DNA of 60,522 bases from positions 1 to 60,522 of the forward strand of contig JAZOLJ010000008.1 of assembly GCA_045652845.1 (NCBI GenBank), in the 5' to 3' direction. The position numbers and the translations under genes are program-made. The notes under the pieces are model-generated. The model did no database searches. It saw only the letters and a list, made by a program, of their open reading frames with translations, and had not been told where the DNA came from. The DNA is from Eubacteriales bacterium. Lineage in GTDB: Bacteria > Bacillota > Clostridia > Oscillospirales > CAG-272. Every line of letters starts with the position of its first letter. Positions within the stretch are counted from its first letter, which is position 1. Positions 1 to 60,522 of this stretch are shown one piece after another.

Positions 1-210
1 GATGGCACGCGCCTTGGCTACGGCGGCGGATTTTACGACCGTTTTTTAGCCCGTTTTGCGGGTAAATTGTTATTTCCCCTTTATGCGCAGCTTGTGTTTG
101 ACACACTGCCGCATGAGGCACACGATTTTTTGATCGACCCCACACGCATTATCACACAGAAAGGAGCGATAACGGATGCCAAGCTGGATCCCCGAGCGAC
201 CGACCTATAA
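1..210 (+). CDS. 5-formyltetrahydrofolate cyclo-ligase, C-terminal fragment (5' end outside window)
   Basis: Frame +1 is open from base 1 to TAA at 208-210. It reads DGTRLGYGGGFYDRFL...PHEAHDFLIDP, and the GYGxGxYDR block is the MTHFS/5-FCL signature. It is absent from the ORF track because there is no start codon in the window. Confidence 0.75.
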   Translation, partial: DGTRLGYGGGFYDRFLARFAGKLLFPLYAQLVFDTLPHEAHDFLIDPTRIITQKGAITDAKLDPRATDL

Positions 211-1102
211 AAAAGAGCACCGCACGGTCGGCTTTATGGTGCTTGCCGCGTTCCTGTTGCTGTTTTTGTGCCGTTTTCTCGCACCGTATCTGCCGATACC
301 CGATCTTCCGTTTCTTCTGCCATTGCTTCTTATAGGCGTTGCGCTGCTGCTTCCCGCGCTTGCTTATATCCTGTTTCGCGGCAGCGGTTACACAAAAGCA
401 CTGCGCCTGGTATTGCCGCGCGGCACGCACACACCGCTGCTGATCGCCGCATTCCTTGCTCTGTTTTCGGGCACGCTGCTGCTTTCGATTTTATGCGGCG
501 GCACCGAAACGCTTGGCAACTGTGTGGCGGCGTTTGACACCGCACACCCCAAAACGGTGTGGGAAATGCTTTTATTTTTGCTTGTCACCGCCGTGCTGCC
601 CGCCGTGCTTGAGGAGCTCTTTTTCCGCGGCATTGTAGTGGTAGAATACGAGCGACGGGGGGCTGCGCGTGCCATATTGATGAGCACCCTGTTTTTTGCC
701 CTTCTCCGCTTTGATCCTTCTAACCTGCTTGCCTATCTTTTTGCGGGTGCGCTACTCACGCTCGTGCTCTACGTCACCAACTCCCTTTTCGCCACGGTGA
801 TCCTGCACGTGCTCTACAATCTTTGTGCCGCACTCACCCAGCATTATCTCAATACACTTTACTATTTTACCGGCACGGTACAGCTTTTTCTGTTCGTTTT
901 CATCTTGATACTGCTCGTATCGCTGATCCTGTTTTGCCGTGCCTCGGCGCGCGTTTATCGCGCACGTGACGAGCAAGGCATTGGCGACCCGCGTCGCGCA
1001 GTACCCTACAACGTACAGTTTTATACCGTGCTGGATGCCATCAGCGACCCCGCGATTATTCTTTGTGTTGGCATTGCCATTGCGGGATTTATTGTCCTGT
1101 AA
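176..1102 (+). CDS. CPBP family intramembrane glutamic endopeptidase (CAAX-protease-like)
   Basis: 308-aa polytopic membrane protein with EELFFRG and HVLYN motifs typical of the CPBP family. AAAGGAG lies 7 nt upstream of ATG 176. It overlaps the end of the upstream gene by 35 nt. Confidence 0.8.
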   Translation: MPSWIPERPTYKKEHRTVGFMVLAAFLLLFLCRFLAPYLPIPDLPFLLPLLLIGVALLLPALAYILFRGSGYTKALRLVLPRGTHTPLLIAAFLALFSGTLLLSILCGGTETLGNCVAAFDTAHPKTVWEMLLFLLVTAVLPAVLEELFFRGIVVVEYERRGAARAILMSTLFFALLRFDPSNLLAYLFAGALLTLVLYVTNSLFATVILHVLYNLCAALTQHYLNTLYYFTGTVQLFLFVFILILLVSLILFCRASARVYRARDEQGIGDPRRAVPYNVQFYTVLDAISDPAIILCVGIAIAGFIVL

Positions 1103-1140
1103 CAGCATTTACTCTTGCAATGGGATTAAAAATCACAAAA

Positions 1141-1180
1141 GAACAGCCGCCCAAACGGGCGGCTGTTCTTTGGATTTTTT
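1141..1180. terminator. Bidirectional rho-independent terminator between convergent CPBP and spoIIR genes
   Basis: Perfect 12-bp stem gaacagccgccc/gggcggctgttc with loop aaac (1141-1168). It is followed by a T-run on the + strand and preceded by an A-run. Confidence 0.75.
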
Positions 1181-1256
1181 GATTTTTCGCACAGTCTGGC
1201 AGTAAGCGGAAGCCGCGAAATACGCGATAAAACACCGCAACGTCGCGCCAACGCAT

Positions 1257-1868
1257 TTAACCAAACAGCTCCTGCGCCACCTCAAGAATTTTGAAGCGCA
1301 GCTTATATTTGGCGTTGTTGCTGTCGGTGATGATGCGGTACTGCTCCTCAGTAAGGCCCGCCGCGAGAAAAATCTCCTCCGCCTCCCCTTTTGTGGTAGC
1401 TGCGGAAAGGCAAAGCGGTGGAAAAAGCACACACCACCAGTTTTGCCCCGCAGCCTCACCGATCATCACGCGCAGCGAGAGATACTCCCCTGCGGGAAAG
1501 GCAAGCGTTTCATAAGCGCGGGTGGGGTATTCCTCCGCGCCAAGCGACACGGCAACCGCATCACCGCTACCGTTTTTGCGCACGGTAGCCTCGGCTGCCG
1601 CGCGGATCGTTTCAAGATTTAGAGAAAGGATCCTTTCTGCCTCATCGCGCGTTTTTGCATCCTTTAATAGCGTTGCAGTAGTCGCCAAAACGGCATCACG
1701 CACCAAAAGCTTTCGTGCCTGATCCTCGGCACTGTCGGAATTGGCAAGCACGTGCAGGCGTATCACGCTATCGTAAACCGCCGCCTCGCCATGGATCGGC
1801 AAAACAGCAAACGCGGCGATCAGCAAGGACGCCGCCAGCAAAAAACCAAGCATTCTTTTTGTCGTCAT
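1257..1868 (-). CDS. spoIIR: Stage II sporulation protein R
   Basis: 203 aa with an N-terminal signal/anchor. The blocks IRLHVLANSDSAEDQ..K..VRD and NWWCVLFPPLC are characteristic of SpoIIR. Confidence 0.85.
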   Translation of the reverse strand: MTTKRMLGFLLAASLLIAAFAVLPIHGEAAVYDSVIRLHVLANSDSAEDQARKLLVRDAVLATTATLLKDAKTRDEAERILSLNLETIRAAAEATVRKNGSGDAVAVSLGAEEYPTRAYETLAFPAGEYLSLRVMIGEAAGQNWWCVLFPPLCLSAATTKGEAEEIFLAAGLTEEQYRIITDSNNAKYKLRFKILEVAQELFG

Positions 1869-1964
1869 AGTTGAGCTCCTTTTCGTTGTTACGACAAGGA
1901 TGCCCCAAAAATGCCGCCGTTATACAGGATTTGGAAAAAATTTCCCTGTTTGGCTTTAACTACA

Positions 1965-2004
1965 AAAGCCGTGCAAATGTGGCTTCATCTGCACGGCTTG
2001 TTTT
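1965..2004. terminator. Terminator downstream of the ThyX-like gene
   Basis: Hairpin aagccgtgca...tgcacggctt (about 1966-1999) flanked by A/T runs, directly after the stop at 2003. Confidence 0.55.
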
Positions 2005-2629
2005 ATTGTTCTTTTACGGCGATCAAGTCTTTGGCATACGGCAAGGACATGATCCAGTCACAAAGGGTGTGCCACTCGGCAAGCTTGTGCGAGCGACGCG
2101 CGTAATAAACATTGATAAGATTTTCATAGTTAAGCGTTACGGTGCGCATTTGATTATAGGAGCTTGGCAGCAGCTGGATCATGTTGTGCCACGCCTGCTT
2201 GTCGGTCTTATCCGACACGAATTTAAGGCGTTCCACCTCAAGGTAGGAGATCAGCGTATCAAGCGCGAGAAGCCCACCCTCGTCAAGCCGATCGTGCGAA
2301 AAATCGTTACGGTCAAACGCCTTGGCGTGGATCTTATGCATGGTGGAGGTGGAGTTTGCCACCGTACCCACCTTATAGGTATCAAATTCCTTCCACCAAT
2401 AAAGCGGGGCAGTAATATCAACCGAAACAAAGATCTGGCGCAAAAACTTGCGGTGATCGCTGCCCGCACGCGCAAGACGGCGAGCAAGATCGATATCATT
2501 TTCGCCAAAGCAGAACACGCCGTTTTCATCATAGGTGCTATCCATGCGCGCCCAGCTGTTCATGGGATTGCGCGCGCCGCGTATGGCGTTTTCAAAATTC
2601 ATCACCGAGGTACGTTCGATCAGGATCAT
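2003..2629 (-). CDS. ThyX-fold (Thy1 family-like) protein lacking the canonical ThyX motif
   Basis: 208 aa. The layout parallels ThyX: AGSDHRKFLRQIFVSVDITAPLYWWKEF matches HGHETPFEH..F.F.V.API.V.RQ..RHR, and ARRSHKLAEWH matches LR.D.HAQWEI. The RHRxxSxxxxSxR signature is replaced by DTYKVGTVANSTSTMH. Its start overlaps the dxs stop (ATGA). Confidence 0.5.
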   Translation of the reverse strand: MILIERTSVMNFENAIRGARNPMNSWARMDSTYDENGVFCFGENDIDLARRLARAGSDHRKFLRQIFVSVDITAPLYWWKEFDTYKVGTVANSTSTMHKIHAKAFDRNDFSHDRLDEGGLLALDTLISYLEVERLKFVSDKTDKQAWHNMIQLLPSSYNQMRTVTLNYENLINVYYARRSHKLAEWHTLCDWIMSLPYAKDLIAVKEQ

Positions 2630-4536
2630 ATGCTATCTCCTTCATTTTCTTTTTTCATTAGGGCATATGCCGCCGCACAAAGGCTGCTTCCATCCACCCC
2701 TGCCGCCTGCCAAACGGTTTCACCCGCTTTCGGCACGGCAAAGCCGTTTTCCGCTGCCAGTATGCCATATTTTTTGTTTCGCAGCGCGCCGCGCGCCCGC
2801 AGTGCCGCCGCAAGATTTTCACCAAAGCCGCCCGCGCGTATCTCCTCCTCATAAAAGAGCAGATGGTCACCGACGAGAAGGGGCACAAGCTCCCCTGCCA
2901 GTGCGTCATAGGGGGCAATATACTCGCAAAGCAGAATGCGTACCGCGATACCGTTTGAGTATAGCTCCTTTGCAGCGCGCAGTGCCTCGGCTACAATGCG
3001 ACCGTGCGTGACGACCGTCAAAGCAGGTGCAGCACCACTCTCCCACGCGCGCACCGTGGGGCGCGCGCCCTCATCTGTGCCCGCAGAATAAAACGCCGCA
3101 AGCACGGCTTTGTCGGGTGAGCCTGCGGGGTAGCGGATCGCCGCAACGCCGCCCGCGGCGAGAGAAGCCTGTAAGGAAGCGGCAATTCCCGCCCCCGTTA
3201 CGGGTGTAAATATGCGCACACCACGCATGGTTGACAGCAGCGAAACGTCGTAAACACCGTGATGCGTCGCGCCGTCACCGCTGTTGAAGCCCGCGCGGTC
3301 AACGGCAAGGATCACGGGGAGGGATTGTAATGCCGCATCGTGCAGCACGTTATCGTATGCGCGCTGCAAAAAGGTAGAATATACCGCCACAACGGGGCGT
3401 TTTCCCCCCGCTGCCATACCTGCGGCAAAGGTGACGGCATGCCCCTCGGCAATGCCAACGTCAAAAAAGCGACGCGGATGGGCGGTACGGAAGGGCTCAA
3501 GCCCTGTGCCATGGCTCATTGCCGCAGTAATGGCGCAAATGCGCTCGTCACCCTTGGCAAGCTCACAAAGAATGTGCCCAAACGTGTCAGAAAACGTGGG
3601 AATATCAGAGGATTTGCCGTTGGGGGGTAGACCGTGGTAAAGATCGGGGCTTGCCTCCGCTTCACTGTCACCCATACCCTTTTTGGTTTTCACGTGCAGG
3701 ATCACGCTTGTGCCAAGCCGCTTTGCATATTCAAGCGAGGCGATCACACCCTCAATGTCGTTGCCGTCTATTGGTCCGCGATAGCGGATGCCCATGTGCT
3801 CAAAGAGATTTTCTTTATAAAACAGGTGCTTCACGCGGCGTTTGGCGCGCCGTAAAGCCCTGTAGATCGGGCGACCGAGCAGGGGCACGTGATGAAGCGT
3901 GCCTGCGGCAACCGATTTGGTCCACAAATACTCCTTTGAGGTGCGTATGTGAGAAAGATGCTCGGAAAGTCGCCCCGTGTTGGGAGATATCGACATTTCA
4001 TTTTCATTGATAACGATCACGAGCCGCAGTCCGCGGCGGCAATTATTTAAGCCCTCGTAGGCAAGGCCGCCCGTCAGTGCCCCGTCGCCCACCACGGCAA
4101 CCGTATAGGCGTCACTCCCCGACAGTGCATCCGCCTGTGCCATACCAATGGCAGCGGAAATTGCGGTAGAGCTATGCCCTGCGCCAAAGGCATCGTGCTC
4201 GCTCTCTGCGCGCTTTGTGAAGCCCGAAATGCCACCGCACTCGCGCAGCGTGTCAAAACGCTCCTTTCTGCCTGTCAGCAGCTTATGCACGTAGCTTTGG
4301 TGGCCCACGTCAAATATTACGTGATCGTGGGGGGTCGAAAATACACGGTGGATCGCCATCGTCAGCTCTACCACACCGAGATTGGAGGCAAGATGTCCAC
4401 CGTTTTCGCGCACGCGATAAGCAAGATATTGGCGTATTTCGGCAGCAAGCGCAGGGAGCTTATCTTCCGGTAACGCTTTGAGGTCTGTGGGGCTGTTGAT
4501 GCCCTGCAGCAGCGTATACTTTTCAAAATTTTCCAC
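2626..4536 (-). CDS. dxs: 1-deoxy-D-xylulose-5-phosphate synthase
   Basis: 636 aa. The N-terminal block GGHLASNLGVVELT.A.H.VF..P.D..IFDVGHQSY.HKLLTGR and the TPP-binding VVGDGALTGG motif are present. GTG start with AAGGAGG upstream. Confidence 0.95.
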   Translation of the reverse strand: MENFEKYTLLQGINSPTDLKALPEDKLPALAAEIRQYLAYRVRENGGHLASNLGVVELTMAIHRVFSTPHDHVIFDVGHQSYVHKLLTGRKERFDTLRECGGISGFTKRAESEHDAFGAGHSSTAISAAIGMAQADALSGSDAYTVAVVGDGALTGGLAYEGLNNCRRGLRLVIVINENEMSISPNTGRLSEHLSHIRTSKEYLWTKSVAAGTLHHVPLLGRPIYRALRRAKRRVKHLFYKENLFEHMGIRYRGPIDGNDIEGVIASLEYAKRLGTSVILHVKTKKGMGDSEAEASPDLYHGLPPNGKSSDIPTFSDTFGHILCELAKGDERICAITAAMSHGTGLEPFRTAHPRRFFDVGIAEGHAVTFAAGMAAGGKRPVVAVYSTFLQRAYDNVLHDAALQSLPVILAVDRAGFNSGDGATHHGVYDVSLLSTMRGVRIFTPVTGAGIAASLQASLAAGGVAAIRYPAGSPDKAVLAAFYSAGTDEGARPTVRAWESGAAPALTVVTHGRIVAEALRAAKELYSNGIAVRILLCEYIAPYDALAGELVPLLVGDHLLFYEEEIRAGGFGENLAAALRARGALRNKKYGILAAENGFAVPKAGETVWQAAGVDGSSLCAAAYALMKKENEGDSI

Positions 4537-4569
4537 AGTGGCACCCCCCTCCTTGATGACTTTTATATC

Positions 4570-4597
4570 AGTATACCATAAAAAAGCCGTTTTGCAA
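4570..4597 (-). promoter_or_regulatory. Candidate SigA-type promoter for dxs
   Basis: On the minus strand: TTGCAA (4597-4592), 16 nt, then TGgTATACT with extended -10 (TATACT = 4575-4570). Confidence 0.5.
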
Positions 4598-4625
4598 AGC
4601 CCCTTTTTTAAAGTTTAAAAATTAC

Positions 4626-4654
4626 TTGACACGGGGCACGTGCTATGCTATAAT
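4626..4654 (+). promoter_or_regulatory. Consensus SigA-type promoter for pnuC
   Basis: TTGACA (4626-4631), exactly 17 nt, TATAAT (4649-4654). Confidence 0.7.
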
Positions 4655-4748
4655 CAAGGCGTAAATAAAGGCTATCCGCACGCAAAGCGTCCGTTTGCGC
4701 ATCATTGGATCTTAAAAGATGCGTTGCGGGGGCTTTTTTTTGGAGGTA

Positions 4749-5453
4749 ATGATGCAAAAGATACACAACCCCTTTGGGGATCTTACCAAATTTGAGCTTG
4801 TGCTGTGGCTCGCTTCACTGCTTGTTTCAACGGCTTCCTTTTTCCTTTCCCCCGCAAAAGACCCACTCACCCTCATTGCCTCGCTTATTGGCTTTACCGC
4901 ACTGATTTTTACAGCAAAGGGCTACGTATTAGGGCAGATCTTAATTCTCTTATTTGCCGCGATCTATGGCATTATCTCATACCGTTTCGCATATTACGGT
5001 GAAATGATCACCTATCTTGGCATGAGCGCGCCCGTGGCGATCGTTGCCATTGCTTCTTGGCTGCGCCACCCCTATAAGGATACCGCACAGGTTACCGTGC
5101 ACCGCATGCGCGGCAAGGAATGGCTGCTGCTTTCCCTCTTGACAGCGGCGGTAACGGTAGTGTTTTATTTCGTGCTGGGTGCGCTCCATACAGCAAATCT
5201 TGTTGTCAGCACCCTTTCGGTGGCAACCAGCTTTTTTGCGGCATCTCTCACGGTCCTGCGCAGCCCCTTTTACGCGCTTGCCTACACCGTAAACGACGTG
5301 GTGCTGATCGCACTTTGGATCGCGGCGACCTTAAAGGATCCTTCAAGCCTGCCGATGGTGATCTGCTTCGTGATGTTTCTCGCAAACGACCTCTACGGGC
5401 TTTACAGCTGGCTCTGTATGCAAAGGCAGCAGGCGGCAAGGAATGCAACATAA
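4749..5453 (+). CDS. pnuC: Nicotinamide riboside/NMN transporter PnuC family
   Basis: About 234-aa polytopic membrane protein. The N-terminus NPFGDLTKFELVLW..., the LIASLIGFTALIFTAKGYVLGQ block and ...YGEMITYL... match the PnuC-type proteins annotated in Clostridia (recollection, not searched). GGAGG lies 4-7 nt upstream of the ATGATG at 4749/4752. The ORF-track start at 4719 has no RBS. Confidence 0.65.
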   Translation: MMQKIHNPFGDLTKFELVLWLASLLVSTASFFLSPAKDPLTLIASLIGFTALIFTAKGYVLGQILILLFAAIYGIISYRFAYYGEMITYLGMSAPVAIVAIASWLRHPYKDTAQVTVHRMRGKEWLLLSLLTAAVTVVFYFVLGALHTANLVVSTLSVATSFFAASLTVLRSPFYALAYTVNDVVLIALWIAATLKDPSSLPMVICFVMFLANDLYGLYSWLCMQRQQAARNAT

Positions 5454-5494
5454 AATGCAGAAATTTGTGTTTTTAGAATAACAGCACAGCTTAT

Positions 5495-5527
5495 GTAAAA
5501 AAGAGCAGCGATCGCTGCTCTTTTTTT
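5495..5527. terminator. Bidirectional terminator between pnuC and the AraC-family gene
   Basis: Perfect palindrome gagcagcgatcgctgctc (5503-5520) flanked by an A-run and a T-run. Confidence 0.8.
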
Positions 5528-6260
5528 ACACACCGTATTTGCGGCGGTGATCGGTAGGCGTATCGCCCACGTGCTTTTTGAAGGTGCTGCTAAAATAATA
5601 TGGGCTTTCAAAGCCGCAAAGTGCGGCAATTTCCGCCACAGGGGTCTTAGTGTAGCAGAGCAGTGCCTCCGCCTTTTTCAGGCGCATTGCGGTCAAATAC
5701 TCCATGGGAGTTAACCCTACGCTCTTTTTGAAATGGTGATTTAAACCCGAGGGGGAAAGGCAGGCAACCTGTGCCACCTCTTTTAGCGTGATCCTTCGCG
5801 AGAGATTTTTTTCAAAAAAGTACTGCACGCGCGCCATAATGCGATCCTTTGCCGTATCCGCTAACAGCCCCTCTATCTCGATTTGGTGAAAGATATCTGC
5901 CAAAAAGCCGTTTTTTAAATGCTCCTCGCCAAACCGATCGCTTAACTGCAGCAAATACTGCAGCGTAGACAAAAGTCGACCCGTGTCACCGATATTAACA
6001 AGACCGATCGGCAGGGCGTGCGTGGCGGGTGCCTCATACCGCACGTAGTAAAAAACAGTGGGGCGCAGGATCTTGCGTTCAAAATACACGGTATCGGGAA
6101 AGCTGACAAGTGCCCCCTCGCCCGCGCGGCAACGCGCGCCCGACATAAAAAATTCAATCTCTCCCGAAAGGATATAAAAAAGTGCGTGCTTGGGTTGATA
6201 CCCTTTTTCGATGGCAAAGCCTTGCAGCTCGATCCGTCTGCAGTCAATCAGCCGTTTCAT
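5526..6260 (-). CDS. AraC family transcriptional regulator (cupin sensor + HTH)
   Basis: 244 aa. The C-terminal AraC-type HTH reads ITLKEVAQVACLSPSGLNHHFKK..GLTPMEYLTAMRLKKAEALL and FESPYYFSSTFKKHVG.TP. It is divergent from the 6371 operon. Confidence 0.85.
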   Translation of the reverse strand: MKRLIDCRRIELQGFAIEKGYQPKHALFYILSGEIEFFMSGARCRAGEGALVSFPDTVYFERKILRPTVFYYVRYEAPATHALPIGLVNIGDTGRLLSTLQYLLQLSDRFGEEHLKNGFLADIFHQIEIEGLLADTAKDRIMARVQYFFEKNLSRRITLKEVAQVACLSPSGLNHHFKKSVGLTPMEYLTAMRLKKAEALLCYTKTPVAEIAALCGFESPYYFSSTFKKHVGDTPTDHRRKYGV

Positions 6261-6370
6261 ACGCCCTCCATTGCAATATTTTATATTTTTATCATAATAT
6301 ATTCCATTTACAATGTCAAGATTTGCGATAAAATTAAAATATAATATATTTTAATATTTTGAGGTGACGT

Positions 6371-7747
6371 ATGAACGAAAGAATTTTTGAAACAGACGTT
6401 TTGGTAGTGGGCGGCGGCCCTGCCGGTGCTTGTGCGGCGATCACTGCCGCGCGACACGGGGCACGCGTGCTGCTTGTTGAGCAAGGTGGCAGCTGCGGCG
6501 GCATGGCAACGGCGGGGCTGGTTGGCCCCTTTATGACCTCCTACGACGCAAAGGGCGAAACGATGATCATTCGCGGCATTTTTGAGGAGATCGTTGACCG
6601 CCTTGTAGCAAGGGGCTTTGCCATTCACCCCTCGGAGGTGATGGGCGGCACCGCCTTTACCTCTTGGATCAAAATCGGGCATGACCACGTAACACCGTTT
6701 GAGAGCGAGGGCTTAAAGCTGGTGCTGGATGAAATGCTGAGCGAGGCAGGCGTAAAAATTCTCTATCACACCACGTTTCTTGAGCCGATCGTGAAGGAAA
6801 GCACGATAACGGGTATCAAAATTGCCTCCAAATCGGGCATTGACACCGTAAACGCCACGGTTGTGATCGACTGCACGGGTGACGGCGACGTTGCCGCCCG
6901 CGCGGGTGTGCCGTTTGAAATGGGCAACGAGGAGCTGGGGCTCATGCAGCCCGCAACCATGTTTTTCCACATCAGCCACGTGGATAGCGACGCGGTGGAG
7001 GCGGATATCCAGGCAAACCTGCACAACTTTTACCGCCGTGACGGTGTGAATTATCGCTCGCTCCATTGGCGCGTGAGCGAAGCGCGCGAGGCAGGAGATT
7101 GGACGCTGAAGCGCGTGAGCATTGGACTGTTTCGCATGCCGAAAAAGGATGAATGGTGCGTAAACACCTCACGCATGATGGGCGTGGACAGCACCGATAA
7201 CGAAAGCCTGACCGCCGCCGAGCTTGAGGGCAGAAGACAGGCTGATGAGATCCTGCGCTTTTTGCGCAAATACGTGCCCGGCTGTGCCGATGCACGCCTC
7301 AAATCCACCGCCTCTCACGTTGGCATTCGCGAAAGCCGCCACATCAAGGGGCAGTACCGCTTGACGGCGGACGATTTGATCAGCTCCAAGGTGCCCGCCG
7401 ACAGCGTATTTATTGCCGCAAACTCGGTTGACGTGCACGGCAGATTTGGCCCCACCAGCAACGAATACACGCCCATTGAGGGGAATTATTACGGCGTGCC
7501 CTACCGCAGCCTTTTGCCCGTTGGCGTTGAGGGCTTGCTCTTGGCGGGGCGCTGTGTGAGCGCCGATTCAACGGCTGCAGGCGCTATTCGCGTGATGCCC
7601 CCCTGCATGGCAATGGGACAAGCGGCAGGCACTGCCGCCGCACTGGCAATCAAAAAGGGTATCACGCCCGCAGCACTTGACGCGGGCGAGCTGATCGCGA
7701 CGCTCAAAAAAGACGGCGTATATTTACCCGAAGAAAAAACCGTATGA
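6371..7747 (+). CDS. FAD-dependent oxidoreductase (FAD_oxidored/PF12831-like)
   Basis: 458 aa. N-terminal dinucleotide-binding fold DVLVVGGGPAGACAAITAARHGARVLLVEQGGSCGGMAT. GAGGTGA RBS. Confidence 0.7.
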   Translation: MNERIFETDVLVVGGGPAGACAAITAARHGARVLLVEQGGSCGGMATAGLVGPFMTSYDAKGETMIIRGIFEEIVDRLVARGFAIHPSEVMGGTAFTSWIKIGHDHVTPFESEGLKLVLDEMLSEAGVKILYHTTFLEPIVKESTITGIKIASKSGIDTVNATVVIDCTGDGDVAARAGVPFEMGNEELGLMQPATMFFHISHVDSDAVEADIQANLHNFYRRDGVNYRSLHWRVSEAREAGDWTLKRVSIGLFRMPKKDEWCVNTSRMMGVDSTDNESLTAAELEGRRQADEILRFLRKYVPGCADARLKSTASHVGIRESRHIKGQYRLTADDLISSKVPADSVFIAANSVDVHGRFGPTSNEYTPIEGNYYGVPYRSLLPVGVEGLLLAGRCVSADSTAAGAIRVMPPCMAMGQAAGTAAALAIKKGITPAALDAGELIATLKKDGVYLPEEKTV

Positions 7748-8748
7748 TCATTACCGTGGATTGCGGCGCAACCAACATGCGCTGCCGCCTGTTTGAGGGC
7801 GACGGTCAAATTGATGAGGTCAAAACTGCCTGTGGCACAAGAAATGCCGCCTTTGCGGGCAGCAATGCGCCGCTTGAGGCGGCTCTTCGCGATATGCTTG
7901 CTGCACTGCTTCAAAGAAACGGCATCAAGAAAGCCGACGTTGAAATGATCGTTTCGGCGGGCACGCTTGCCTCAAGCGCGGGGCTTTATCACGTGCCGCA
8001 TGCACTTGCCCCCATCGGCATTGCCGAAAGTGCCGCCGCCGCACGGGCGGTGGTACTGCCGCAGATCACCGATATTCCCATTTTGTTTATCCCCGGTGTG
8101 CGCACCGCGCCAAAGCCCGATGAGAGCGACCCCATGCGTGCCATAGAGCTATACGACTCAATGGGCGGCGAGGAATGCGAGTGCTACGGTATTGCCACAA
8201 GCCTCGGGCTTGTGGGCGCGTATATGATGGTGATGCCCGGCTCCTATTGCCAGACCTTTACAGTAGATGATAATGCGCGCATCACGTCGGTTTTCACCTG
8301 CATGTGCGGCGATCTCATTGCCGCCATTGCGGAGCACACCTTCTTAAAAAACACCCTTCCCTCTCCCGTGATCCGTGAGATCGACGAAGCACGCCTGATC
8401 GAGGGCTTGGAGTATTGCGCAAAAAACGGCACCTCAAACGCCTTGATAAAATCGCGCATGCTGCACGTGTGGGGCAACCACACCCTTGACGAAGCTGCTA
8501 ATTTTTTGCTTGGTGCTATTTTACATGATACTATCGTGCAAACGGCGGCACGCTGCAGGGCTGCGGGGCTCCCGCTTGTGTTGGGCGGCAGCAACCCCTT
8601 GCGCGAGATCTTTCGCCTCTTGCTCACGCACGCGGGGATAGATAACCTCATTACCGTTGACGATGATACCGCGCGCATTGCCTCCTCCCTCGGGGCGCTT
8701 GCGGTATACCGCCAATGGAAATCGATGCAAGAAGATGCACAACGGTAA
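7744..8748 (+). CDS. 2-dehydro-3-deoxygalactonokinase (DgoK)-like sugar-acid kinase
   Basis: 334 aa. The layout follows DgoK: VDCGATNMRCRLF (DWGTSNLR), MGGEECECYG (MRGEETQ), MPGSYCQTF (LPGTHSKW), FTCMCGDL (F.T.MTGE), FLLGAILHDT (YLSGLLIG). ATGA overlap with the upstream gene. Confidence 0.6.
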   Translation: MIITVDCGATNMRCRLFEGDGQIDEVKTACGTRNAAFAGSNAPLEAALRDMLAALLQRNGIKKADVEMIVSAGTLASSAGLYHVPHALAPIGIAESAAAARAVVLPQITDIPILFIPGVRTAPKPDESDPMRAIELYDSMGGEECECYGIATSLGLVGAYMMVMPGSYCQTFTVDDNARITSVFTCMCGDLIAAIAEHTFLKNTLPSPVIREIDEARLIEGLEYCAKNGTSNALIKSRMLHVWGNHTLDEAANFLLGAILHDTIVQTAARCRAAGLPLVLGGSNPLREIFRLLLTHAGIDNLITVDDDTARIASSLGALAVYRQWKSMQEDAQR

Positions 8749-8756
8749 CAAAATCG

Positions 8757-8824
8757 CCGCGCGACCACCGCGCGGCAGCAAAAAAGAGAGCCTCCCCGTG
8801 GGGAGGCTCTCTTTTTTTGTTGGG
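8757..8824. repeat. Repeat T1: double-hairpin terminator unit, direct imperfect copy of the unit next to tRNA-Leu (T3)
   Basis: ccgcgcg-accac-cgcgcgg cagc aaaaaagagagcctcccc-gt-ggggaggctctc tttttttgttgg. The same order of elements occurs at 12921-12982, and the second hairpin also at 9863-9898. Confidence 0.8.
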
Positions 8825-8846
8825 TAGTGTTGTCTATTTAGATGCA
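8820..8846. repeat. 27-nt direct repeat X27a
   Basis: ttgggtagtgttgtctatttagatgca matches 10212-10238 (ttggctagtgttgtctatttagatgca) at 26 of 27 positions. Confidence 0.85.
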
Positions 8847-8893
8847 CTTGCCAAAACTCAAAGAACCAGTGTTTTCAAGGTTCATCACAAGAG

Positions 8894-8922
8894 TTGACTT
8901 TTTTGCAAATTCGTGCTATACT
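8894..8922 (+). promoter_or_regulatory. SigA-type promoter of the 9000 lipoprotein gene
   Basis: TTGACT (8894-8899), 17 nt, TATACT (8917-8922). Confidence 0.65.
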
Positions 8923-8999
8923 GTTTTTAACCGAGCATCGCGTATGCAGTGCTTGGCTTGTGGTAGATCAACCAAAAATTTTCAAGAAGGAGAAAACCT

Positions 9000-9845
9000 A
9001 TGAAAAAGCTTGTATCACTCTTACTTACCGTATGCGTGTGCCTTGGCGCGCTCCTTTCACTGACGGCGTGCGGTCACGAGCACTCCTACAAATCCGAATG
9101 GTCGAAGGACCAGACGCACCACTGGCACGCCTGCGAGGGCAAGGACTGCACCGAGGTAGCAGACAAGACCGAGCACACCTGGAACGGCGGTGAGATCACC
9201 ACTGCCCCCACCAAGGAAGCTGCCGGCACAAAAACCTTCACCTGCACCGCTTGCGGCGCCACCAAAACTGAGCCCGTAGCGTATAATCCCCAAACAACCG
9301 TTACTGCAGAGCAATTTGCAAGCGCCTTCACGCTCGGCAACAACTGGACCATTTCCTTCTTTGGATTCCACCCGGTTTACCAGCAAAAAATGAGCGTCGT
9401 GCAAAAGCGTGCTGACAACAAATTCCACTGCATCGAAACGATGATGGATGCAAACGACACCGTGCTTGACACCTACGAGGATTTCGATGAGATCGTTGAC
9501 AACGTATGGTATGGATACAGATATGATGAGCAGACGGAAAAATTCGACAAGGTAACCGTTAGCGATCCCGTAGAGCAGCGTCTTGCCAGCATGCTGAGCG
9601 ACTATCTCCCCGACTGCCTGAAGGTTTTTGCCGACTATACCTACGACGCTCAAGCCAAGGCGTACGTTGCCGCATCGATCCTCAACACGCAGTCGAACAC
9701 CACGCTGACCAACGTCTCCCTGTCCTTTGAGGACGGCGCTCTGGTCGGCCTCTCCTACACTATCGACATGGGTGGTGCAGCCGTTTCCTACACCGCCACC
9801 ATCACCTACGGCGATGCCACCGTTACCCTGCCCGCCGTTGACTGA
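9000..9845 (+). CDS. Lipoprotein with an N-terminal His/Cys-rich H-x-W...C...C-x2-C module, function unknown
   Basis: Signal peptide with lipobox LSLTAC. AAGGAGAAAA RBS and its own promoter and terminator. The motif reads HHWHACEGKDC...EHTWNGGEITTAPT...TFTCTACG. The antisense 294-aa ORF (9057..9941) is rejected. Confidence 0.75.
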   Translation: MKKLVSLLLTVCVCLGALLSLTACGHEHSYKSEWSKDQTHHWHACEGKDCTEVADKTEHTWNGGEITTAPTKEAAGTKTFTCTACGATKTEPVAYNPQTTVTAEQFASAFTLGNNWTISFFGFHPVYQQKMSVVQKRADNKFHCIETMMDANDTVLDTYEDFDEIVDNVWYGYRYDEQTEKFDKVTVSDPVEQRLASMLSDYLPDCLKVFADYTYDAQAKAYVAASILNTQSNTTLTNVSLSFEDGALVGLSYTIDMGGAAVSYTATITYGDATVTLPAVD

Positions 9846-9862
9846 TCTATAGCTTTTCACAC

Positions 9863-9898
9863 AAAAAGAGCCTCCCGTCGGGAGGCTCTTTTTGTTGG
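9863..9898. repeat. Repeat T2: terminator hairpin copy (terminator of the 9000 gene)
   Basis: aaaaagagcctccc-gtc-gggaggctc tttttgttgg. The following nucleotides, cgcgaacaac, resemble the tRNA-Leu 3' end tgcgagaaac at site T3. Confidence 0.75.
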
Positions 9899-9996
9899 CG
9901 CGAACAACCGCTTGCCACGAATGGCAAGCACAAACATTCAAAGCCGCGCGTCGGCGCGAGCAAAAAGAAAACGCCCCCGATTGGGTGCGTTACGAC

Positions 9997-10149
9997 GGGA
10001 CGTTGAACCACTTTGCAGGGCTTTGCCCTGCACATTTGAAGAAGGTCTTGATGCCTGAACGGCATCATTTTGCTTTGCAAAAATCGACCTCCTTCTCTGC
10101 CGCCGCTTCGTGTGGTGCTGATGGGGACGAACGCAAGGGCGGCAGGGGT
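9997..10149. repeat. 153-bp hairpin-rich intergenic repeat, copy A
   Basis: Identical to 12762-12914 except for 2 substitutions (a/g at cacAtttg and c/t at gaccTCc). It contains the hairpins cagggctttgccctg and gatgcctgaacggcatc, and ctgccgcc...ggcggcag (read on the minus strand). Confidence 0.9.
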
Positions 10150-10183
10150 CCGGCAGCTGCCGAACCCCGCACCAAACGCAAAA

Positions 10184-10211
10184 GGGAGTGCTTCGGCACT
10201 CCCTTTTGCGT
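10184..10211. terminator. Terminator of the minus-strand islet operon (bidirectional)
   Basis: gggagtgc-ttcg-gcactccc (10184-10203) flanked by aaaa and tttt. Confidence 0.7.
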
Positions 10212-10238
10212 TTGGCTAGTGTTGTCTATTTAGATGCA
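10212..10238. repeat. 27-nt direct repeat X27b
   Basis: See 8820-8846. Confidence 0.85.
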
Positions 10239-10240
10239 GA

Positions 10241-11020
10241 TCAAAGCCCGAGCAATTCTTTTTTCTTGGTGTCAAATTCTTCTTGCGTGATCGCCCCCAA
10301 GTCAAGCAAATCCTTGTATTTTTTCAACTCATCCGGCACAGACCCGATAAACGTCGATGCTTGCGGTGTTTGTTTATCTGCGGCTTGCGGAGTGGCGGAG
10401 ATCGTAACACTGTCATTTTGAACCTTCGCGTCTTTGCTTTTTAAAAGCGATAAAACACCGGGGACAAGACTGATAACGAAAGCCAGTATGCACCCAAAGA
10501 GTGTGTCGATAGGGGACCGATAAAATCTAACAGTTTCTTCCACATAAGCCCTCTCCGTCATCGTAGACCACAGAGCTTCAGTATCTAATATATAAATGAC
10601 ATCTCCTTCAACACATACAACTATACACAACACCACTGCAGCAAGTGGCAAAGCGGAGAAATATATTTTATTTAAAATCTCACACCGTGGGATAATTGCC
10701 TCTGCGGCCACAACAATATTGATTCCCAACACGACCAAAAAAACGATCTCCAAAGTAGCACCACAGCTTTTCGAGTTAAGATAAGCCGCTTTGCCAAAAA
10801 AATTCATGGAGAGGTCGTTGTAATCTATTATAGTACCCTGCCGCGGACCGCCGCTTACTACATACAATGTTGTCTTTTCCTGTGCTGGGATTTCAATTAT
10901 CACTAAAAGCAAGAATGATAGAATGAGGAATATAAGTTTGATTATGTTTAATATAAGTGCGGTCTTGTCTTGTTTCTTCTGTATAGAAGTGGTCATTGAA
11001 TAGGTGTCAGTCATTCGCAA
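10241..11020 (-). CDS. Polytopic membrane protein with C-terminal SHOCT domain
   Basis: 259 aa with about 4 TM segments. The C-terminus DELKKYKDLLDLGAITQEEFDTKKKELLGL is a typical SHOCT (short C-terminal) domain. The gene is AT-rich relative to its flanks. Confidence 0.7.
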   Translation of the reverse strand: MRMTDTYSMTTSIQKKQDKTALILNIIKLIFLILSFLLLVIIEIPAQEKTTLYVVSGGPRQGTIIDYNDLSMNFFGKAAYLNSKSCGATLEIVFLVVLGINIVVAAEAIIPRCEILNKIYFSALPLAAVVLCIVVCVEGDVIYILDTEALWSTMTERAYVEETVRFYRSPIDTLFGCILAFVISLVPGVLSLLKSKDAKVQNDSVTISATPQAADKQTPQASTFIGSVPDELKKYKDLLDLGAITQEEFDTKKKELLGL

Positions 11021-11105
11021 TAATCCTTTCTTATCATGTTCTTCTTGAATATCGATGCTAAGTATCTTATTAATATTTGCAATTTATTTCATTCAAACAT
11101 CAAAA

Positions 11106-12017
11106 TCAATTTCCAGGATAATTGACAAATCCGAAATTTTTTGTGCTCAAGGGCAATGAATTTGATTTAAATTGCTTGTTCATAGTATTCAATAGCATTT
11201 GCAGATAGATGGTTGCGGCCTGACTTGTTTCACCAGGCGATAATGCTGTTGCTGTACTTGAATAATTGTCATATGGCAATTGCGTTGTATCCAAATCAAT
11301 TGTAGAAGCCACGATTTTTCCTTCTATATCAGATGCGACATGAGTAGAATGCCAATAATTAAAAGTATATGCATATACTCCACTTGCACCTGGTTCAATA
11401 TTTATGGTAAAGAAATATTTAGAATCCTTTGATAAACGACATGCAACAAAATTTGTGCCTTCGCTTTTCGACAAATTAAACTTATATGCATCACTAGAAA
11501 TGTAAACTGTCTTTTCATAAGACCAATAAATCCCTCCTGTATAAATGTTTGTTGCTTTTGTCCCACGAGTTAACACAAAATTCAGAAGAGTTTGATAATA
11601 ATCTATTTCACATACCTCACACGATTCTACTCCTTCGTGGTCATAAATACTATATGTGCCATCGGTAGTTTCGCAAACAGAACATTGTTTGGGGGCAATA
11701 CATGTTGCATCAATCCAAGAGTGGCCTAAAGATGAGCCTTCGATTTCTTCGCAGGCAGAGCAGGTTTTAGGCGAGGTACAGGTTGCATCAACCCAAGAAT
11801 GTCCTAAAGATACCCCCGTTGTTTCATCACACAAAGAACATGTTTTAGGAGCAGTGCAGGTTGCTGATTTCCATATATGTTGACATGATTCTGATGTTTT
11901 TGACGAGGAACATGCAATTGTAGTTAACAGTATACATATTGCAATCAAAGCGCAAAATAACTTAAATGTTGCATGTAGATATTTACCCTTGAATTTCATA
12001 ATAATAAATCCTTTCAT
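11106..12017 (-). CDS. Lipoprotein with three tandem Cys-rich repeats (H-x-W-x3-TC-x2-PK-x-CS-x-C)
   Basis: Lipobox LTTIAC. The repeats are HIWKSATCTAPKTCSLCDETTGVSLG, HSWVDATCTSPKTCSACEEIEGSSLG and HSWIDATCIAPKQCSVCETTDG. AT-rich codon usage. Confidence 0.7.
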   Translation of the reverse strand: MKGFIIMKFKGKYLHATFKLFCALIAICILLTTIACSSSKTSESCQHIWKSATCTAPKTCSLCDETTGVSLGHSWVDATCTSPKTCSACEEIEGSSLGHSWIDATCIAPKQCSVCETTDGTYSIYDHEGVESCEVCEIDYYQTLLNFVLTRGTKATNIYTGGIYWSYEKTVYISSDAYKFNLSKSEGTNFVACRLSKDSKYFFTINIEPGASGVYAYTFNYWHSTHVASDIEGKIVASTIDLDTTQLPYDNYSSTATALSPGETSQAATIYLQMLLNTMNKQFKSNSLPLSTKNFGFVNYPGN

Positions 12018-12175
12018 TTGTTTTTGGGCGGTATTGCATTTTTAGGAATATGCCAAGGCGAGCCTGGCTTGTCCTGTGTGGCGCCCTCTATTTTTCTTTC
12101 ACGACACCACTTTTGAACTGTTGCTTGTGACACGCCCCATTTCTCGGCGGCGTCCTTTGTACCCATATCTGCCAT
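12014..12175 (-). CDS. Small helix-turn-helix protein (excisionase/MerR-like HTH_17 type), 53 aa, absent from the ORF track
   Basis: Hand translation gives MADMGTKDAAEKWGVSQATVQKWCRERKIEGATQDKPGSPWHIPKNAIPPKNK. The TGA overlaps the ATG of the lipoprotein gene (ATGA). GGAGG lies upstream. Confidence 0.6.
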   Translation of the reverse strand: MADMGTKDAAEKWGVSQATVQKWCRERKIEGATQDKPGSPWHIPKNAIPPKNK

Positions 12176-12220
12176 TTTGCTTTATTTAACCTCCTTGCAA
12201 AACAGTTTTAGTAGAGTTTG

Positions 12221-12240
12221 GTTTTGCGAACGAGCAAAAC
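12221..12240. promoter_or_regulatory. Candidate operator in the divergent HTH/XRE intergenic region
   Basis: Inverted repeat gttttgc-gaacga-gcaaaac. An extended -10 TGTTATAAT for the XRE gene lies about 60 nt downstream. Confidence 0.35.
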
Positions 12241-12338
12241 AAGAACTATACTGCCTATAATTGTATCATCATAGTTCCTGTTTGTCAAGGGTTTTATGTG
12301 TTATAATTCCTATATAAAGTGCGAAAAGAGGAAGAATT

Positions 12339-12656
12339 ATGCTTGTTTTCGATTTTCTTGCGATTGGCAATAAACTCTGCCTGATCAGAAAAGCTATGGG
12401 AATGACACAAGCAGAGGTTGCAGAAGCAGCAGGCGTTTGCGACAGGACCTACGCCGATATCGAGCGAGGCACGGTCAATATGCGTGTGGAAACGCTGTTA
12501 CGCATATGTAAGGTGCTGAAAATCACCCCCGACGAGGTATTGACAAGCGACACCGACCTTTCCTCTGATGAAATTTTGGCTCTTCTCAATTCCGCATCAA
12601 GCAAAAACAAGAAAACGGCTTTGAAGATATTAGAGGCATATTTACAAAGTATTTGA
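12339..12656 (+). CDS. XRE family transcriptional regulator
   Basis: 105 aa. The Cro/C1-type HTH reads LIRKAMGMTQAEVAEAAGVCDRTYADIERGTVNMRVETLLRICKVLKITPDEVL. Confidence 0.85.
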   Translation: MLVFDFLAIGNKLCLIRKAMGMTQAEVAEAAGVCDRTYADIERGTVNMRVETLLRICKVLKITPDEVLTSDTDLSSDEILALLNSASSKNKKTALKILEAYLQSI

Positions 12657-12667
12657 TAGAAACAAAC

Positions 12668-12699
12668 AAAAAAGAACGGACATCAGTCCGTTCTTTTTT
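12668..12699 (+). terminator. Terminator of the XRE gene
   Basis: agaacggac-atca-gtccgttct flanked by an A-run and tttttg. Confidence 0.75.
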
Positions 12700-12761
12700 G
12701 TTATGCGCTTGATGGGACTTGCCCCGCTTTGGCGGCGAGCCGCCGAAGTTAAAGGATGATG

Positions 12762-12914
12762 GGACGTTGAACCACTTTGCAGGGCTTTGCCCTGCACGTT
12801 TGAAGAAGGTCTTGATGCCTGAACGGCATCATTTTGCTTTGCAAAAATCGACCTTCTTCTCTGCCGCCGCTTCGTGTGGTGCTGATGGGGACGAACGCAA
12901 GGGCGGCAGGGGTT
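12762..12914. repeat. 153-bp hairpin-rich intergenic repeat, copy B
   Basis: See 9997-10149 (151 of 153 identical, same orientation). Confidence 0.9.
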
Positions 12915-12920
12915 CAAGAC

Positions 12921-12978
12921 CGCGCTTCGCGCGGCAGCAAAAAAGAGAGCCTCCCGATTGGGAGACTCTCTTTTTTGT
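12921..12978. repeat. Repeat T3: double-hairpin unit serving as terminator of tRNA-Leu
   Basis: ccgcgcttcgcgcgg cagc aaaaaagagagcctccc-gatt-gggagactctc ttttttgttgg, immediately 3' of the tRNA on the minus strand. Confidence 0.8.
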
Positions 12979-13063
12979 TGGTGCGAGAAACGGGACTTGA
13001 ACCCGTACGGTGTAAACCACACGCCCCTCAAACGTGCGCGTCTGCCAGTTCCGCCACTCTCGC
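12979..13063 (-). tRNA. tRNA-Leu (anticodon GAG), class II, CCA encoded
   Basis: Folded by hand from the reverse complement GCGAGAG-TG-GCG-GAACTGGCAGA-CGC-G-CACGT-TTGAGGG-GCGTG-TGGTTTACACCGT-ACGGG-TTCAAGT-CCCGT-TTCTCGC-ACCA. It has a 7-bp acceptor stem (one G-U), a 3-bp D stem, a 13-nt variable arm and a TTCAAGT T-loop. Confidence 0.9.
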
Positions 13064-13077
13064 GTGGCAACGCTACT

Positions 13078-13106
13078 ATTATACACAAATGGCAAAGGCT
13101 TGTCAA
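13078..13106 (-). promoter_or_regulatory. Perfect consensus SigA promoter for tRNA-Leu
   Basis: On the minus strand: TTGACA (13106-13101), 17 nt, TATAAT (13083-13078). The tRNA 5' end lies 15 nt downstream of the -10. Confidence 0.75.
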
Positions 13107-13140
13107 GGGGGTTTTGAAAAGTTTTTAAAGTTTTTTTGCG

Positions 13141-14079
13141 TTAAAATCCCTCGGGCAGCCTTACGGTGCTTTTGGGGATCTTGGCGAGGTCAAAAAGCGG
13201 AACAAGCTCGCTTAATTCCACTGGCTCGGGGCGCGCGATCAGCCCAAGAGCCGCGGCAAGCGCGCCGAGGACGGGTGCGGCGGTCTTGTATTTTTGGCGC
13301 ACCGTTTCCATGCATCCGTCGCCCTCCCTTTTCGAGAGCCTTCTGCCTGCGGCATCCACCAAAAGCGGAATATGGCAATACGACGGCGTAGCAAGGCCCA
13401 GTGTTTTTTGCAAATAGATCTGGCGTGGAGTGCTAAAAAGCAGGTCGTTGCCGCGCACCACCTCCGAAACGCCCGAAAGCGCATCATCCACCACCACAGC
13501 AAGCTGATAGGCAAAAATGCCGTCGGCGCGGCGCACCACAAAATCTGAGCAATCGCGCAACAGATTTTCACGGTATTCCCCCGCAATACGGTCAAACACC
13601 CCCAGCTCCTCGTCGGGCACGGTGACACGAAACGCAGGCTTTTTGCCCGCGGGCGGCTGCTCACCGCGTGCAGCGCGCAGCAGGCAGCGTCTGTCGTAGA
13701 TCGGCGCGTGATCCGAAAGATGGGGCGCGGTGGTAGCGTGCAGCTCGGCACGGGAGCAATAGCAGGGGTAGATCAGCCCCTTGTCCTTTAAAATATTAAA
13801 ATATTCCTCATAAATTTCTCCGCGCGCCGACTGATACAGCACCTCGCCGTCAAAGCTAAGCCCCAGCCATGCAAGATCGTCAAGCATATAGCGCGTATTT
13901 TCCCCCATAAAGGGGCAGCGTGCAGCATCAAGATCCTCAATACGAAGCAATATTTTACCGCCCTGCTTGCGCGCAGAAAGCCACGCAACCAGCGCGCACA
14001 TCAGATTGCCAAGATGCAATCTTGCGCTGGGTGTTGGGGCAAAACGCCCCACAACGGGTGGTTTTTTTACATCATCCAT
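13141..14079 (-). CDS. gluQ: tRNA glutamyl-Q(34) synthetase
   Basis: 312 aa. It has a truncated GluRS-like catalytic domain with RFAPTPSARLHLGNL (HIGH-type motif), LLRIEDLD and no anticodon-binding domain. Confidence 0.85.
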   Translation of the reverse strand: MDDVKKPPVVGRFAPTPSARLHLGNLMCALVAWLSARKQGGKILLRIEDLDAARCPFMGENTRYMLDDLAWLGLSFDGEVLYQSARGEIYEEYFNILKDKGLIYPCYCSRAELHATTAPHLSDHAPIYDRRCLLRAARGEQPPAGKKPAFRVTVPDEELGVFDRIAGEYRENLLRDCSDFVVRRADGIFAYQLAVVVDDALSGVSEVVRGNDLLFSTPRQIYLQKTLGLATPSYCHIPLLVDAAGRRLSKREGDGCMETVRQKYKTAAPVLGALAAALGLIARPEPVELSELVPLFDLAKIPKSTVRLPEGF

Positions 14080-14081
14080 CT

Positions 14082-14996
14082 TTAAAGTCCTTTCGTGTTA
14101 GGGGGAATGACACGCAGCTCCCTGCCATCGGTGCCAAACACCAGCGTGCCACTCTCATCGGTGCGGTAAACGTGGCTGCCTACCGCCGCAAGATTGGCAA
14201 GCACCACCGCGTGCGGAAAGCCGTAAGCATTGCCCTTCTCACAGCTGATGGCGGCAACGGTAGGGGTAAGTGCTGCCGCAAACGCCGCCGTGGTAGAGGT
14301 GCTTGAGCCATGGTGCCCAACCTTTAAAAAATCACAATTCAAGTAGGCTTCACCGTAGGTCGCAAGCAGCCAAGCCTCGACCTCCTGCTCGGCATCACCC
14401 ATAAAGAGCAGCACCGTATCACCAAAGCAAACGCGCAGCACGGTGCCCGCGTTATTTTCGTTGCGGTCGGCATTGGCACTCTCGCCCGGCAAGCCTGCCG
14501 CAAGCACCTCAACGGCGGCGTTACCAAAGGAAAAGTGTTGCCCCGTCACGGCAGTGTCAACGCGCGCACGCGCCGCCGCCTGCTCACAAATCATGCTGTA
14601 TCCAACGTCCTCACTCTCGCCTACGGGCAGCAGCACCTGCTCGACCGCAAGCTCATTCAAAATCAAATGCGTGTTGCCGATATGATCCTCGTGCGGGTGG
14701 GTCAGCACAAGCAGGTCAAGGTGATCGACCCCGTAGGTCATCAAGGCGGTGCGCAGTGCCGCCTCCTCGGCGGCGGTGCCCGTATCGATCAGCATGGTCT
14801 TTTCACCCGTGCGCAACAAAATAGCATCACTTTGCCCAACGTCAAGCACGTACACGTAAAGATACCCCTCATCACGCTCCGAAAAATCAAGCGCGTACAA
14901 AAAACGCGCCAGGGCTGCTACGATAAATAAGAGAGCCAGCGCACGCCAAAGGACGGCCGCGCGCGGCATTTTTAGTGCTTGTTTTTTCTTTTCCAC
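14082..14996 (-). CDS. ComEC/Rec2-related MBL-fold metallo-hydrolase with N-terminal membrane anchor
   Basis: 304 aa with one N-terminal TM. Motifs: VLDVGQSDAILL, LVLTHPHEDHIGN (HxHxDH) and KVGHHGS. Confidence 0.8.
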   Translation of the reverse strand: MEKKKQALKMPRAAVLWRALALLFIVAALARFLYALDFSERDEGYLYVYVLDVGQSDAILLRTGEKTMLIDTGTAAEEAALRTALMTYGVDHLDLLVLTHPHEDHIGNTHLILNELAVEQVLLPVGESEDVGYSMICEQAAARARVDTAVTGQHFSFGNAAVEVLAAGLPGESANADRNENNAGTVLRVCFGDTVLLFMGDAEQEVEAWLLATYGEAYLNCDFLKVGHHGSSTSTTAAFAAALTPTVAAISCEKGNAYGFPHAVVLANLAAVGSHVYRTDESGTLVFGTDGRELRVIPPNTKGL

Positions 14997-15095
14997 GTGC
15001 GCCTCCTTGGTTTTTTCTTTATTGTATCATATTTTTGATGCTTTGAAAAGAGGCTTTTGCTTTTTATCAAACGGTCAAGCCGTGGCGCATATAGT

Positions 15096-15139
15096 AGGCA
15101 AGGGTGAATGATCCGAACTCGGATCATTCACCCTTGCCT
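15096..15139. repeat. 44-nt perfect palindrome (21-bp arms) in the divergent promoter region
   Basis: aggcaagggtgaatgatccga-ac-tcggatcattcacccttgcct. There is no flanking T-run on either strand. It ends 3 nt before the RBS of the M50 gene. Confidence 0.9.
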
Positions 15140-15156
15140 AAAAGAGAGGTGATGGT

Positions 15157-15723
15157 GTGAAAATCAGAATTGCCCCCGCTGCAGTGTTGTATTTTTTTAT
15201 GCTTGCGCCAAGCAAAAACCACCTGCTTGCAGCCACCCTTCTTGCCGCCCTTTTTCACGAATGTGGGCATCTGCTGGCGGCACGGTGGCTTGGCGTGCGG
15301 GTGCGCTTGCTTGAAATTGATCTGTTTGGCGCTAAAATATACCCGTTTGGCTTTATTTCCTCTTACCGACAAGAGCTGCTGCTTGCCGCAGCAGGGCCGC
15401 TTTTCTCACTCATGCTGGGGGCATTTTTGCTGCCGCACGCAAGCACGCCCTTTCATGCGGCTCTTTTGCGCACAACGCTTTCCTTTGCCCTGTTTAACCT
15501 GCTTCCCATTCGCGATTTTGATGGAGGCAGAGTGCTGCACGCCGCACTCTCGCGCCTTTTTTGCACGGATACGGCAGATCGCGCGCTTGCCGTGACCTCA
15601 TACCTCACGCTCCTTTTTCTCTTTTCCCTCTCCTCTTGCATTTTGCTGCGCTACGGGCAAAATTTGGCACTTGCCGTGCTTTCTGCCTCGCTGTTTGCAA
15701 AGCTGTTTTTGCCGCAAAAATAA
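15157..15723 (+). CDS. Site-2 protease family (M50) metallopeptidase, SpoIVFB-like but short
   Basis: 188-aa membrane protein with HECGH (HExxH) and NLLPIRDFDGGRVL (NxxPxxxLDG) motifs. GTG start after AGAGAGG. Confidence 0.8.
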   Translation: MKIRIAPAAVLYFFMLAPSKNHLLAATLLAALFHECGHLLAARWLGVRVRLLEIDLFGAKIYPFGFISSYRQELLLAAAGPLFSLMLGAFLLPHASTPFHAALLRTTLSFALFNLLPIRDFDGGRVLHAALSRLFCTDTADRALAVTSYLTLLFLFSLSSCILLRYGQNLALAVLSASLFAKLFLPQK

Positions 15724-15724
15724 A

Positions 15725-15762
15725 GCACGGATGCACTTTTTTGTGCATCCGTGCCGTTTTTT
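15725..15762. terminator. Bidirectional terminator between the M50 gene and potD
   Basis: 12-bp stem gcacggatgcac/gtgcatccgtgc with a tttttt loop and T-rich tails on both strands. Confidence 0.8.
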
Positions 15763-17008
15763 ATTGGGTTTGCCAAAGTGTGGCAACAATGCGGCGGCGT
15801 TTTCTGCCTCGCACGGCAAAGAATATGCCTGCACCCACACAGGTGCCGAGTATCACGCCTGCCATTACGATAATGGAGGTGTTGATGGGACTTTCGATCT
15901 TCAGATCCTCCCACAGGCTATTGAGGAGCATCAAGCGTTCCTCGGGGAGATTTTCGTAAAACTCCATCGGAATATCCTCGGTGCCGTAAAGGATCTCCAT
16001 CGCGTCGGGGTGGATCTCCTCCATGGTGGCACGGTAGTCCTCATCCTCGGTGACAAGGCGATTGGGCGAAGCATAGCAAATATACTCTGCATTGGCGATC
16101 GCCGCCTCCTTTGAGAGCATGAAGTTGATGTATCGCTCTGCAATTTCCGGATTTTGGCTGGAGGCGGGCACGCACATTGCGTCAACAAACACGTTGGTGC
16201 CCTCCGTGGGATAACAGAAGCCAAGATCCTCATTATCGGCATACATGGTGAAGAAATCGCCCGCATAATAGGGGGCAATGGCGGCAGAGCCGTTCTCCAT
16301 TTTGTTAAAGATCTCATCCATCACGTAGCCCTGCACGATCGGCTTTTGCTTCATCAGCAGCGCGAGTGCCTCGCGCCACTCTGCCTCGTTTTCGGTATTT
16401 ACGCTGTAGCCGAGCTTAAAAAGAGCCGTAGCAAATGCATCGCGAGAGTTGTTAAATTGCAGCACGTTGCCCTCGTATTTCTCGTTCCACATAATATCCC
16501 ACGTACCAAGATCCGCCTCATCCACCATGGTAGTGTTATAAATAATACCAACCGTGCCGTAGGTGTAGGGCACCGAATAGGAATTGGTGGGATCATAGTA
16601 GGGCATCTGATCGCCAAACATGGCGGTAAGATCAATATACTGCGCGTTGGGGATGTTTTGAAGGTTTAGCGGGCGCAAAAGCTCCTCCTCGATCATGCGG
16701 GCGATCATGTAATCAGACGGGATGACAATATCGTAATTCGCCGCACCGCTGCTGATCTTGGCATACATATCCTCGTTTGAAGAATAGGTGGAGTAATTGA
16801 CCTCCACGCGCTGGCCGTATTCCCTAAAATACCACTCCTCAAAGGCGGCGTTTACGTCAAGCGAGCCCTCGGTGCCGTCGGAGATGTATTCACCCCAGTT
16901 GTAAACGTAAAGCGTAACGGCTTCGCCCGAGTCGCCGCACGAGGAAAAGGCAGGTAAAAGCAGTGCCAAAACAGCAAATAAGAGGCATACGGTAACGATT
17001 TTTTTCAT
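15761..17008 (-). CDS. potD: Spermidine/putrescine ABC transporter substrate-binding lipoprotein with an extra C-terminal TM helix
   Basis: 415 aa. Lipobox PAFSSC, PotD-like LYVYNWGEYI, and a C-terminal INTSIIVMAGVILGTCVGAGIFFAVRGRKRRR segment. Confidence 0.8.
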   Translation of the reverse strand: MKKIVTVCLLFAVLALLLPAFSSCGDSGEAVTLYVYNWGEYISDGTEGSLDVNAAFEEWYFREYGQRVEVNYSTYSSNEDMYAKISSGAANYDIVIPSDYMIARMIEEELLRPLNLQNIPNAQYIDLTAMFGDQMPYYDPTNSYSVPYTYGTVGIIYNTTMVDEADLGTWDIMWNEKYEGNVLQFNNSRDAFATALFKLGYSVNTENEAEWREALALLMKQKPIVQGYVMDEIFNKMENGSAAIAPYYAGDFFTMYADNEDLGFCYPTEGTNVFVDAMCVPASSQNPEIAERYINFMLSKEAAIANAEYICYASPNRLVTEDEDYRATMEEIHPDAMEILYGTEDIPMEFYENLPEERLMLLNSLWEDLKIESPINTSIIVMAGVILGTCVGAGIFFAVRGRKRRRIVATLWQTQ

Positions 17009-17820
17009 TTTACCCCCTCCCTTCTGCGTTTGGTCTTATCCCCGATGCTGCCTGCAAAGTTTACGGCAAGCAAAAGCGCCAAAATGGTAACGATGATCAG
17101 CGTGCACAACGCATACATGCTGTATTTGACGTTATGCGCGGTTTGGTTGTAGATGTAAAGCGGCAGGGTCTGAAAATCGGGGGAGCTTACGAAATGGCTG
17201 ATCACGAAATCATCAAGCGAGAGCGTGAACGCCATCACAAGACCCGAAACAATACCCGGTACGATTGCAGGCAGCTCCACCTTGAAAAAGCTTTGTGCGG
17301 GGGTGCAGCCAAGGTCAAGTGCTGCCTCGCGCAGGGTACGGTCAAACTGCTTAAAGCGCGGCAGAACAGAAAGAATGACGTAAGGCAGGCTGAAGGTGGT
17401 GTGGGCAATGAGCATAGTCCATTTGCCAAGAATATCTCCCATGCCGATCATGCCGCCAAGCGCAACGAAAAGAAGCATCATCGAAACGCCCGTTACGATA
17501 TCGGGGTTCATCATCGGGATATTGGTCACCGAATTGATTGCCCCCTTGAGATAGCGATTGCGCATACGGTCAAGCCCCAGCGCCGCAAAGGTGCCGATCA
17601 CGGTAGAAAGCAGGGAGGAGGTGAGTGCCAAAAACAAGGAGTTTTTAAGCGACTCGAGTGCCACCTGATCGCGAAAGAGCTCGCCGTACCAGCGGAAGGA
17701 AAAGCCCGTATAGGCAGAAAGCGAGCCACCGTCGTTAAAGGAAAAAACAACAAGCACCAGTATGGGTGCGTAAAGCAGGGCAAACACCACCCAAAGATAA
17801 AGACGGGAGAGAATTTTCAT
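17005..17820 (-). CDS. potC: Spermidine/putrescine ABC transporter permease
   Basis: 271 aa, 6 TM, EAA-type loop LREAALDLGCTPAQSFFKVELP. 4-nt overlaps with both neighbours. Confidence 0.85.
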   Translation of the reverse strand: MKILSRLYLWVVFALLYAPILVLVVFSFNDGGSLSAYTGFSFRWYGELFRDQVALESLKNSLFLALTSSLLSTVIGTFAALGLDRMRNRYLKGAINSVTNIPMMNPDIVTGVSMMLLFVALGGMIGMGDILGKWTMLIAHTTFSLPYVILSVLPRFKQFDRTLREAALDLGCTPAQSFFKVELPAIVPGIVSGLVMAFTLSLDDFVISHFVSSPDFQTLPLYIYNQTAHNVKYSMYALCTLIIVTILALLLAVNFAGSIGDKTKRRREGVK

Positions 17821-18644
17821 ACGATCATCTCCTCTCCGTCGCCATCGGAAAAGCGGTTCATCACGGCAATGGAAATGAGAATGAGGATCATCATAACCAG
17901 CGAGATCGCCGCACCGATGTGATACGTGGAAGCGTATTTGAACTGACGCTCAATGGTATCACCAATGAGGTCAAAGTTGCCGCCGCCAAGCTTTTGTGAA
18001 ATATAGAAGGTAGAAATAGAGGGCACAAACACCATGGTAACGCCCGAAACGATACCGGGGACGGTGAGGGGCAGGATCACGCGAAACAGGGTTTGGATGC
18101 CGTTGCACCCAAGATCCGCCGCCGCCTCAAAATACCGCTTATCGAGCTTGCTGATCGAGGTGTAGATGGGCAGCACCATATAGGGCAGAAAATCGTACAC
18201 CATGCCAAGAATAACCGCGCCGCCCGTGCCGACCACAGAAACGGGATTAAGACCCATGGCGGTAAGCAGGCTGTTAACAAGACCCCCGTTATCAAGCAGA
18301 GTCATGAGGGAGTAGGTGCGGATAAGTAGGCTGATCCACATAGGCAGCATCAACAGCAGCATCAGCAGCTTTTGCGTGGAGGGCTTGGCGCGTGCCATCA
18401 CAAAGGCAAGCGGATAACCGATCAGGAGGCAAAATGCCGTTGCTACCAGCGCAAAGCAAATAGACAGGAAAAAGATATGCGAATACGAGGAGAGCAGCTC
18501 GATGTTGGATAGCGAAAGGCTGCCCTTGGTATCGGTAAACGCAAAATACAACACGAACAAAAGCGGCCCTAAAACAAAGAGCACGATCCATACCATATGG
18601 GGGACCGCCGCCGCCTTTTCAAGCAAGGAGCGCTTCTGCTTCAT
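17817..18644 (-). CDS. potB: Spermidine/putrescine ABC transporter permease
   Basis: 275 aa, EAA-type loop [22 protein letters not shown]. Confidence 0.85.
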
Positions 18645-19777
18645 TCCGCCACGTCCTCCTCTTCCACCTCAAGCTCGGGGTCGGATAGATGCTCCATCTC
18701 CTCGGAGAAGGTGGAGTAGTCGCCAAACATGCCGGAATATTCGGATTTTTTCATCACGTGAATGGCATCGGGCTCGATGTAAAGCCCGATTTTTTGCTCG
18801 GGTGCTACGTAATCCGAGGTTTCGATCATCCACTTAAAGCCCGCAATGTCAACAATGATCTCATAATAGTCGCCCTTGAAGGTAACCGAGGAAACGGTGC
18901 CCGAAAGCATTCCCCTTTCTACCTCTACCACGTCAACATCCTCGGGGCGAATGACAACGTCCACAGGCTCGTTTTTCGCAAAGCCGCCGTCAACGCAATC
19001 GAAAACATGCCCCGCGAAGCGCGCCTTTTTGTCGGCAAGCATAACGCCGTCAAGGATATTGGATTCACCGATGAAATCGGCAACAAAGGCGTTGATCGGC
19101 TCGTTATAAATATCGGTTGGCGTGCCGATCTGCTGAATTTTACCGCCCGCCATCACGACCACGGTATCGGACATGGAGAGTGCCTCCTCTTGATCGTGCG
19201 TAACGTAGATAAAGGTAATGCCCGTGGCGTGCTGAATGCGCTTTAGCTCATTTTGCATATCCTTGCGCAGCTTGAGATCAAGGGCGCCTAACGGCTCGTC
19301 AAGCAGCAGCACGCGGGGGCGATTGATAAGCGCGCGTGCAATGGCAACACGCTGCTGCTGACCGCCCGAAAGGGTGGTGGGCTTGCGGTTTTCAAAGCCC
19401 TTTAATCCCGTCATGGTCAGCATTTCGCGCACACGGTCGCGAATTTCCTCCTCGCCAACCTTTTGGAGGCGCAGCCCAAACGCTACGTTATCATAAACGT
19501 TAAGATGCGGAAACAGTGCATATTTTTGGAACACGGTGTTTACCTGACGCTTGTAGGGCGGCAGGTCGTTGATGCGCACGCCGTCAAAGATCACCTCGCC
19601 AACGTCAGGCGTTTCAAAGCCGCCGATGATACGAAGTGTGGTGGTCTTTCCGCAACCGGAGGGACCCAGCAGGGTCACAAATTCCTTGTCGTGGATGTCA
19701 AGATCAATACCGCAAAGCACCTGCTCGCCATCAAAGGATTTTTCAATTGATCTCAGCTCGATCAGCTTGTCGTTCAT
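18641..19777 (-). CDS. potA: Spermidine/putrescine ABC transporter ATP-binding protein
   Basis: 378 aa. Walker [10 protein letters not shown], signature [15 protein letters not shown], Walker B LLLDEP, a TOBE-type C-terminal domain and an acidic tail. Confidence 0.9.
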
Positions 19778-19873
19778 TGGGCATCAATACTCCTTTGGGT
19801 AAAAATTTCAAAACGGCTTGCTAAAACGCGGCTTTAAAGCCCGTTTTAGTACAACAAAACCGATTATAGCGGT

Positions 19874-19902
19874 ATTGTAACATAAACTATATCAAAATGC
19901 AA
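19874..19902 (-). promoter_or_regulatory. Candidate SigA promoter of potABCD
   Basis: On the minus strand: TTGCAT (19902-19897), 17 nt, TACAAT (19879-19874). Confidence 0.55.
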
Positions 19903-20054
19903 TAGTTTTTTGTTAAAAAATCGGAAATAGGCGAAATCTCGCCGTATCTGCCCGAAAAAACTGCGGATTTTCCGATTTAAAAACGAAAAAACTCCGCTTT
20001 TCTCCGAAATCCTTTAAAATCCTCCGAAATCCTCACTTTTTGTCAGAAGCCCGC

Positions 20055-20093
20055 CAAAATAAAAAGAGAAGCCGCTTGGCGTATGCGCCAAGC
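20055..20093 (-). terminator. Terminator downstream of spoVAEB
   Basis: Hairpin gcttggcg-tat-gcgccaagc, followed on the minus strand by cttctctttttatttt. Confidence 0.7.
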
Positions 20094-20114
20094 AGCTCCG
20101 ATTGAGTTAAATTT

Positions 20115-20486
20115 TCAGCCGCGCGGCTTGCCTCCGCGGCAAATGGCAGCAGCGATCAAGCCAAAGACAAGCGCCGCGGCAGTGCCGCCTGCGGCAGCGC
20201 TAAGACCGCCCGTAAACGCACCGATCAAGCCCCTCTCGTTCACCGCCTCGCGCACGCCCTTGAAAATGAGATAACCAAACCCCGTTAAGGGGGTAGTTGC
20301 CCCCGCGCCCGCAAACTCTACTAATGGGCGGTACAGCCCCACGGCACCGAGCAGCACGCCCGCAACCACAAAAGAAACGAGTATGCGCGCAGGGGTCAGC
20401 TTGGTTTTGTCAATGAGGATCTGCGCGATCACGCAAAACGCGCCGCCCACCAAAAACGCCCAAAGCAGCCTTAACACAATTTCCAT
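20115..20486 (-). CDS. spoVAE: Stage V sporulation protein AE (SpoVAEB type)
   Basis: 123 aa starting at MEIVLRLLWAFLVGGAFCVIAQ (GGAGG 8 nt upstream). It aligns by eye along its whole length with B. subtilis SpoVAEB: WAFLVGGAICVIGQ..., FAGAGATVP.T.FG, GLIG....G. Confidence 0.85.
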   Translation of the reverse strand: MEIVLRLLWAFLVGGAFCVIAQILIDKTKLTPARILVSFVVAGVLLGAVGLYRPLVEFAGAGATTPLTGFGYLIFKGVREAVNERGLIGAFTGGLSAAAGGTAAALVFGLIAAAICRGGKPRG

Positions 20487-21490
20487 TCGCTTTCCTCCTT
20501 TGCCGTAAGGCAGACAAGATGTGCAATGGCAGGAATGCACTCGCCCTGCTGAATGATCTGTGGGCTCATCATGGCGCCCGTGCCGAGAAAAAGCACGCGG
20601 CGCAGCTCACCCGACGCGAGCTTTGGCAAAATATACGAGGCAAGCACCGCCGCCGAGCAGCCGCACCCTGACCCACCCGCGTGGGTATCCTGCGTTTCAC
20701 GGCTGTAAATCATCATGCCGCAATCGTTGTAAACGTCGCGCACGTCTATGCCATCCATTGCCATTAGATCGCACAAAATAGCACTGCCCTCGTAGCCGAG
20801 ATCCCCCGTGGCGATCAGATCAAAATCGCGGGGGCGCTTGCCCGACTCCCTAAAAAATCGCAGCAGCGTATCTGCCGCGGCAGGTGCCATTGCCGCGCCC
20901 ATGTTGGCGGCATCCTTAATGCCCTTTTCTACCACTGTTCCGGGCATCACGCCGCGGATCAGTGCCTCGGCGCGCTCGCTCTCGCCTACCACAAACGCCC
21001 CCGCACCCGTTACCGTCCACTGTGCGGTAGGCGTGCGCTGCGCGCCATATTCAAGCGGCGAGCGATACTGACGCTCGGCGGTGCAGTTGTGCGAGGATGC
21101 CACCGCCGCCGCGCGACGCAGCTGACCGCTTGAGGTCAGCAAAGCTGCCAGCAGCAGCCCCTCCGCTGCCGTGGAGCAAGCACCGTATAACCCCAAATAC
21201 GGTACGTCAAAATCCTTTAATCCGTATGCTGCACCCACGCACTGATTGAGCAGATCGCCCGCTAAAATCGCGTCAAGCTCCTCCTCGTGCAGTCCGCCCT
21301 TTGCCAGCGCGGTATTAAGTGCAAGGCGCTGCAGCTCCGCCTCTGCCTTTTCCCAAGTCCTTTGCCCGAAGCGGTCGTCCTCACCGTGCAGATCGAAGAA
21401 GCCCCCAAGCGGGCCGTTTTTTTCGATTTTTCCCACCACAGATGCGGCGCAAAGTATGCCGCACTCGGTGATCTTTAATGCCTTTCTCAT
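20471..21490 (-). CDS. spoVAD: Stage V sporulation protein AD
   Basis: 339 aa from MRKALK. Thiolase-fold SpoVAD-like sequence (GPLGGFFD..., DLLNQC, GACST, SSHNCTAERQYR.P.EYG.QR). It sits directly upstream of spoVAE and overlaps it. Confidence 0.85.
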   Translation of the reverse strand: MRKALKITECGILCAASVVGKIEKNGPLGGFFDLHGEDDRFGQRTWEKAEAELQRLALNTALAKGGLHEEELDAILAGDLLNQCVGAAYGLKDFDVPYLGLYGACSTAAEGLLLAALLTSSGQLRRAAAVASSHNCTAERQYRSPLEYGAQRTPTAQWTVTGAGAFVVGESERAEALIRGVMPGTVVEKGIKDAANMGAAMAPAAADTLLRFFRESGKRPRDFDLIATGDLGYEGSAILCDLMAMDGIDVRDVYNDCGMMIYSRETQDTHAGGSGCGCSAAVLASYILPKLASGELRRVLFLGTGAMMSPQIIQQGECIPAIAHLVCLTAKEESEWKLC

Positions 21491-21544
21491 CCTTCCACTC
21501 CCCTTCCTCCCTCTTATCTTTCCGCAATTTCCATTTTTTATACA

Positions 21545-21580
21545 AGAAAAAAGTGTGTTGCGCGACATCGCGCAACACAC
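21545..21580 (-). terminator. Terminator at the left end of the phage-derived island
   Basis: 12-bp stem gtgtgttgcgcg/cgcgcaacacac with loop acat, followed on the minus strand by ttttttct. Confidence 0.75.
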
Positions 21581-21588
21581 CGTGGATA

Positions 21589-22035
21589 TTATGCGGGCTT
21601 GTAGGCAAGCACTGCCTCAAGCACCTCGCGCAAATTGCAAAGGATAGCACAGGCGGCATCCTTTTTGGCTACTGCCTCTGCCCGCTCGGCATCTGCCACC
21701 GCGAGCGCCGCTTCCAGTGCCTCGGCACGCTCACGGAGAGCCGCGCACTCGGCGTGCAACGCTTCAATTTCGCTATCACGCGCCGCAAGCTGCTCGTCAA
21801 GCAGCTCGGCATCTGCCTCGGTGGGGGTGCCAACCATCACAAAATTCGCATCGTATGCGGGGTTATCGAACCAAACCTCACCCTCGCATTTTACGTAATC
21901 GTCTGCCGCCTCGTCCCAGCCGTAGGACTTGGTTTCGGTATAGCCGCGATAACGCGACACGGCAGGATTTTCCTTTACCTTTTCAAAGAGCGCCCGCACA
22001 TCTTGGCGGGTGCTGACCTTCTCCTGATAATTCAA
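21589..22035 (-). CDS. Hypothetical phage-associated protein with Ala/Glu-rich coiled-coil C-terminus
   Basis: 148 aa, apparent TTG start. It is the last gene of the island operon before the terminator. Confidence 0.5.
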   Translation of the reverse strand: MNYQEKVSTRQDVRALFEKVKENPAVSRYRGYTETKSYGWDEAADDYVKCEGEVWFDNPAYDANFVMVGTPTEADAELLDEQLAARDSEIEALHAECAALRERAEALEAALAVADAERAEAVAKKDAACAILCNLREVLEAVLAYKPA

Positions 22036-22136
22036 AACAGCTTTTCAACTCCTTTCAAGATTTTGAGCACAGCTTCAAGGATTTCTGCGCCCTCCTCGCG
22101 CTGCATCATATCGAGCGCGCGGCTTTTCACGTGCAG

Positions 22137-22496
22137 TCATTCAAGCGTATCGGTCTTGCCATGGGCATTTACGCCCTTTGAATACGCAATATCCGCCTCA
22201 ATGCGTGCCGTCAGCTCCTCCTCGTTAAACTCACATCCAAGGTCGGCAGCAAGCACGCGCAAGCGCGACAGCACGTAGTTCAGCTTTTCTGCCGAGGAAT
22301 ATTCGGTAAACTGCTCTGCCTGCAGCTCGTACTCACGCGCCGCCTCAAAGAGTGCCGTCATGCACTGCAAGCCCTTCAGCCTGCCCGTGTGGCAAAACTT
22401 ATACACGTTATACGCAAGTGCCGCAAGGTTTACAAGGATACCGAAGCAAATGCCAACCAGCTCCCAATTACAGCTGATCCATTCAAACACCGTCAT
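22137..22496 (-). CDS. Holin-like protein (LL-H family-like, tentative)
   Basis: 119 aa with a single N-terminal TM (WELVGICFGILVNLAALAYNVY) followed by a charged helical tail. This layout resembles LL-H type holins. Confidence 0.4.
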   Translation of the reverse strand: MTVFEWISCNWELVGICFGILVNLAALAYNVYKFCHTGRLKGLQCMTALFEAAREYELQAEQFTEYSSAEKLNYVLSRLRVLAADLGCEFNEEELTARIEADIAYSKGVNAHGKTDTLE

Positions 22497-22505
22497 ATCG
22501 CCTCC

Positions 22506-22853
22506 TTACCGCGCCCCGCGCCGTCTGCCAAATCCGCCGCGGCGTTGCAAAAAGCGTGCGTATTCGCCGTACGCCTCCTTAAAAACGCCGTTTGCAAACT
22601 CATAGGTTTCGGGCGTGCCGTGCACAAACTCCAGCATTGCCACAAGATAGGTCCAGTAGAGCCTGTCGTAGGGCGCGGGAACGCTGAGCTGCTCACCGGA
22701 AAGCCCAATATAGCGATTGTCACAGACATATCTGCTATGAAGCTCGCAGGCGATCTTTTTCTCAAGCTCCTCAAGCCAGCGGAGCATCACGGTATCCTCA
22801 AGATCATGCGGCTTTACGCTTTGCACGAATGCCAATACTTCATTTTTTGTCAT
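22506..22853 (-). CDS. Hypothetical phage protein in head-completion position
   Basis: 115 aa from MTKNEVLAF (GAGGTGG RBS). Arg/Gly-rich C-terminus. Located downstream of the capsid gene. Confidence 0.45.
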   Translation of the reverse strand: MTKNEVLAFVQSVKPHDLEDTVMLRWLEELEKKIACELHSRYVCDNRYIGLSGEQLSVPAPYDRLYWTYLVAMLEFVHGTPETYEFANGVFKEAYGEYARFLQRRGGFGRRRGAR

Positions 22854-22863
22854 GTAAGCCACC

Positions 22864-23277
22864 TCACACATCGCGTCTGCGGCTCTCATCGGCAAAGCGA
22901 CCCGCCTCGCGCTCCATCAGCTCGGCGGTGCGCAGATCCTGGATCTCGGATTGATCGAGCAAAAGCGCAAACTTGCGGCGGATCCTGGTCCACACACCGC
23001 GACGGATCACGCAGTTTTTGCCGTTGATCGCCACGTAGACGTCATCCTTATATTTTTCGTTATCCTTAAACAGGCGCACCTCAACGTACTCGTTGAGCCA
23101 TGCCTCCTGCTCGCGCAAAAAGTGCTTAAACTTTTCGGCTTGTGCGCTTTCCTCGCGCGCCTTTCCGTCCTTTTCGTCGGAAAGCATGGCAAGCCTTGCC
23201 TCATAGGCGGCACGCAGCTCCTCGATCTCCTTTTGGAGTGCGGAAAGCGTTACCTGCTCTTTTTCAGTCGCTGACAT
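22864..23277 (-). CDS. Hypothetical phage protein (coiled-coil N-terminus)
   Basis: 137 aa, AAAGGAG RBS, immediately downstream of the major capsid gene. Confidence 0.45.
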   Translation of the reverse strand: MSATEKEQVTLSALQKEIEELRAAYEARLAMLSDEKDGKAREESAQAEKFKHFLREQEAWLNEYVEVRLFKDNEKYKDDVYVAINGKNCVIRRGVWTRIRRKFALLLDQSEIQDLRTAELMEREAGRFADESRRRDV

Positions 23278-23344
23278 AAATTCTCCTTTCAGCTACACGC
23301 GGCGTGCCGCGTGTAGCATTTGTACATTTTGTACCGATACGTGA

Positions 23345-24739
23345 TCAGTTTTCGCCCACCTCAAAGGTAGAGGCGGTTTCAATACGGATCATAAATGCCT
23401 CCACCAGACGCGCCGCAGCCTTGGTTGCCTTCCAGCCAACGGTTGCACGCTGATTGAGGGGGTCTGCCGTGCCGGCAGAGCCAAGCTGCTTCACAATGTG
23501 CTGCAGACCGCCACCCGTCAGCTCGGTGGTGCCATAGGCGTTGTCACCGAGAATAAGCGTAGCGTAAACATCTCTGCCCGCAAGCCCTGCCTCACCGGGA
23601 TAGAGGATATCCGAGGCGGTGGTCACGAGGTCGGTCGTACCGATGCCGCCTGCCACCAGCTGTCTGTCAAAATACAGGTAGTTATCACTGCTTTCGCTGT
23701 AAACGGCACCGGTTACCTCTGCATACTGCCAGGATGCCTCGGAGGCATCGTACATCAAAACAGCTCTGCCCACCATATCGCGCGTAGCGCGATGACCCGA
23801 GGCGCCCGAGCCGATCTTCAGGCGATATCTTGAGCCCGTACCAAAGCCATCGGTGGCAATACCAGCGCTATCAAGCGTGCTGTAAGCACCTGCAAGGCAC
23901 GCCATGGTGCGCGAGGTGGGGGTAAGATCGGGGGCGTGGAACACCTTTGCCTCGGTGCTTTCCACAAAGCGTACACCCTCGATCATACCGATCTCGCCCT
24001 CGTAAAGCTCCTTGGTATCGCAATACTGGTGCGGATACTTCCAGTTGGCATCGTTGGTGAGGTCGTAGGCACAGTCGGGGTGAATGATGCAGGCGTATGC
24101 GCCGTTGATCTTCTCTGCGTTCTGATTTTTGAGAAAACGCACGGCGCGCTTGATGCAATCCACGCTCATATAGTGGTTGCCGCTTTCCTGACCGCCCACC
24201 AGCAGGTAACGGGCGGTAACGGCATCCTCGCCGTACTGCACGTTCGTGCCGCCGCAAAGCACCTCACGGGTGATGGTATCCAGCGTTCTGCCTGCCTGCG
24301 AGCCGAGCAGCTTGGTTGCCATAACGAGATTGTTGTCGATGGCGGCAAGCAGCAAAAGATCGGAAAGCTCTACGTATCCGCCATACTGTCTTACCGTTGC
24401 CTCAACGGCACCCATGTTAAGGGACTGACCCGTGGGGGTCACGCCCTCCGAAAGAGCCGCGGTCAGCTTGGGCAGCGGATCGTATTTGCGGAAGCGAATG
24501 GATTTGCCACCGTTTTTGGGGATGGCATGCTTTTGCGCAAACTGATCGTGAATGAGATTGGGCTCGGCGTTGTCGATGAGATAATCCGCATAATAGGTGC
24601 GCATCTCGTCGGAAAGCCCGCCGCCCTCAACGTATGCCGTAACGGTATCGGTTTCCGTGTTGGCATAGCCTGTGGTCGTGTTAACGTTTTCGCCTGCGCC
24701 GAATTGCTGCAGGTCGAAGATCCTTGTTACTTTGTTCAT
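23345..24739 (-). CDS. Major capsid protein, N4-gp56-like family
   Basis: 464 aa. The block GGKSIRFRKYDPLPK...LSEGVTPTGQSL....VEATVRQYGGYVELSDLL..AIDN matches the N4-gp56 family MCP pattern (recollection). It follows the scaffold gene. Confidence 0.8.
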   Translation of the reverse strand: MNKVTRIFDLQQFGAGENVNTTTGYANTETDTVTAYVEGGGLSDEMRTYYADYLIDNAEPNLIHDQFAQKHAIPKNGGKSIRFRKYDPLPKLTAALSEGVTPTGQSLNMGAVEATVRQYGGYVELSDLLLLAAIDNNLVMATKLLGSQAGRTLDTITREVLCGGTNVQYGEDAVTARYLLVGGQESGNHYMSVDCIKRAVRFLKNQNAEKINGAYACIIHPDCAYDLTNDANWKYPHQYCDTKELYEGEIGMIEGVRFVESTEAKVFHAPDLTPTSRTMACLAGAYSTLDSAGIATDGFGTGSRYRLKIGSGASGHRATRDMVGRAVLMYDASEASWQYAEVTGAVYSESSDNYLYFDRQLVAGGIGTTDLVTTASDILYPGEAGLAGRDVYATLILGDNAYGTTELTGGGLQHIVKQLGSAGTADPLNQRATVGWKATKAAARLVEAFMIRIETASTFEVGEN

Positions 24740-24775
24740 ACCTTTTCCTTTCTTGTTTTTGGCAAAAAAGCGCAG

Positions 24776-25417
24776 TTAGAACTCAATACGCTCGCCCCGT
24801 GCGGCGCGCCTTGCCATTTCGGCACGCTCGGCACGCGTAAGGCGTGAGGCACCGCTGCCAAACGGTGCACCGACACCGGGAGCCAGTGCACTTTCAGCAG
24901 GTCGCATGCCTCTGGCGCGGATGCTTTCTGTCACCGCGCGCTCTGTTTCCTCTCTCGCGCGCTCTACTGCCGCCTTGATCACTGCATCGATGTTTTCCTC
25001 CTTTGCAGTGTCTCGCGCTTCACGCGATGCGGGGGCTGCCGCCTCCTCTGTCGGCGCGCTTTTTTTCTCTTCCGCCCGGATGGCGGCGGTCAGCGCCTCC
25101 TCATCTCGTGTGCCGTAACGGTCAGCCGCGGCGTCGATCACGCCGCGTGCACGTTCAAGCTCCTCCATCATGCTTTTTTGCGCCTTGAAGCGCTTATTGA
25201 AGGTTTCTTGAAAAAATGCCTGAAAAAGGTCCTTGTATTCCCCCTCCATCAAATTTTTAAAGCTTTCCCTTCGCGCCTGTATGGTTTGCTCCCCGGCGAC
25301 AGGAGTATTTCCCTCGTTTTCTTCGCCCGTTGCCTGCCGGGTGAGCTCAGGCGTGCTCTCTCCACCCAAATCACTCTCGCCGAAAAGCGAGAGGTCATAC
25401 CAAATTTTGCTTTTCAT
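24776..25417 (-). CDS. Capsid scaffolding protein
   Basis: 213 aa, highly charged, Ala/Glu/Arg-rich and helical. Located between the Prp and capsid genes. Confidence 0.6.
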   Translation of the reverse strand: MKSKIWYDLSLFGESDLGGESTPELTRQATGEENEGNTPVAGEQTIQARRESFKNLMEGEYKDLFQAFFQETFNKRFKAQKSMMEELERARGVIDAAADRYGTRDEEALTAAIRAEEKKSAPTEEAAAPASREARDTAKEENIDAVIKAAVERAREETERAVTESIRARGMRPAESALAPGVGAPFGSGASRLTRAERAEMARRAARGERIEF

Positions 25418-25486
25418 ATATACCTCACCTTTGTGATGTCAAGCGCGAGTGCGAAAGCCCGCGCCTATTTTGATGCATAAACGCGC

Positions 25487-25795
25487 TCAAATTGCCGATT
25501 TCTCGGTACAATATACCACGTTTTGCGGGTATTCGTCGGCAAGCTGCAGCAGTGCCTGTGCCGTCATATCAAATGCATCGCCAAGTCCGCTGCGGCAGGA
25601 AAGAAACAGACTGCCCGACTCACGGCTTACGCGCACATGACGGCAAACGGGGTTGTTTTTGGCATAGCCGGCAAGCGCCTGCGTCAGTGCCGAAACCGCT
25701 GCGCAAACCAGCCGCCCCTCGGGTGTGCTGCAGGCATGCCCCAAAACCAGCAAGCGGCACCTTTCACCTTGCCGATCGGCATAGACCCTGATCAT
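25487..25795 (-). CDS. Prp-family cysteine protease (ribosomal-processing protease homologue used for capsid maturation)
   Basis: 102 aa. The His/Cys dyad context LGHACSTPEGRLVCAAVSAL matches the GHA...D.VCA.VS motif of Prp/DUF464. ATGA overlap with the portal gene. Confidence 0.75.
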   Translation of the reverse strand: MIRVYADRQGERCRLLVLGHACSTPEGRLVCAAVSALTQALAGYAKNNPVCRHVRVSRESGSLFLSCRSGLGDAFDMTAQALLQLADEYPQNVVYCTEKSAI

Positions 25796-27546
25796 ATCGC
25801 ACCGTTTTGCGTGGCGGTATCCGCCACACGCTCGGCGGCGCGCCGCGCACGCTCGGTCAATCCCTCAAGATCGGGCGCTGTGCGATTTTCCGCCACAGGC
25901 GTGTCCCTTTTTGCGGCAGACGCGCCCCCCTCACTGCCGTCACGCCGAAACTGTGCGATCCGTGCGCGCAAATTTTCAACACCCGGGAAATCCATAGCAT
26001 CAAGCAGCACCTCCGCCGCCGCCGCGTTGGCGGGATCAAAAACGCCCATTGTATAAAGACTTTTGAGCATCTCGTTGTACGAATATCTGGTATACGGGTT
26101 CTGTTTTTCAGCACGCACGTCGATATCAAAGATCGGGCGGCGTGAAAGTGGCGTTCCGTTTACCGAGAGCCCCGTTTGCTGCTCTTTAATATGTGAATTT
26201 GACCAATGCAGGTAGCGATTTCCGCCGTTTTTGCCGAGCACGCGGAAGCAACGCACCTCGCCGTAGAACTGGCGCACGCACTCCACCATCAAGCGCGCCA
26301 TCTCCACAAACGCGCGATAAGAGGCGCTGATGATGTCACGCATGCTCTTGTTGCCCGACTCCTGCAGTGCGGCGATCGCCGCAGCAGCCGTTACACCCGT
26401 ATCGGTAGAGCCCTGCAGCACGTCGCGGTTCGCCGTGGTTTCCTTTAGCTCCTTGATCTTGTCATTTTTGAGCTGCAGCCAGAGGGTATCTGGGGGTGCG
26501 ACCTCGATCTGGCGCAAGCGCTCCTCGTCGGGATCACCCTCCACGGAAACGATGCGCCTTGAAAGATCGCAAAATTCCTCCTCATTCACACCCGTGCTTC
26601 TCTTGCAAAAGTAACGCACACGCGTTGCCCAATCCATGTATTCGAGCAGATTGCGGTCCATGCGGTCGATATACATTTGCGGATCTCTGCCAAGGGCAAT
26701 AATTCCAAAGCCAAGCGTGCTTCCCTCAATGGGATACAGCACGTCAAGCACGAAGGGGTATTGCCCATGCTCGTACCATCCGTTTTGATAAAGCGGATCG
26801 TTTTCGGTAGAAAACAGCACCGTATCCCCTGCAAATTTGCAGTAGTGGAGCTGGCAACGCCCCTCGGGCGTGCGCTTTTTGTAATACCAATCCACAACCG
26901 CAACACGCCCCTCTCGCTCGCCCTGCGGGCAGAAAAAGGCATCAAGCTCACCCGCAGATTTTCCGTCATAGCGGGGAAAGCGCGCACGCAGTGCGGAAAT
27001 CTCCATCTCCTCAACAAAATATACCGAGCGTGAATGCTGCAGGCTTTTTACATTCGGCTGCCAATAAAGGTTTAAAAGATCCACACGGCGCACGTCAATG
27101 TCCCCTATCCCGTTTTCAAGCTCGGTGTTATAGAAAACACCCCACGCGCACACACCGTGCTTGAGCTTATACCACATATTATCGGAATACGCTCCCGCAA
27201 AGCCCGAGCGATCCAAAATAACGGGCAGAATGGCGGAAAGCGCACGTGCATCCTCCTCGTCGCACTCCTCGCGCGGCAGACAAACTGCGGTGGGAATGTT
27301 TTCCATCAGATCGGCGTGCTTTTGCATCAAGGCGTTAAAAAGCCACGCAGAGGTAGGGGCTGTGACCTCGCCGTCGCTATTTTTGCGTGCGCGCGGCGCC
27401 ATACGCAGGCGATACCAATCCTCCTCATCGCGCACTCTTGCAGCAAAGCTCTCGCGCTCGCGTCGCCACGCAAGCAGCTCCTCCATGGCAGCACGCACCT
27501 CTGCCTTTCCTATCACTGTTTTTCTTCTCATTTTCTCTCCTTTCAC
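25792..27546 (-). CDS. Portal protein
   Basis: 584 aa, located directly after TerL with an ATGA overlap. Size and position are typical. An alternative start lies 5 codons in, with AAAGGAG upstream. Confidence 0.7.
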   Translation of the reverse strand: MKGEKMRRKTVIGKAEVRAAMEELLAWRRERESFAARVRDEEDWYRLRMAPRARKNSDGEVTAPTSAWLFNALMQKHADLMENIPTAVCLPREECDEEDARALSAILPVILDRSGFAGAYSDNMWYKLKHGVCAWGVFYNTELENGIGDIDVRRVDLLNLYWQPNVKSLQHSRSVYFVEEMEISALRARFPRYDGKSAGELDAFFCPQGEREGRVAVVDWYYKKRTPEGRCQLHYCKFAGDTVLFSTENDPLYQNGWYEHGQYPFVLDVLYPIEGSTLGFGIIALGRDPQMYIDRMDRNLLEYMDWATRVRYFCKRSTGVNEEEFCDLSRRIVSVEGDPDEERLRQIEVAPPDTLWLQLKNDKIKELKETTANRDVLQGSTDTGVTAAAAIAALQESGNKSMRDIISASYRAFVEMARLMVECVRQFYGEVRCFRVLGKNGGNRYLHWSNSHIKEQQTGLSVNGTPLSRRPIFDIDVRAEKQNPYTRYSYNEMLKSLYTMGVFDPANAAAAEVLLDAMDFPGVENLRARIAQFRRDGSEGGASAAKRDTPVAENRTAPDLEGLTERARRAAERVADTATQNGAI

Positions 27547-28949
27547 CGCATTTCGCTGCGGTAGGCGTATTGCTTGATCTCGCGGTCAAGCGGATCAAAA
27601 AGCCTTGCCACCGTGTGCACTCTTGGCACGGCGGGGCGCATGGGAACAAGCATACAAAGATACCGCGTTTCATCGGCAATGTGATCCTCCATATCACTGT
27701 CAACGTCCTCCACGTGTGTGCGGCTGTACTGTAATTGCGGTACCGTGCGCAAAAATTCCTGACACGTGGAAAATACGTAAAGCATTGGTATACCGTTTGC
27801 ATCAAAGCTCAATCGGTTATGAAGCTGCATCCAGCCCGCCACACGTCGATTGTCACCGCGCTCAAAATAAACGCCGCAACGCTCGGCAGTTTGCGCCACA
27901 GACTCGCCGCGCGAGGCATCCCAAATGGCGGGGTCGGCAACTCCTGTGATCTGCTTGCCGCCAAGCCACGGATGCTCACGCTCGATGCGCGCGATCTCTC
28001 GAAAGATCTCCTCTGGGGACATGCGCACGCCCACGTTTGCCTCGCCGCGCACGCACCCGTAAAATTCCATGATGCGATAGAGCCTCCCATCGTGATCCTT
28101 TGCCCACCAGCCAACCGAAAAGGGCTTAGCGTAGCCAAAGTCAAAGGAGCGATACACCCGCCATTCGGGGGGCGGCGTAAAGGGCTCGATCACGTGTGTA
28201 TGGCGTCTGTCGGCATAATGGGCAGGGTCGTTGCGCAGCTCCTCAAAGACCTGCCCCTCATATACGTTCCAATCGCCCTCAAGGTGCGCGCGACGTTTGT
28301 GCGCGGGCAAAGCCTCAAGGCGGCGCACGTATTCGGGGTCTGCGTCCATTAGCACCCGATTATCATAAACCACGGCAGGAATAAAGGCATAATCCTCTGC
28401 CCGCTCGGACGCCTCGAAGCGGCGATCGATAAACAAACGCTTGATATAGGCGTGCCCTACCCCACCGGGGTTGCAGGTATAATACACACGCGCCGTGAAA
28501 TTCCTTTTGGTGGTGCGCAGTGCCGTGCAAATAAACACGATCCATTCCTCCTTAAAGTGCGTCGCCTCCTCAAAGCCGATCACGTCATATTCCGCGCCCT
28601 GATATTGCAGCACGTCACTGTCGGCATCGCAATAGCCGAGCGTGAGGCGCGATCCGTTTGGAAAAATAAACGCGCGCTCGTCCTTTTTAAAGCCGGCGTA
28701 TCCCGCCAGCTCGCTTTGCAGCGGCAGAATGTGATTTTCGCGCAGCTCCTGCAGGGTGCGGCGCAAAAGCAACAGGCGCAAATTCGGATATCGCATGGCA
28801 AGCATCACCATTTTGCGCCGCATTGCCCACGATTTACCTCCACCACGCGCACCGCCGTATGCCGTATGACGGGCACTTGAGCGAAAAAACTCGCGCTGCC
28901 GCGCGTTTGGCACCTCACGGCGCAGCCTTTGAAAGATCAGCGGCTCCAT
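27543..28949 (-). CDS. Terminase large subunit
   Basis: 468 aa. Walker A YGGARGGGKSW, Walker B-like YDVIGFEEATHF, and a C-terminal nuclease-like domain with acidic motifs. Confidence 0.9.
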   Translation of the reverse strand: MEPLIFQRLRREVPNARQREFFRSSARHTAYGGARGGGKSWAMRRKMVMLAMRYPNLRLLLLRRTLQELRENHILPLQSELAGYAGFKKDERAFIFPNGSRLTLGYCDADSDVLQYQGAEYDVIGFEEATHFKEEWIVFICTALRTTKRNFTARVYYTCNPGGVGHAYIKRLFIDRRFEASERAEDYAFIPAVVYDNRVLMDADPEYVRRLEALPAHKRRAHLEGDWNVYEGQVFEELRNDPAHYADRRHTHVIEPFTPPPEWRVYRSFDFGYAKPFSVGWWAKDHDGRLYRIMEFYGCVRGEANVGVRMSPEEIFREIARIEREHPWLGGKQITGVADPAIWDASRGESVAQTAERCGVYFERGDNRRVAGWMQLHNRLSFDANGIPMLYVFSTCQEFLRTVPQLQYSRTHVEDVDSDMEDHIADETRYLCMLVPMRPAVPRVHTVARLFDPLDREIKQYAYRSEMR

Positions 28950-29185
28950 TCCTCAAGCTCCCCCTCAAATTTGATCGTACCACTCGCCGCGCCGCCCTGC
29001 TCGGCGAGAGCGCTCTTGCCGCTAAGGCGATCAAGGATGCTTTCTGCCGCCTTGAGGCGAAGCTCGGGCTTTACTCCCTCATCCTGCATAAGTGAGAGGA
29101 TTACCCGTACTGCCGTGGTGCCCGACGCCTGCAAGAGATCTGCTGCACAGGGCTGCTTTTCCGGCTCTCTTATTTCCTGCGGCAT
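28937..29185 (-). CDS. Terminase small subunit-like protein (tentative)
   Basis: 82 aa, overlaps the TerL start by 13 nt. The VKPELRLKAAESILDR block resembles small-terminase C-terminal helices. Confidence 0.4.
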   Translation of the reverse strand: MPQEIREPEKQPCAADLLQASGTTAVRVILSLMQDEGVKPELRLKAAESILDRLSGKSALAEQGGAASGTIKFEGELEEWSR

Positions 29186-29202
29186 AGCGCGTCACCTCCG
29201 TT

Positions 29203-29556
29203 TCACGCCCCCCTACCGTCCTCGCCAAAGATAATACGGTAAGCACTCTCCTCTTTTTCGATCTTCACACGGCATTTATCAAGCAATGCGGTAATGCCAT
29301 CCCGCAGGATCAGCAGCGACGGCGTGCCATCTGCCAAAGGCTGTGCACATACCGCCTCCGTCGCCTCCTTATCCTTGATGAGTGCGAGAGTGAGAAGCAG
29401 CAGAAAGGCACCTGAAAGGCGTGCCGTTTCCTCCCAGCCTGCCAGCTCGTCGTGTAAACGCTTGATCTGCCTTGTGCGTTTTTCAAGCAGACTTTTTACG
29501 ATCTCCTCCTCGATCATGCGACCTTTCCCCGCAATAGGTTTTTCTTGCTTTTTCAT
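29203..29556 (-). CDS. Hypothetical phage protein
   Basis: 117 aa, ATGA overlap with the upstream Cys-rich ORF. Confidence 0.45.
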   Translation of the reverse strand: MKKQEKPIAGKGRMIEEEIVKSLLEKRTRQIKRLHDELAGWEETARLSGAFLLLLTLALIKDKEATEAVCAQPLADGTPSLLILRDGITALLDKCRVKIEKEESAYRIIFGEDGRGA

Positions 29557-29750
29557 TGATATCTCCTTTCGTAATATCCATCAAGTGCGTTTTTAAACGG
29601 ACAGCGCTTGTAATCATCGGGATGACCGCAATAGCCATACACAATGTCACGGCGCGCGCGGCGATCGGGAAATTTCAATTCCCCACATTCGCAATAAGTG
29701 ATCCCCGCCTTTTCATAGCGGAAATACGGGCACATTCCTGCAACCGGCAT
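29553..29750 (-). CDS. Small Cys-rich phage protein (65 aa), first gene of the leftward operon
   Basis: MPVAGMCPYFRYEKAGITYCECGELKFPDRRARRDIVYGYCGHPDDYKRCPF... has 5 Cys and 1 His. GGAGG lies 9 nt upstream of ATG 29750. The 174-aa ORF-track version would run through the promoter/operator region. Confidence 0.55.
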   Translation of the reverse strand: MPVAGMCPYFRYEKAGITYCECGELKFPDRRARRDIVYGYCGHPDDYKRCPFKNALDGYYERRYQ

Positions 29751-29770
29751 CTCTTCTATTCCTCCTTGTT

Positions 29771-29988
29771 CGTTTCGATTTCGGGACGGGAATTTTGTCG
29801 AAAGTTGTCTCATTTTTGGGACGATATAAATATACTCTCCCGCAAAATCAAATATAACGCACCGCGCTGTATTTCTTTTTCGAATTTTCCGTCCTTGTTT
29901 TGGGACGACTATAGCATACACTATCTCACCGTGTTTGTCAAGAACCAAAAGATGAACAAACTGTAAATTCGTCACATTTTTGTGACGA
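29771..29988. promoter_or_regulatory. Four operator-like imperfect inverted repeats (GTCnC-N6-8-GnGAC)
   Basis: Oa 29771-29788 cgtttcgatttcgggacg. Ob 29807-29823 gtctcatttttgggacg. Oc 29890-29907 cgtccttgttttgggacg. Od 29971-29986 gtcacatttttgtgac. Ob and Oc share ttttgggacga followed by a tata-rich stretch. Confidence 0.6.
29913..29941 (-). promoter_or_regulatory. Candidate leftward promoter of the head/packaging operon
   Basis: On the minus strand: TTGACA (29941-29936), 17 nt, TATGCT (29918-29913). Operator Oc starts 6 nt downstream of the -10. Confidence 0.5.
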
Positions 29989-29992
29989 CCGA

Positions 29993-30021
29993 TTGACAGC
30001 ACCGCCGGGCTTTGATACAAT
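29993..30021 (+). promoter_or_regulatory. Rightward promoter of the XRE/ImmA pair
   Basis: TTGACA (29993-29998), 17 nt, TACAAT (30016-30021). Operator Od abuts the -35. Confidence 0.6.
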
Positions 30022-30082
30022 AAAATTAAGAAATAAAGCCTTGCGCGGCAGCAGCCGTCGGGCACAAAGAAAGGCAACGGTT

Positions 30083-30394
30083 ATGACTGTATCAGACCGC
30101 ATTCGCGCACAAATGAAGCTACTGGATCTCTCCTACGGCGAGCTGGCAGCCGCCACAGGGCTTGCAAAATCCGCCGTGCATCGCTATGCCACGGGGCAAA
30201 CCGATAAGGTGCCCACCGAGGCTTTAGAAAAGCTGGCGCGTGCGCTGGGCGTGACCCCCGCGTTTCTCACGGGATGGGAGGAGGAGCGTCCTCACACGCT
30301 GGCAGCACACTTTGAGGGAGAGGAATTTTCTGATGAGGAGCTAAAGGAGATCGAGGATTTCGTGCGTTTTGTTAAATCGAAGCGAGGTTACTAA
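30083..30394 (+). CDS. XRE family phage repressor
   Basis: 103 aa from MTVSDRIRAQMKLLDLSYGELAAATGLAKSAVHRYATGQTDKVPTEALEKLARALGVTPAFL (Cro/C1 HTH). Confidence 0.8.
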   Translation: MTVSDRIRAQMKLLDLSYGELAAATGLAKSAVHRYATGQTDKVPTEALEKLARALGVTPAFLTGWEEERPHTLAAHFEGEEFSDEELKEIEDFVRFVKSKRGY

Positions 30395-30404
30395 GGGAGG
30401 CACT

Positions 30405-30911
30405 ATGTACGAAAAGCTACTGGACGAAGCAAATCAAAACGGCATTACCGTTATTGAAAAATATCCCTTTACCTCACCCCGCATTCGCGGGCTTTGCTGC
30501 GACGATACCATTGCCATCAGTGCACAGGTGGATACCGAGGCAGAGCGCACCGTGGTGCTTTGCGAGGAGCTGACCCATGCCCTGCACTCCTACGGCGATA
30601 TATTAGAAGACCCACGCATGGAACGGCGCACCCGTGAGCGCATTTTTGACCGCTTGATCGGGATAAAGGGCTTGCTCGGCGCCTCGCTGCAGGGCTGCCG
30701 CGAGCCATGGGAATTTGCTGAATTTTTCGGCATTCCAGAGGAATTTTTCGTGGCTGCCATGAAAAACTACCGCGAGCGTTTTGGTGTGATGAAAAAGGTA
30801 AGCACCGATAGCGGTGATTTTATCTTATCCTTTGAACCAACCTTTCGCGTGCGCCGCGTGTACACAACAAGAAACAAAAGAAAAATGATCCGAAAAGAGC
30901 AAGCAATGTAA
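30405..30911 (+). CDS. ImmA/IrrE family metallo-endopeptidase (anti-repressor protease)
   Basis: 168 aa from MYEKLL (GGGAGG RBS). It pairs with the XRE gene and has the motif region VVLCEELTHALH. The canonical HExxH motif is degenerate here (EELTH). Confidence 0.6.
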   Translation: MYEKLLDEANQNGITVIEKYPFTSPRIRGLCCDDTIAISAQVDTEAERTVVLCEELTHALHSYGDILEDPRMERRTRERIFDRLIGIKGLLGASLQGCREPWEFAEFFGIPEEFFVAAMKNYRERFGVMKKVSTDSGDFILSFEPTFRVRRVYTTRNKRKMIRKEQAM

Positions 30912-30965
30912 GCGGGTGCTTCATGGCATCGGATCAGGTAGCCACGCGGGCATTTACATAAAAAA

Positions 30966-31015
30966 GCAAAAAGAGACCCGCCGATTGGGAATTCCCAACC
31001 GACGGTTTTTGTTGT
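30966..31015. terminator. Terminator between the ImmA gene and the ABC operon end
   Basis: Imperfect hairpin ccgccgattggg-aatt-cccaaccgacgg flanked by aaaaagaga and tttttgttg. Confidence 0.55.
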
Positions 31016-31036
31016 AGCATTTGCCACAATTTGAAA

Positions 31037-32149
31037 TTATCCAACGATACCCGAACGCTCGATACCCTGTACCAAATGTCTTTGGCAGAAGATGTAAAGA
31101 ATGATAAGCGGGAAGCAAGCCATCAGACCGCAAGTATAGTTGATCGCCTGCTTGAATCCTCCGCCGCCACCGGGCAGGTTTGAATAGATCGTTTGAAGTG
31201 TTGCGGGGTGCTCAAGCTTTGGCAGATAGGTCATAAATGACGGAGGAGCACCCGTGAAGAACAGCGGGAGATAGAAGTCATCCGTCCACTGCCAGCAGAA
31301 CGCAAACAAGAATACAGTAATCAGCATCGGCACGGACAGGGGCAAGATAACCTGTATAAAGGTACGGAAGGTATTTGCACCGTCGAGGTATGCGGATTCC
31401 TCAAGCTCATCGGGCACGCCGCGGAAGAACTGGCGCAGCAAGAAAATGTAAAGACCGTTCTTGAAGGCAAAGCCTGTAGCCGACATCAAGAGGATCGGCA
31501 CAACGCTTCTGATCGTGCTGATACCGCCAATGAAGCTTTCGGGCAAGATCTTGATCTTTGCAAGTACTGCGTCAAGCCCCTCGATGCCCGTGCGCGCACC
31601 ACCCGCCAGGAAGTTCAGGATACCGAAAATATCCATGTGCTGGAAGCGGTAGAAGATCGCAGACTGCATCGTACCGTGAGGGATCGCAAGTGACAGAACA
31701 ACCAGGAAGAAGACCACCTTTGCGCCGCGGAATTTAAATTTCGCAAGGCCGTAACCGATAAGTGCACAGGAAAAGGTCTGCAGAATTGCACAGCCAAGAG
31801 AAAACGCGAGCGTGAGGAAAAAGATCTTAAAATACTGGAGTTCGACGATGATCGACTTATAAATTACTGCAGAGAACGCGCGAGGCACGTTCACAACGGT
31901 AACGTCAGCAAAGTTTTCCGGCGCCATGATGGAGCGCATCACCAACGTGTAGAAGGGCCTAAGGACAACGAATGCGATACCGATCAAAAGCAGAAGGCGG
32001 AAGATGTACCACAGCACGTTTTTGGCAAAATACGAGGAAAGGTATTTGGCTTTTAGACGTTCCTTTAAGCCGGTGCGCTCAAAATCCACACGGATCTTGT
32101 TTTTGGACTCACGCACAACCTGCGGCTTATTATCCATATTTTGTGTCAT
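31037..32149 (-). CDS. Carbohydrate-type ABC transporter permease (MalG-like) with long N-terminal extension
   Basis: 370 aa. EAA loop LEESAYLDGANTFRTFIQVILPLSVP. An insert of about 60 aa lies between TM helices. Confidence 0.8.
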   Translation of the reverse strand: MTQNMDNKPQVVRESKNKIRVDFERTGLKERLKAKYLSSYFAKNVLWYIFRLLLLIGIAFVVLRPFYTLVMRSIMAPENFADVTVVNVPRAFSAVIYKSIIVELQYFKIFFLTLAFSLGCAILQTFSCALIGYGLAKFKFRGAKVVFFLVVLSLAIPHGTMQSAIFYRFQHMDIFGILNFLAGGARTGIEGLDAVLAKIKILPESFIGGISTIRSVVPILLMSATGFAFKNGLYIFLLRQFFRGVPDELEESAYLDGANTFRTFIQVILPLSVPMLITVFLFAFCWQWTDDFYLPLFFTGAPPSFMTYLPKLEHPATLQTIYSNLPGGGGGFKQAINYTCGLMACFPLIILYIFCQRHLVQGIERSGIVG

Positions 32150-32167
32150 ATTATCATCCTCCTTTCC

Positions 32168-33148
32168 TTAATCTCTTCTCTGATAGAAGACGTACGCGGA
32201 GAAGATGCCCGCTACGATACCAACTATCAGCAATACCAAGAGGAAATACATCCAACCCATTGCCGCACTGAGGCTCTTTGCGCCCTCTTTTGCAGCATTG
32301 AGGTACGTATTATTGATAAGCGTCATAACCGTATTCGAATCTGTGGTAAAGGAGTCGATGATGGTGTACACTGCGTTTACCAAGATCATCGGGCTTACCA
32401 TAGGGAAGGTGATTTTCCAAAACGTTTCCCAAGAGGTAGCGCCGTCGATCTGACAGGATTCGTAGATCGCAGGAGAGATCGACTGCAGGGCGGCAAGGAA
32501 GATCAGGATCTGTACGCCCGAGCGATTGATAATGCCCGAAATGCTGGCAACGGCAGAGGAAATGTAGGTCACTAAGCCGGCACCAAATCCTAACCCGTCA
32601 AAGATGCTTGCAAGCAAGCCCTCAAGTGCCATGGAGGATTGCAGCTTTTCGGTTGCACTCTCCTCCATACCAAGATCCATCTCGTTGCCGGACGCACCGT
32701 AGGAGCTCGCCATGATCGACTCCATCATACCGGTGGATACCACAACGGGCAGGAAGAAGATAGCACGGAATGCCGCGCGGCCAACCATTTTCTGATTAAG
32801 AATCACGGCAACGAAGAGCGAGAAAATGAGAATTGCAGGAATATCAAACGCCATTTCCTGCAAGCCGGTCAGCAGGGATTTTGCGAAGGCTTCGTCTTCT
32901 ATCAGAGCCGCCGAGTAAAATTTAAATCCGACAAACTCTTTGGTAACGACACCCCTCACGGACGTATAGTTGTAAAAGCTATAGGAGATCGACTCCCACA
33001 GGATGGGCAAGTAAATGAATACCAGACCAATAAGGAACGGCAACACAAAGAGCCATCCTGCGCGCGACTTTCTCTTGTCAAGAGAGGCAATTTTTCTCTT
33101 TTTTGCGGGTGCAGCGGCTACTGCAGGCGCATTGACTTGATTTGTCAT
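32168..33148 (-). CDS. Carbohydrate-type ABC transporter permease (MalF-like)
   Basis: 326 aa. EAA loop IYESCQIDGATSWETFWKITFPMVSP. Confidence 0.8.
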   Translation of the reverse strand: MTNQVNAPAVAAAPAKKRKIASLDKRKSRAGWLFVLPFLIGLVFIYLPILWESISYSFYNYTSVRGVVTKEFVGFKFYSAALIEDEAFAKSLLTGLQEMAFDIPAILIFSLFVAVILNQKMVGRAAFRAIFFLPVVVSTGMMESIMASSYGASGNEMDLGMEESATEKLQSSMALEGLLASIFDGLGFGAGLVTYISSAVASISGIINRSGVQILIFLAALQSISPAIYESCQIDGATSWETFWKITFPMVSPMILVNAVYTIIDSFTTDSNTVMTLINNTYLNAAKEGAKSLSAAMGWMYFLLVLLIVGIVAGIFSAYVFYQRRD

Positions 33149-33163
33149 ATGTTTTTACCTCCC

Positions 33164-36100
33164 TTAAGAATTGGTGTGCATGATCACAACGTAATCATAA
33201 GCATCTACGTTGTAAACGATACCGTTCACTGTTGTTGTGATAGCATAGTCGTTAAAGTTAAGAATAAGCGACTTGTAGGCGACCTTCTTGCCGTTTTCAT
33301 CGTAATCACCGTAGGTAACCAGCACGACCTCGCTATCAACTGCATACTTGTAGTCGGTATTGGTGGTGGTGGTGCTTACGGTATCCTTAGCTACCGGCTC
33401 GGATTTGATCTCAAGCTTTTGTGCCAGCTTGTCGATCATACCGTCGGGCTCATCTGCGTTATCCTTGTTCACCTTAGCAAGCTTAATGCCAAGGCCATCG
33501 GCTGCCAGTGCTGCGTCATACAAGCTGATCAGGTCCTCAACGGAAAGATCGGCGTAGGAGCTCAAGTCGTGCAGCAGCGAATGGTCATAATTAAACTGCG
33601 CGCTCTTTTCACCGTAAAGATTATCGATCGCGTTGTAAGCAATTGCAATATCCTCAAGCATATCCTCTGCTGCCTCAAGTGTTGCGGCATCGGCGTTCGC
33701 GCTCACAAGATACTGATAGTTGGCAGTGGCTGCCTCCATCAAGCCATCAATAGTGGCTCTCATAATAACCAGCTCTGCCATAGGCTGTGCTACCTTTGCA
33801 GTGAGAATACGGGTAAATTGCGTTTTCTTTTCTGCAGAAGCTTGATCGGCAAGATACTCGTTCCAAGCAACCATCAGCTCGCTGGTTTCTGCACGCAGTG
33901 CCTGAAGAGCCTGATAGTCAGCAGCAAGCTTTAGCTGATAGCCTTCAATTCTGGTCTTGATCTGGCTGATGGTGGTGGTTGCGAGATTGATATTGTCAAT
34001 ACGCTCCTGCACAGCAGCTGCCTGCTTGGCAACCTCTTCGAGAGTGTCGCTCAGCAGCTCATCCTCATCGGGCACACGCTTGCTATCCTCAAGGAACATG
34101 TGGTCGATGATCAAACGGTGCTGTACGTCAAAGAGCACTGCGTTGAGCTCCTTATAGATCTCAACCAAGCGCGTTCTCCAAATATCATAGCGTACCGAGT
34201 AGTTCTGAGAAAGCATCTCGTCCTCTTTGAGGAGCTCGGTGTTGGCGTAGGAAAGCACGAAGTAGATGCCTGCGCCGCTTTCCATAGCCTTCAGCATTGC
34301 ATAGGAGAGGTTACCCTCGGTGTTCAAGGGGGTTCCTGCAAACTCTACGTAGCCGTGCAGCACCACGCCCATGAAGGGTACGGTTGCGTACTCGTCATTG
34401 TAGCGGTTGGAGGAAAGCGGAACGTCAAGAATGTAGTCTGCGTACTTCCAGGTAAAGGCGTTACCGCCATCTACCATAACGTCATATTCTTTAGAGGTGA
34501 AGTAATCAAGTGCCTGCATGACGTAATTCTTCGAATCCTCACGCAAAGACACATTCTCCTCGTTAAAGCTCGAGTTGAGGTCGCTACCCATGGTAGAAAG
34601 CGAAATTGCCTTGTTCTGATACTTGGCATATCTCTTCTCCAGCTTCTCATAGAAATGGCTGAAGGTTGCAGGCGACAGTACCATCTGGTAATGGCTCACC
34701 AGCGTTTGCTGCGTAACGGAGTAGGTACGCTTGGAGGTGTAACGGTTATCTACCGTACGTGCGCCGTACTTCTTCATATCTACGGAGCCATCGGGAGTTT
34801 GAGTGTAAGCAAAGTCAAAGTCGGGGAAAATGCCAAGCTCGGGATGCGCTGCAGCATACTCGAGCAGATCCTTAAAGCCGGATTTGCCGCCAACAGAGCC
34901 CTCCCACTTCAGCTTGTAGGGCACCTCGGAGAAAATACCGCCGTTGGCATAGCCCGTCAGCTTAAAGTTAACGTTGGAAACAGACTGACCGAGCAGGTAC
35001 TCGTACATGGTTTCGATATCCTCAAAGGAAGTCAGTGCCACGGAAACCGTTACGGGAACGGACATGATCTTCTTTACCGTATCCATGCAGCCAAAGGTCT
35101 CGATGTAAAGCGGGATCGACGCCGAAACATCATTCTCGCCAAGACGCTCGAAGCCGTTATCCTGGCCGTCAAGGTAATCACGATAAGCGCAAGCCATACC
35201 CATCCAAGAGCACTCGTAATATTTGTTAAGACCTGCTGCTTGCGCCGCCCCGTCATCAGACAGAATGATGTAGCACAGCTTATAGTCATCGGTATAACGG
35301 CGTGACGCATAAACCGCCCAGTCGGACTTCGAGGTGTCAGACTGTCTGGTAATGAAGGAAGGAACAACAGAGGCGTAATCTTGACCCTTCACATGGTTCA
35401 AGGCAATGGAAGCAAGCGTTTCGCCCTCTTCAATAATGGCGAGATAGCCACGGCTGGCCGAATTGCCATCCTTATCGGTGGCGATTTCCACCTGACCGAA
35501 CACAGGCATGCGCATCGGTGTGGTGTGAGCACCCACAACCGAGAAAAGTGCATAGTCGTTGCCGTAAACGCGGGTAATACGCTGAGAAATTGCCGTCAGC
35601 TCATAAAGAGCACCCGAACCGTCCGGGAGGAAGGAATAACCGGTATAGGTAGTGCCATTATCGAAATACTCTACCACCGGGGGCTCGGCAGGCGTGCCCG
35701 TGCCCTCGCTACCGGTCGCGGGCTTCACCTCGCGAGTGGGGTTGCCCTTGTAGCTGGCGCCCATGTAGGGCAGGATCTGCAGGTCGGTTACACGGTAAGA
35801 GGATTCGTCATAACGCAAACCGTTTGCAGGCATACAAACAGAAAGCCCGTTTGCACCGATCGTGTACTCAAGAGCCATTCTGAACACTGCGGGCGAGGTT
35901 GCCTTGTATTCATAATCTACCAGCTCGTAATCCTCGTCCATTTGGGCAAAGGAGTAATCGGGGCAGTATTCAAGGATTTTAGCCTCCAGCTCACGCAAAA
36001 CCTTGGTGTTCTCGGGGTCACCGTTGAATACGTAAATATCAATTCCCTTCTCTTCGGTTACAGGATATGCAGTAGCAATACCTATGCCGCCCTGCTGCTT

Positions 36101-36721
36101 CAGAGAAAAGTAAACCCAGAATTTGTTGTATTCAAAGTTGGGGAGATTTTCCTCAAGGGGCTTGAGGATCTTTTCCTCAAACGTCTTTCTCTCTATGCGC
36201 ATAGGCACGAGGAGGCGCGCAGAGATCTCGCCGATCGCGTATTCCACACGCACGCCGTTTTGAATAGGCGTGACGGCGATCTGCTCCTTAAGAACGGCAT
36301 CCTCAAAGCTGTTGAGTGTAGCAATATTCTTTTGGCTATCCTCATACTGGAGAATAATTTGAGATTTCATGGGGCTACGGGTCGCATCCTCAGGATTGCT
36401 TTCCTTTTTCATATCCCAGGGATTGGTAAAGAGGATCTCACCCGTGGCGTTTTTCTTGTATGCTACAACGCCAAGCCTTTCATCGCAGTAAAGCGAATAC
36501 TCACCGTTGTCGAAGTATTTGGTCATTGCCGCGAGGCGTGCCTCGGGGCTATCGTACGTGGTTTCAGAATAAAGCTCCAGCTGTTCCTTTACGCTAACAA
36601 CTTCTTCTTCCTCAGTGTCACCCGTAGTTGCCGAAACAGCAACGGCGGGGAATGCACATGCGAGCATCAGCACCGATAGAAGCGCACAAAGGAACCGCAT
36701 CAGCAGTTTTTTATTTTTCAT
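33164..36721 (-). CDS. Large secreted protein (1185 aa), DUF5696-like core plus about 250-aa coiled-coil region
   Basis: Signal peptide MKNKKLLMRFLCALLSVLMLACAFPAVAVSA. The blocks ILPYMGASYKG...GYSFLPDGSGALYEL...PVFG...GYLAIIEEGE recall the family I remember as DUF5696 (unverified). No catalytic motif is recognised. Confidence 0.6.
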   Translation of the reverse strand: MKNKKLLMRFLCALLSVLMLACAFPAVAVSATTGDTEEEEVVSVKEQLELYSETTYDSPEARLAAMTKYFDNGEYSLYCDERLGVVAYKKNATGEILFTNPWDMKKESNPEDATRSPMKSQIILQYEDSQKNIATLNSFEDAVLKEQIAVTPIQNGVRVEYAIGEISARLLVPMRIERKTFEEKILKPLEENLPNFEYNKFWVYFSLKQQGGIGIATAYPVTEEKGIDIYVFNGDPENTKVLRELEAKILEYCPDYSFAQMDEDYELVDYEYKATSPAVFRMALEYTIGANGLSVCMPANGLRYDESSYRVTDLQILPYMGASYKGNPTREVKPATGSEGTGTPAEPPVVEYFDNGTTYTGYSFLPDGSGALYELTAISQRITRVYGNDYALFSVVGAHTTPMRMPVFGQVEIATDKDGNSASRGYLAIIEEGETLASIALNHVKGQDYASVVPSFITRQSDTSKSDWAVYASRRYTDDYKLCYIILSDDGAAQAAGLNKYYECSWMGMACAYRDYLDGQDNGFERLGENDVSASIPLYIETFGCMDTVKKIMSVPVTVSVALTSFEDIETMYEYLLGQSVSNVNFKLTGYANGGIFSEVPYKLKWEGSVGGKSGFKDLLEYAAAHPELGIFPDFDFAYTQTPDGSVDMKKYGARTVDNRYTSKRTYSVTQQTLVSHYQMVLSPATFSHFYEKLEKRYAKYQNKAISLSTMGSDLNSSFNEENVSLREDSKNYVMQALDYFTSKEYDVMVDGGNAFTWKYADYILDVPLSSNRYNDEYATVPFMGVVLHGYVEFAGTPLNTEGNLSYAMLKAMESGAGIYFVLSYANTELLKEDEMLSQNYSVRYDIWRTRLVEIYKELNAVLFDVQHRLIIDHMFLEDSKRVPDEDELLSDTLEEVAKQAAAVQERIDNINLATTTISQIKTRIEGYQLKLAADYQALQALRAETSELMVAWNEYLADQASAEKKTQFTRILTAKVAQPMAELVIMRATIDGLMEAATANYQYLVSANADAATLEAAEDMLEDIAIAYNAIDNLYGEKSAQFNYDHSLLHDLSSYADLSVEDLISLYDAALAADGLGIKLAKVNKDNADEPDGMIDKLAQKLEIKSEPVAKDTVSTTTTNTDYKYAVDSEVVLVTYGDYDENGKKVAYKSLILNFNDYAITTTVNGIVYNVDAYDYVVIMHTNS

Positions 36722-36740
36722 TTTTGATCTCCTTTCGCAC

Positions 36741-38939
36741 TTACAGTCGGTAATTGATCTCGGACGCGATGTTGGTAAAGAAGCTTGCCATATCCATTAC
36801 AAGCGATGCAAAGAGCACACCGAGGAACATGATAAACGCCATACCGACAATGGTGCCGAGCGTGGTAACAAGGTTTTTACCCATGGTATAGTCGTGCGTA
36901 ACCATGGTGCCGAAGAAGATGAGCATACCCGCCCAGATGAAGCCAAGAACCATGATAAGGTTGAGAATATCAAGCTCTTCTGCCACAACAAAGTTAGAGA
37001 ACAGCGTTGCGGGAATGGAGGTAAGTGTGATCGGCAGCAACGAATATCCTACACTAATAAAGATATCCTTAAAGCTACCCTCACCCTCAAACAGAGTGGT
37101 AAGACACCAGTTTGCGAGCACGAAGAGCAGCACCGGCACGAATACCACAAGAATTTGCATGAAGATGTTTGACGTGCCTGTTCCCTGCGGATTCATCACG
37201 TAACCGGAGCCGATCGCACGGTAGAAGAAGGTTACAACGGTAATTGCCATGAATACCAACGCTGCGCGAACCGAGCCACGCTTTTCATGCTTCAGATCCC
37301 AGAAGCCGTCCATTGGATGGAACATTAAGTGGAACACGAAATATATCTCATCCTTAAAGGTGCGCTTTTTACCAGATACGGATACACGCTTGTTGATTTT
37401 GGCTGCATGCTTGAGGAATTTGCTAATAAGGAAGATGACCGCAAAGATCACAATAGGGATCATCAAGAAGAAGCGGGACATCCACTCCTTGCGAAGCTCT
37501 TTGTATGCAATCGAGTAATTTGCCGTATCATAAGCGGAGCGGTAATACTCAAGTGCTTCCTCGTATTTACCGCTACGGGCAAGGGATTGACCGATACCGA
37601 CATAAGCGGCATCGTAGTTGGAGTTACGCATCAGGATCTCTTTCCAGTCGTCGATCGCGCGGTCGTAAAGACGTGCGTTCTGATGGTAAAGAGCTCTAAC
37701 GAGAATGTCACCGTACTCTGTGCGGTTAAAAATGGTGATTTCACCGTCAATGGAGAGCACGAGGAAGGTGTCGTTTTGGTAGCAGATCGAACGGATCGAC
37801 TTCGCCCCGATGTTGCCGAGCTGATTACCGACGTCGCCGAATGCAAAGAGAAGATTACCGTCGTAGTCGTAAGTAAAGATCTTGCTGCGGTTATAGTCAA
37901 AGATCGTCCAAGTGCCCTCAGGACCGCACGCAACGTCCTCTACCTGAGAGATCGCCGACGCTGTTCCGGTAACCATATCTCCCTTGTAGTCGATCTCGCC
38001 TGCAGGCGGCCAAAAGCCGTTACGGCGCATGATCTCATCACCCGCGGGGTTCAGCATCTTACAGGGTGCGTAAGCACCGCTGGTGCTCTTCGAGGTGATG
38101 GCTCCCTCCATTTGGGCAAGCAATTCGGGATCATCAGGGGCTGAGATGGTGGCGTAAATAAAGCCGTCAGCATTGATCGTAATGTTGTTGTAGGGGTGCG
38201 AAATAACCTTGCTCGACCTATCGCGCTGCTCCTTGGTCTGGAAGCGTTTCCATACCTGATCCCACAGCGACAAAACCGACTGCTGTGCACCGATAAAGGT
38301 GGTAAACTCACCCTTATCCGTCATAACGATAATACCCTCTTTGGTCTCGGTGGAAACAACGTAAAGTCTTTCGTATGCATCTACAGCAACGGCAACCGGC
38401 CAGTAGATCGCACTCTCAGAGAAGAGGCTGGACTCGGGCTTTTCAATCACAGAATCAAATTCGCCCGTCATGCGGTCAAAGGTGACGATGCGGCTGTTTT
38501 GCGTATCGCATACAAAAATACGACCCGCATATTTCAGCTCACGCTTATCTCCCTCGCCCTCATAACGATCCTCGGTAACGAATACGCCCTGCGGAAGCTT
38601 GAACTCGTCTGCAACACCCTTATCGTTGATGAAATTCTTGATCTCAAAACGAAGGTGATAGTAACGGTCAAGACAAATGATACGGTTATTGCCGGTATCG
38701 GCAATGTACACGTTACCGTCAGCATCGGTTACCATATCACCGGGCTTGTTCAGCAACGTATCAAGACCCATTGAGTCTGCGGTCAGCGTTTTTTCAGCAA
38801 CGTATGCATCAGGTGAATAAAGCGCTTGACCGTCGATAGAATAGGTGTAAGTCGTATATGCCTGCGCGGCGCCAACCGGTATGGATACCACCATCAGGAG
38901 GGCAAACAGCACGCATATAACAGATATGAATTTTTTCAT
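36741..38939 (-). CDS. Signal peptide + NHL-repeat beta-propeller + TPR + C-terminal Yip1-type polytopic membrane domain
   Basis: 732 aa. NHL-like blades (DADGNVYIADTGNNRIICLD, GRIFVCDTQNSRIVTFD, ...). A TPR-like segment (YVGIGQSLARSGKYEEALEYYRSAY). Then 5-6 TM helices typical of Yip1/DUF1282-type domains. Confidence 0.65.
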   Translation of the reverse strand: MKKFISVICVLFALLMVVSIPVGAAQAYTTYTYSIDGQALYSPDAYVAEKTLTADSMGLDTLLNKPGDMVTDADGNVYIADTGNNRIICLDRYYHLRFEIKNFINDKGVADEFKLPQGVFVTEDRYEGEGDKRELKYAGRIFVCDTQNSRIVTFDRMTGEFDSVIEKPESSLFSESAIYWPVAVAVDAYERLYVVSTETKEGIIVMTDKGEFTTFIGAQQSVLSLWDQVWKRFQTKEQRDRSSKVISHPYNNITINADGFIYATISAPDDPELLAQMEGAITSKSTSGAYAPCKMLNPAGDEIMRRNGFWPPAGEIDYKGDMVTGTASAISQVEDVACGPEGTWTIFDYNRSKIFTYDYDGNLLFAFGDVGNQLGNIGAKSIRSICYQNDTFLVLSIDGEITIFNRTEYGDILVRALYHQNARLYDRAIDDWKEILMRNSNYDAAYVGIGQSLARSGKYEEALEYYRSAYDTANYSIAYKELRKEWMSRFFLMIPIVIFAVIFLISKFLKHAAKINKRVSVSGKKRTFKDEIYFVFHLMFHPMDGFWDLKHEKRGSVRAALVFMAITVVTFFYRAIGSGYVMNPQGTGTSNIFMQILVVFVPVLLFVLANWCLTTLFEGEGSFKDIFISVGYSLLPITLTSIPATLFSNFVVAEELDILNLIMVLGFIWAGMLIFFGTMVTHDYTMGKNLVTTLGTIVGMAFIMFLGVLFASLVMDMASFFTNIASEINYRL

Positions 38940-38954
38940 GTTTTTCCTCCTTAA

Positions 38955-39830
38955 TTAGTCTACGATACCGGAAGAGCCCATCGTTTCGATAATGTTGGAC
39001 TGCGAAATAACGAATACGAGGATCGGCACCAGCATCATAATAACCAAAGACGCTGCATGCGCACCCGCACGCTTCACACCGCCCGCCATGATCTGACCGA
39101 TGGCGTAGTTGAAGGATTTCAACTGCTCGGAATGGATATAGATCGAAGAACCCTTGTTCCAGAGATCCTGGAAGGAGTAAATGATCAGTGTAAGCCATGC
39201 AGGCTTAACCATGGGCATTGCAATGACCCAGAAGGTGCGAAGCTCGGAGGCACCGTCAAGACGGGCAGATTCGAGCACCGCATCGGAAACGTTGGTCTCC
39301 ATGAACTGCTTCATAAGGTAAAGACCCAGCGTGCTTACCCAAGCAGGCATAATCAGTGCCCAGTAGGTGTCGATCCAGTTCAGTGCACTCATTATAATAA
39401 AGGAAGTAATTGACGTAACCGTGGAGTGGAACATCAGGGATGTACGTATCGTTTTAAACATCCCTCTGCCACCCGGGAACTTGATCTTTGCCAAGGCATA
39501 CGCTGCCAAGGACGAGAAGAACAGGTTGCCCACAGTACCTACAACAGAGGTAAATACGGTGTTAAAGATGTAACGGGAGAAGGGCACCCACGAGGTGGTC
39601 ATCAGCATGAACAGATCGCGGAAGTTTTTAAACGTGGGGTTGCGAACGAAGAAACGAGGCGGGAACATCCACAGCTCGTCAAGGGGCTTGAGTGACTGCA
39701 TGACCACGTATACCATAGGCAGGAACATGAAGGCACCCAGAATAACCAGCATCACGCTGATGCCCGCATCACCGCCGGCCGAGCGGTTGAGTACGACCTT
39801 ATGTTTTCTTGTACGAAGTTTGTTTGACAT
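38955..39830 (-). CDS. Carbohydrate-type ABC transporter permease (MalG-like)
   Basis: 291 aa. EAA loop VLESARLDGASELRTFWVIAMPMVKP. Confidence 0.85.
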   Translation of the reverse strand: MSNKLRTRKHKVVLNRSAGGDAGISVMLVILGAFMFLPMVYVVMQSLKPLDELWMFPPRFFVRNPTFKNFRDLFMLMTTSWVPFSRYIFNTVFTSVVGTVGNLFFSSLAAYALAKIKFPGGRGMFKTIRTSLMFHSTVTSITSFIIMSALNWIDTYWALIMPAWVSTLGLYLMKQFMETNVSDAVLESARLDGASELRTFWVIAMPMVKPAWLTLIIYSFQDLWNKGSSIYIHSEQLKSFNYAIGQIMAGGVKRAGAHAASLVIMMLVPILVFVISQSNIIETMGSSGIVD

Positions 39831-39831
39831 A

Positions 39832-40767
39832 TTACTGACCCACCTTTGAAAGCACTTTCTTGACCAGCATGTTTGCGCCGATCATGACTGCAAAGAGGAC
39901 AACTGCGATCGCCGAGGAGTAACCTACCTCAAAGCGCTGGCCGCCGTAGTCATCCAAATGATGCATAATGGTATGTGCAGCGTAATCAACAGACGGGAAG
40001 CCGCACAGTGCCGTAACAACGCCACCGAAGCCAAAGGAGGACGTGATCGCCATAACGGCACCAAACATCAGCTGCGGTCTCATAGAGGGCAGCGTAATAT
40101 ACCAAAGCTCTTGCCAACGGTTACGCACACCGTCAACCGCACCTGCCTCGTACATCGAACGGTCAATACCCTGCAGACCTGCAATAAAGGACAGGAACGA
40201 GGTGCCGAGCGAGGTCCAAAGTGCAACCACGATACAAAGGGGCATAACGTAGTCGGCATCCTGGAACCACTGGATTTCGGTAGAAATGATACCGAGATCC
40301 AGCAGAATACCGTTGACCCAACCGTAGGAGTCGCCCGAGAAGAGAGTACCCCAGATCATGTATACCTGACCGGAAATGGAGGGTGCATAGAAGATAAGAG
40401 TTACCACCGCACGGATCTTAGGAGGCAGCTCGTTGATAAACCAAGCAACCATCAGCGACATCAGGTAGGAAACAGGACCTACGATAATCGCAAAGATCAG
40501 GGTGTTTTTACAAGCAATAATAAAGATATCGTCATCAAGGAACAGACGAATGTAGTTCTTGAGCCCCTGCCAAGTAGGCATTTCAAGCAGGTTAAAGTCT
40601 GTTAAACTGATCACTATCGAAAGGAACACGGGAACAACGGTGAAAAGAGTGAATAAGATCATATAAGGCGCTACCATTGCGTAGGCGACCTTATTGCGCT
40701 TCATCTCCTTCCACGTCCATTGCGCACGTGTCATGTCGGATCGGATCACCGCTTTTTTCTTTGACAT
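39832..40767 (-). CDS. Carbohydrate-type ABC transporter permease (MalF-like)
   Basis: 311 aa. EAA loop MYEAGAVDGVRNRWQELWYITLPSMRP. Confidence 0.85.
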   Translation of the reverse strand: MSKKKAVIRSDMTRAQWTWKEMKRNKVAYAMVAPYMILFTLFTVVPVFLSIVISLTDFNLLEMPTWQGLKNYIRLFLDDDIFIIACKNTLIFAIIVGPVSYLMSLMVAWFINELPPKIRAVVTLIFYAPSISGQVYMIWGTLFSGDSYGWVNGILLDLGIISTEIQWFQDADYVMPLCIVVALWTSLGTSFLSFIAGLQGIDRSMYEAGAVDGVRNRWQELWYITLPSMRPQLMFGAVMAITSSFGFGGVVTALCGFPSVDYAAHTIMHHLDDYGGQRFEVGYSSAIAVVLFAVMIGANMLVKKVLSKVGQ

Positions 40768-40809
40768 GTTTTTTCTCCTTACAGCGCTAAATTATAATGT
40801 AACCAAATC

Positions 40810-43800
40810 TCACGCCAGAACGAGGATTGCCCTCTCGATGGCTGTGATAGTACCCGCAAATGCCGTAGCATCAAGTGCCTTCATATTGTTTGAAGCACTG
40901 ACAAGCACGTGATACTCGACCAGATCGTAATCCTCGCGCGCGATATCGCCCAGGATATCACCGAGAATTGCTTTGGCAGCAGTTACCGACGAATGATTTT
41001 CGCCAAGCTTCTTCACGTCGGCCTCGAATGCAGCAGCAAACTCATCAAGACGCTTGCTCTTCAGCGTTTGACCGATCTCAAGGGTCTCAAGACCGAACTC
41101 CTCACGCTTACGGGAGATCTCCTTGTTGATGATCGTGATGTAGCTCTGCAATTCCTCGGTAGGATCCGCATTGTCGTTATATGCGGCAAGGAAAGCAAAA
41201 TTGGTATAACGGCCAATAATGTAGCTGCCGGGATAGTTGGGGATAGATGCGAGGTTGTTGAACTGCTTTTGAAGCTGCTCGTACTCCTCATAGGTCCAAG
41301 GCATTTCCTTCAACGCGTTAAGGTTTGCGGTTGCATGCTTTGCGGAGGGACCGATGATCGCTACCATCTCGTTTGAGTAGTCAACCTGACACCGGGCACC
41401 CGAATGCCAAGTCATAAACTCCCAAGCACGTGCCTTATCAAGCTCGCCCGCCTCACCGCCTTCGCTGCCGCAGCCGTTCATCATAACGATGGCGGAGGTG
41501 GTTGCAACGCTTACGTTATTGATGTAAACACTGCCATCCTCTCGCGTGGTCTCAATACCGGGCATCGGGTAGAAGCCCCACAGACCGCGGATCTCGGTTG
41601 CAAAGACGATCAGCTGGTTGTAGGTGCCGTTGTAGGACGCAAAGCCGATCGGCATCTCACCGGTACGGAAGCGGTTTGCAAAGTCGTAGGATTTCGGGAA
41701 GGAATACATGGTAAAGAAGCTACACATGGTATCAAACGCCTCAAGACCAACGTTAGAATCAAGGTTGATGCGCATGCCGTCATCTGCAAAGAGTGTACCG
41801 CCCATTTGATAAAGGAAGACCTTGTAATCCTGGTGCATACCGATCTGCATGTTGTTTGCCTGCAGAGTAGGAATTGCTGCCAGCACGTCATCCCACGTTC
41901 TCGGAATCTCGATGTCGAGGTCCGCAAGAACATCCTCACGCACAAACATCATGGTAAAGTTCTGCGTTTCGGGCAGACCGTAGCAGTGGTAAACACCCTC
42001 GGCATCCTCAATGCCGAGCACCGCCATAGCGGCATCATTGAAGTTTTCCTCAACATAGCTATCAAAGCCACTCATTCCCTCAATGGGCAAAAGCGCGCCA
42101 CGGATCGCGTAGTTGATAACGTTGTCCTCGCTGACGCCGATGTAAACGTCGGGGCCCATGCCCGCGAGAACCGAGGGCAGCAGCGCACCGCCGGCAACCA
42201 GCTTAAGGTTTACGGAGGTGTTAAGCTGGCTGTTGGGAGTGTAATCGTTATTGATAAGGTTACGAAGAACCTGTGCCTGGTCACGGCCGGTAGCGATCCA
42301 CACGTCGATGGCGCTGGATGCGTCGACATTCTCAGCAGTGGCGCCCATACGGTCGTAGTTACGGAAGAAGGACATGATAAAGCTCGAAAGCTCGTGCACA
42401 AGACCTTCGAAGAAGCCTGCCGTTGCCTTCGGTGCCTCACCGCCAAGGGGCTGGATCACCAAATAGTCAAGCTGCAGGGGCTGAGTCTTGGCATCGCTTA
42501 CCCAAGTACCGAGAGAACCGATGTAGGACTTCAGCTGGTCGAGATATTTTGCGATCTCGCTCTCATCGGTGCCCATACGCTCAAGCACCCACGCCACCTT
42601 TTCAAGCGTTGCTACGCTCGAGCTCTTCTCGCCCGTAACCGCTGCAAGCTCTGCGGCAATCGCATACAGCTCACGGGACTGCAGGATCATATCGATCATC
42701 ACGTCGGGCATTACGCGAGCGAAGCCGTAATCACGGTACTCATCGGGGGCAGCGCCCGTCAGCTTCATGATAGCAAGGTAGTCATTATTGATGGAGGTGA
42801 GTGCAGCGTTTACACGGCGCACGATATCACCCGTAGAACCAAGACCTGCCTCCAGGGTGATCGTGTATTCGACACCTTCTTTAAAATAGAATTGGTAGGC
42901 AAGCGGATTGCCATTGGCATCAAGCGTACCGTCGTTGAGGAGCGCGGACTGCCATGCAGAGTTATAGTTAAAGCGGATCTGCCACGCTTCCTTGTAAGGA
43001 ACGGAGCCGTCATAATAGCCATACTCGCCTTCAGAAAGACCCTTGCTCTCGATACGAAGCGAACGGCAAACGTACATGCCGTCAAGCACGTTCTGGCGGT
43101 AGCGCGCCGCGATATTATACATACCGCTGCTGTTTACCTTAAAGGTGTAGCGTACCCACTGGCCTGCAGTCTGCCACTTCTCACCGCCGATGGTGTTAAG
43201 AATGGTGCAGGTCGTATCAGAGGGCAGGGTAGCCGCATCGGTACGGTCCTCGGCGGGATAAACGGTCTGCGAGGAGCTGGCACCCGCGAACTCCGCTTGG
43301 ATGAGCAGCTTATCGGTACCGGAGGCAGTAAGGCCCGCATCCGTATACTTCTTCAAGTAATCATCGTAGCCCTCAAGGCTATCGTGCGGCATCAGCGTAA
43401 TGGATTTGATCGCCAAGGGCTCGTTTACCGCCTCAAGCGTAATGCTGCGCTCGCCCGCCTCGAATACAAATTCAAGGCTCTCGGCATAGAAGCCGTCCGG
43501 ATCACGCAGCTCGTAAGTGCTGAACACGGGAAGCTGCTTCATGCCGGGGCGCAGCTCGTTACCATCGATATCCGCGGTAAAGAAGCGAACCGTATACTTG
43601 TTCACAAAATCGGTGAGTGCCGAGGTCCACACCTCGGGGATCTCAAGCTTAACGAAGCTTTCCCCATTTTCCGTCACCGTTTCGGCGCCCACAAAGCCTG
43701 CCGCCACAGCTGCCGCTTGAATATCGGCAACGGTAGCATCCTTGGTTGCCATTACCTTGGCATGAACGTACTGGTTGCGCCAGGTTTTGGGCAAGGTCAG

Positions 43801-44289
43801 AAAGCGCGCCTCTGCAAACGGGATTTTTTCGTCAATTCTGAGTATACGCTCGATCGATGCAGTCTTGGGCTTTTTATCAGCAGCCTCTTGACCGTCCTCG
43901 CCGACCACGTAACTGGGCAAATACTCAATAACAATGCTGTATTTTGCCGTGCTGGGGATGTTCACCTTCCAGGTTACGGAGTCTTTTTCGGGCGTGTAAA
44001 GCAACGCATGACCGTCCTTGCTAATCGACTGTACCTGCGCGGTCGTAGAGGCTGCATCATAGTTCGTGCCTATGATCACCACGGGCGCAGTAGCACCCGG
44101 AACGTCCGCATTCTCAGCCAGATACATTTCGTAGGAATCTGCGTTGAGCTGTTCCCTCAATCCCGCAGTGGTCGCATCGGTGGTCGAGCCGTCGCCCTCG
44201 GTAGCAGCGCCAACCGTCAGCGAGCCGCCGAAAACGAAAGTAACCGCCAAGACCAAAGCGAGAAGTCGCTGGAGCATCTTCTTTTTCAT
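40810..44289 (-). CDS. Giant extracellular solute-binding protein (1159 aa) with N-terminal CBM-like domains
   Basis: Start at MKKKMLQRLLALVLAVTFVF (GAGGAGG RBS; the ORF-track N-terminal 80 aa are rejected). The N-terminal half has two beta-sandwich-like segments (TWKVNIPSTAKYSIVIEYLP; VRYTFKVNSSGMYNIAARYRQN). The C-terminal half resembles family-1 SBPs (IDVWIATGRDQ...LPETQNFTMMFVR...). Confidence 0.65.
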   Translation of the reverse strand: MKKKMLQRLLALVLAVTFVFGGSLTVGAATEGDGSTTDATTAGLREQLNADSYEMYLAENADVPGATAPVVIIGTNYDAASTTAQVQSISKDGHALLYTPEKDSVTWKVNIPSTAKYSIVIEYLPSYVVGEDGQEAADKKPKTASIERILRIDEKIPFAEARFLTLPKTWRNQYVHAKVMATKDATVADIQAAAVAAGFVGAETVTENGESFVKLEIPEVWTSALTDFVNKYTVRFFTADIDGNELRPGMKQLPVFSTYELRDPDGFYAESLEFVFEAGERSITLEAVNEPLAIKSITLMPHDSLEGYDDYLKKYTDAGLTASGTDKLLIQAEFAGASSSQTVYPAEDRTDAATLPSDTTCTILNTIGGEKWQTAGQWVRYTFKVNSSGMYNIAARYRQNVLDGMYVCRSLRIESKGLSEGEYGYYDGSVPYKEAWQIRFNYNSAWQSALLNDGTLDANGNPLAYQFYFKEGVEYTITLEAGLGSTGDIVRRVNAALTSINNDYLAIMKLTGAAPDEYRDYGFARVMPDVMIDMILQSRELYAIAAELAAVTGEKSSSVATLEKVAWVLERMGTDESEIAKYLDQLKSYIGSLGTWVSDAKTQPLQLDYLVIQPLGGEAPKATAGFFEGLVHELSSFIMSFFRNYDRMGATAENVDASSAIDVWIATGRDQAQVLRNLINNDYTPNSQLNTSVNLKLVAGGALLPSVLAGMGPDVYIGVSEDNVINYAIRGALLPIEGMSGFDSYVEENFNDAAMAVLGIEDAEGVYHCYGLPETQNFTMMFVREDVLADLDIEIPRTWDDVLAAIPTLQANNMQIGMHQDYKVFLYQMGGTLFADDGMRINLDSNVGLEAFDTMCSFFTMYSFPKSYDFANRFRTGEMPIGFASYNGTYNQLIVFATEIRGLWGFYPMPGIETTREDGSVYINNVSVATTSAIVMMNGCGSEGGEAGELDKARAWEFMTWHSGARCQVDYSNEMVAIIGPSAKHATANLNALKEMPWTYEEYEQLQKQFNNLASIPNYPGSYIIGRYTNFAFLAAYNDNADPTEELQSYITIINKEISRKREEFGLETLEIGQTLKSKRLDEFAAAFEADVKKLGENHSSVTAAKAILGDILGDIAREDYDLVEYHVLVSASNNMKALDATAFAGTITAIERAILVLA

Positions 44290-44480
44290 GTTTTTCCTCC
44301 TCTTACTGCAGCTTGCAGTTCTTGATATTTGCACGGCACGAGCGCTCACTCTTGCCATGCGCAACGCATGCCTGCATCGCACGCGTGTAATAACGGAAGG
44401 CGGCAAACGCCGCCGCATCACCCTTACACAATGCAGACACCCGAGACCCATGCCACGCACAACCCTCGGTGTATGGCAAC

Positions 44481-44510
44481 ATTTTACCACAAAGGCAACC
44501 GCAAAGTCAA
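44481..44510 (-). promoter_or_regulatory. Candidate promoter of the 13-kb ABC operon
   Basis: On the minus strand: TTGACT (44510-44505), 18 nt, TGgTAAAAT (TAAAAT = 44486-44481). It implies a leader of about 185 nt. Confidence 0.45.
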
Positions 44511-44532
44511 GTATAATTTTCTCGCGCATAAT

Positions 44533-44554
44533 GCGCGCGAGCGCGCTCGCGCGC
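44533..44554. repeat. 22-nt perfect GC-rich palindrome upstream of the ABC operon promoter
   Basis: gcgcgcgagcgcgctcgcgcgc is self-complementary. It overlaps a second imperfect palindrome, ctcgcgcataatgcgcgcgag. Confidence 0.85.
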
Positions 44555-45058
44555 TATCCGCAGCACCTGCCCAAAGCAACGCTTCGATCATTTTTTTGCA
44601 AATTTCGTCACTTTTTATCGTTTCGGTTTTTGTTTGTTAAATTAAATTTACCAATTCGCCAAGGAAAAGTGGCAAGTCATCTGAAAATGGGTTGTATTTT
44701 GGCGATTTTACCCAACTATACTTTTCAAGGAGCATGGTGTGTAAATTTTATTTAACAAAAAATTTTTTTGGTTTTTTTGTTCCCACCGTACCGCGCTCTG
44801 CCGATCGGCTCGTTTTTTTGTGCAGGATTAACAAATTTTGCCCTATTTTTTCTACACGCATATTTCACGGGCATCCTTGCATTTCTTTACAAAAATTTCA
44901 CATTCTCACACTTATTTTAGCTCTTATTACTTTTTTATCCCGGCTTTTATACATTTAGCAGGTTTTGCCAAGCGCTTTGCTTCATAATCTGCAGGACGCC
45001 AAGACAAAATAAAACCAAAGCGCGAAACTCGCGCCAATCAAGAAAAGGTGGAACAGAT

Positions 45059-46126
45059 ATGAAAAAACGATTTGGGGCTTTGATGTTAACGCTTTGCCTT
45101 ACCCTTTCCCTGCTCGTCGGCTGCAGTGGCGGTAAGGAGGCTGACGTTCACGTCTTTTATTACACTTACAGTGACACGTATATTTCATCGGTGCGCACAT
45201 CTCTTGACAAGGCTTTATCAGACGCGGGCATTTCGTATCAGGATTATGACAGCAACGGCAGCCAGACCACGCAGACCGAGCAGATCCGTACAGCGATCAC
45301 AAAGGGCGCCAAGGCACTGCTTGTCAACATTGTAAATACAGGCTCAGACGATGCGGCAAACGAGATCGCCACGCTTGCAAGGGATGCGGGCGTACCTCTG
45401 ATCTTTTTCAACCGCGAGGTCGGCGATGCGGTTGTTAAAAGCTACGACAAGTGCGTTTATGTAGGCACACGTGCCGAGGAATCGGGCATTTTACAGGGTG
45501 AGCTGATCGGTGAATATCTGCTGGCGAATTTCAACGCCTACGACCTCAACCGTGACGGCGAGATCTCCTATATCCTTTTCAAGGGTGAGGAGGGCAACAA
45601 CGAGGCGATCTTCCGCACGAAATACAGCGTAGAGGAGGCAAACAAGGTGCTTGAGGGGGCGGGTAAAAAGCCGCTGCGCTTTTACGACCCCTCCAACACA
45701 AACGGGTATTTGGTAGACAAAAACGGGCTTTGGTCTGCCACGGCTGCAAATGAATATATGACGACCGCCCTCACGGAGTACAACACCGCCAACAATAACA
45801 TGATCGAGCTGGTGATCTGCAACAACGACGGTATGGCGGAGGGCGCAATCTCGGCGCTGAATGCCGTGGGCTACAACAAGGGCGAAGGCACCCCCACCAT
45901 CCCCGTATTTGGTGTGGATGCCACCGATGCCGCCAAAAATCTGATCGCAAACAAGCAAATGAGCGGCACCATCAAGCAGGATGCCGCGGGTATGGCACAG
46001 GGGCTTTTGCACATCACCCAAAATGCGCTCACCGAGGGGCGTGATCTGATGGCAGACACCGGCAGCTTTATCATTGACGAAAACGTGAGAAAGATCCGCA
46101 TCCAATATGAAAAATATGTCGGCTAA
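45059..46126 (+). CDS. mglB: Galactose/methyl-galactoside-type ABC transporter substrate-binding lipoprotein
   Basis: 355 aa. Lipobox LLVGCS and a type-1 periplasmic binding fold (ALLVNIV....A....A...G.PLIFFNRE). It is followed by a double-ABC ATPase and a single permease. Confidence 0.75.
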   Translation: MKKRFGALMLTLCLTLSLLVGCSGGKEADVHVFYYTYSDTYISSVRTSLDKALSDAGISYQDYDSNGSQTTQTEQIRTAITKGAKALLVNIVNTGSDDAANEIATLARDAGVPLIFFNREVGDAVVKSYDKCVYVGTRAEESGILQGELIGEYLLANFNAYDLNRDGEISYILFKGEEGNNEAIFRTKYSVEEANKVLEGAGKKPLRFYDPSNTNGYLVDKNGLWSATAANEYMTTALTEYNTANNNMIELVICNNDGMAEGAISALNAVGYNKGEGTPTIPVFGVDATDAAKNLIANKQMSGTIKQDAAGMAQGLLHITQNALTEGRDLMADTGSFIIDENVRKIRIQYEKYVG

Positions 46127-47633
46127 CGGTATAAAAAAAGGCGATGTTCTACTTGAAATGCGCGGCATTGTCAAGACCTTTCCCGGTGTGCGCGCGCTAA
46201 ACGGAGTTTCTCTTTGTGTGCGCAGCGGCACCGTTCATGCCCTAATGGGCGAGAACGGTGCGGGAAAATCCACGTTAATGAAATGTCTTTTCGGCATTTA
46301 CGCCGAGGACGGGGGCGAGATTTTGCTTGAAGGCAAGCGTGTTCGCTTCAGTAGCCCGCGCGAGGCACTTGAAAACGGGGTTGCCATGGTGCATCAGGAG
46401 TTAAACCAAGCACTGGGGCGCAGCGTGATGGATAACATCTGGCTGGGGCGCTACCCCACAAGGCTCGGCATTTTCACATCCGAGCGAGAAATGCATCAAA
46501 AAACGGTAGACGTATTTCAAAATCTTGGCCTTTCCATCGACCCCGAGCGTATCATGTCCACCATGTCCGTTGCCGAGCGACAAATGGCAGAGATCGCAAA
46601 GGCGGTTTCCTATCACGCCAAGATCATCGTGCTTGACGAGCCGACCTCATCGCTGACCGAAAGCGAGGTCGAGCATCTTTTTGAGATTATAAAGATGCTA
46701 AAGCAGCGCGGCTGCGGCATCATCTATATCTCGCACAAGATGGAGGAGATCTTAAGGATCTCCGACGATATTACGGTCATGCGCGACGGCGCGAACGTAG
46801 CCACCGCCCCCGCCTCGGAAATGAGTATGGAAAGAATCATCAAGCTCATGGTCGGGCGTGAGCTCTCCAATCGCTTTCCACCCAAAATATCACGCCCGCA
46901 AGAGGTCATTTTTGAAGCAAGGGGCATCACGTCAAGATACCAAAACGTAAAAAACGTTTCGCTTTCCTTAAAGCGCGGCGAGATCGTAGGACTTGCGGGG
47001 CTTGCAGGCGCGGGGCGCAGTGAGTTTTTTGAGAACGTTTTCGGTATATCCACCAGAGAATCGGGAAAATTATATTTTAAAGGGCGCGAGATCCGCAACA
47101 AAAATGCACGCGAAGCGAAGCGAAACGGCTTTGCTTACGTCACAGAGGAACGGCGCGCAACGGGCATCTTTGGCATTCTCAATATTACCGAAAATACCAC
47201 CGTTGCCGCCCTTCCCGCCTTCCTTTTCGGCGGTTTTTTGATAAATGACCGCAAACGTGCTGCAAAAACCGAGGAATTGATCAAGCGTCTATCCATTAAA
47301 ACGGCATCACGCGCCACACAGATCCGCACGCTTTCGGGCGGAAATCAACAAAAGGTGATCTTTGGAAGATGGCTCCTCACTGACCCCGAGATCCTTATGC
47401 TGGATGAGCCAACCCGCGGCATTGACGTAGGGGCAAAATATGAGATCTATCAGCTCATCGAGGAGCTTGCAGCGCGCGGCAAATCCATTTTGGTGATCTC
47501 AAGCGAGCTGCCCGAGCTGATCGGCATCTGCCACCGCATATACGTGATGTCGGGCGGCGAGATCACAGGCGAGGTAGAGGCAGCCACTACCTCGCAGGAA
47601 CAGATCATGACGCTTGCTGCAAAAAACGTATAA
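46107..47633 (+). CDS. mglA: Sugar ABC transporter ATP-binding protein (duplicated ABC domains)
   Basis: 508 aa. Walker A GENGAGKST, signature VAERQMAEIAKA, and a second domain with LSGGNQQKV and MLDEPTRGID. The start may be ATG 46116. Confidence 0.85.
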   Translation: MKNMSANGIKKGDVLLEMRGIVKTFPGVRALNGVSLCVRSGTVHALMGENGAGKSTLMKCLFGIYAEDGGEILLEGKRVRFSSPREALENGVAMVHQELNQALGRSVMDNIWLGRYPTRLGIFTSEREMHQKTVDVFQNLGLSIDPERIMSTMSVAERQMAEIAKAVSYHAKIIVLDEPTSSLTESEVEHLFEIIKMLKQRGCGIIYISHKMEEILRISDDITVMRDGANVATAPASEMSMERIIKLMVGRELSNRFPPKISRPQEVIFEARGITSRYQNVKNVSLSLKRGEIVGLAGLAGAGRSEFFENVFGISTRESGKLYFKGREIRNKNAREAKRNGFAYVTEERRATGIFGILNITENTTVAALPAFLFGGFLINDRKRAAKTEELIKRLSIKTASRATQIRTLSGGNQQKVIFGRWLLTDPEILMLDEPTRGIDVGAKYEIYQLIEELAARGKSILVISSELPELIGICHRIYVMSGGEITGEVEAATTSQEQIMTLAAKNV

Positions 47634-47655
47634 CGGTAAGCAGAAAGGCTATCGT

Positions 47656-48711
47656 ATGAAACTCAAACGTATTGAAAAAATCAAGTCAATGGATAAAGCA
47701 GAGCGCCGCGTTTACCTTGGGGAGCTGCTCATTAACAATTCCCTTTATATTTTTCTCGTGGCTGCCATCGTGCTCATTCAGTGCTTAAATCCACGCTTTT
47801 TATCCTGGTCCTCGATCGTGAACATTATTTCTCTTTCAGCCGCCAATCTCCCGATTGCACTTGGCATTGCGGGGGCAATCATTCTCACGGGCACGGATCT
47901 GTCGGCGGGGCGCATTGTTGGCCTTGTTGCCTGTGTTTCGGCGGCACTCTTACAGACAACCGGATATGCAGGCAAAATGTTTCCGGGGCTGGCAACGCTC
48001 TCGCTGCCCGTTGTATTTCTCATTGTCATTGCAATTGGGGCGCTAACGGGGTTTATTAACGGATATTGTACCGCGACCTTTCACCTGCACCCCTTTATCG
48101 TAACGCTCTCCACACAGCTGATCGTATACGGCGCACTTTTGCTGTTTTTGATGACAGGCAACAACAACGGTCAGTCAATTTCAGGGCTTGCCCCCTCGTA
48201 TACGAATTTTATCAAGGGGAGCTTTTTCTCGCCCGCCGGCACACCTATCCCCAACTACGTGTGGTACGTGATTCTGATCACAGCCATCATGTGGGTGGTA
48301 TGGAACAAAACCGCCTTTGGCAAAAACATGTTTGCCGTAGGCTCAAACCCCGAGGCTGCGAACGTTTCGGGCGTGAACGTGAGGCGCGTGATCATACTTG
48401 TGTTTACGCTGGCAGGTGTTTTGTACGGCATAACGGGCTTTATTGAGGCTGCGCGCATCGGCTCAAACAGTGCGGCAACGGGGCTGAATTACGAGCTGGA
48501 TGCCATTGCAGCGTGTGTGATCGGCGGCGTTTCCTTCGTCGGCGGCACGGGTAAGATCAGCGGCGTGATCCTTGGCGTGGTGCTGCTGCGCCTCATTTTC
48601 GTGGGCCTGACGTTCCTTGGCATAGATGCCAACATGCAATATATCATCAAGGGCTTGATCATTTTGATTGCCTGCGCCATTGACATGCGCAAATACCTTG
48701 TAAGAAAATAA
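47656..48711 (+). CDS. mglC: Galactose/methyl-galactoside-type ABC transporter permease
   Basis: 351 aa from MKLKRIEKIK. Polytopic, with the TGTDLSAGR motif typical of RbsC/MglC-type permeases. Confidence 0.8.
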   Translation: MKLKRIEKIKSMDKAERRVYLGELLINNSLYIFLVAAIVLIQCLNPRFLSWSSIVNIISLSAANLPIALGIAGAIILTGTDLSAGRIVGLVACVSAALLQTTGYAGKMFPGLATLSLPVVFLIVIAIGALTGFINGYCTATFHLHPFIVTLSTQLIVYGALLLFLMTGNNNGQSISGLAPSYTNFIKGSFFSPAGTPIPNYVWYVILITAIMWVVWNKTAFGKNMFAVGSNPEAANVSGVNVRRVIILVFTLAGVLYGITGFIEAARIGSNSAATGLNYELDAIAACVIGGVSFVGGTGKISGVILGVVLLRLIFVGLTFLGIDANMQYIIKGLIILIACAIDMRKYLVRK

Positions 48712-48716
48712 AAAAA

Positions 48717-48760
48717 GGGCTGCCGAGCACGCAAACCGCTTGCAACGGCAGCTTTTTTGC
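48717..48760 (+). terminator. mgl operon terminator
   Basis: gctgccg...cggcagc stem with an inner hairpin, followed by tttttt. Confidence 0.65.
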
Positions 48761-48777
48761 ATTTTTTCGCGCGCGCA

Positions 48778-48806
48778 TTGCATTTTTTGCAATAATGTGC
48801 TACAAT
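48778..48806 (+). promoter_or_regulatory. nadE promoter
   Basis: TTGCAT (48778-48783), 17 nt, TGcTACAAT (TACAAT = 48801-48806). Confidence 0.6.
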
Positions 48807-48842
48807 AAAGGTTAAAGTATGCTCGCGTTTCGGAGGTTTAAC

Positions 48843-50777
48843 ATGAAAGACATTCTGCGTGCGGCTGTAGCCGTACCCTCATTGCGCGTCGCGGACGTTA
48901 CCTACAACGCCGCACAGATCGAACAAAAAATAAAGGAAGCGCATGGCAAGGGCGTTACCGCACTAACCTTTCCCGAGCTTTCGCTTACAGGCTACACCTG
49001 CGGCGATCTCTTTGCGGCAGACCTACTGCTTGACCGCGCGAGCGAGGCGCTTTGCTTGCTGGCAGGCACTACTCCCAACAGCATGCTGGTGGCGGTTGGC
49101 GCCCCTCTGCTGATCGGCGGCCAGCTTTATAACTGTGCCGTGCTTTTATCGGGCGGCAGGATCATTGCAGCCGTTCCCAAAACATTTTTACCGAATTACG
49201 GCGCGAGCGAGGAGCGCCGTCATTTCTCACCCGCCTCGGCACTCGGCGGCACTGTGCTGCACACGGTAGGGTGCTTCACCTTCCCCGTTGGCGCAGATCT
49301 GCTAATCCGTGCTGCCGACGGCACCACGGTTGGCGTTGAGATCTGTGAGGATCTTGCAGCACCCCTGCCCCCCTCCACGCTGCTTGCCATGGCTGGCGCA
49401 GAGGTTATTTTAGGGCTTGCTGCCGCACATGAGGCGGTAACGGGGCGAGAAAAACGCCGCTTGACCGTAGCCGAGCAATCCGCACGCACCAAAACAGCCT
49501 ATCTCTTTGCCGGTGCCGGCAAGGATGAATCGACCGCCGACCTGCTCTTCTCGGGGCACGGCATGATCGCGCTTGCGGGCAAAATTGAAGCAGAAAACAG
49601 CCGACTGATCGACAGCGACTACACACTCATCAGCGACCTTGATCTTGGTCGCATCCGTCACGATCGTCGCCACGACCGCACCTTTGGAGAGTGCGCCGCC
49701 CATTACGGTATTACCGAAGGCACAACGACCGTTGAGCTGCAAGCAGCACTTGCCGTATCCGACGGCGAGCTGCTAAAGGTCAGCCGCCTACCCTTCGTAC
49801 CCGATGACAAGAAAACGCGCGAGAAGCATTGCTTAGAAATATTTGAAATACAGGCATCCGCACTTGCACGCCGCCTTGATGTGATTGGCGGCAAGCTGAC
49901 CGTCGGCATTTCGGGCGGGCTGGATTCTACCCTCGCACTCTTAGTCGCCATTCACGCCATGGATAAGCTGGGGCTTCCCCACACCAACATTACCGCGGTC
50001 ACAATGCCCTGCTTCGGCACCTCCGACGACACACTGAAAAACGCCCTTGAGCTGATGGAAAAGCTTGGAGTGACAGCACTGAAAATCCCGATACGTGATG
50101 CGGTTTTGCAGCACTTTAAGGATATTGGGCACGACCCCACAGATTTTTCGGTTACCTATGAAAACAGCCAAGCGCGCGAGCGCACGCAGGTGCTAATGGA
50201 CCTTGCAAACAAGCACGGCGGCATTGTGCTTGGTACGGGTGACCTTTCGGAGATGGCACTTGGGTGGTGCACCTACAACGGCGACCACATGAGCATGTAC
50301 GGCGTAAACTGCGACGTGCCGAAGTCCTTAATTCGTTGGATCATCGAAGCCGTGATCGACCAAAGCATCCTGCCCGATGCCACCGAGGTCCTCTACCGCA
50401 TTATTGATACCCCCATCAGCCCCGAGCTGCTGCCGCCCGATGCCGTTGGCAAGATCGCACAAAAGACCGAGGACATTGTCGGCCCTTACGCGCTGCACGA
50501 TTTCTTCCTCTTTTATCACGTGCGCTACGGCTACCGTCCCGCCAAAATTTTCGCACTTGCCACAAAAGCGTTTGCGGGCATTTTTGACGGCGCAACCGTG
50601 AAAAAGTGGCTTGCCGTATTTGCAAAAAGATTTTTTGCACAGCAGTTCAAGCGCAACTGCGTCCCCGACGGTATTAAAATCGGCTCCGTTGCCCTTTCTC
50701 CCCGCGGGGATTGGCATATGCCCTCCGACGCCTGTGCCGCCGAATGGATGCGCGAAATTGAAGAAATTGAAGCTTAA
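48843..50777 (+). CDS. nadE: Glutamine-dependent NAD+ synthetase
   Basis: 644 aa from MKDILR (GGAGG RBS). N-terminal CN-hydrolase domain (LTFPELSLTGYTCGDLF; EICEDL). C-terminal N-type ATP-PPase SGGLDS motif (GISGGLDSTLAL). Confidence 0.9.
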   Translation: MKDILRAAVAVPSLRVADVTYNAAQIEQKIKEAHGKGVTALTFPELSLTGYTCGDLFAADLLLDRASEALCLLAGTTPNSMLVAVGAPLLIGGQLYNCAVLLSGGRIIAAVPKTFLPNYGASEERRHFSPASALGGTVLHTVGCFTFPVGADLLIRAADGTTVGVEICEDLAAPLPPSTLLAMAGAEVILGLAAAHEAVTGREKRRLTVAEQSARTKTAYLFAGAGKDESTADLLFSGHGMIALAGKIEAENSRLIDSDYTLISDLDLGRIRHDRRHDRTFGECAAHYGITEGTTTVELQAALAVSDGELLKVSRLPFVPDDKKTREKHCLEIFEIQASALARRLDVIGGKLTVGISGGLDSTLALLVAIHAMDKLGLPHTNITAVTMPCFGTSDDTLKNALELMEKLGVTALKIPIRDAVLQHFKDIGHDPTDFSVTYENSQARERTQVLMDLANKHGGIVLGTGDLSEMALGWCTYNGDHMSMYGVNCDVPKSLIRWIIEAVIDQSILPDATEVLYRIIDTPISPELLPPDAVGKIAQKTEDIVGPYALHDFFLFYHVRYGYRPAKIFALATKAFAGIFDGATVKKWLAVFAKRFFAQQFKRNCVPDGIKIGSVALSPRGDWHMPSDACAAEWMREIEEIEA

Positions 50778-50781
50778 CCCA

Positions 50782-50818
50782 CATCCCGTGTGGCAAAATG
50801 CCACACGGGATGCTTTTT
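50782..50818 (+). terminator. nadE terminator
   Basis: 14-bp stem catcccgtgtggca/tgccacacgggatg followed by cttttt. Confidence 0.8.
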
Positions 50819-50823
50819 AGGCA

Positions 50824-50864
50824 AAGAAACACCCGACTGCCAAGGCAGTCGGGTGCTTTTGTTT
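50824..50864. terminator. Second hairpin terminator (serves the convergent giant gene)
   Basis: 12-bp stem cacccgactgcc/ggcagtcgggtg with T-rich tails on both strands. Confidence 0.7.
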
Positions 50865-50892
50865 GTAAGAGTAAATCTCTTACTGTTGTAGA

Positions 50893-53800
50893 TCAATACT
50901 TCGGCTTGCGCTGATTTTCAGGGAGATACTTTCTCAAGTAATCCTGCAGCACGGTGGGATAACGGCTAAATCTGTTCTTCTGCATAATAGCCGCATAGCA
51001 ATATACGCGTCCGTTTTCCTCCACAGGCATGGTATTAACATCCTTAAGTGCATTCGATACGATCTTACGAATGTTGCCGCTAATACCTGCAGAAACGTGG
51101 CTTGCATAGTAGTAGGTTTCAGTGCCATCGTCAGCCGTTACCTTAGCAAATGCAATACCGCTTATGGAGCGTGTATAGTTGCTTTCCTTCAAGTTGATCA
51201 GTGCCGCGCGGAAGGTGATCGAGCCATCTGCCTCGATTACAATACCGTTCACAGCGTTTACAATGGTATAAACCGTACCTTCGGGTCTGCCGTTGTCAAG
51301 CGCATATGCCTTCAGCTCTGCCAAAAAGTCAGTGTCGCCTTGCCAACCGTCGCTACCCATATACTCGGTCGGGAAGATGAGCGTGCCGTAAGTAACGGTA
51401 CCAAGGCTCTTAAGGTATTCTGCCACCTCCGCAGAAACGGATGCGGTATATACGATGCCCTCAGAGCCCAAAACGGGACGAAGCGTGGGCGCAACCGTCA
51501 TATTCGGCGCATAACGGTGATAGTAGCCAAAGCACCTGTAATAGGGCTCGCCATCCAGCTCTGCACGGATGTAGTTATCCATAGAAAAGGACTTGCTGTT
51601 ATCATCGTAATCGTAGTAGAAGTTATCCTTCAGCTCCAGTGTGTACAGCTCGAAGGGACCCGTAAAGCTAACCGTTCCTCTCTTGTTCATCTTGAGGAAG
51701 GACTGATCGCTGCCGCGTCGCTTATCAATAAAGGTGCCGCCCTGAATCTCAACCGAAGCAGCCGCCTTGCCAACCACGTAAAGCATTGCGTTGTCAACGC
51801 CGCCGCCAAGTCTGTCCTCGAAGGTAAAGGTACCGTTCTTGATCACCAGAGGCGTTAAGGTACTGTCAATAAAGAACATACGTGCTGCCGCAGAGGAGAA
51901 GTTACCGCCCTCAATGACAAACTGCGTGCCCATACCCTCAGCAATCAACATACGGGACTCAGCCGAGGTAAAGGTACCATCCTTGATGATAAACTTGTAT
52001 TCCTTTGCAGCGGAGCCCATGTAGAAGACCGTAGCGGACTCGGTTGCATTAAAGGTACCGCCCTCAATAATGATTTCAGAATTGTAGGGTTTCTCGTCGT
52101 GCTTCTCCTGCGTGGTTTCTAAATAGAATATGCTACAAGAACCAATACCGGTAAACGTACCGCCCTTGATCACCAAATTGCCCCTAAAGGCGTTGGGTAC
52201 CGCGAACATACGGTATGCGGATTTCATCTCAGCGCCGGGGTAAACGGTTACGTTACCGGCAACCAGATAGAACAACATGAAGGGATGGGAAGTTTCCGTC
52301 TCAAAGCTACCGCCTTTAATATCCAGCACAGCGCCCACGGCATTGACGCAAATTCCTGCCGAGGTGTAGTTCTTTGCCTTGCCTTTCTCCATATCCGCAC
52401 CGGCACCGTCTGACAAGCCGCTGAAGACGGGGCTTGTTTGTACGGTATCGCCGTTCTCGTTGACATACGAGCCATTGTCAATGGTAATGATCGTCGGCTT
52501 AGTTACATAGATCCAGCGGTCACCCATGTTAAAGGTACCACCAAAAATATTAACGGTCTGCGTGCCGCCCGATGCGGTGGCAGCAACCAGAATGCTTGCA
52601 GTGTAGTTGTTACCCGTAAAGGTACCGCCGTAAATGTTAAACACTGCCTTGTCGTGGCCGATGTGAAGCATGTAGGAATCGTCTATTGAAAGGGAGTTGC
52701 TGATGAATTTACCGCCGTAGATGTTGAGCGTGCCTCCAACCTTGGTGTACGCAATGATACGGGCAGCGCGGAACGTGCCGCCGGTAATATCGATATTGAC
52801 GGTATAGCCGTCGCCGCCGGCTACATAGAAAACGATCGTGTCGTTTTGCAGCTGCTGATCGGCGTCGTATACATCACCGCGGGTAATAAGGAACTCGCCG
52901 CCGCTGATCTTAACGGTAATATTACCATTGGGCACAAGCATCATGCGACCGGTGTAATCCTTCATCGAGAAGCTTCCGCCGGAAATGTTCCAGGTAGCGG
53001 AGCCTGCTTTGGCGGTATTACTGAAAATACCGTACTTCGTGTGAAGAGTGGGAGCAGCAAAGACAGGGATTGCGATCACGTTACCGTCGTTATCGTACGT
53101 ATTGGCGATGTTGATATTAATGTACTCGCTGGCGTAAATCCAGTAGCAACCGCCGGTAAAGGTGCCTCCAAAGAACTCCCACGTGCCGCCGCCCTGACCC
53201 TTAAGGCCAAAGATCGCATTGCCCAAGCCACCGTCAAAGTCACCGCCGTAAACGGTAAAGGGAGCTGTGCCACGCATGTGGAAAAGATCACACAAGCTGT
53301 CAACTATAGGAGTTACACCGTCCTCACCGTAATGCTCGGGTCTAAGATTTTCTGCAACATAGTTGCTCTTAAACGTACCGTTATAGATCTCGATCGCTGC
53401 GTTTGAGAGATAATCCATCAGGATACGGGTTGCTTCATAGTAACCGTTAAGGATTACAAGCTTGCTGTTATTCTTAGCCCCACCCTCAAGGTAGAACAGC
53501 GGGCTGGTGTAATCAAGAGAATCGATCACGGGGGTAAGCACGCCGCCGATATACTCGCCCTTGATAAAGCTGCCGTTGTAGATGATTACGTTAAACGCGC
53601 CCTTTGCATTGTTCAGCTGCAGCACGTTGCCGCCAACCCCTACCACAAACTGCGGTTTTACGGTAGCATCAGTTGCGTTACCGATCCGAACCTCAGTGGC
53701 AGCGCCACTCAAATTGAAGATATCACCGCCTGATACAATGTAGGTACCGTCCATGATAACGAGATTGGTAACGCCGCTGAGCTTGAGGAAGTCACCGCCA

Positions 53801-56800
53801 TGGAACTCCCATGTGCCGCCCGTAATGGTGATGGTGAAAGCGCCCTTGAGGATCAAGGAATAAGTACCGGCTTCTTCAAAGCTGATTGCATCACCAAAGT
53901 ACTCCTTGATCAGGTGCTGCTGATCCTCAGGCGTGCTCCAGATCTCGTTTTTCGTAAGAGGAATCTCAGCACCCAGTCTTGCACTGCCGTTTACCGTGTA
54001 GGTTACCCTCGAGAGGAGTGCGAGCGCATTTGCCTTTGCAAGCGTGGTTTCAAGAATGCTTGCACCCTCCTCCACTCTCGTGGCAAGATCCACGGTAATG
54101 TTAAGGTGACTGGAGGTAATAGCACCGACAAGGTCAAAGAGCCTAGCACCCGCGCCCCTTGCGGTATAGGTGCCGCCGCCAACAGTGATCTTGGAGTCGG
54201 TGGTAACGTAGAACAAGGAACCGTCAAAGATACCGCCGTTGATATTCCACGTGCCCTTGGAGGCATAAAGAATATACTCATTCGAAACGCCGCCCACAAA
54301 GGTGCCTGCGTTGATGGTAATTCTTGCATCAGCATGAGTAGATGCAATGTAGTAATTGCCGTCGCCATAGCCCTCGGTATCGGTAAATACGGGGCTCTTT
54401 GCAGGGTCTGCATTGGCATTGATCACAAGCGTGGTCTCAGTGTCAGTGAAGAACCAACCTGCACCGCCGTTAAAGCTACCGCCGTTGATGGTGGTGCTGG
54501 CACCGGTGCTTGGTGCGATAATAAAGTTACCCTGCTTGTTGTCAAAGCTACCGCCGTTGATGACAAGGACCGCGCCCGTGCCATACGGAACAAGCATATG
54601 TGCGTTGGTAGCACGTGCGGTAACGGTCTCACCGTCCACGATCTGGTTGCTGACAAAGGTACCGCCGTTGATGGTTGCCGTTGCCGTGACGTTGTTGATC
54701 AGCAGCACACGGGAAGCCTCAAAATAGCCGCCCTCAATCGTAACGGTTGCAGAAGCGCCCCCATCAAGGAGGAAGAGCACGTCATTTTGATCGTTCGCCG
54801 TGTCGGGAGTGATCTCAACGAAGCGACCGTTTGTGATGGTGACCGCAAGGTTGCTTGCGTTCTTTGCCCAAATAATGTAATCCTCGGCATACATACCGTT
54901 GTCGGCGTTATCGGGAAGATTGATAGAAACGGTTACGTTATCACCGACAACCTGAATGATATCACCGAGATCGTTGGTAAACTTGCCGCCCGTGATCTCA
55001 AGGTCACCTGCGGTGATCTTAAACATGAAGGGAACCGAAGCCTCATATACGCCATTGGTGATAACCAGCTTGGCATCTGCATTGTTCAGGTGAAGCGGGA
55101 TCCAAGTCTTAACGTCAACCGTCATGTTGGGGAACTTGGGAGAAAGGATCTCGGTTACGTATGCCGTGATATCTGCAAAAGAGGAAATTGTATATTCCTT
55201 TGCCGCGTTCAGAATGAGCTCAGACAGACCGTTGATCTTAAGTGCTTCTGCAGTAACGTCAAAGGCTACCTGCAACGGCACGCTACCGAATTGGGCGACC
55301 TGCATGTTGGCATTGGTAACCGTAATGCCCGAACCGGTCACGCCATCGGCAATACGGATCATGTAGCTAAACGTGCCCTTGATATTGTAAAAGCCACCGG
55401 TAATATTCAGGACTGCGTTATCGGAAAGCACCTCAAAAATGCTTTCACCTGCGCCCGCAGAAAAGCTGCCGCCGATCACGTTCAGCGTACCCTTTGTAAC
55501 CCTGATCAGATATTCCATATCATAGTTATCGGTAAAGCCTTCAAGCGTAACAACCACGCCCTCACCGTTGATATTAAATGGAACAAAGCCGGAGGCACAG
55601 ATAGCATTTCCCTGTGCGGTAAAGCTTGCAAACTGATTCTGCATCAGCCTATAAACGTCGCTAATGCTGGAAATCACGTAGCCCTTACCACCGTTATCCT
55701 CGCCCGCATAGGGGCGAGAAACCGTGAAGGGGTTTTTCACGTAGTACTTACCGCTAACGACCAGCTTAAGACCGCTTGCGTCGATATGCTTATAAATGGG
55801 AAGATATGCGCCGTAGGAAATGTTTACCGTTGCACCGGTCACCACACACGTGGTGCCCTCAACGTCAAATATCTCGTCGGGCAGAAGTCTTGCCTCCTCG
55901 CCCGAAATGAAGAACGTACCGCCCGTGATCTCAAGCTTTTTAACACTGCCCTCGGCGATGTTAAAGATAATGTTTTCTTCATCAAGCGTATTGAAGGTAC
56001 CGCCGCTGATCTCAATCTCGGCATTCGCATTCGCCGGAATGAGGAATGCGGAGGCAGAACAGTGAGTGGTGCCATCAGCACTTTCAGATCTGCCAAGATT
56101 GATGACGGGACCAACTCCATCCTCGTTTGTGCCCACTTTAAATTTGGCACCGCTTACACCGCTTGCGATAGATACAAACGCCTCATTATTCGACGTGCCA
56201 ACGGTGCGCTCGGTAAAGGTGCCGCCCGTAACGTTGATCTCACAAGCACCCTCGAGTGTAAAGCAGGTCATGTAATTGTTAAAATCGCCGCCCGAAATAT
56301 TTATCACAGAACCGGCGCCTGCGCTTCGAACGAACAGCAAGAGGCTATTGACCTGCTCGCCGTTGTAGACAGGATTGAAGCTACCGCCGCTGATATTCAG
56401 CGTAGCCGTTTTATATATGCGGACGTTTCTGTAGGAATAGATCTCGGTGGTGCCCGAAATGTTCAGCACAGCGCCTGCCGCATTCAGCTTGATGGCCTCT
56501 TGAGAGGTGCCACCGTAGAAGGAGCCACCCGTGATATTGAAGTCGGTGATCGCAGCTGCAACGTTTACACAGTACGCAATGGTGCGCTTGACATTATCGG
56601 TGCTGCCAAACGAACCGCCACTGATATTGATATGAGCGTCTTCGGCGTTTGCGGAAACGAGAAGCGCTATATACTTTGTGTTCCCATCCACCGTGATGCA
56701 GAAATCAGCGTCGCCGGAAACCGCAAGCTTTACTGCACCATCCACGTACAGCAGCGTTGCCAAGCCCCCAACAACAGTGCCACAGGGCACGCTCGCACCG

Positions 56801-58542
56801 AGCTTAAACTTACCGCCGGAAATTGCAGCCTCGCCCGCAGTCATCCACACGGCGCGGGACATGTTTACAAAGGTACCGCCGGTTACGTTCAGCTTCGCGC
56901 TCTCATGGTTGACGTGCAGCGTAATGGAATCCTTGCTCTCGTCAACGGGAGCAAAGCTACCGTCGGTAATGGTAACGGTAACAACGCCCTCTGCCTTTAC
57001 TACGCCAAATGCAGCAAAGCTACCGCCCGTGATATTGATCGCACTCTCCTCTGCTGCGGTAGAATGCAGAATGTAAGCCTCGGGAAGGTCAGCGCCCTTA
57101 AAGGTGCCGCCGCTGATATTTACGGTGCCGCCCTGATGGTCGATCACGCAGCCCTCGGAAAGCAGCTCGTAGGTGCCGCCCGTGATATTCAGCGTGCCTG
57201 CCTTAACCTCTACTAAGGAGGTGTTCAGTGCCAATTCAACCGTGGAAATATTCAAAACAGCATCCGCGCCGTTGAGTATAATCGGAACCCAGCAATCCAG
57301 CTCAGCACCAACCGCAAGATTGGGGAAGCGCGCGGCGTTTGCGGCGATAAAGCCCGCTTTTGCCAGCGCTGTGTTGTCTGCCAGCGAGGTGATGGTGTGC
57401 TCACCCGCGGTGATCTCGCAGGGGTCGGCAATCGAGGTAACGGTGAGCGAAAGCTTCGTCCAATCAAAGCCCTTTTGCGTTTCCGTCTTATCGAGAATTT
57501 CAGCAGGCATTGAGGCGCCGTCCTCTACAAACACGGAGCCCGCGGTGCTGGTAATGGTTACCTTTACGGCAGAAGCAGCATGCAAAAGAGCCTTCGCGCC
57601 AACGAGATGCAGCTCCGCGCCGTTTATCTCCATGGTTGCATCCGCATGGAAGCCGCCGAACATCGTGCTGTTGTTTGCATAGATCTTGGTGCCTGCCAGC
57701 AGTGCGATCGCATGCTTGGTGTTAAGACCTGCAAAAACGCCCTTGGTATCACCCGAGGTGATCGTTGCGTTGCTGATCGTGATAGTAGAGCTGCCCGCCG
57801 CAGTTGCATAAAACATTGAGTTAACAGAAGAGCCCGTTAGCGTGCCGCCCGTTACGTTCAAGGTGATGGGAGCCAGTATATGTGCAATGTACTTGTCGGA
57901 GGTAAACTGACCGCCCGAAACGGTTACAGCGGAATTCGCACTCTTGGTGGCAAAGGCCTTGATCACACTGTTTGTGCCGCCGCTGATGCTTGTGCTCGTA
58001 CCCGATACGGTAACGGTTGCCACAGCATTAAGAGATACGGTATCGGTAACGACTGCACTCGTTACAAAATCGTTCAGTGTCAATTCGCACGCGCCGCTAA
58101 CGTACGCCACGGCTGCGGGAGCTGACGTGATCGCAGCGGTGTCATACGCAACGGTGAGCTTATCAAGCGTAACCTTGCCTGCCGCCACGTTGAACAGCAC
58201 CTTGTTGGTGCCTGCCGCCGCGGTTGCGTTAAAGGTAATGGTTGCACCCTGTGCGCCGCCCGTGATGGTGTAGGTAAATGCCCGATCAAGCACAACACCC
58301 GACTCTGTCACATTGACAAGAACCGTGATGGTGTACCCATCGGCATCGACCGCACCGACTGCAGCTGCCAAAGTGGTATAATACTTCGGCGTGGCAGCAT
58401 CGGCTGCACTGACGACCTCGTAGTAGTGCCCTTCCTCACGCACGTCGGCGCCGTCGGTAGCCGCAGAGGCTGCCAGTGCCGTCATCATGACCAGGATCAT
58501 GATCAGTGCCGCGAAGAGAACCAAACGCAGTTGTTTCTTCAT
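50893..58542 (-). CDS. Giant secreted repeat protein (2549 aa) built from [INV]-[ITSV]-G-G-x-[FY] beta-helix-like units
   Basis: Start at MKKQLRLVLFAALIMILVMMTALAASA (signal peptide; AAGGAG RBS; consensus promoter upstream). There are dozens of NISGGTF / NITGGSF / ISGGKF / IEGGTF units. The non-repetitive C-terminal domain of about 330 aa shows no LPXTG, SLH or choline-binding motif. Confidence 0.8.
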   Translation of the reverse strand: MKKQLRLVLFAALIMILVMMTALAASAATDGADVREEGHYYEVVSAADAATPKYYTTLAAAVGAVDADGYTITVLVNVTESGVVLDRAFTYTITGGAQGATITFNATAAAGTNKVLFNVAAGKVTLDKLTVAYDTAAITSAPAAVAYVSGACELTLNDFVTSAVVTDTVSLNAVATVTVSGTSTSISGGTNSVIKAFATKSANSAVTVSGGQFTSDKYIAHILAPITLNVTGGTLTGSSVNSMFYATAAGSSTITISNATITSGDTKGVFAGLNTKHAIALLAGTKIYANNSTMFGGFHADATMEINGAELHLVGAKALLHAASAVKVTITSTAGSVFVEDGASMPAEILDKTETQKGFDWTKLSLTVTSIADPCEITAGEHTITSLADNTALAKAGFIAANAARFPNLAVGAELDCWVPIILNGADAVLNISTVELALNTSLVEVKAGTLNITGGTYELLSEGCVIDHQGGTVNISGGTFKGADLPEAYILHSTAAEESAINITGGSFAAFGVVKAEGVVTVTITDGSFAPVDESKDSITLHVNHESAKLNVTGGTFVNMSRAVWMTAGEAAISGGKFKLGASVPCGTVVGGLATLLYVDGAVKLAVSGDADFCITVDGNTKYIALLVSANAEDAHINISGGSFGSTDNVKRTIAYCVNVAAAITDFNITGGSFYGGTSQEAIKLNAAGAVLNISGTTEIYSYRNVRIYKTATLNISGGSFNPVYNGEQVNSLLLFVRSAGAGSVINISGGDFNNYMTCFTLEGACEINVTGGTFTERTVGTSNNEAFVSIASGVSGAKFKVGTNEDGVGPVINLGRSESADGTTHCSASAFLIPANANAEIEISGGTFNTLDEENIIFNIAEGSVKKLEITGGTFFISGEEARLLPDEIFDVEGTTCVVTGATVNISYGAYLPIYKHIDASGLKLVVSGKYYVKNPFTVSRPYAGEDNGGKGYVISSISDVYRLMQNQFASFTAQGNAICASGFVPFNINGEGVVVTLEGFTDNYDMEYLIRVTKGTLNVIGGSFSAGAGESIFEVLSDNAVLNITGGFYNIKGTFSYMIRIADGVTGSGITVTNANMQVAQFGSVPLQVAFDVTAEALKINGLSELILNAAKEYTISSFADITAYVTEILSPKFPNMTVDVKTWIPLHLNNADAKLVITNGVYEASVPFMFKITAGDLEITGGKFTNDLGDIIQVVGDNVTVSINLPDNADNGMYAEDYIIWAKNASNLAVTITNGRFVEITPDTANDQNDVLFLLDGGASATVTIEGGYFEASRVLLINNVTATATINGGTFVSNQIVDGETVTARATNAHMLVPYGTGAVLVINGGSFDNKQGNFIIAPSTGASTTINGGSFNGGAGWFFTDTETTLVINANADPAKSPVFTDTEGYGDGNYYIASTHADARITINAGTFVGGVSNEYILYASKGTWNINGGIFDGSLFYVTTDSKITVGGGTYTARGAGARLFDLVGAITSSHLNITVDLATRVEEGASILETTLAKANALALLSRVTYTVNGSARLGAEIPLTKNEIWSTPEDQQHLIKEYFGDAISFEEAGTYSLILKGAFTITITGGTWEFHGGDFLKLSGVTNLVIMDGTYIVSGGDIFNLSGAATEVRIGNATDATVKPQFVVGVGGNVLQLNNAKGAFNVIIYNGSFIKGEYIGGVLTPVIDSLDYTSPLFYLEGGAKNNSKLVILNGYYEATRILMDYLSNAAIEIYNGTFKSNYVAENLRPEHYGEDGVTPIVDSLCDLFHMRGTAPFTVYGGDFDGGLGNAIFGLKGQGGGTWEFFGGTFTGGCYWIYASEYININIANTYDNDGNVIAIPVFAAPTLHTKYGIFSNTAKAGSATWNISGGSFSMKDYTGRMMLVPNGNITVKISGGEFLITRGDVYDADQQLQNDTIVFYVAGGDGYTVNIDITGGTFRAARIIAYTKVGGTLNIYGGKFISNSLSIDDSYMLHIGHDKAVFNIYGGTFTGNNYTASILVAATASGGTQTVNIFGGTFNMGDRWIYVTKPTIITIDNGSYVNENGDTVQTSPVFSGLSDGAGADMEKGKAKNYTSAGICVNAVGAVLDIKGGSFETETSHPFMLFYLVAGNVTVYPGAEMKSAYRMFAVPNAFRGNLVIKGGTFTGIGSCSIFYLETTQEKHDEKPYNSEIIIEGGTFNATESATVFYMGSAAKEYKFIIKDGTFTSAESRMLIAEGMGTQFVIEGGNFSSAAARMFFIDSTLTPLVIKNGTFTFEDRLGGGVDNAMLYVVGKAAASVEIQGGTFIDKRRGSDQSFLKMNKRGTVSFTGPFELYTLELKDNFYYDYDDNSKSFSMDNYIRAELDGEPYYRCFGYYHRYAPNMTVAPTLRPVLGSEGIVYTASVSAEVAEYLKSLGTVTYGTLIFPTEYMGSDGWQGDTDFLAELKAYALDNGRPEGTVYTIVNAVNGIVIEADGSITFRAALINLKESNYTRSISGIAFAKVTADDGTETYYYASHVSAGISGNIRKIVSNALKDVNTMPVEENGRVYCYAAIMQKNRFSRYPTVLQDYLRKYLPENQRKPKY

Positions 58543-58633
58543 AGGATTTATCTCCTTTTCCTTGTATTGCGGATCGCTCCGCTTGTATCGGTATGTGAAC
58601 GCACGGTGCACATACCAAAATAGATACAATCAT

Positions 58634-58662
58634 ATTATATATGATTTCCAAAAATCAGTCAA
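58634..58662 (-). promoter_or_regulatory. Consensus SigA promoter of the giant gene
   Basis: On the minus strand: TTGACT (58662-58657), 17 nt, TATAAT (58639-58634). It implies a leader of about 85 nt. Confidence 0.7.
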
Positions 58663-58789
58663 TCCTTTTTCCTTATTTTCGCGATTTTAAACAAAATTGG
58701 CGCCGCCAAATCATACAGATTGACACAGAAAAAAGGTGTTTTAAGCGCATATCAGGCGCGACACGCCCAAAGCCCTACGGCAACGGGGC

Positions 58790-58828
58790 AAAAATAAGAA
58801 AAAGACCGCACGAATGCGGTCTTTTTTT
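58790..58828. terminator. Terminator downstream of rnhA (bidirectional)
   Basis: gaccgca-cgaa-tgcggtc flanked by A- and T-runs. Confidence 0.75.
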
Positions 58829-58830
58829 CG

Positions 58831-59304
58831 TTATTTCTCAGGGGTCAAGAGCTCGCCGCCAGCCGTTTGAGGAAAGCTGTCCGCAAAGGCGGTGGCAAGC
58901 TTATCGCATCGCTCGTTAAAGGGATGCCCGTCATGCCCGCGCACCCACACAAAGGTCACACTGTGCTTTTTAAGAAGCCCCAGCAGCTGCTCCCACAAAT
59001 CCACGTTCAGGGCAGGGCTTTTATCCGCCTTGCGCCAGCCGCGCGCACGCCAGCCCTGCGCCCAACCGTTGTTTACTGCCTCCACCACGTAGCGGGAATC
59101 CGAGGTCAGTGTAACCTCGCAGGGCTCACGCAGTGCAGAAAGCGCAGCAATCACGCCGCAAAGCTCCATGCGGTTGTTTGTGGTATGGGGCTCGCCCCCC
59201 GAAAGCTCCTTTTCGTGAGACCCATATACGAGAATTGCGCCCCAACCGCCGCGCCCCGGGTTTCCCCTGCAGGCACCGTCTGTATAAATATCTACGTGCT
59301 TCAT
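58831..59304 (-). CDS. rnhA: Ribonuclease HI
   Basis: 157 aa from [38 protein letters not shown] and GH.G...NE.CD motifs are present. ATGA overlap with the upstream regulator. Confidence 0.9.
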
Positions 59305-59678
59305 TCTTGCCCCTTCACCCTTGCAATATACGCCTTCAAGCACGCAACCGTTTCCTCACTCAGATCGTGCTCGATCTTACAGGCATCCTCAAGCGCGGTG
59401 TCGCGCGAAACGCCAAGGGTCATCAGTGCCTCGGCAACAAGGCAGTGTCGCTCGTACATGCGCTCCGCCACGGCAAGGCCTGCCGCGGTCAGCGAAAGCC
59501 CACCGCACTCGGTTACGGTCACAAAGCCGTTTTCGCGCAACTCACGCAGCATCACACTGACAGTAGGGCGGGAAAACCCAAGCGCCGCGCAAATATCCAC
59601 TGCGCGCACCTTATCCTTTTGCTTTGAAAGAATCAAGATCTGCTCAAGATAGTTCTCTCCCGATTCATGGATCGCCAT
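59301..59678 (-). CDS. DtxR/MntR family metal-dependent transcriptional regulator (short form)
   Basis: 125 aa. [13 protein letters not shown]...[30 protein letters not shown] is the DtxR-type winged HTH. Confidence 0.75.
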
Positions 59679-59700
59679 GCGTTTTCCCTCCCTTCTACTT

Positions 59701-60522
59701 TTAGTCCTCCTCGTCCTCGTCCTTCGGCAAGGGGTTTACAAAGAGCGTAAGCTTCGTCACGCGCTCCTCGTCCATAGCCGAAACGATAACAAAAAGGTTT
59801 TCATAACTAAAGCTGTCGCCCACGTGCGGATTTGCCTCCAGCATTTCAACCGCCCAGCCACCCATGGTGGTGTATTCGCAGCTGAAGCTCTCGGGGCACT
59901 TGAAGTCCACCTCATAGAAGCAGTCATCAATATTCATTTCACCCGAAACCTCATAGGTGTTTTCACCCGTCGGGTAGCATTCGGTCACGATCACGTCGGT
60001 ATCGTCCCAAATATCGCCCACAAGCTCCTCAAGAATATCCTCCATCGTGACCACACCAAGCGTGCCGCCAAATTCGTCAATCACGATGGCAAGGTGCATC
60101 TTTTGCTCGCGTAAGCGCGCAAGAGCTGCAGGCAGCTTCATGGTTTTGTGAAGCTTGCAGGGCTTCAGCAGAAGCGAACGGATATCGGGGGCTTCCTCAT
60201 CCATTGCCGCCTTGTAGTAGCGGTTCAGCGACAAAATACCGATAATGTTGTCTACGCTGTTTTCATACACGGGAATACGCGAAAACTGTGCCGTATCCGC
60301 CAAAAGCGCACGGATGGTTTCGTTATCCTCGATGTCAAATGCGGTCATGTTGATACGGGGCGTCATGATCTTTTCTACGGTAATATCGTGAAACTCAAGT
60401 GCCGATTGCAGCAGCTCGCCCTGCTCCTCGTCGATCACGCCCTCCTCCTCAACGGTTTCAATAATGGAGGAAAGCTCCTCCTCCGTCACGGTCGGGTCGG
60501 TATCGGCGCGGTCCTTGCCCCA
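59701..60522 (-). CDS. HlyC/CorC family transporter, C-terminal part (CBS pair + CorC_HlyC domain); 5' end outside window
   Basis: The frame stays open to the window edge. The CBS region reads IMTPRINMTAFDIEDN...RIPVYENSVDNIIGIL, followed by the CorC C-terminal domain. Confidence 0.8.
   Translation of the reverse strand, partial: WGKDRADTDPTVTEEELSSIIETVEEEGVIDEEQGELLQSALEFHDITVEKIMTPRINMTAFDIEDNETIRALLADTAQFSRIPVYENSVDNIIGILSLNRYYKAAMDEEAPDIRSLLLKPCKLHKTMKLPAALARLREQKMHLAIVIDEFGGTLGVVTMEDILEELVGDIWDDTDVIVTECYPTGENTYEVSGEMNIDDCFYEVDFKCPESFSCEYTTMGGWAVEMLEANPHVGDSFSYENLFVIVSAMDEERVTKLTLFVNPLPKDEDEED

Follow-up and report, generated by a model that had tools for sequence, protein, structure and literature searches.

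Introduction

What kind of element is a chromosomal block that carries the head and DNA-packaging genes of a phage, with a repressor switch beside them, and from which nozzle, fibre and endolysin genes are missing? The question is raised by positions 21589-30911 of the window (the whole stretch of 60,522 nucleotides analysed here), a 9.3-kb island for which an earlier note had offered three explanations: a deletion remnant, a domesticated capsid-producing unit resembling a gene transfer agent (GTA), or a capsid-forming satellite of the cf-PICI type. The gene content and comparisons assembled below point to the second (probability roughly 0.55), in which the island would be a domesticated, inducible GTA-like head and DNA-packaging module that descends from a Page-like podophage and became fixed in the chromosome of a spore-forming lineage of Oscillospiraceae type.

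Layout and boundaries of the island

The ORF reading of the window places a head operon of 12 co-oriented genes on the minus strand (21589-29750), divergent from an XRE and ImmA gene pair, both members of which have profile matches as had been proposed. The tight packing, strand and coordinates described earlier also stand, and the count of thirteen minus-strand ORFs falls to twelve; neighbouring ORFs overlap by 4-13 nt (25792-25795, 27543-27546, 28937-28949 and 29553-29556). The operon products comprise a holin, an adaptor-like protein, an N4-gp56-type capsid protein, a scaffold, a Prp protease, a P22-type portal, TerL, a mini TerS-like protein and small unknowns. No frameshifts occur among the island ORFs, in agreement with the claim that frameshifted stubs were absent, and the GC content is host-like as stated (GC3 of 0.622 for island genes vs 0.623 for host genes). 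The window's host carries sporulation genes.

Profile searches of every ORF, which the earlier note had suggested, identified the capsid, portal, TerL, Prp, XRE and ImmA genes. The same Pfam, PHROG and NCBIfam scans, extended over the flanks, detected none of the genes for integrase, replication, endolysin, nozzle or fibre, either within the island or elsewhere in the 60-kb window; nor does the window hold a tail or lysis operon, homologues elsewhere of related phages' tail or nozzle genes, or homologues of c23 (a putative nozzle) and c63. No att-like direct repeats flank the island, and a 497-aa neighbour that is recombinase-like by size proved to be an FGGY kinase. The reported lack of recombinase, replication and endolysin genes is thus upheld by the scans, and the statement that nothing tail-like is present needs some qualification, as a 115-aa protein appears to be a helical bundle of the adaptor or fibre-anchor type.

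Capsid, maturation and packaging genes

The major capsid protein (23345-24739, minus strand, as are all operon genes below) belongs to the N4-gp56 family (phrog_1357, 7e-82; TIGR04387, 283 bits against a cut-off of 60), and its N-terminus bears an L27-like Prp cleavage motif, FDLQQFG|AGE. A comparable motif, YDLSLFG|ESD, begins the 213-aa scaffold-like protein (24776-25417; phrog_13908), which is approximately 40% shorter than its counterparts in full phages (177-213 aa in the fixed lineages vs a median of 329 aa); the portal is likewise shortened. Together, the short scaffold and the Prp motifs may be signs of a reduced particle. The putative prohead maturation protease is a Prp-type cysteine protease (25487-25795; PF04327, 8e-7; phrog_4478), and it lies beside a portal of P22 type (25792-27546; PF16510 P22_portal, 1e-27; phrog_156, 1.5e-63). 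The large terminase, TerL, has ATPase and nuclease parts (27543-28949; phrog_979/phrog_2, PF03237/PF04466) and the Walker A motif GGARGGGKSW. Its presumed partner is g82, an 82-aa mini TerS-like protein (28937-29185), for which the earlier label survives in a weakened form: 12 of 19 orthologues match a 45-aa stretch of TerS PHROGs, weakly and in part, no DNA-binding domain was detected in g82, and hhalign gave no relationship to the 168-aa TerS of the second lineage described below (group B).

Small genes of the operon

Directly after the capsid gene, in every lineage, comes g137 (22864-23277; phrog_15239, 1e-21), a conserved head-associated protein with 33 invariant alignment columns and a poor structure model. 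The next gene, g129 (22506-22853), had been given as 129 aa and is corrected to 115 aa. Its AlphaFold model (pLDDT 84.7) is a four-helix bundle that in Foldseek matches the N-termini of podovirus tail fibres (E 3e-5 to 6e-4), with the T7 gp11 adaptor and the Mu neck as weak top PDB matches; its gene (phrog_12105) stands directly upstream of the putative nozzle c23 in full phages. This tentatively suggests a head-to-tail adaptor or fibre-anchor protein. The single-pass membrane protein g119tm (22137-22496) can be called a holin at the family level, since 7 of 21 orthologues match Holin_LLH (PF09682; best E 3.4e-7), and the window copy itself reaches an E of 0.015 only. At the operon's end, g148cc (148 aa, 21589-22035) has a C-terminal coiled coil and weak coiled-coil matches only; it is specific to the window's own lineage (group A), where it is conserved in 22 loci with a dN/dS of 0.31. 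At the other end lie g117 (29203-29556), small and fast-evolving (dN/dS 0.62), and the operon's first gene, g65cys (65 aa, 29553-29750), in which Cys7/20/22/41/50 and His43 are conserved (dN/dS 0.11). The latter has no Pfam match, aligns with copies in group B and in phage L076, and is probably metal-binding, judging from these residues.

The repressor switch

The XRE-family repressor (HTH_3 PF01381, phrog_8/4) most likely starts at the ATG at 30083, giving 103 aa (30083-30394, plus strand), because the TTG start proposed earlier coincides with a -35 box. Downstream on the same strand lies a 168-aa ImmA/IrrE-type metalloprotease, a putative anti-repressor (30405-30911; phrog_87, 2e-22; PF06114 weak), whose start is most likely 30405, its orthologues also being 168 aa long. 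The divergent promoters, four operator-like repeats and separate terminator named in the earlier note could all be located. The predicted head-operon promoter is TTGACA-17-TATGCT (29941-29913, minus strand), with an operator-like site immediately downstream, and the predicted xre-immA promoter is TTGACA-17-TACAAT with an extended -10 (29993-30021, plus strand). A repeat search gave four operator-like sites of the TTTTGGGACGA type, with consensus CGTCNCAAAAANGNGACG, at 29779-29789, 29814-29824, 29898-29908 and 29978-29988, one of which sits within the perfect palindrome TCGTCAC-N6-GTGACGA. The operon's intrinsic terminator (21581-21552, minus strand; 13-bp stem with 8 GC pairs, T-run) begins 8 nt past the last stop codon. 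Both promoters and all four operator positions are kept in eight other species.

Conservation, selection and inheritance

Identical gene order is found in 31 genome loci, drawn from a collection with one genome per species, and in three IMG/VR contigs (group A, approximately 30 species; all relatives are metagenome-assembled genomes). The island is bordered by an FGGY/glycerol kinase gene and, at its opposite end, by either spoVAD-spoVAE-pot or serC-serA-prfB. In the synteny comparison proposed earlier, relatives therefore carry this truncated unit at the same site, with no full prophage there, and no group-A locus with the shared order has an integrase, replication or tail gene, apart from c23 in L012, L016 and L019. 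Core genes are single-frame and full length in every complete copy (terL 27/27, portal 28/28, Prp 28/28, capsid 29/29, g137 32/32, holin 32/32), as had been said of the head genes in the window. The dN/dS estimates, also suggested at the outset, show that the core structural genes are under purifying selection, at 0.03-0.21 for the three genes named there: 0.03-0.15 (median 0.145) for the capsid, 0.06-0.11 (median 0.11) for terL and a median of 0.21 for the portal. The xre median is 0.09. Between the window and L001, dS is 0.53-1.47 in the island and a comparable 0.82-0.99 in the flanks; over the relatives as a whole, dS is near saturation except in the closest pairs. Island and flank protein distances correlate (Pearson approximately 0.8 for terL and portal; Mantel p = 0.001), and with these linked flanking genes as the comparator the island is vertically inherited at one chromosomal place.

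These observations bear first on the explanation by decay. A recent or strain-specific deletion is rejected by the occurrence of the same unit at the same site across relatives and by purifying selection, and a decaying prophage by the lack of pseudogenes, the lack of relaxed selection and the conserved switch. A clean-looking but non-functional remnant is very improbable as well. It is true that the island derives from a larger phage by deletion and that g117 and Prp evolve fast (dN/dS 0.47-0.62). However, frames are intact in approximately 30 species at a dS of about 1, dN/dS for the capsid gene falls to 0.03-0.15, the promoters and operators have been kept, and a second lineage has taken a parallel course. 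Intact inheritance at one site in some 30 species of gut Clostridia instead argues for a GTA-like unit kept by its host.

Ancestry and loss of the delivery machinery

In the tree, group A is monophyletic, and its sister is a set of compact 13-kb chromosomal clusters with head, tail and lysis genes and without regulator, integrase or replication genes. An independent head-only lineage, group B (approximately 25 species), lies between ftsZ-radC and ffh, has a CI/LexA-type (S24) repressor and is also under purifying selection. More distant relatives are Page-like podophages of approximately 40 kb. The closest cultured capsid relatives are Page, Pony, Palmer and allied Pagevirus podophages that infect Bacillus megaterium (36% identity), and these share with uncultured gut phages of 36-43 kb the order TerS-TerL-(small)-portal-scaffold-capsid-three small genes-tail. 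This relationship identifies the ancestry of the island. Those phages are complete, with genomes of 40 kb that include genes for tail, lysis, replication and recombination; the unit goes back to an ancient deletion in such a podophage of about 40 kb. The nozzle gene c23 is kept in only the three group-A loci named above, with 22-24% identity among copies, and in the basal group-B member; its rarity and divergence suggest that the delivery machinery is decaying rather than conserved.

Relationship to satellites and the question of tails

Like cf-PICIs, the window has its own TerS/TerL, portal, capsid and head-tail adaptor and no tail genes (PMC10085698), the TerS and adaptor assignments being weak. 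The cf-PICIs also lack lysis genes and are kept silent by a regulator until induced (PMC10085698; 10.1101/2025.02.11.637232). However, cf-PICIs possess an integrase, an AlpA/Stl/MerR-type regulator, a primase-replicase module and att sites, whereas the window has none of these; integrase and att sites are absent from the window, the 34 group-A loci and the approximately 25 group-B loci, and profile scans found no primase-replicase. Further, cf-PICIs excise, replicate, move and vary between strains, in contrast to an island that co-diverges with its flanks, and the island is of the N4-gp56/P22-portal podovirus type rather than the HK97/siphovirus lineage, with Prp where cf-PICIs have a serine prohead protease. 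The cfPICI model of SatelliteFinder (PMC10085698) forbids a holin, whereas the window has a Holin_LLH-family gene. Membership of the cf-PICI family, as in the third of the original explanations, is unsupported.

Borrowing of tails in the cf-PICI manner, without membership of that family, is a live mechanistic possibility, although as an account of the whole island it is rather unlikely. The island would make and fill its own heads and obtain nozzle, fibres and lysis from a podophage of its own lineage that resides in the same host or super-infects it, or from free tails of other phages, spreading by in situ packaging with flanking DNA followed by homologous recombination in recipients. In its favour, an adaptor-like or fibre-anchor protein and a holin are kept without nozzle, fibre or endolysin, and both head-only lineages shed the nozzle progressively while keeping heads; a helper phage could trigger the ImmA/XRE switch, and a group-B island (L039) coexists in one metagenome-assembled genome with a full phage of its lineage (L072). 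However, the identity between that island and its co-resident phage is just 40% (portal) and 45% (g137), and podovirus tails are assembled piecewise on the portal rather than pre-made. None of the approximately 58 head-only loci has an integrase, excisionase, primase/replicase or att repeats, and the island is fixed in the chromosome and co-diverges with its flanks, whereas satellites usually vary between strains. A precedent does exist in the cf-PICIs, which release tail-less, DNA-filled capsids that later gain tails from various phages (10.1101/2025.02.11.637232).

A related and similarly doubtful proposal is that selection acts to maintain the DNA-filled capsid without a tail, either infective through captured tail parts or serving a function that requires no delivery. 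Under that proposal a podophage would have been pared down twice, in two separate Clostridia lineages, to a head and packaging module under repressor control and fixed in the chromosome, losing nozzle and fibres en route and packaging host DNA in situ, and tail parts would be captured from unrelated co-resident or environmental phages.

Relationship to GTA-like systems

The domesticated GTA-like module remains the reading best supported by co-divergence with the flanks, intact copies in approximately 30 species, the conserved switch and an existing analogue. Three features by which GTAs are recognised are found: a cluster fixed in the chromosome and vertically inherited (same site in about 30 species, relative to linked flanks), the absence of replication, integration and excision genes in profile scans together with the absence of att repeats, and purifying selection on capsid, terL and portal. 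For a fourth, the packaging of random host DNA in pieces smaller than the cluster, the shortened scaffold and portal and the mini TerS are at most indirect hints. Against this reading, the delivery machinery seems to be decaying, the 60-kb window holds no tail or lysis operon, and classical GTAs are governed by host regulators and have no phage-type repressor. PBSX of Bacillus subtilis, a domesticated Firmicute phage that is induced by DNA damage and packages random host DNA, is like the window under an Xre repressor; it differs in being a complete myovirus-like killing particle with tail and lysis genes, of unrelated structural lineage. The alphaproteobacterial RcGTA resembles the window as a vertically inherited structural cluster under purifying selection, without replication or integration genes and with a TerS lacking a DNA-binding domain, and it keeps accessory structural and lysis genes at other loci (summarised in part in PMC12946183). 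However, it has a siphovirus tail in the head cluster, is controlled by the host regulators CtrA and GafA, and belongs to an unrelated HK97-type lineage in another phylum.

The closest known relative, as compared by described gene content, appears to be operon I of FpGTA from Faecalibacterium prausnitzii (Borodovich et al., Nat Commun 2026; PMC12946183), a genus with no record among the 80 genome loci listed. Operon I and the island are both chromosomal, podovirus-derived clusters of approximately 10 kb from gut Oscillospirales, and each is near-ubiquitous in its host clade. Operon I (proteins RCH50844-RCH50852) encodes a TerS without DNA-binding domain, TerL, portal, Prp and an N4-gp56 capsid (PMC12946183); the window has the same series, followed in both by small conserved proteins, and its N4-gp56 capsid, Prp beside the portal and P22-like module are each identified by profile (TIGR04387, PF04327, PF16510). 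RCH50849 and RCH50850 of FpGTA carry the same PGAP names as the window's proteins. In two human-gut contigs of the window's protein lineage (L163, L165) the order is terL-portal-Prp-scaffold-capsid-g137-g129-nozzle-...-Ala/Lys-rich protein, and this agrees with what PMC12946183 names as components of operon I. Neither system has replication or integration genes, and neither head operon includes fibre and lysis genes; FpGTA has these in a second, unlinked operon 125 kb away, with fibre, receptor-binding protein, holin and endolysin (PMC12946183). FpGTA particles are 40-nm capsids without visible tails that hold approximately 9 kb of random DNA, and GTA-like packaging has been seen in Oscillospiraceae, with no locus assigned (PMC12946183). 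The two also differ: operon I keeps a tail nozzle and an abundant "TolA-like" protein, of which the window has neither, whereas the window has an adjacent XRE/ImmA pair and holin, no adjacent repressor/protease switch being described for FpGTA, and a host with sporulation genes.

It has been suggested that FpGTA might act like PBSX instead of transferring DNA (PMC12946183), and a selected function other than gene transfer can be considered for the island, though it seems improbable. The induced head/terminase module could benefit the host as an abortive-infection-type defence, in which terminase and capsids compete with or cut the DNA of infecting relatives, or through stress-induced lysis and DNA release. 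The loss of delivery genes alongside strong purifying selection on TerL, portal and capsid, a retained repressor/protease switch able to sense infection or damage, and a holin without endolysin would all fit. However, no precedent for a head-only defence module was found, Pfam and PHROG scans gave no defence-type domains, and finished, closed particles seem to matter, given that the adaptor-like protein, the scaffold and maturation by Prp have all been retained.

A model for the island

For the favoured GTA-like module, the following model may be proposed. XRE would keep the head promoter off via the four operators until a damage or stress signal activates ImmA, upon which XRE would be cleaved and the 8.4-kb operon transcribed; ICEBs1 and phi105 are switched by the same ImmR/ImmA logic. 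Portal, short scaffold and capsid protein would build a prohead that is probably smaller than in the ancestor, and Prp could then remove the L27-like leaders from the N-termini of both scaffold and capsid protein. Together with the mini TerS, in which no DNA-binding domain can be recognised, TerL may fill the head with chromosomal DNA by a headful mechanism, the portal vertex being completed by g137 and the adaptor-like g129, and the holin may help release. The delivery functions absent from the island would most likely come from an unlinked tail/lysis operon in the manner of FpGTA, or otherwise from the tails of co-resident phages. This closest analogue was first reported in 2026, and the island resembles it while having an XRE/ImmA switch and no nozzle.

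Anatomy of the island

The island is regarded here, with a probability of roughly 0.55, as a domesticated and inducible capsid and DNA-packaging module of the gene transfer agent (GTA) kind, whose delivery and lysis functions would lie elsewhere in the host genome, of which 60 kb were in view, or be supplied in trans. The analysis shows its anatomy, its conservation, the selection acting on it, its co-divergence with its flanks, its conserved switch and its phylogenetic context. Within the island (21552-30911), twelve tightly packed genes form a single minus-strand operon, from which a regulatory unit of two genes diverges; an earlier note, made from the sequence alone, had described the same co-oriented, tight packing on this strand, though with thirteen open reading frames rather than twelve. 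Most of the gene names proposed there were upheld by profile searches (Pfam, PHROG, NCBIfam), including an N4-gp56-type capsid (TIGR04387), a P22-type portal (PF16510, 1e-27), a large terminase (TerL; PF03237/PF04466 and several TerL PHROGs), a Prp cysteine protease (PF04327), a scaffold-like protein (phrog_13908) and, in the regulatory unit, an XRE repressor with an ImmA/IrrE-type metalloprotease (ImmA: phrog_87, 2e-22). Two names held in part: in the “TerS-like” 82-aa protein (g82) the resemblance to TerS families is confined to 45 residues, yet is seen in 12 of 19 orthologues, and the 119-aa membrane protein called a holin belongs to the Holin_LLH family, which 7 of 21 orthologues match (best E 3e-7), with the window copy at 0.015. 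Two further products, the 65-aa g65cys and the 117-aa g117, had no matches in Pfam, PHROG or NCBIfam. PDB sequence and profile searches returned nothing significant for the capsid, the portal, g129, g137 or c23 (the putative nozzle cluster); the structure model of g137 reached a pLDDT of only 61.5, and its Foldseek matches are meaningless. Exact-sequence look-ups of the window capsid and g137 found no record.

The protein known as g129 is 115 aa long, not 129 aa as first stated, and its model is a four-helix bundle of confident fold (pLDDT 84.7). By structure comparison of this model, the bundle is similar to the anchor domains found at the N-termini of podovirus tail fibres (E 3e-5 to 6e-4); a weak resemblance to the T7 gp11 adaptor and Mu neck proteins was also seen. 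In full phages of the same lineage, a g129-type gene immediately precedes a gene of ~510 aa (cluster c23), which is taken from its position as the putative nozzle. As a holin-family gene and an adaptor or fibre-anchor type gene are both present, the island is a “head plus adaptor plus holin” unit; the earlier label of “head-only” was too strict.

The absences reported earlier hold across the 60-kb window, in which profile searches and a phage-homologue search found no integrase, replication protein, endolysin, nozzle or fibre. No att-like repeats occur at the island borders, and third-position GC is host-like, as had been proposed (0.622 in island genes and 0.623 in host genes). The neighbours are host genes, with spoVAD, a SpoVAC/EB-family gene and a spermidine-type ABC transporter on one side and sugar ABC permeases on the other. 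The spoVAD gene and the single SpoVAC/SpoVAEB-family gene (20115-21490) begin ~60 nt downstream of the island terminator, and a second SpoVAC/EB-type gene is absent upstream, at the position of the island, in an arrangement identical in ten relative loci (L001-L008, L013, L017). A link of the island to sporulation was considered and rejected, as serC rather than spoVAD adjoins the island in most loci of the same architecture.

Relatives and their architectures

A one-genome-per-species scan with the capsid yielded 93 loci, of which 80 were retrieved, and IMG/VR supplied 80 more; genes were called with a codon-usage scorer, the proteins were clustered and maps were drawn. All relatives are metagenome-assembled genomes (MAGs), and their loci fall into four architectures. 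Group A, to which the window belongs, comprises 31 genome loci from ~30 species, with capsids 73-95% identical to that of the window and the same gene order. In most of these loci an FGGY (glycerol-type) kinase gene adjoins ImmA; this 497-aa gene had been suspected by its size of encoding a serine recombinase. The far side carries spoVAD-spoVAE-potABCD or serC-serA-prfB. The window, L012 and L030 are without the kinase gene that otherwise parts ImmA from the ABC permeases (30911-31037 in the window), and L001, L005, L008 and L021 carry an extra gene for a small membrane protein (c54) at this junction, which points to local host deletion or rearrangement beside the island. Genes for an integrase, tail fibre, endolysin or replication are absent from every group-A locus. 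Three keep a putative nozzle at the operon end (L012:12701-14398, L016:12568-14220 and L019:13281-14930), full length at 550-566 aa and only 22-24% identical to one another, as against ~80% for the capsids of the same loci; delivery parts in group A are being lost or are in fast turnover.

Group B is a second head-only unit, found in ~25 species (L031-L050, L052, L055, L064, L070, L079), with a capsid ~60% identical. Here a repressor combining HTH and Peptidase_S24 domains (CI/LexA-type) is divergent from g65cys, g117, a 168-aa TerS, TerL, portal, Prp, scaffold, capsid and g137, and the unit stops right after g137. The site is always the same, with ftsZ-radC on one side and an Mbeg1-like gene with the ffh-rpsP operon on the other. 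An hhalign comparison of g82 with the 168-aa TerS showed no relation. Group D consists of 13-kb chromosomal clusters (L057, L059, L062, L063, L094, L113, L114, L119, L121) of 60-69% GC, flanked by SLH-domain and TetR host genes. These encode TerL, portal, scaffold, Prp, capsid, g137, an adaptor-fibre fusion, an amidase, a holin, the putative nozzle and an Ala/Lys-rich protein, with no regulator, integrase or replication gene, and have the look of complete clusters of the GTA type. The full phages, 36-43 kb in size, make up group C; among cultured phages, the Pagevirus podophages of Bacillus megaterium are closest (36% capsid identity). A concatenated TerL-portal-capsid tree of 93 loci joins all of group A in one clade, with group D as its sister. 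Group B likewise forms a single clade, at the base of which L031 keeps a putative nozzle, and the full phages fall outside both A and B. On this phylogeny, group B is an independent head-only lineage beside group A.

Remnant or maintained unit

The possibility that the island is a deletion or decay remnant, raised in the earlier note, is effectively excluded, as intactness, selection, synonymous divergence and co-divergence all agree against it. Where the contig allows, group-A genes are full length in one frame: terL in 27/27, portal in 28/28, Prp in 28/28, capsid in 29/29, g137 in 32/32, holin in 32/32 and g65cys in 26/26. Median dN/dS in group A is 0.145 for the capsid, 0.11 for terL and 0.21 for the portal; dS is close to saturation outside the closest pairs, and in the closest, the window and L001, the values are 0.033, 0.059 and 0.093, respectively. 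In that pair dS is 0.53-1.47 for island genes, comparable to the 0.82-0.99 of adjacent host genes. Group B is likewise under purifying selection (dN/dS for terL 0.057, portal 0.079, capsid 0.124 and repressor 0.031). With linked flanking genes as the yardstick, pairwise island distances follow those of the kinase, serC, ftsZ or ffh (Pearson ~0.8 for terL and portal in groups A and B; Mantel p = 0.001). A full prophage at the same site in related strains, also raised earlier, was looked for in the relatives, and the same truncated unit was found instead. A function of the island other than gene transfer is quite improbable.

The regulatory switch

The two near-consensus divergent promoters, the four operator-like repeats and the terminator described earlier were all found in the sequence. 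The operator has half-sites CGTC...GACG, one copy being a perfect palindrome, and the strong terminator directly follows the last gene of the operon. In an alignment with eight other species, the -35 and -10 boxes of both promoters and the four operator positions are all kept while the spacers have diverged. A strict regex over all group-A loci found the operator not conserved as a literal motif; its conservation is seen in the alignment of these nine closest species. No LexA box was seen in the intergenic region, which was read by eye. Given promoters and operators conserved amid diverged spacers, and an XRE dN/dS of 0.09, the regulatory logic of the predicted switch is maintained by selection.

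A proposed model of particle formation

The preferred reading, that of a GTA-kind module, allows a sequence of steps to be proposed. Induction would proceed by ImmA-mediated cleavage of XRE, upon which small capsids would form, particle proteins would be processed by Prp, and DNA would be packaged by a non-specific headful mechanism and then released. Median scaffold length is 329 aa in full phages and 213, 202 and 177 aa in the three groups fixed in the chromosome, a reduction of ~40%, and the portals of these groups are also shorter; short scaffolds are compatible with a smaller capsid. Prp removes the leader of ribosomal protein L27 and is established in Staphylococcus phage 80alpha, and by analogy it is the likely maturation protease of the island. 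An N-terminal motif resembling the L27 leader is present in the capsid (FDLQQFG/AGE) and the group-A scaffold (YDLSLFG/ESD), the slash marking the predicted cleavage site, and recurs over groups A and B. The window capsid (23345-24739) is 464 aa long, group-A capsids exceeding those of groups B, D and the full phages by 35-120 aa. Between the capsids of L039 and L072, the extra residues form a single internal insertion of ~70 aa, possibly a domain gained for the particle surface or for stability.

Comparison with known systems

Long-read sequencing of gut virus-like particles has found GTA-like packaging of bacterial DNA to be common in Ruminococcaceae and Oscillospiraceae, which pack short random pieces of their own DNA, the sole locus tied to such packaging being the Faecalibacterium gene transfer agent, FpGTA (PMC12946183, 2026). 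Its operon I (~10 kb; RCH50844-RCH50852) encodes a TerS without DNA-binding domain, TerL, portal, a Prp-annotated protein, an N4-gp56-family capsid, a nozzle and a TolA-like protein, while an unlinked 5.5-kb operon II (RCH48794-RCH48797) encodes fibres, receptor-binding protein, holin and endolysin; the particles have 40-nm capsids with no visible tail and hold ~9 kb of DNA (PMC12946183). The window island resembles FpGTA in the type and order of its head module and in having no replication or integration genes. However, it has neither the nozzle nor the TolA-like gene of operon I, and unlike operon I it carries a holin and an adjacent XRE/ImmA switch. The two are presumed homologous by their architecture and by the families to which the proteins of both are assigned, and the best 120 matches listed in the protein searches included no Faecalibacterium. 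Two human faecal contigs of ~12 kb, L163 (MT836159.1) and L165 (MT836218.1), deposited as “Bacteriophage sp.” with no annotation, are of the same protein lineage as the window, and their order (terL-portal-Prp-scaffold-capsid-g137-g129-nozzle-...-Ala/Lys-rich protein, c63) agrees with the components that PMC12946183 names for operon I.

An alternate scenario, in which the capsids would be completed with borrowed tails, is unlikely. Capsid-forming satellites (cf-PICIs) produce capsids that lack tails and acquire these from phages (PMC10085698; 10.1101/2025.02.11.637232), and the island may work partly in this manner. It does not, however, belong to that family, a membership that the earlier note had considered, since it has none of the integrase, primase-replicase and att sites that define cf-PICIs and keeps a fixed chromosomal position instead of being mobile. 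One MAG (JAZMZI01) holds a group-B head-only island (L039) together with a full phage of the same lineage (L072), at 40% identity for the portal, 64-73% for the capsid and 45% for g137; the phage is a possible tail donor.

Other features of the window

A low-GC patch (0.35-0.46) at 10000-13100 adjoins tRNA-Leu(GAG) at 12979-13063 and encodes a SHOCT-domain protein (10241-11020, minus strand), a 303-aa protein with no Pfam match (11106-12017, minus strand) and a small XRE HTH protein (12339-12656, plus strand). No integrase was found in this patch, which may be a remnant of another integrated element. Pfam gave no match at E <= 1e-4 for either of two very large open reading frames, one at 50893-58629 (2578 aa) and the other at 40810-44529 (1239 aa).

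Implications

The window and its relatives provide concrete candidate loci for GTA-like packaging in other gut Clostridia. The podophage lineage behind them has been domesticated repeatedly and to differing degrees, as 13-kb clusters of head, tail and lysis genes, as an arrangement like FpGTA operon I, and as two independent head-only forms with a phage-type repressor switch. Annotators should not take a clean “incomplete prophage” of this kind in gut MAGs for junk. Such repeated domestication to different degrees makes testable how GTAs originate stepwise from phages, as well as whether selection on the host can keep up capsids that have no tails of their own, and whether these would then rely on an unlinked operon or on foreign tails.

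Follow-up and report, generated by a model that had tools for sequence, protein, structure and literature searches.

A cassette of seven genes, g1 to g7, on the minus strand of the DNA stretch analyzed here (60,522 nt in full, referred to as the window) is proposed to encode one surface machine that captures, processes and imports a glycan through two co-evolving importer modules of the CUT1 type, a reading to which a probability of roughly 0.55 is assigned. In the first module, the secreted protein g1 would hold a polymer or large oligosaccharide by means of two CBM-like domains, and its MalE-type domain would pass substrate to the permeases g2 and g3. In the second, g5, a protein with a predicted GH129-like fold and a helical stalk of variable length ending in a small conserved domain, would cleave or bind the glycan, working with the second permease pair, g6/g7. 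Protein g4 is probably a scaffold that relies on its Yip1 domain and on the NHL propeller and TPR it exposes outside, and an MsmK-type ATPase with its gene at another place in the genome would contribute ATP hydrolysis. Within this scheme, we infer catalysis by g5, the substrate, the physical assembly and the ATPase in trans. The presence of two permease pairs and one binding protein is a counterpoint to such a machine, and the lack of catabolic enzymes and of a regulator is unusual for a nutrient-utilization locus. The cassette points to a Gram-positive counterpart of the surface glycan machines of Bacteroidota; DUF5696, the Pfam family of g5, now has a modeled GH129-like fold and constant genetic partners, the ABC permeases, and is a concrete candidate for a new family of carbohydrate-active enzymes.

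Layout, transcription signals and conservation of the cassette

The seven open reading frames occupy positions 31037–44289, all on the minus strand, with intergenic gaps of 1–42 nt (42, 1, 15, 19, 15 and 18 nt from g1 to g7). A sigma-70-type promoter on the same strand, at 44510–44481, consists of TTGACT, an 18-nt spacer and a TG-extended TAAAAT. This near-consensus sequence (10 of 12 matches) was the top promoter-like site in a scan of the region, and its pattern CTTGACTTT...GTGGTAAAAT.TTGCCATAC was at least 80% conserved in 21 aligned upstream regions from related species. About 30 nt past the stop codon of g7 lies a strong intrinsic terminator (30978–31005, minus strand), with a 12-bp stem containing eight G-C pairs followed by a T-run. 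Because of this layout of gaps, single promoter and single terminator, the seven genes are predicted to be co-transcribed as one operon. An earlier reading of the DNA from its letters only (the sequence-only reading) had described seven tightly spaced minus-strand genes with a promoter near 44481–44510; the reading frames, the gaps and the best-scoring promoter agree with that description, and its idea of a probable single transcript fits the operon-like layout, with one near-consensus promoter and one strong terminator.

A structured 5' leader of about 190 nt (44290–44480, minus strand), in which a U-rich tract comes after an internal hairpin, is a candidate cis-regulatory RNA. Its folding showed a minimum free energy of −79 kcal/mol and a z-score of −2.4. 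A consensus structure for the seven closest species, the only ones aligning well enough, contained 56 pairs, with compensatory changes in 25; hardly any structure was recovered when 16 divergent leaders were analyzed by MAFFT/RNAalifold, and no Rfam family matched the leader at the gathering or E-value threshold. The perfect 7-1-7 palindrome CGCGCATTATGCGCG (44523–44537, minus strand) lies some 12 nt upstream of the −35 box; from its sequence, it is a candidate operator that a dimeric regulator, itself encoded elsewhere, might bind, and a GCATAATGCGCG-type motif occupies the equivalent position in 18 related loci. Polysaccharide-utilization loci of Gram-positive bacteria combine an enzyme, a transporter and a regulator. 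In the present case only the operator-like palindrome and the structured leader represent the last of these, the sequence-only reading being right that the cluster holds no regulator: in 88 related loci the cassette never encodes one, and none recurs in the flanks.

These 88 loci consist of 85 compared by tblastn and three further ones with a stalk-less or divergent g5. The gene order 1234567 was found in 70 of the 85, the remaining 15 all being interrupted by contig ends, and the three further loci showed an identical order. The conservation check proposed together with the sequence-only reading therefore had a clear outcome, order and spacing of the seven genes being invariant over the 88 loci down to 35% g5 identity, and every incomplete locus ending at a contig edge. 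Carriers, which number at least 80 species, are abundant uncultured Clostridia living in the gut of ruminants, poultry, horses and humans. Flanking genes vary among loci and are of the housekeeping type, including those for alanyl-tRNA synthetase, IscS/NifU, SpoIIE, NrdR and a CDP-alcohol phosphatidyltransferase. Median identity of the permeases g2 and g3 was 76–78%, versus 72% for alanyl-tRNA synthetase; by this sequence measure, the permeases appear to evolve as slowly as that enzyme. An FGGY kinase gene adjoins the cassette in 17 loci and, with this exception, no cytoplasmic glycosidase or sugar-catabolic enzyme travels with it in the loci examined. PADLOC defence-protein models gave no hits against g1, g4, g5, g6 or g7.

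A function unrelated to nutrition is possible because of the housekeeping neighbors and the lack of a catabolic partner. Specifically, the cassette could serve envelope maintenance, g5 trimming a wall or capsule glycopolymer of the cell itself and the two importers recovering the fragments. The location among housekeeping genes, the absence of any rearrangement in the related loci examined, permeases as conserved as alanyl-tRNA synthetase, the near-consensus promoter and the lack of regulator and catabolic genes in the cassette all favor such a role. However, nutrient capture is what CBM35-like domains and a binding protein of the oligosaccharide type usually serve, the conserved operator-like palindrome and the structured leader suggest regulated rather than constitutive expression, and cell-wall synthesis genes are not linked to the cassette. 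Envelope maintenance is accordingly considered unlikely, and capture and import of a glycan is retained as the preferred reading.

The binding protein, the permeases and a presumed ATPase in trans

Gene g1 (40810–44289, minus strand) encodes a secreted solute-binding protein of 1159 aa. Position 44289 is regarded as its right start because it is preceded by a Shine-Dalgarno sequence (AAGAGGAGG) and the product opens with a signal peptide. A start at 44529, the upstream limit of the open frame, was discounted, since no Shine-Dalgarno sequence accompanies it and an 80-aa N-terminus would precede the signal peptide. The signal peptide lacks a lipobox, contains no cysteine and ends instead in VGA-A, a signal-peptidase-I-type cleavage motif, so that the lipoprotein anchoring usual for Gram-positive binding proteins is missing. 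In the AlphaFold2 model (mean pLDDT 80), two beta-sandwich domains (aa 70–300 and 378–482) are followed by a helical bundle (aa 484–601), a MalE-type binding fold (aa 606–1064) and a C-terminal helical tail (aa 1076–1158). Foldseek comparisons matched the model to oligosaccharide-binding proteins, GltA among them, with E-values of about 1e-14 and target-normalized TM-scores of 0.7–0.8. No Pfam solute-binding model scored above threshold for the g1 of the window; its orthologues match PF13416 and PF01547. The N-terminal beta-sandwich domains matched CBM35 only below the Pfam threshold, as was also the case in 15 of 25 orthologues. A giant SBP-like protein with two CBM-like N-terminal domains, as g1 had been described, is thus consistent with the MalE-type fold and the sub-threshold CBM35 matches.

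All four permeases match BPD_transp_1 in Pfam above the gathering score and contain EAA-type loops, as had been claimed from the sequence, and their closest solved chains are SugB, AlgM2 and MalG. Protein g2 (39832–40767, minus strand; 311 aa) is MalF/UgpA-like, with weak UgpA similarity, an EAA-type loop YEAGAVDG at residue 206 and 72–94% identity across loci, and g3 (38955–39830, minus strand; 291 aa) is MalG/UgpE-like, with the EAA loop ESARLDGAS at residue 187 and 74–92% identity across loci. The second MalF-like permease, g6 (32168–33148, minus strand; 326 aa), has an EAA-type loop ESCQIDGAT and is 24% identical to g2; the second MalG-like one, g7 (31037–32149, minus strand; 370 aa), has the EAA loop ESAYLDGAN at residue 251 and is 26% identical to g3. 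Recent duplication of the permease pair was rejected because identity between the pairs is only 24–26%. The long N-terminal extension formerly attributed to g7 amounts to only about 19 aa beyond the N-terminus of g3, most of the extra length being due to insertions in the N-terminal half. Outside loops of g6 and g7 seem enlarged, with those of g6 apparently larger than those of g2.

No ATPase gene was found in the cassette or the flanks of the 88 loci, which extends to the related loci what had been noticed for this cluster. The only ATPases in the window are those of ribose-type and Pot-type operons; a PotA-like ATPase (18641–19777) was discarded as a dedicated partner since it belongs to a complete operon of its own. 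Supply in trans of an MsmK-type ATPase from another genomic locus is plausible because shared ATPases of this type have precedents among CUT1 importers, one MsmK being able to energize several CUT1 permease pairs (PMC3302838).

MalF/MalG-type subunits with EAA loops and a MalE-fold binding protein are both found here, as in importers of the CUT1 type (TC 3.A.1.1). The cassette shares with MalEFGK2, LpqY-SugABC and the MsmK-energized systems of streptococci the MalF/MalG-type heterodimers, the EAA loops and a MalE-fold oligosaccharide-binding protein, and with MsmK-dependent systems an operon devoid of an ATPase gene (PMC3302838). It differs from CUT1 importers in having two permease pairs per one binding protein, in the makeup of g1, which is about 2.5 times the usual size, bears two beta-sandwich domains, a helical bundle and a tail, and lacks a lipobox, and in the obligatory presence of a Yip1/NHL/TPR protein and a glycosidase-fold protein.

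The predicted glycosidase-like fold of g5 and the membrane protein g4

Gene g5 (33164–36721, minus strand) encodes a secreted protein of 1185 aa with a signal peptide, which matches DUF5696 of Pfam (PF18952; E 1.4e-117, 394 bits versus a cutoff of 25.6) over residues 263–879. Its AlphaFold2 model (mean pLDDT 75) shows a beta-rich N-terminal domain (aa 67–460), a (beta/alpha)8 barrel (aa 480–880), a helical stalk (aa 886–1102) and a small beta domain (aa 1125–1185). Family match and stalk correspond to the DUF5696-like core and long coiled coil of a secreted protein that the sequence-only reading had recognized. Among orthologues the linker that forms the stalk varies between 78 and 966 aa in length, with a conserved C-terminal domain beyond it. 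In Foldseek searches the core matched the GH129 structures of DagB (5opq, E 3e-21) and NagBb (5wzq, E 2e-15), with target-normalized TM-scores of 0.59–0.65 over about 860 aligned columns and about 11% identity; weaker fold matches were to GH36, GH5, GH13 and GH18. The model contains the N-terminal beta-sandwich and (beta/alpha)8 barrel of the GH129 fold, in the same order as in DagB (PMC5698469). Based on this model, the DUF5696 core is predicted to have a glycosidase fold of the GH129-like type and may be catalytic.

By sequence, no significant similarity to GH129 was detected. Searched against PDB sequences (5wzn and 5opq included), the g5 core gave no hit as a single sequence, and nothing beyond coiled-coil noise came from a profile built on 48 sequences. 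In Pfam, even with E-values up to 10 allowed, neither g5 nor any of seven homologues matched a glycoside hydrolase model. The claim that the cluster encodes no recognizable enzyme hence stands for sequence profiles, which find nothing, and falls at the level of the fold (GH129, E 3e-21). An assignment by profile search to a characterized family with a known substrate, which that reading had named as evidence against itself, was not obtained either, the fold match coming without a substrate. DUF5696 comprises 3812 clusters at 50% identity, and no paper mentioning the family (PF18952, IPR043751) was found in the searched literature.

The conserved catalytic aspartate of GH129 enzymes is D435 in NagBb and D486 in DagB, and it has partner carboxylates. 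No catalytic pair was identified in g5, which counts against its being an enzyme; its candidate nucleophile positions D634 and D636, where barrel strand 4 ends, are occupied by D, E or N across 151 diverse cores. Residues D367, D462, R727, N754 and H789 are invariant in all 151, and D389, N800 and E814 are present in 150. These data bear on an alternative in which g5 is not an enzyme but a glycosidase-derived binding protein that would replace the canonical solute-binding protein, dock on g6/g7 and deliver the substrate. Variation at the candidate nucleophile positions, the conserved C-terminal domain beyond a stalk of such variable length, the seemingly enlarged outside loops of g6/g7, the absence of a binding protein of their own for these permeases, and co-evolution of the g5 core with them and not with g2/g3 are all in line with a receptor. 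However, the invariant residues, located in the pre-barrel domain and the barrel, fit an active site and a binding site equally, g1 could serve both permease pairs, and importers of the MalFG type are not known to rely on any partner but a solute-binding protein. A purely receptor-like g5 appears improbable, and cleavage or binding of the glycan, as proposed above, is kept as its role. A bolder version of the proposal, advanced tentatively, is that the stalked GH129-like barrel would take the place of the classical solute-binding protein for g6/g7, cleave the glycan and pass the product straight into the permease, in a Yip1-anchored, NHL/TPR-scaffolded complex that would be a vertically inherited core trait of a large lineage of uncultured gut Clostridia. 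Such an enzyme-to-permease hand-off, if real, would be a new way to feed a type I ABC importer.

A fold like that of g5 is found in GH129 and GH129-like enzymes (the alpha-N-acetylgalactosaminidase NagBb and the 3,6-anhydro-D-galactosidase DagB) and in the related family GH101. By contrast to GH129, g5, besides its about 11% identity and lack of a sequence-profile match, is extended by a helical stalk and a small domain at the C-terminus, and is always encoded within an ABC permease operon. In the GNB/LNB route of bifidobacteria, the extracellular GH101 enzyme EngBF releases a sugar that is taken up by an ABC importer with the binding protein GltA (PMC8106489). The cassette would follow the same logic, in which an extracellular enzyme with a fold of the GH101/GH129 type is paired with a CUT1 importer and its MalE-fold binding protein. 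Unlike the cassette, the bifidobacterial enzyme and transporter are not described as a single operon with a scaffold protein, and the cassette lacks linked downstream catabolic genes. Sus-type 'utilisomes' of Bacteroidota embody the same concept of glycan binding, cleavage and import in one surface assembly, this comparison being one of analogy and not of homology; the cassette has no SusC/SusD pair or outer membrane, and import would proceed through ABC permeases.

Protein g4 (36741–38939, minus strand; 732 aa) has a signal peptide, an outside NHL beta-propeller (about aa 45–380), TPR (aa 414–475), one transmembrane segment (aa 491–509) and a multi-pass Yip1 domain (aa 537–706). Its identification as an NHL-propeller/TPR/Yip1 fusion was confirmed by Pfam matches to all three domains, Yip1 (PF04893) scoring E 9.5e-15 and 55.3 bits versus a cutoff of 28.6 over residues 537–706. 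Hydrophobic segments at 555–577, 591–609, 650–676 and 697–715 fit a multi-pass topology, and the top PDB sequence matches were NHL propellers of PknD and of the designed 'Pizza'. Whereas g1, g4 and g5 all carry cleavage motifs of the signal-peptidase-I type and no lipobox, g4 is the only large extracellular protein of the cassette with membrane segments. AlphaFold2 models of g1 and g5 contain extra helical regions, and assembly of the three proteins would be non-covalent. No paper on the combination of Yip1, ABC permease and NHL was found in the searched literature. The Yip1-family protein YknW of the Bacillus YknWXYZ system is an accessory subunit that modulates ABC transporter assembly (PMC4887032), akin to the role proposed for g4; unlike in the cassette, YknYZ is an exporter of the MacB type, and YknW has no NHL or TPR ectodomain.

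Two co-evolving modules

Residual evolutionary distances among the genes were computed with the distance of g4 as a control. They were correlated within {g1, g2, g3} (r 0.70–0.72) and within {g5, g6, g7} (r 0.54–0.67), with p ≤0.0005 in Mantel tests, which are liberal for related sequences; the correlation between the two groups ranged from −0.02 to −0.40, and g4 co-varied with neither. This covariation of rates supports, at the level of sequence, a split of the operon into the modules {g1, g2, g3} and {g5, g6, g7}. The modules are blocks of adjacent genes, and part of the signal could therefore stem from sub-blocks that recombined. The earlier suggestion from gene order, of two transporter modules each having an oversized partner outside the cell, predicts what was seen here: correlation within modules, with none or a negative one between them.

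Separate evolution of the two groups, the low identity between permease pairs (24–26%) and the independence of g4 from both modules could also be expected of two ordinary sugar ABC importers that are neighbors by chance, with g4 and g5 as unrelated surface proteins and no joint machine. Such an arrangement is rendered very unlikely by an order and spacing of the seven genes that do not vary among the 88 loci, even where g5 identity falls to 35%, by the single conserved promoter and single terminator, and by the second permease pair, which never occurs with a binding protein of its own. It is also at odds with a link between the modules, the three loci in which g5 has no stalk all being without the C-terminal helical tail of g1 as well.

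Layout, upstream region and conservation of the operon

ORF analysis of the cassette revealed seven long minus-strand reading frames arranged in tandem (31037–44289), so that the seven genes described in the sequence-only reading (here g1 to g7) are real. Intergenic gaps from g1 to g7 were 42, 1, 15, 19, 15 and 18 nt. The g1 frame is open as far as 44529; its start was placed at 44289 because this codon is preceded by AAGAGGAGG and the product then opens with MKKKMLQRLLALVLAVTFVFGG, a signal peptide. The best promoter-like site of the region, TTGACT-18-TAAAAT with a TG extension, was located at 44510–44481 (minus strand), and a terminator consisting of a 12-bp stem and a T-run was found just past the final stop codon (31005–30978, minus strand). 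This layout agrees with the single operon proposed earlier. Since the remaining promoter-like and terminator-like sites were weak, with totals in the scanned region no higher than in shuffled sequence, transcription of g1–g7 as one unit appears likely.

No regulator gene was found within the cassette. An alignment of 21 upstream regions showed at least 80% conservation of the −35 box, the extended −10 box and the bases that come right after it (TTGCCATAC). An operator-like palindrome, reading CGCGCATTATGCGCG in the window (44537–44523, minus strand), precedes the −35 box by about 12 nt there and in 18 related loci. Folding and compensatory changes also indicated a structured leader of ca. 190 nt upstream of g1 (within 44290–44537, minus strand), which folded better than shuffled sequence (z-score −2.4) and had no match in Rfam. 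In the seven closest species its consensus structure comprises 56 pairs, of which 25 show compensatory changes, and includes an internal hairpin followed by a U-rich tract. The conserved palindrome together with the structured, covarying leader makes it likely that the operon is controlled by a trans-acting regulator, by a switch in the leader, or by both. The whole promoter, palindrome and leader region could represent a novel cis-regulatory element, one that serves an operon lacking a regulator gene.

When one genome per species was scanned, 337 stretches encoding a relative were recovered. The best 80 loci all came from uncultured gut metagenome-assembled genomes of Clostridia, from hosts including goat, sheep, deer, yak, cattle, chicken, horse and human. 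Neighborhood analysis with the window proteins (tblastn) bore out the seven genes as a conserved unit: the order 1234567 was observed in 70 of 85 loci, every one of the other 15 being cut by a contig end, and likewise in three more loci with a stalk-less or divergent g5. Homologues of g5 at 42–47% identity showed the same arrangement with different flanks. Given this invariant order, it is unlikely that the cassette consists of two unrelated importers placed side by side by chance.

Identity to the window proteins ranged from 72 to 94% for g2 and from 35 to 79% for g5. Median pairwise identity between species was 78.1% for g3, 75.6% for g2, 72.0% for alanyl-tRNA synthetase, 69.5% for g6, 67.0% for g7, 60.8% for g4, 55.0% for the g5 core and 53.4% for g1. 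These values are consistent with a core locus that is passed on vertically under strong constraint and whose exposed parts evolve faster. Recurrent neighbors were alanyl-tRNA synthetase, IscS/NifU, an FGGY kinase, a ribose-type binding protein and phage-like genes; no recurrent glycoside hydrolase, regulator or ABC ATPase was found in the flanks of related loci. This housekeeping context and the missing catabolic partners suggest a less likely alternative, namely that the cassette would recycle an envelope glycopolymer of its own cell.

Families and predicted folds

Pfam matches agreed, with small corrections only, with the domains previously assigned to the permeases, to g4 (Yip1, NHL and TPR) and to g5 (DUF5696, E 1.4e-117). 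The four permeases, g2, g3, g6 and g7, matched BPD_transp_1 and all carry the EAA-type loops already noted. In NCBIfam they are only loosely near UgpA/UgpE and MalF/MalG, and their nearest solved chains are SugB, AlgM2 and MalG, from CUT1-type sugar importers. By family, the cassette encodes CUT1-type permeases and a CUT1-type binding protein, together with members of the Pfam families DUF5696 and Yip1; a PADLOC search with g1, g4, g5, g6 and g7 gave no match, indicating that it is not a defence system. Identity between the pairs g2/g3 and g6/g7 was only 24–26%, which rules out a recent duplication.

No Pfam model reached its threshold with the window g1; SBP_bac_1 and SBP_bac_8 are matched by its orthologues, which NCBI names "extracellular solute-binding protein". 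The AlphaFold2 model of g1 (mean pLDDT 80) comprises two beta-sandwich domains (aa 70–300 and 378–482), a helical bundle (aa 484–601), a binding-protein fold (aa 606–1064) and a helical tail (aa 1076–1158). Of the two CBM-like domains formerly proposed, the beta-sandwiches are present in the model, and CBM35 matches, all sub-threshold, were obtained for 15 of 25 orthologues. A structure search related the binding fold to oligosaccharide-binding proteins (E ~1e-14, target-normalised TM-scores 0.7–0.8), including binders of sophoro-oligosaccharides, cycloisomalto-oligosaccharides, maltodextrins and lacto-N-tetraose.

DUF5696 had no mention in the literature searched. The predicted model of g5 (mean pLDDT 75) shows a beta-rich N-terminal domain (aa 67–460), a (beta/alpha)8 barrel (aa 480–880), long helices (aa 886–1102) and a small C-terminal beta domain (aa 1132–1181). 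Its core, the first two of these, aligned over ~860 columns with two GH129-type enzymes at ~11% identity and target-normalised TM-scores of 0.59–0.65: the 3,6-anhydro-D-galactosidase DagB (5opq, 8rzk; E 3e-21), whose published domain order is the same (PMC5698469), and the alpha-N-acetylgalactosaminidase NagBb (5wzn, 5wzp, 5wzq; E 2e-15). GH36, GH5, GH13 and GH18 followed with much weaker scores. The earlier statement that the cassette has no recognisable enzyme therefore holds for sequence and does not hold at the level of the predicted fold. Membership of g5 in GH129 could not be demonstrated: the modelled fold matches that family and the sequence does not.

Residues were compared in 151 diverse g5 cores, drawn from a search that returned 3812 clusters (50% identity). 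D367 (in a PDGSG motif), D462, R727, N754 and H789 were invariant, and E285, D389, N800, E814 and K832 nearly so. Variable was the acidic pair closing barrel strand 4, D634 (D in 120, E in 25, N in 6) and D636 (D in 131, E in 15, N in 4, T in 1). The invariant aspartates preceding the barrel are not out of place, since the active site of DagB includes an N-domain aspartate from the partner monomer (PMC5698469). Several loops following barrel strands were highly conserved and modelled with low confidence, which fits loops that would bind substrate or depend on oligomerization.

Connections among the parts and a proposed machine

Signal peptides with signal-peptidase-I-type cleavage motifs were found in g1, g4 and g5, and none of the three has a lipobox. 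Further hydrophobic segments of membrane-spanning length were present only in g4 (491–509 and those of its Yip1 domain), so that g4 is the only obvious candidate to tether the large outside proteins to the membrane. In the g5 orthologues of the related loci (L001–L088), the core and a C-terminal domain of ~55 aa are retained. They are joined by a helical linker with little proline or glycine, whose length ranges across species from 78 to 966 aa, the whole protein measuring 933 to 1998 aa; long-linker versions contained no Pfam domain. In three loci with a near-zero linker, g1 also lacks the C-terminal helical tail and an insert in the first beta-sandwich. Such joint absence is suggestive of a connection between linker and tail, and only suggestive because it may reflect a single evolutionary event.

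Mirror-tree analysis of 61 sequences (60 loci and the window), controlling for g4 distance, gave residual correlations of 0.70–0.72 within {g1, g2, g3} and 0.54–0.67 within {g5 core, g6, g7} (Mantel p ≤0.0005 for both, a test liberal for related sequences, each module being also a block of adjacent genes), and of −0.02 to −0.40 between the two groups; g4 followed neither. These correlations support the suggestion that the second permease pair goes with g5. In a less likely alternative, g5 would be non-catalytic and stand in for the binding protein of g6/g7.

The most likely reading, with a probability of roughly 0.55, is that the cassette builds a machine at the cell surface for the capture of a glycan, its cleavage or binding, and uptake of the products by two ABC translocators. 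The analysis shows which genes are present, their predicted folds, their conservation and their co-evolution in modules; substrate, catalysis, physical assembly and ATPase are inferred. In this machine, capture would fall to the CBM-like domains of g1 and cleavage or binding to the GH129-like g5, and products would enter through g2/g3 and g6/g7. A scaffold would be provided by g4, for which YknW of Bacillus, a Yip1 protein modulating ABC transporter assembly, is a precedent (PMC4887032), and energy by an ATPase encoded outside the cassette, as one MsmK powers several CUT1 permease pairs in streptococci (PMC3302838). Direct feeding of g6/g7, a permease pair without a binding protein of its own, by the glycosidase-fold g5 is a further, less likely reading. 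The cassette would work like a CUT1 sugar importer with a predicted extracellular glycosidase joined to it; its nearest functional analogy is the bifidobacterial GH101 and GltA route, and its resemblance to the Sus complexes of Bacteroidota is conceptual.

Further observations in the window and related loci

A convergent FGGY-family sugar kinase lies ~180 nt downstream of g7 in 17 related loci (e.g. 10575–12113 in L013); absent beside the window cassette, it is the sole recurrent neighbor with a possible role in sugar catabolism. In L008 (3255–6752) and L013 (4871–8368), two roe-deer genomes, g5 orthologues align over their full length with the frame interrupted, leaving 495 aa, which points to a frameshift pseudogene or else to an error in assembly.

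Capsid, P22-like portal and large-terminase genes occupy 23345–28949 (minus strand), 2–5 kb downstream of the cassette. Portal and terminase recur at the same relative position in 13–14 other species (L021, L023 and ~12 other loci included), and could represent a prophage site that has been conserved, or else a phage-like element that has been domesticated, for example as a gene transfer agent. A SpoVAD homologue (20471–21580, minus strand, E 2e-125) and SpoIIE in the related locus L087 indicate that carriers of the cassette are probably endospore-forming Firmicutes. GC content dips to 0.40 at 10001–12000, against 0.50–0.58 in the rest of the window; the dip spans ORFs 10241–11020 and 11106–12017 and may mark horizontally acquired DNA. 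Finally, a giant ORF of 2578 codons (50893–58629, minus strand), probably starting at codon 30 with a signal peptide, encodes a product rich in Gly, Ala, Thr and Val, which had no Pfam match and may be a large secreted surface protein.
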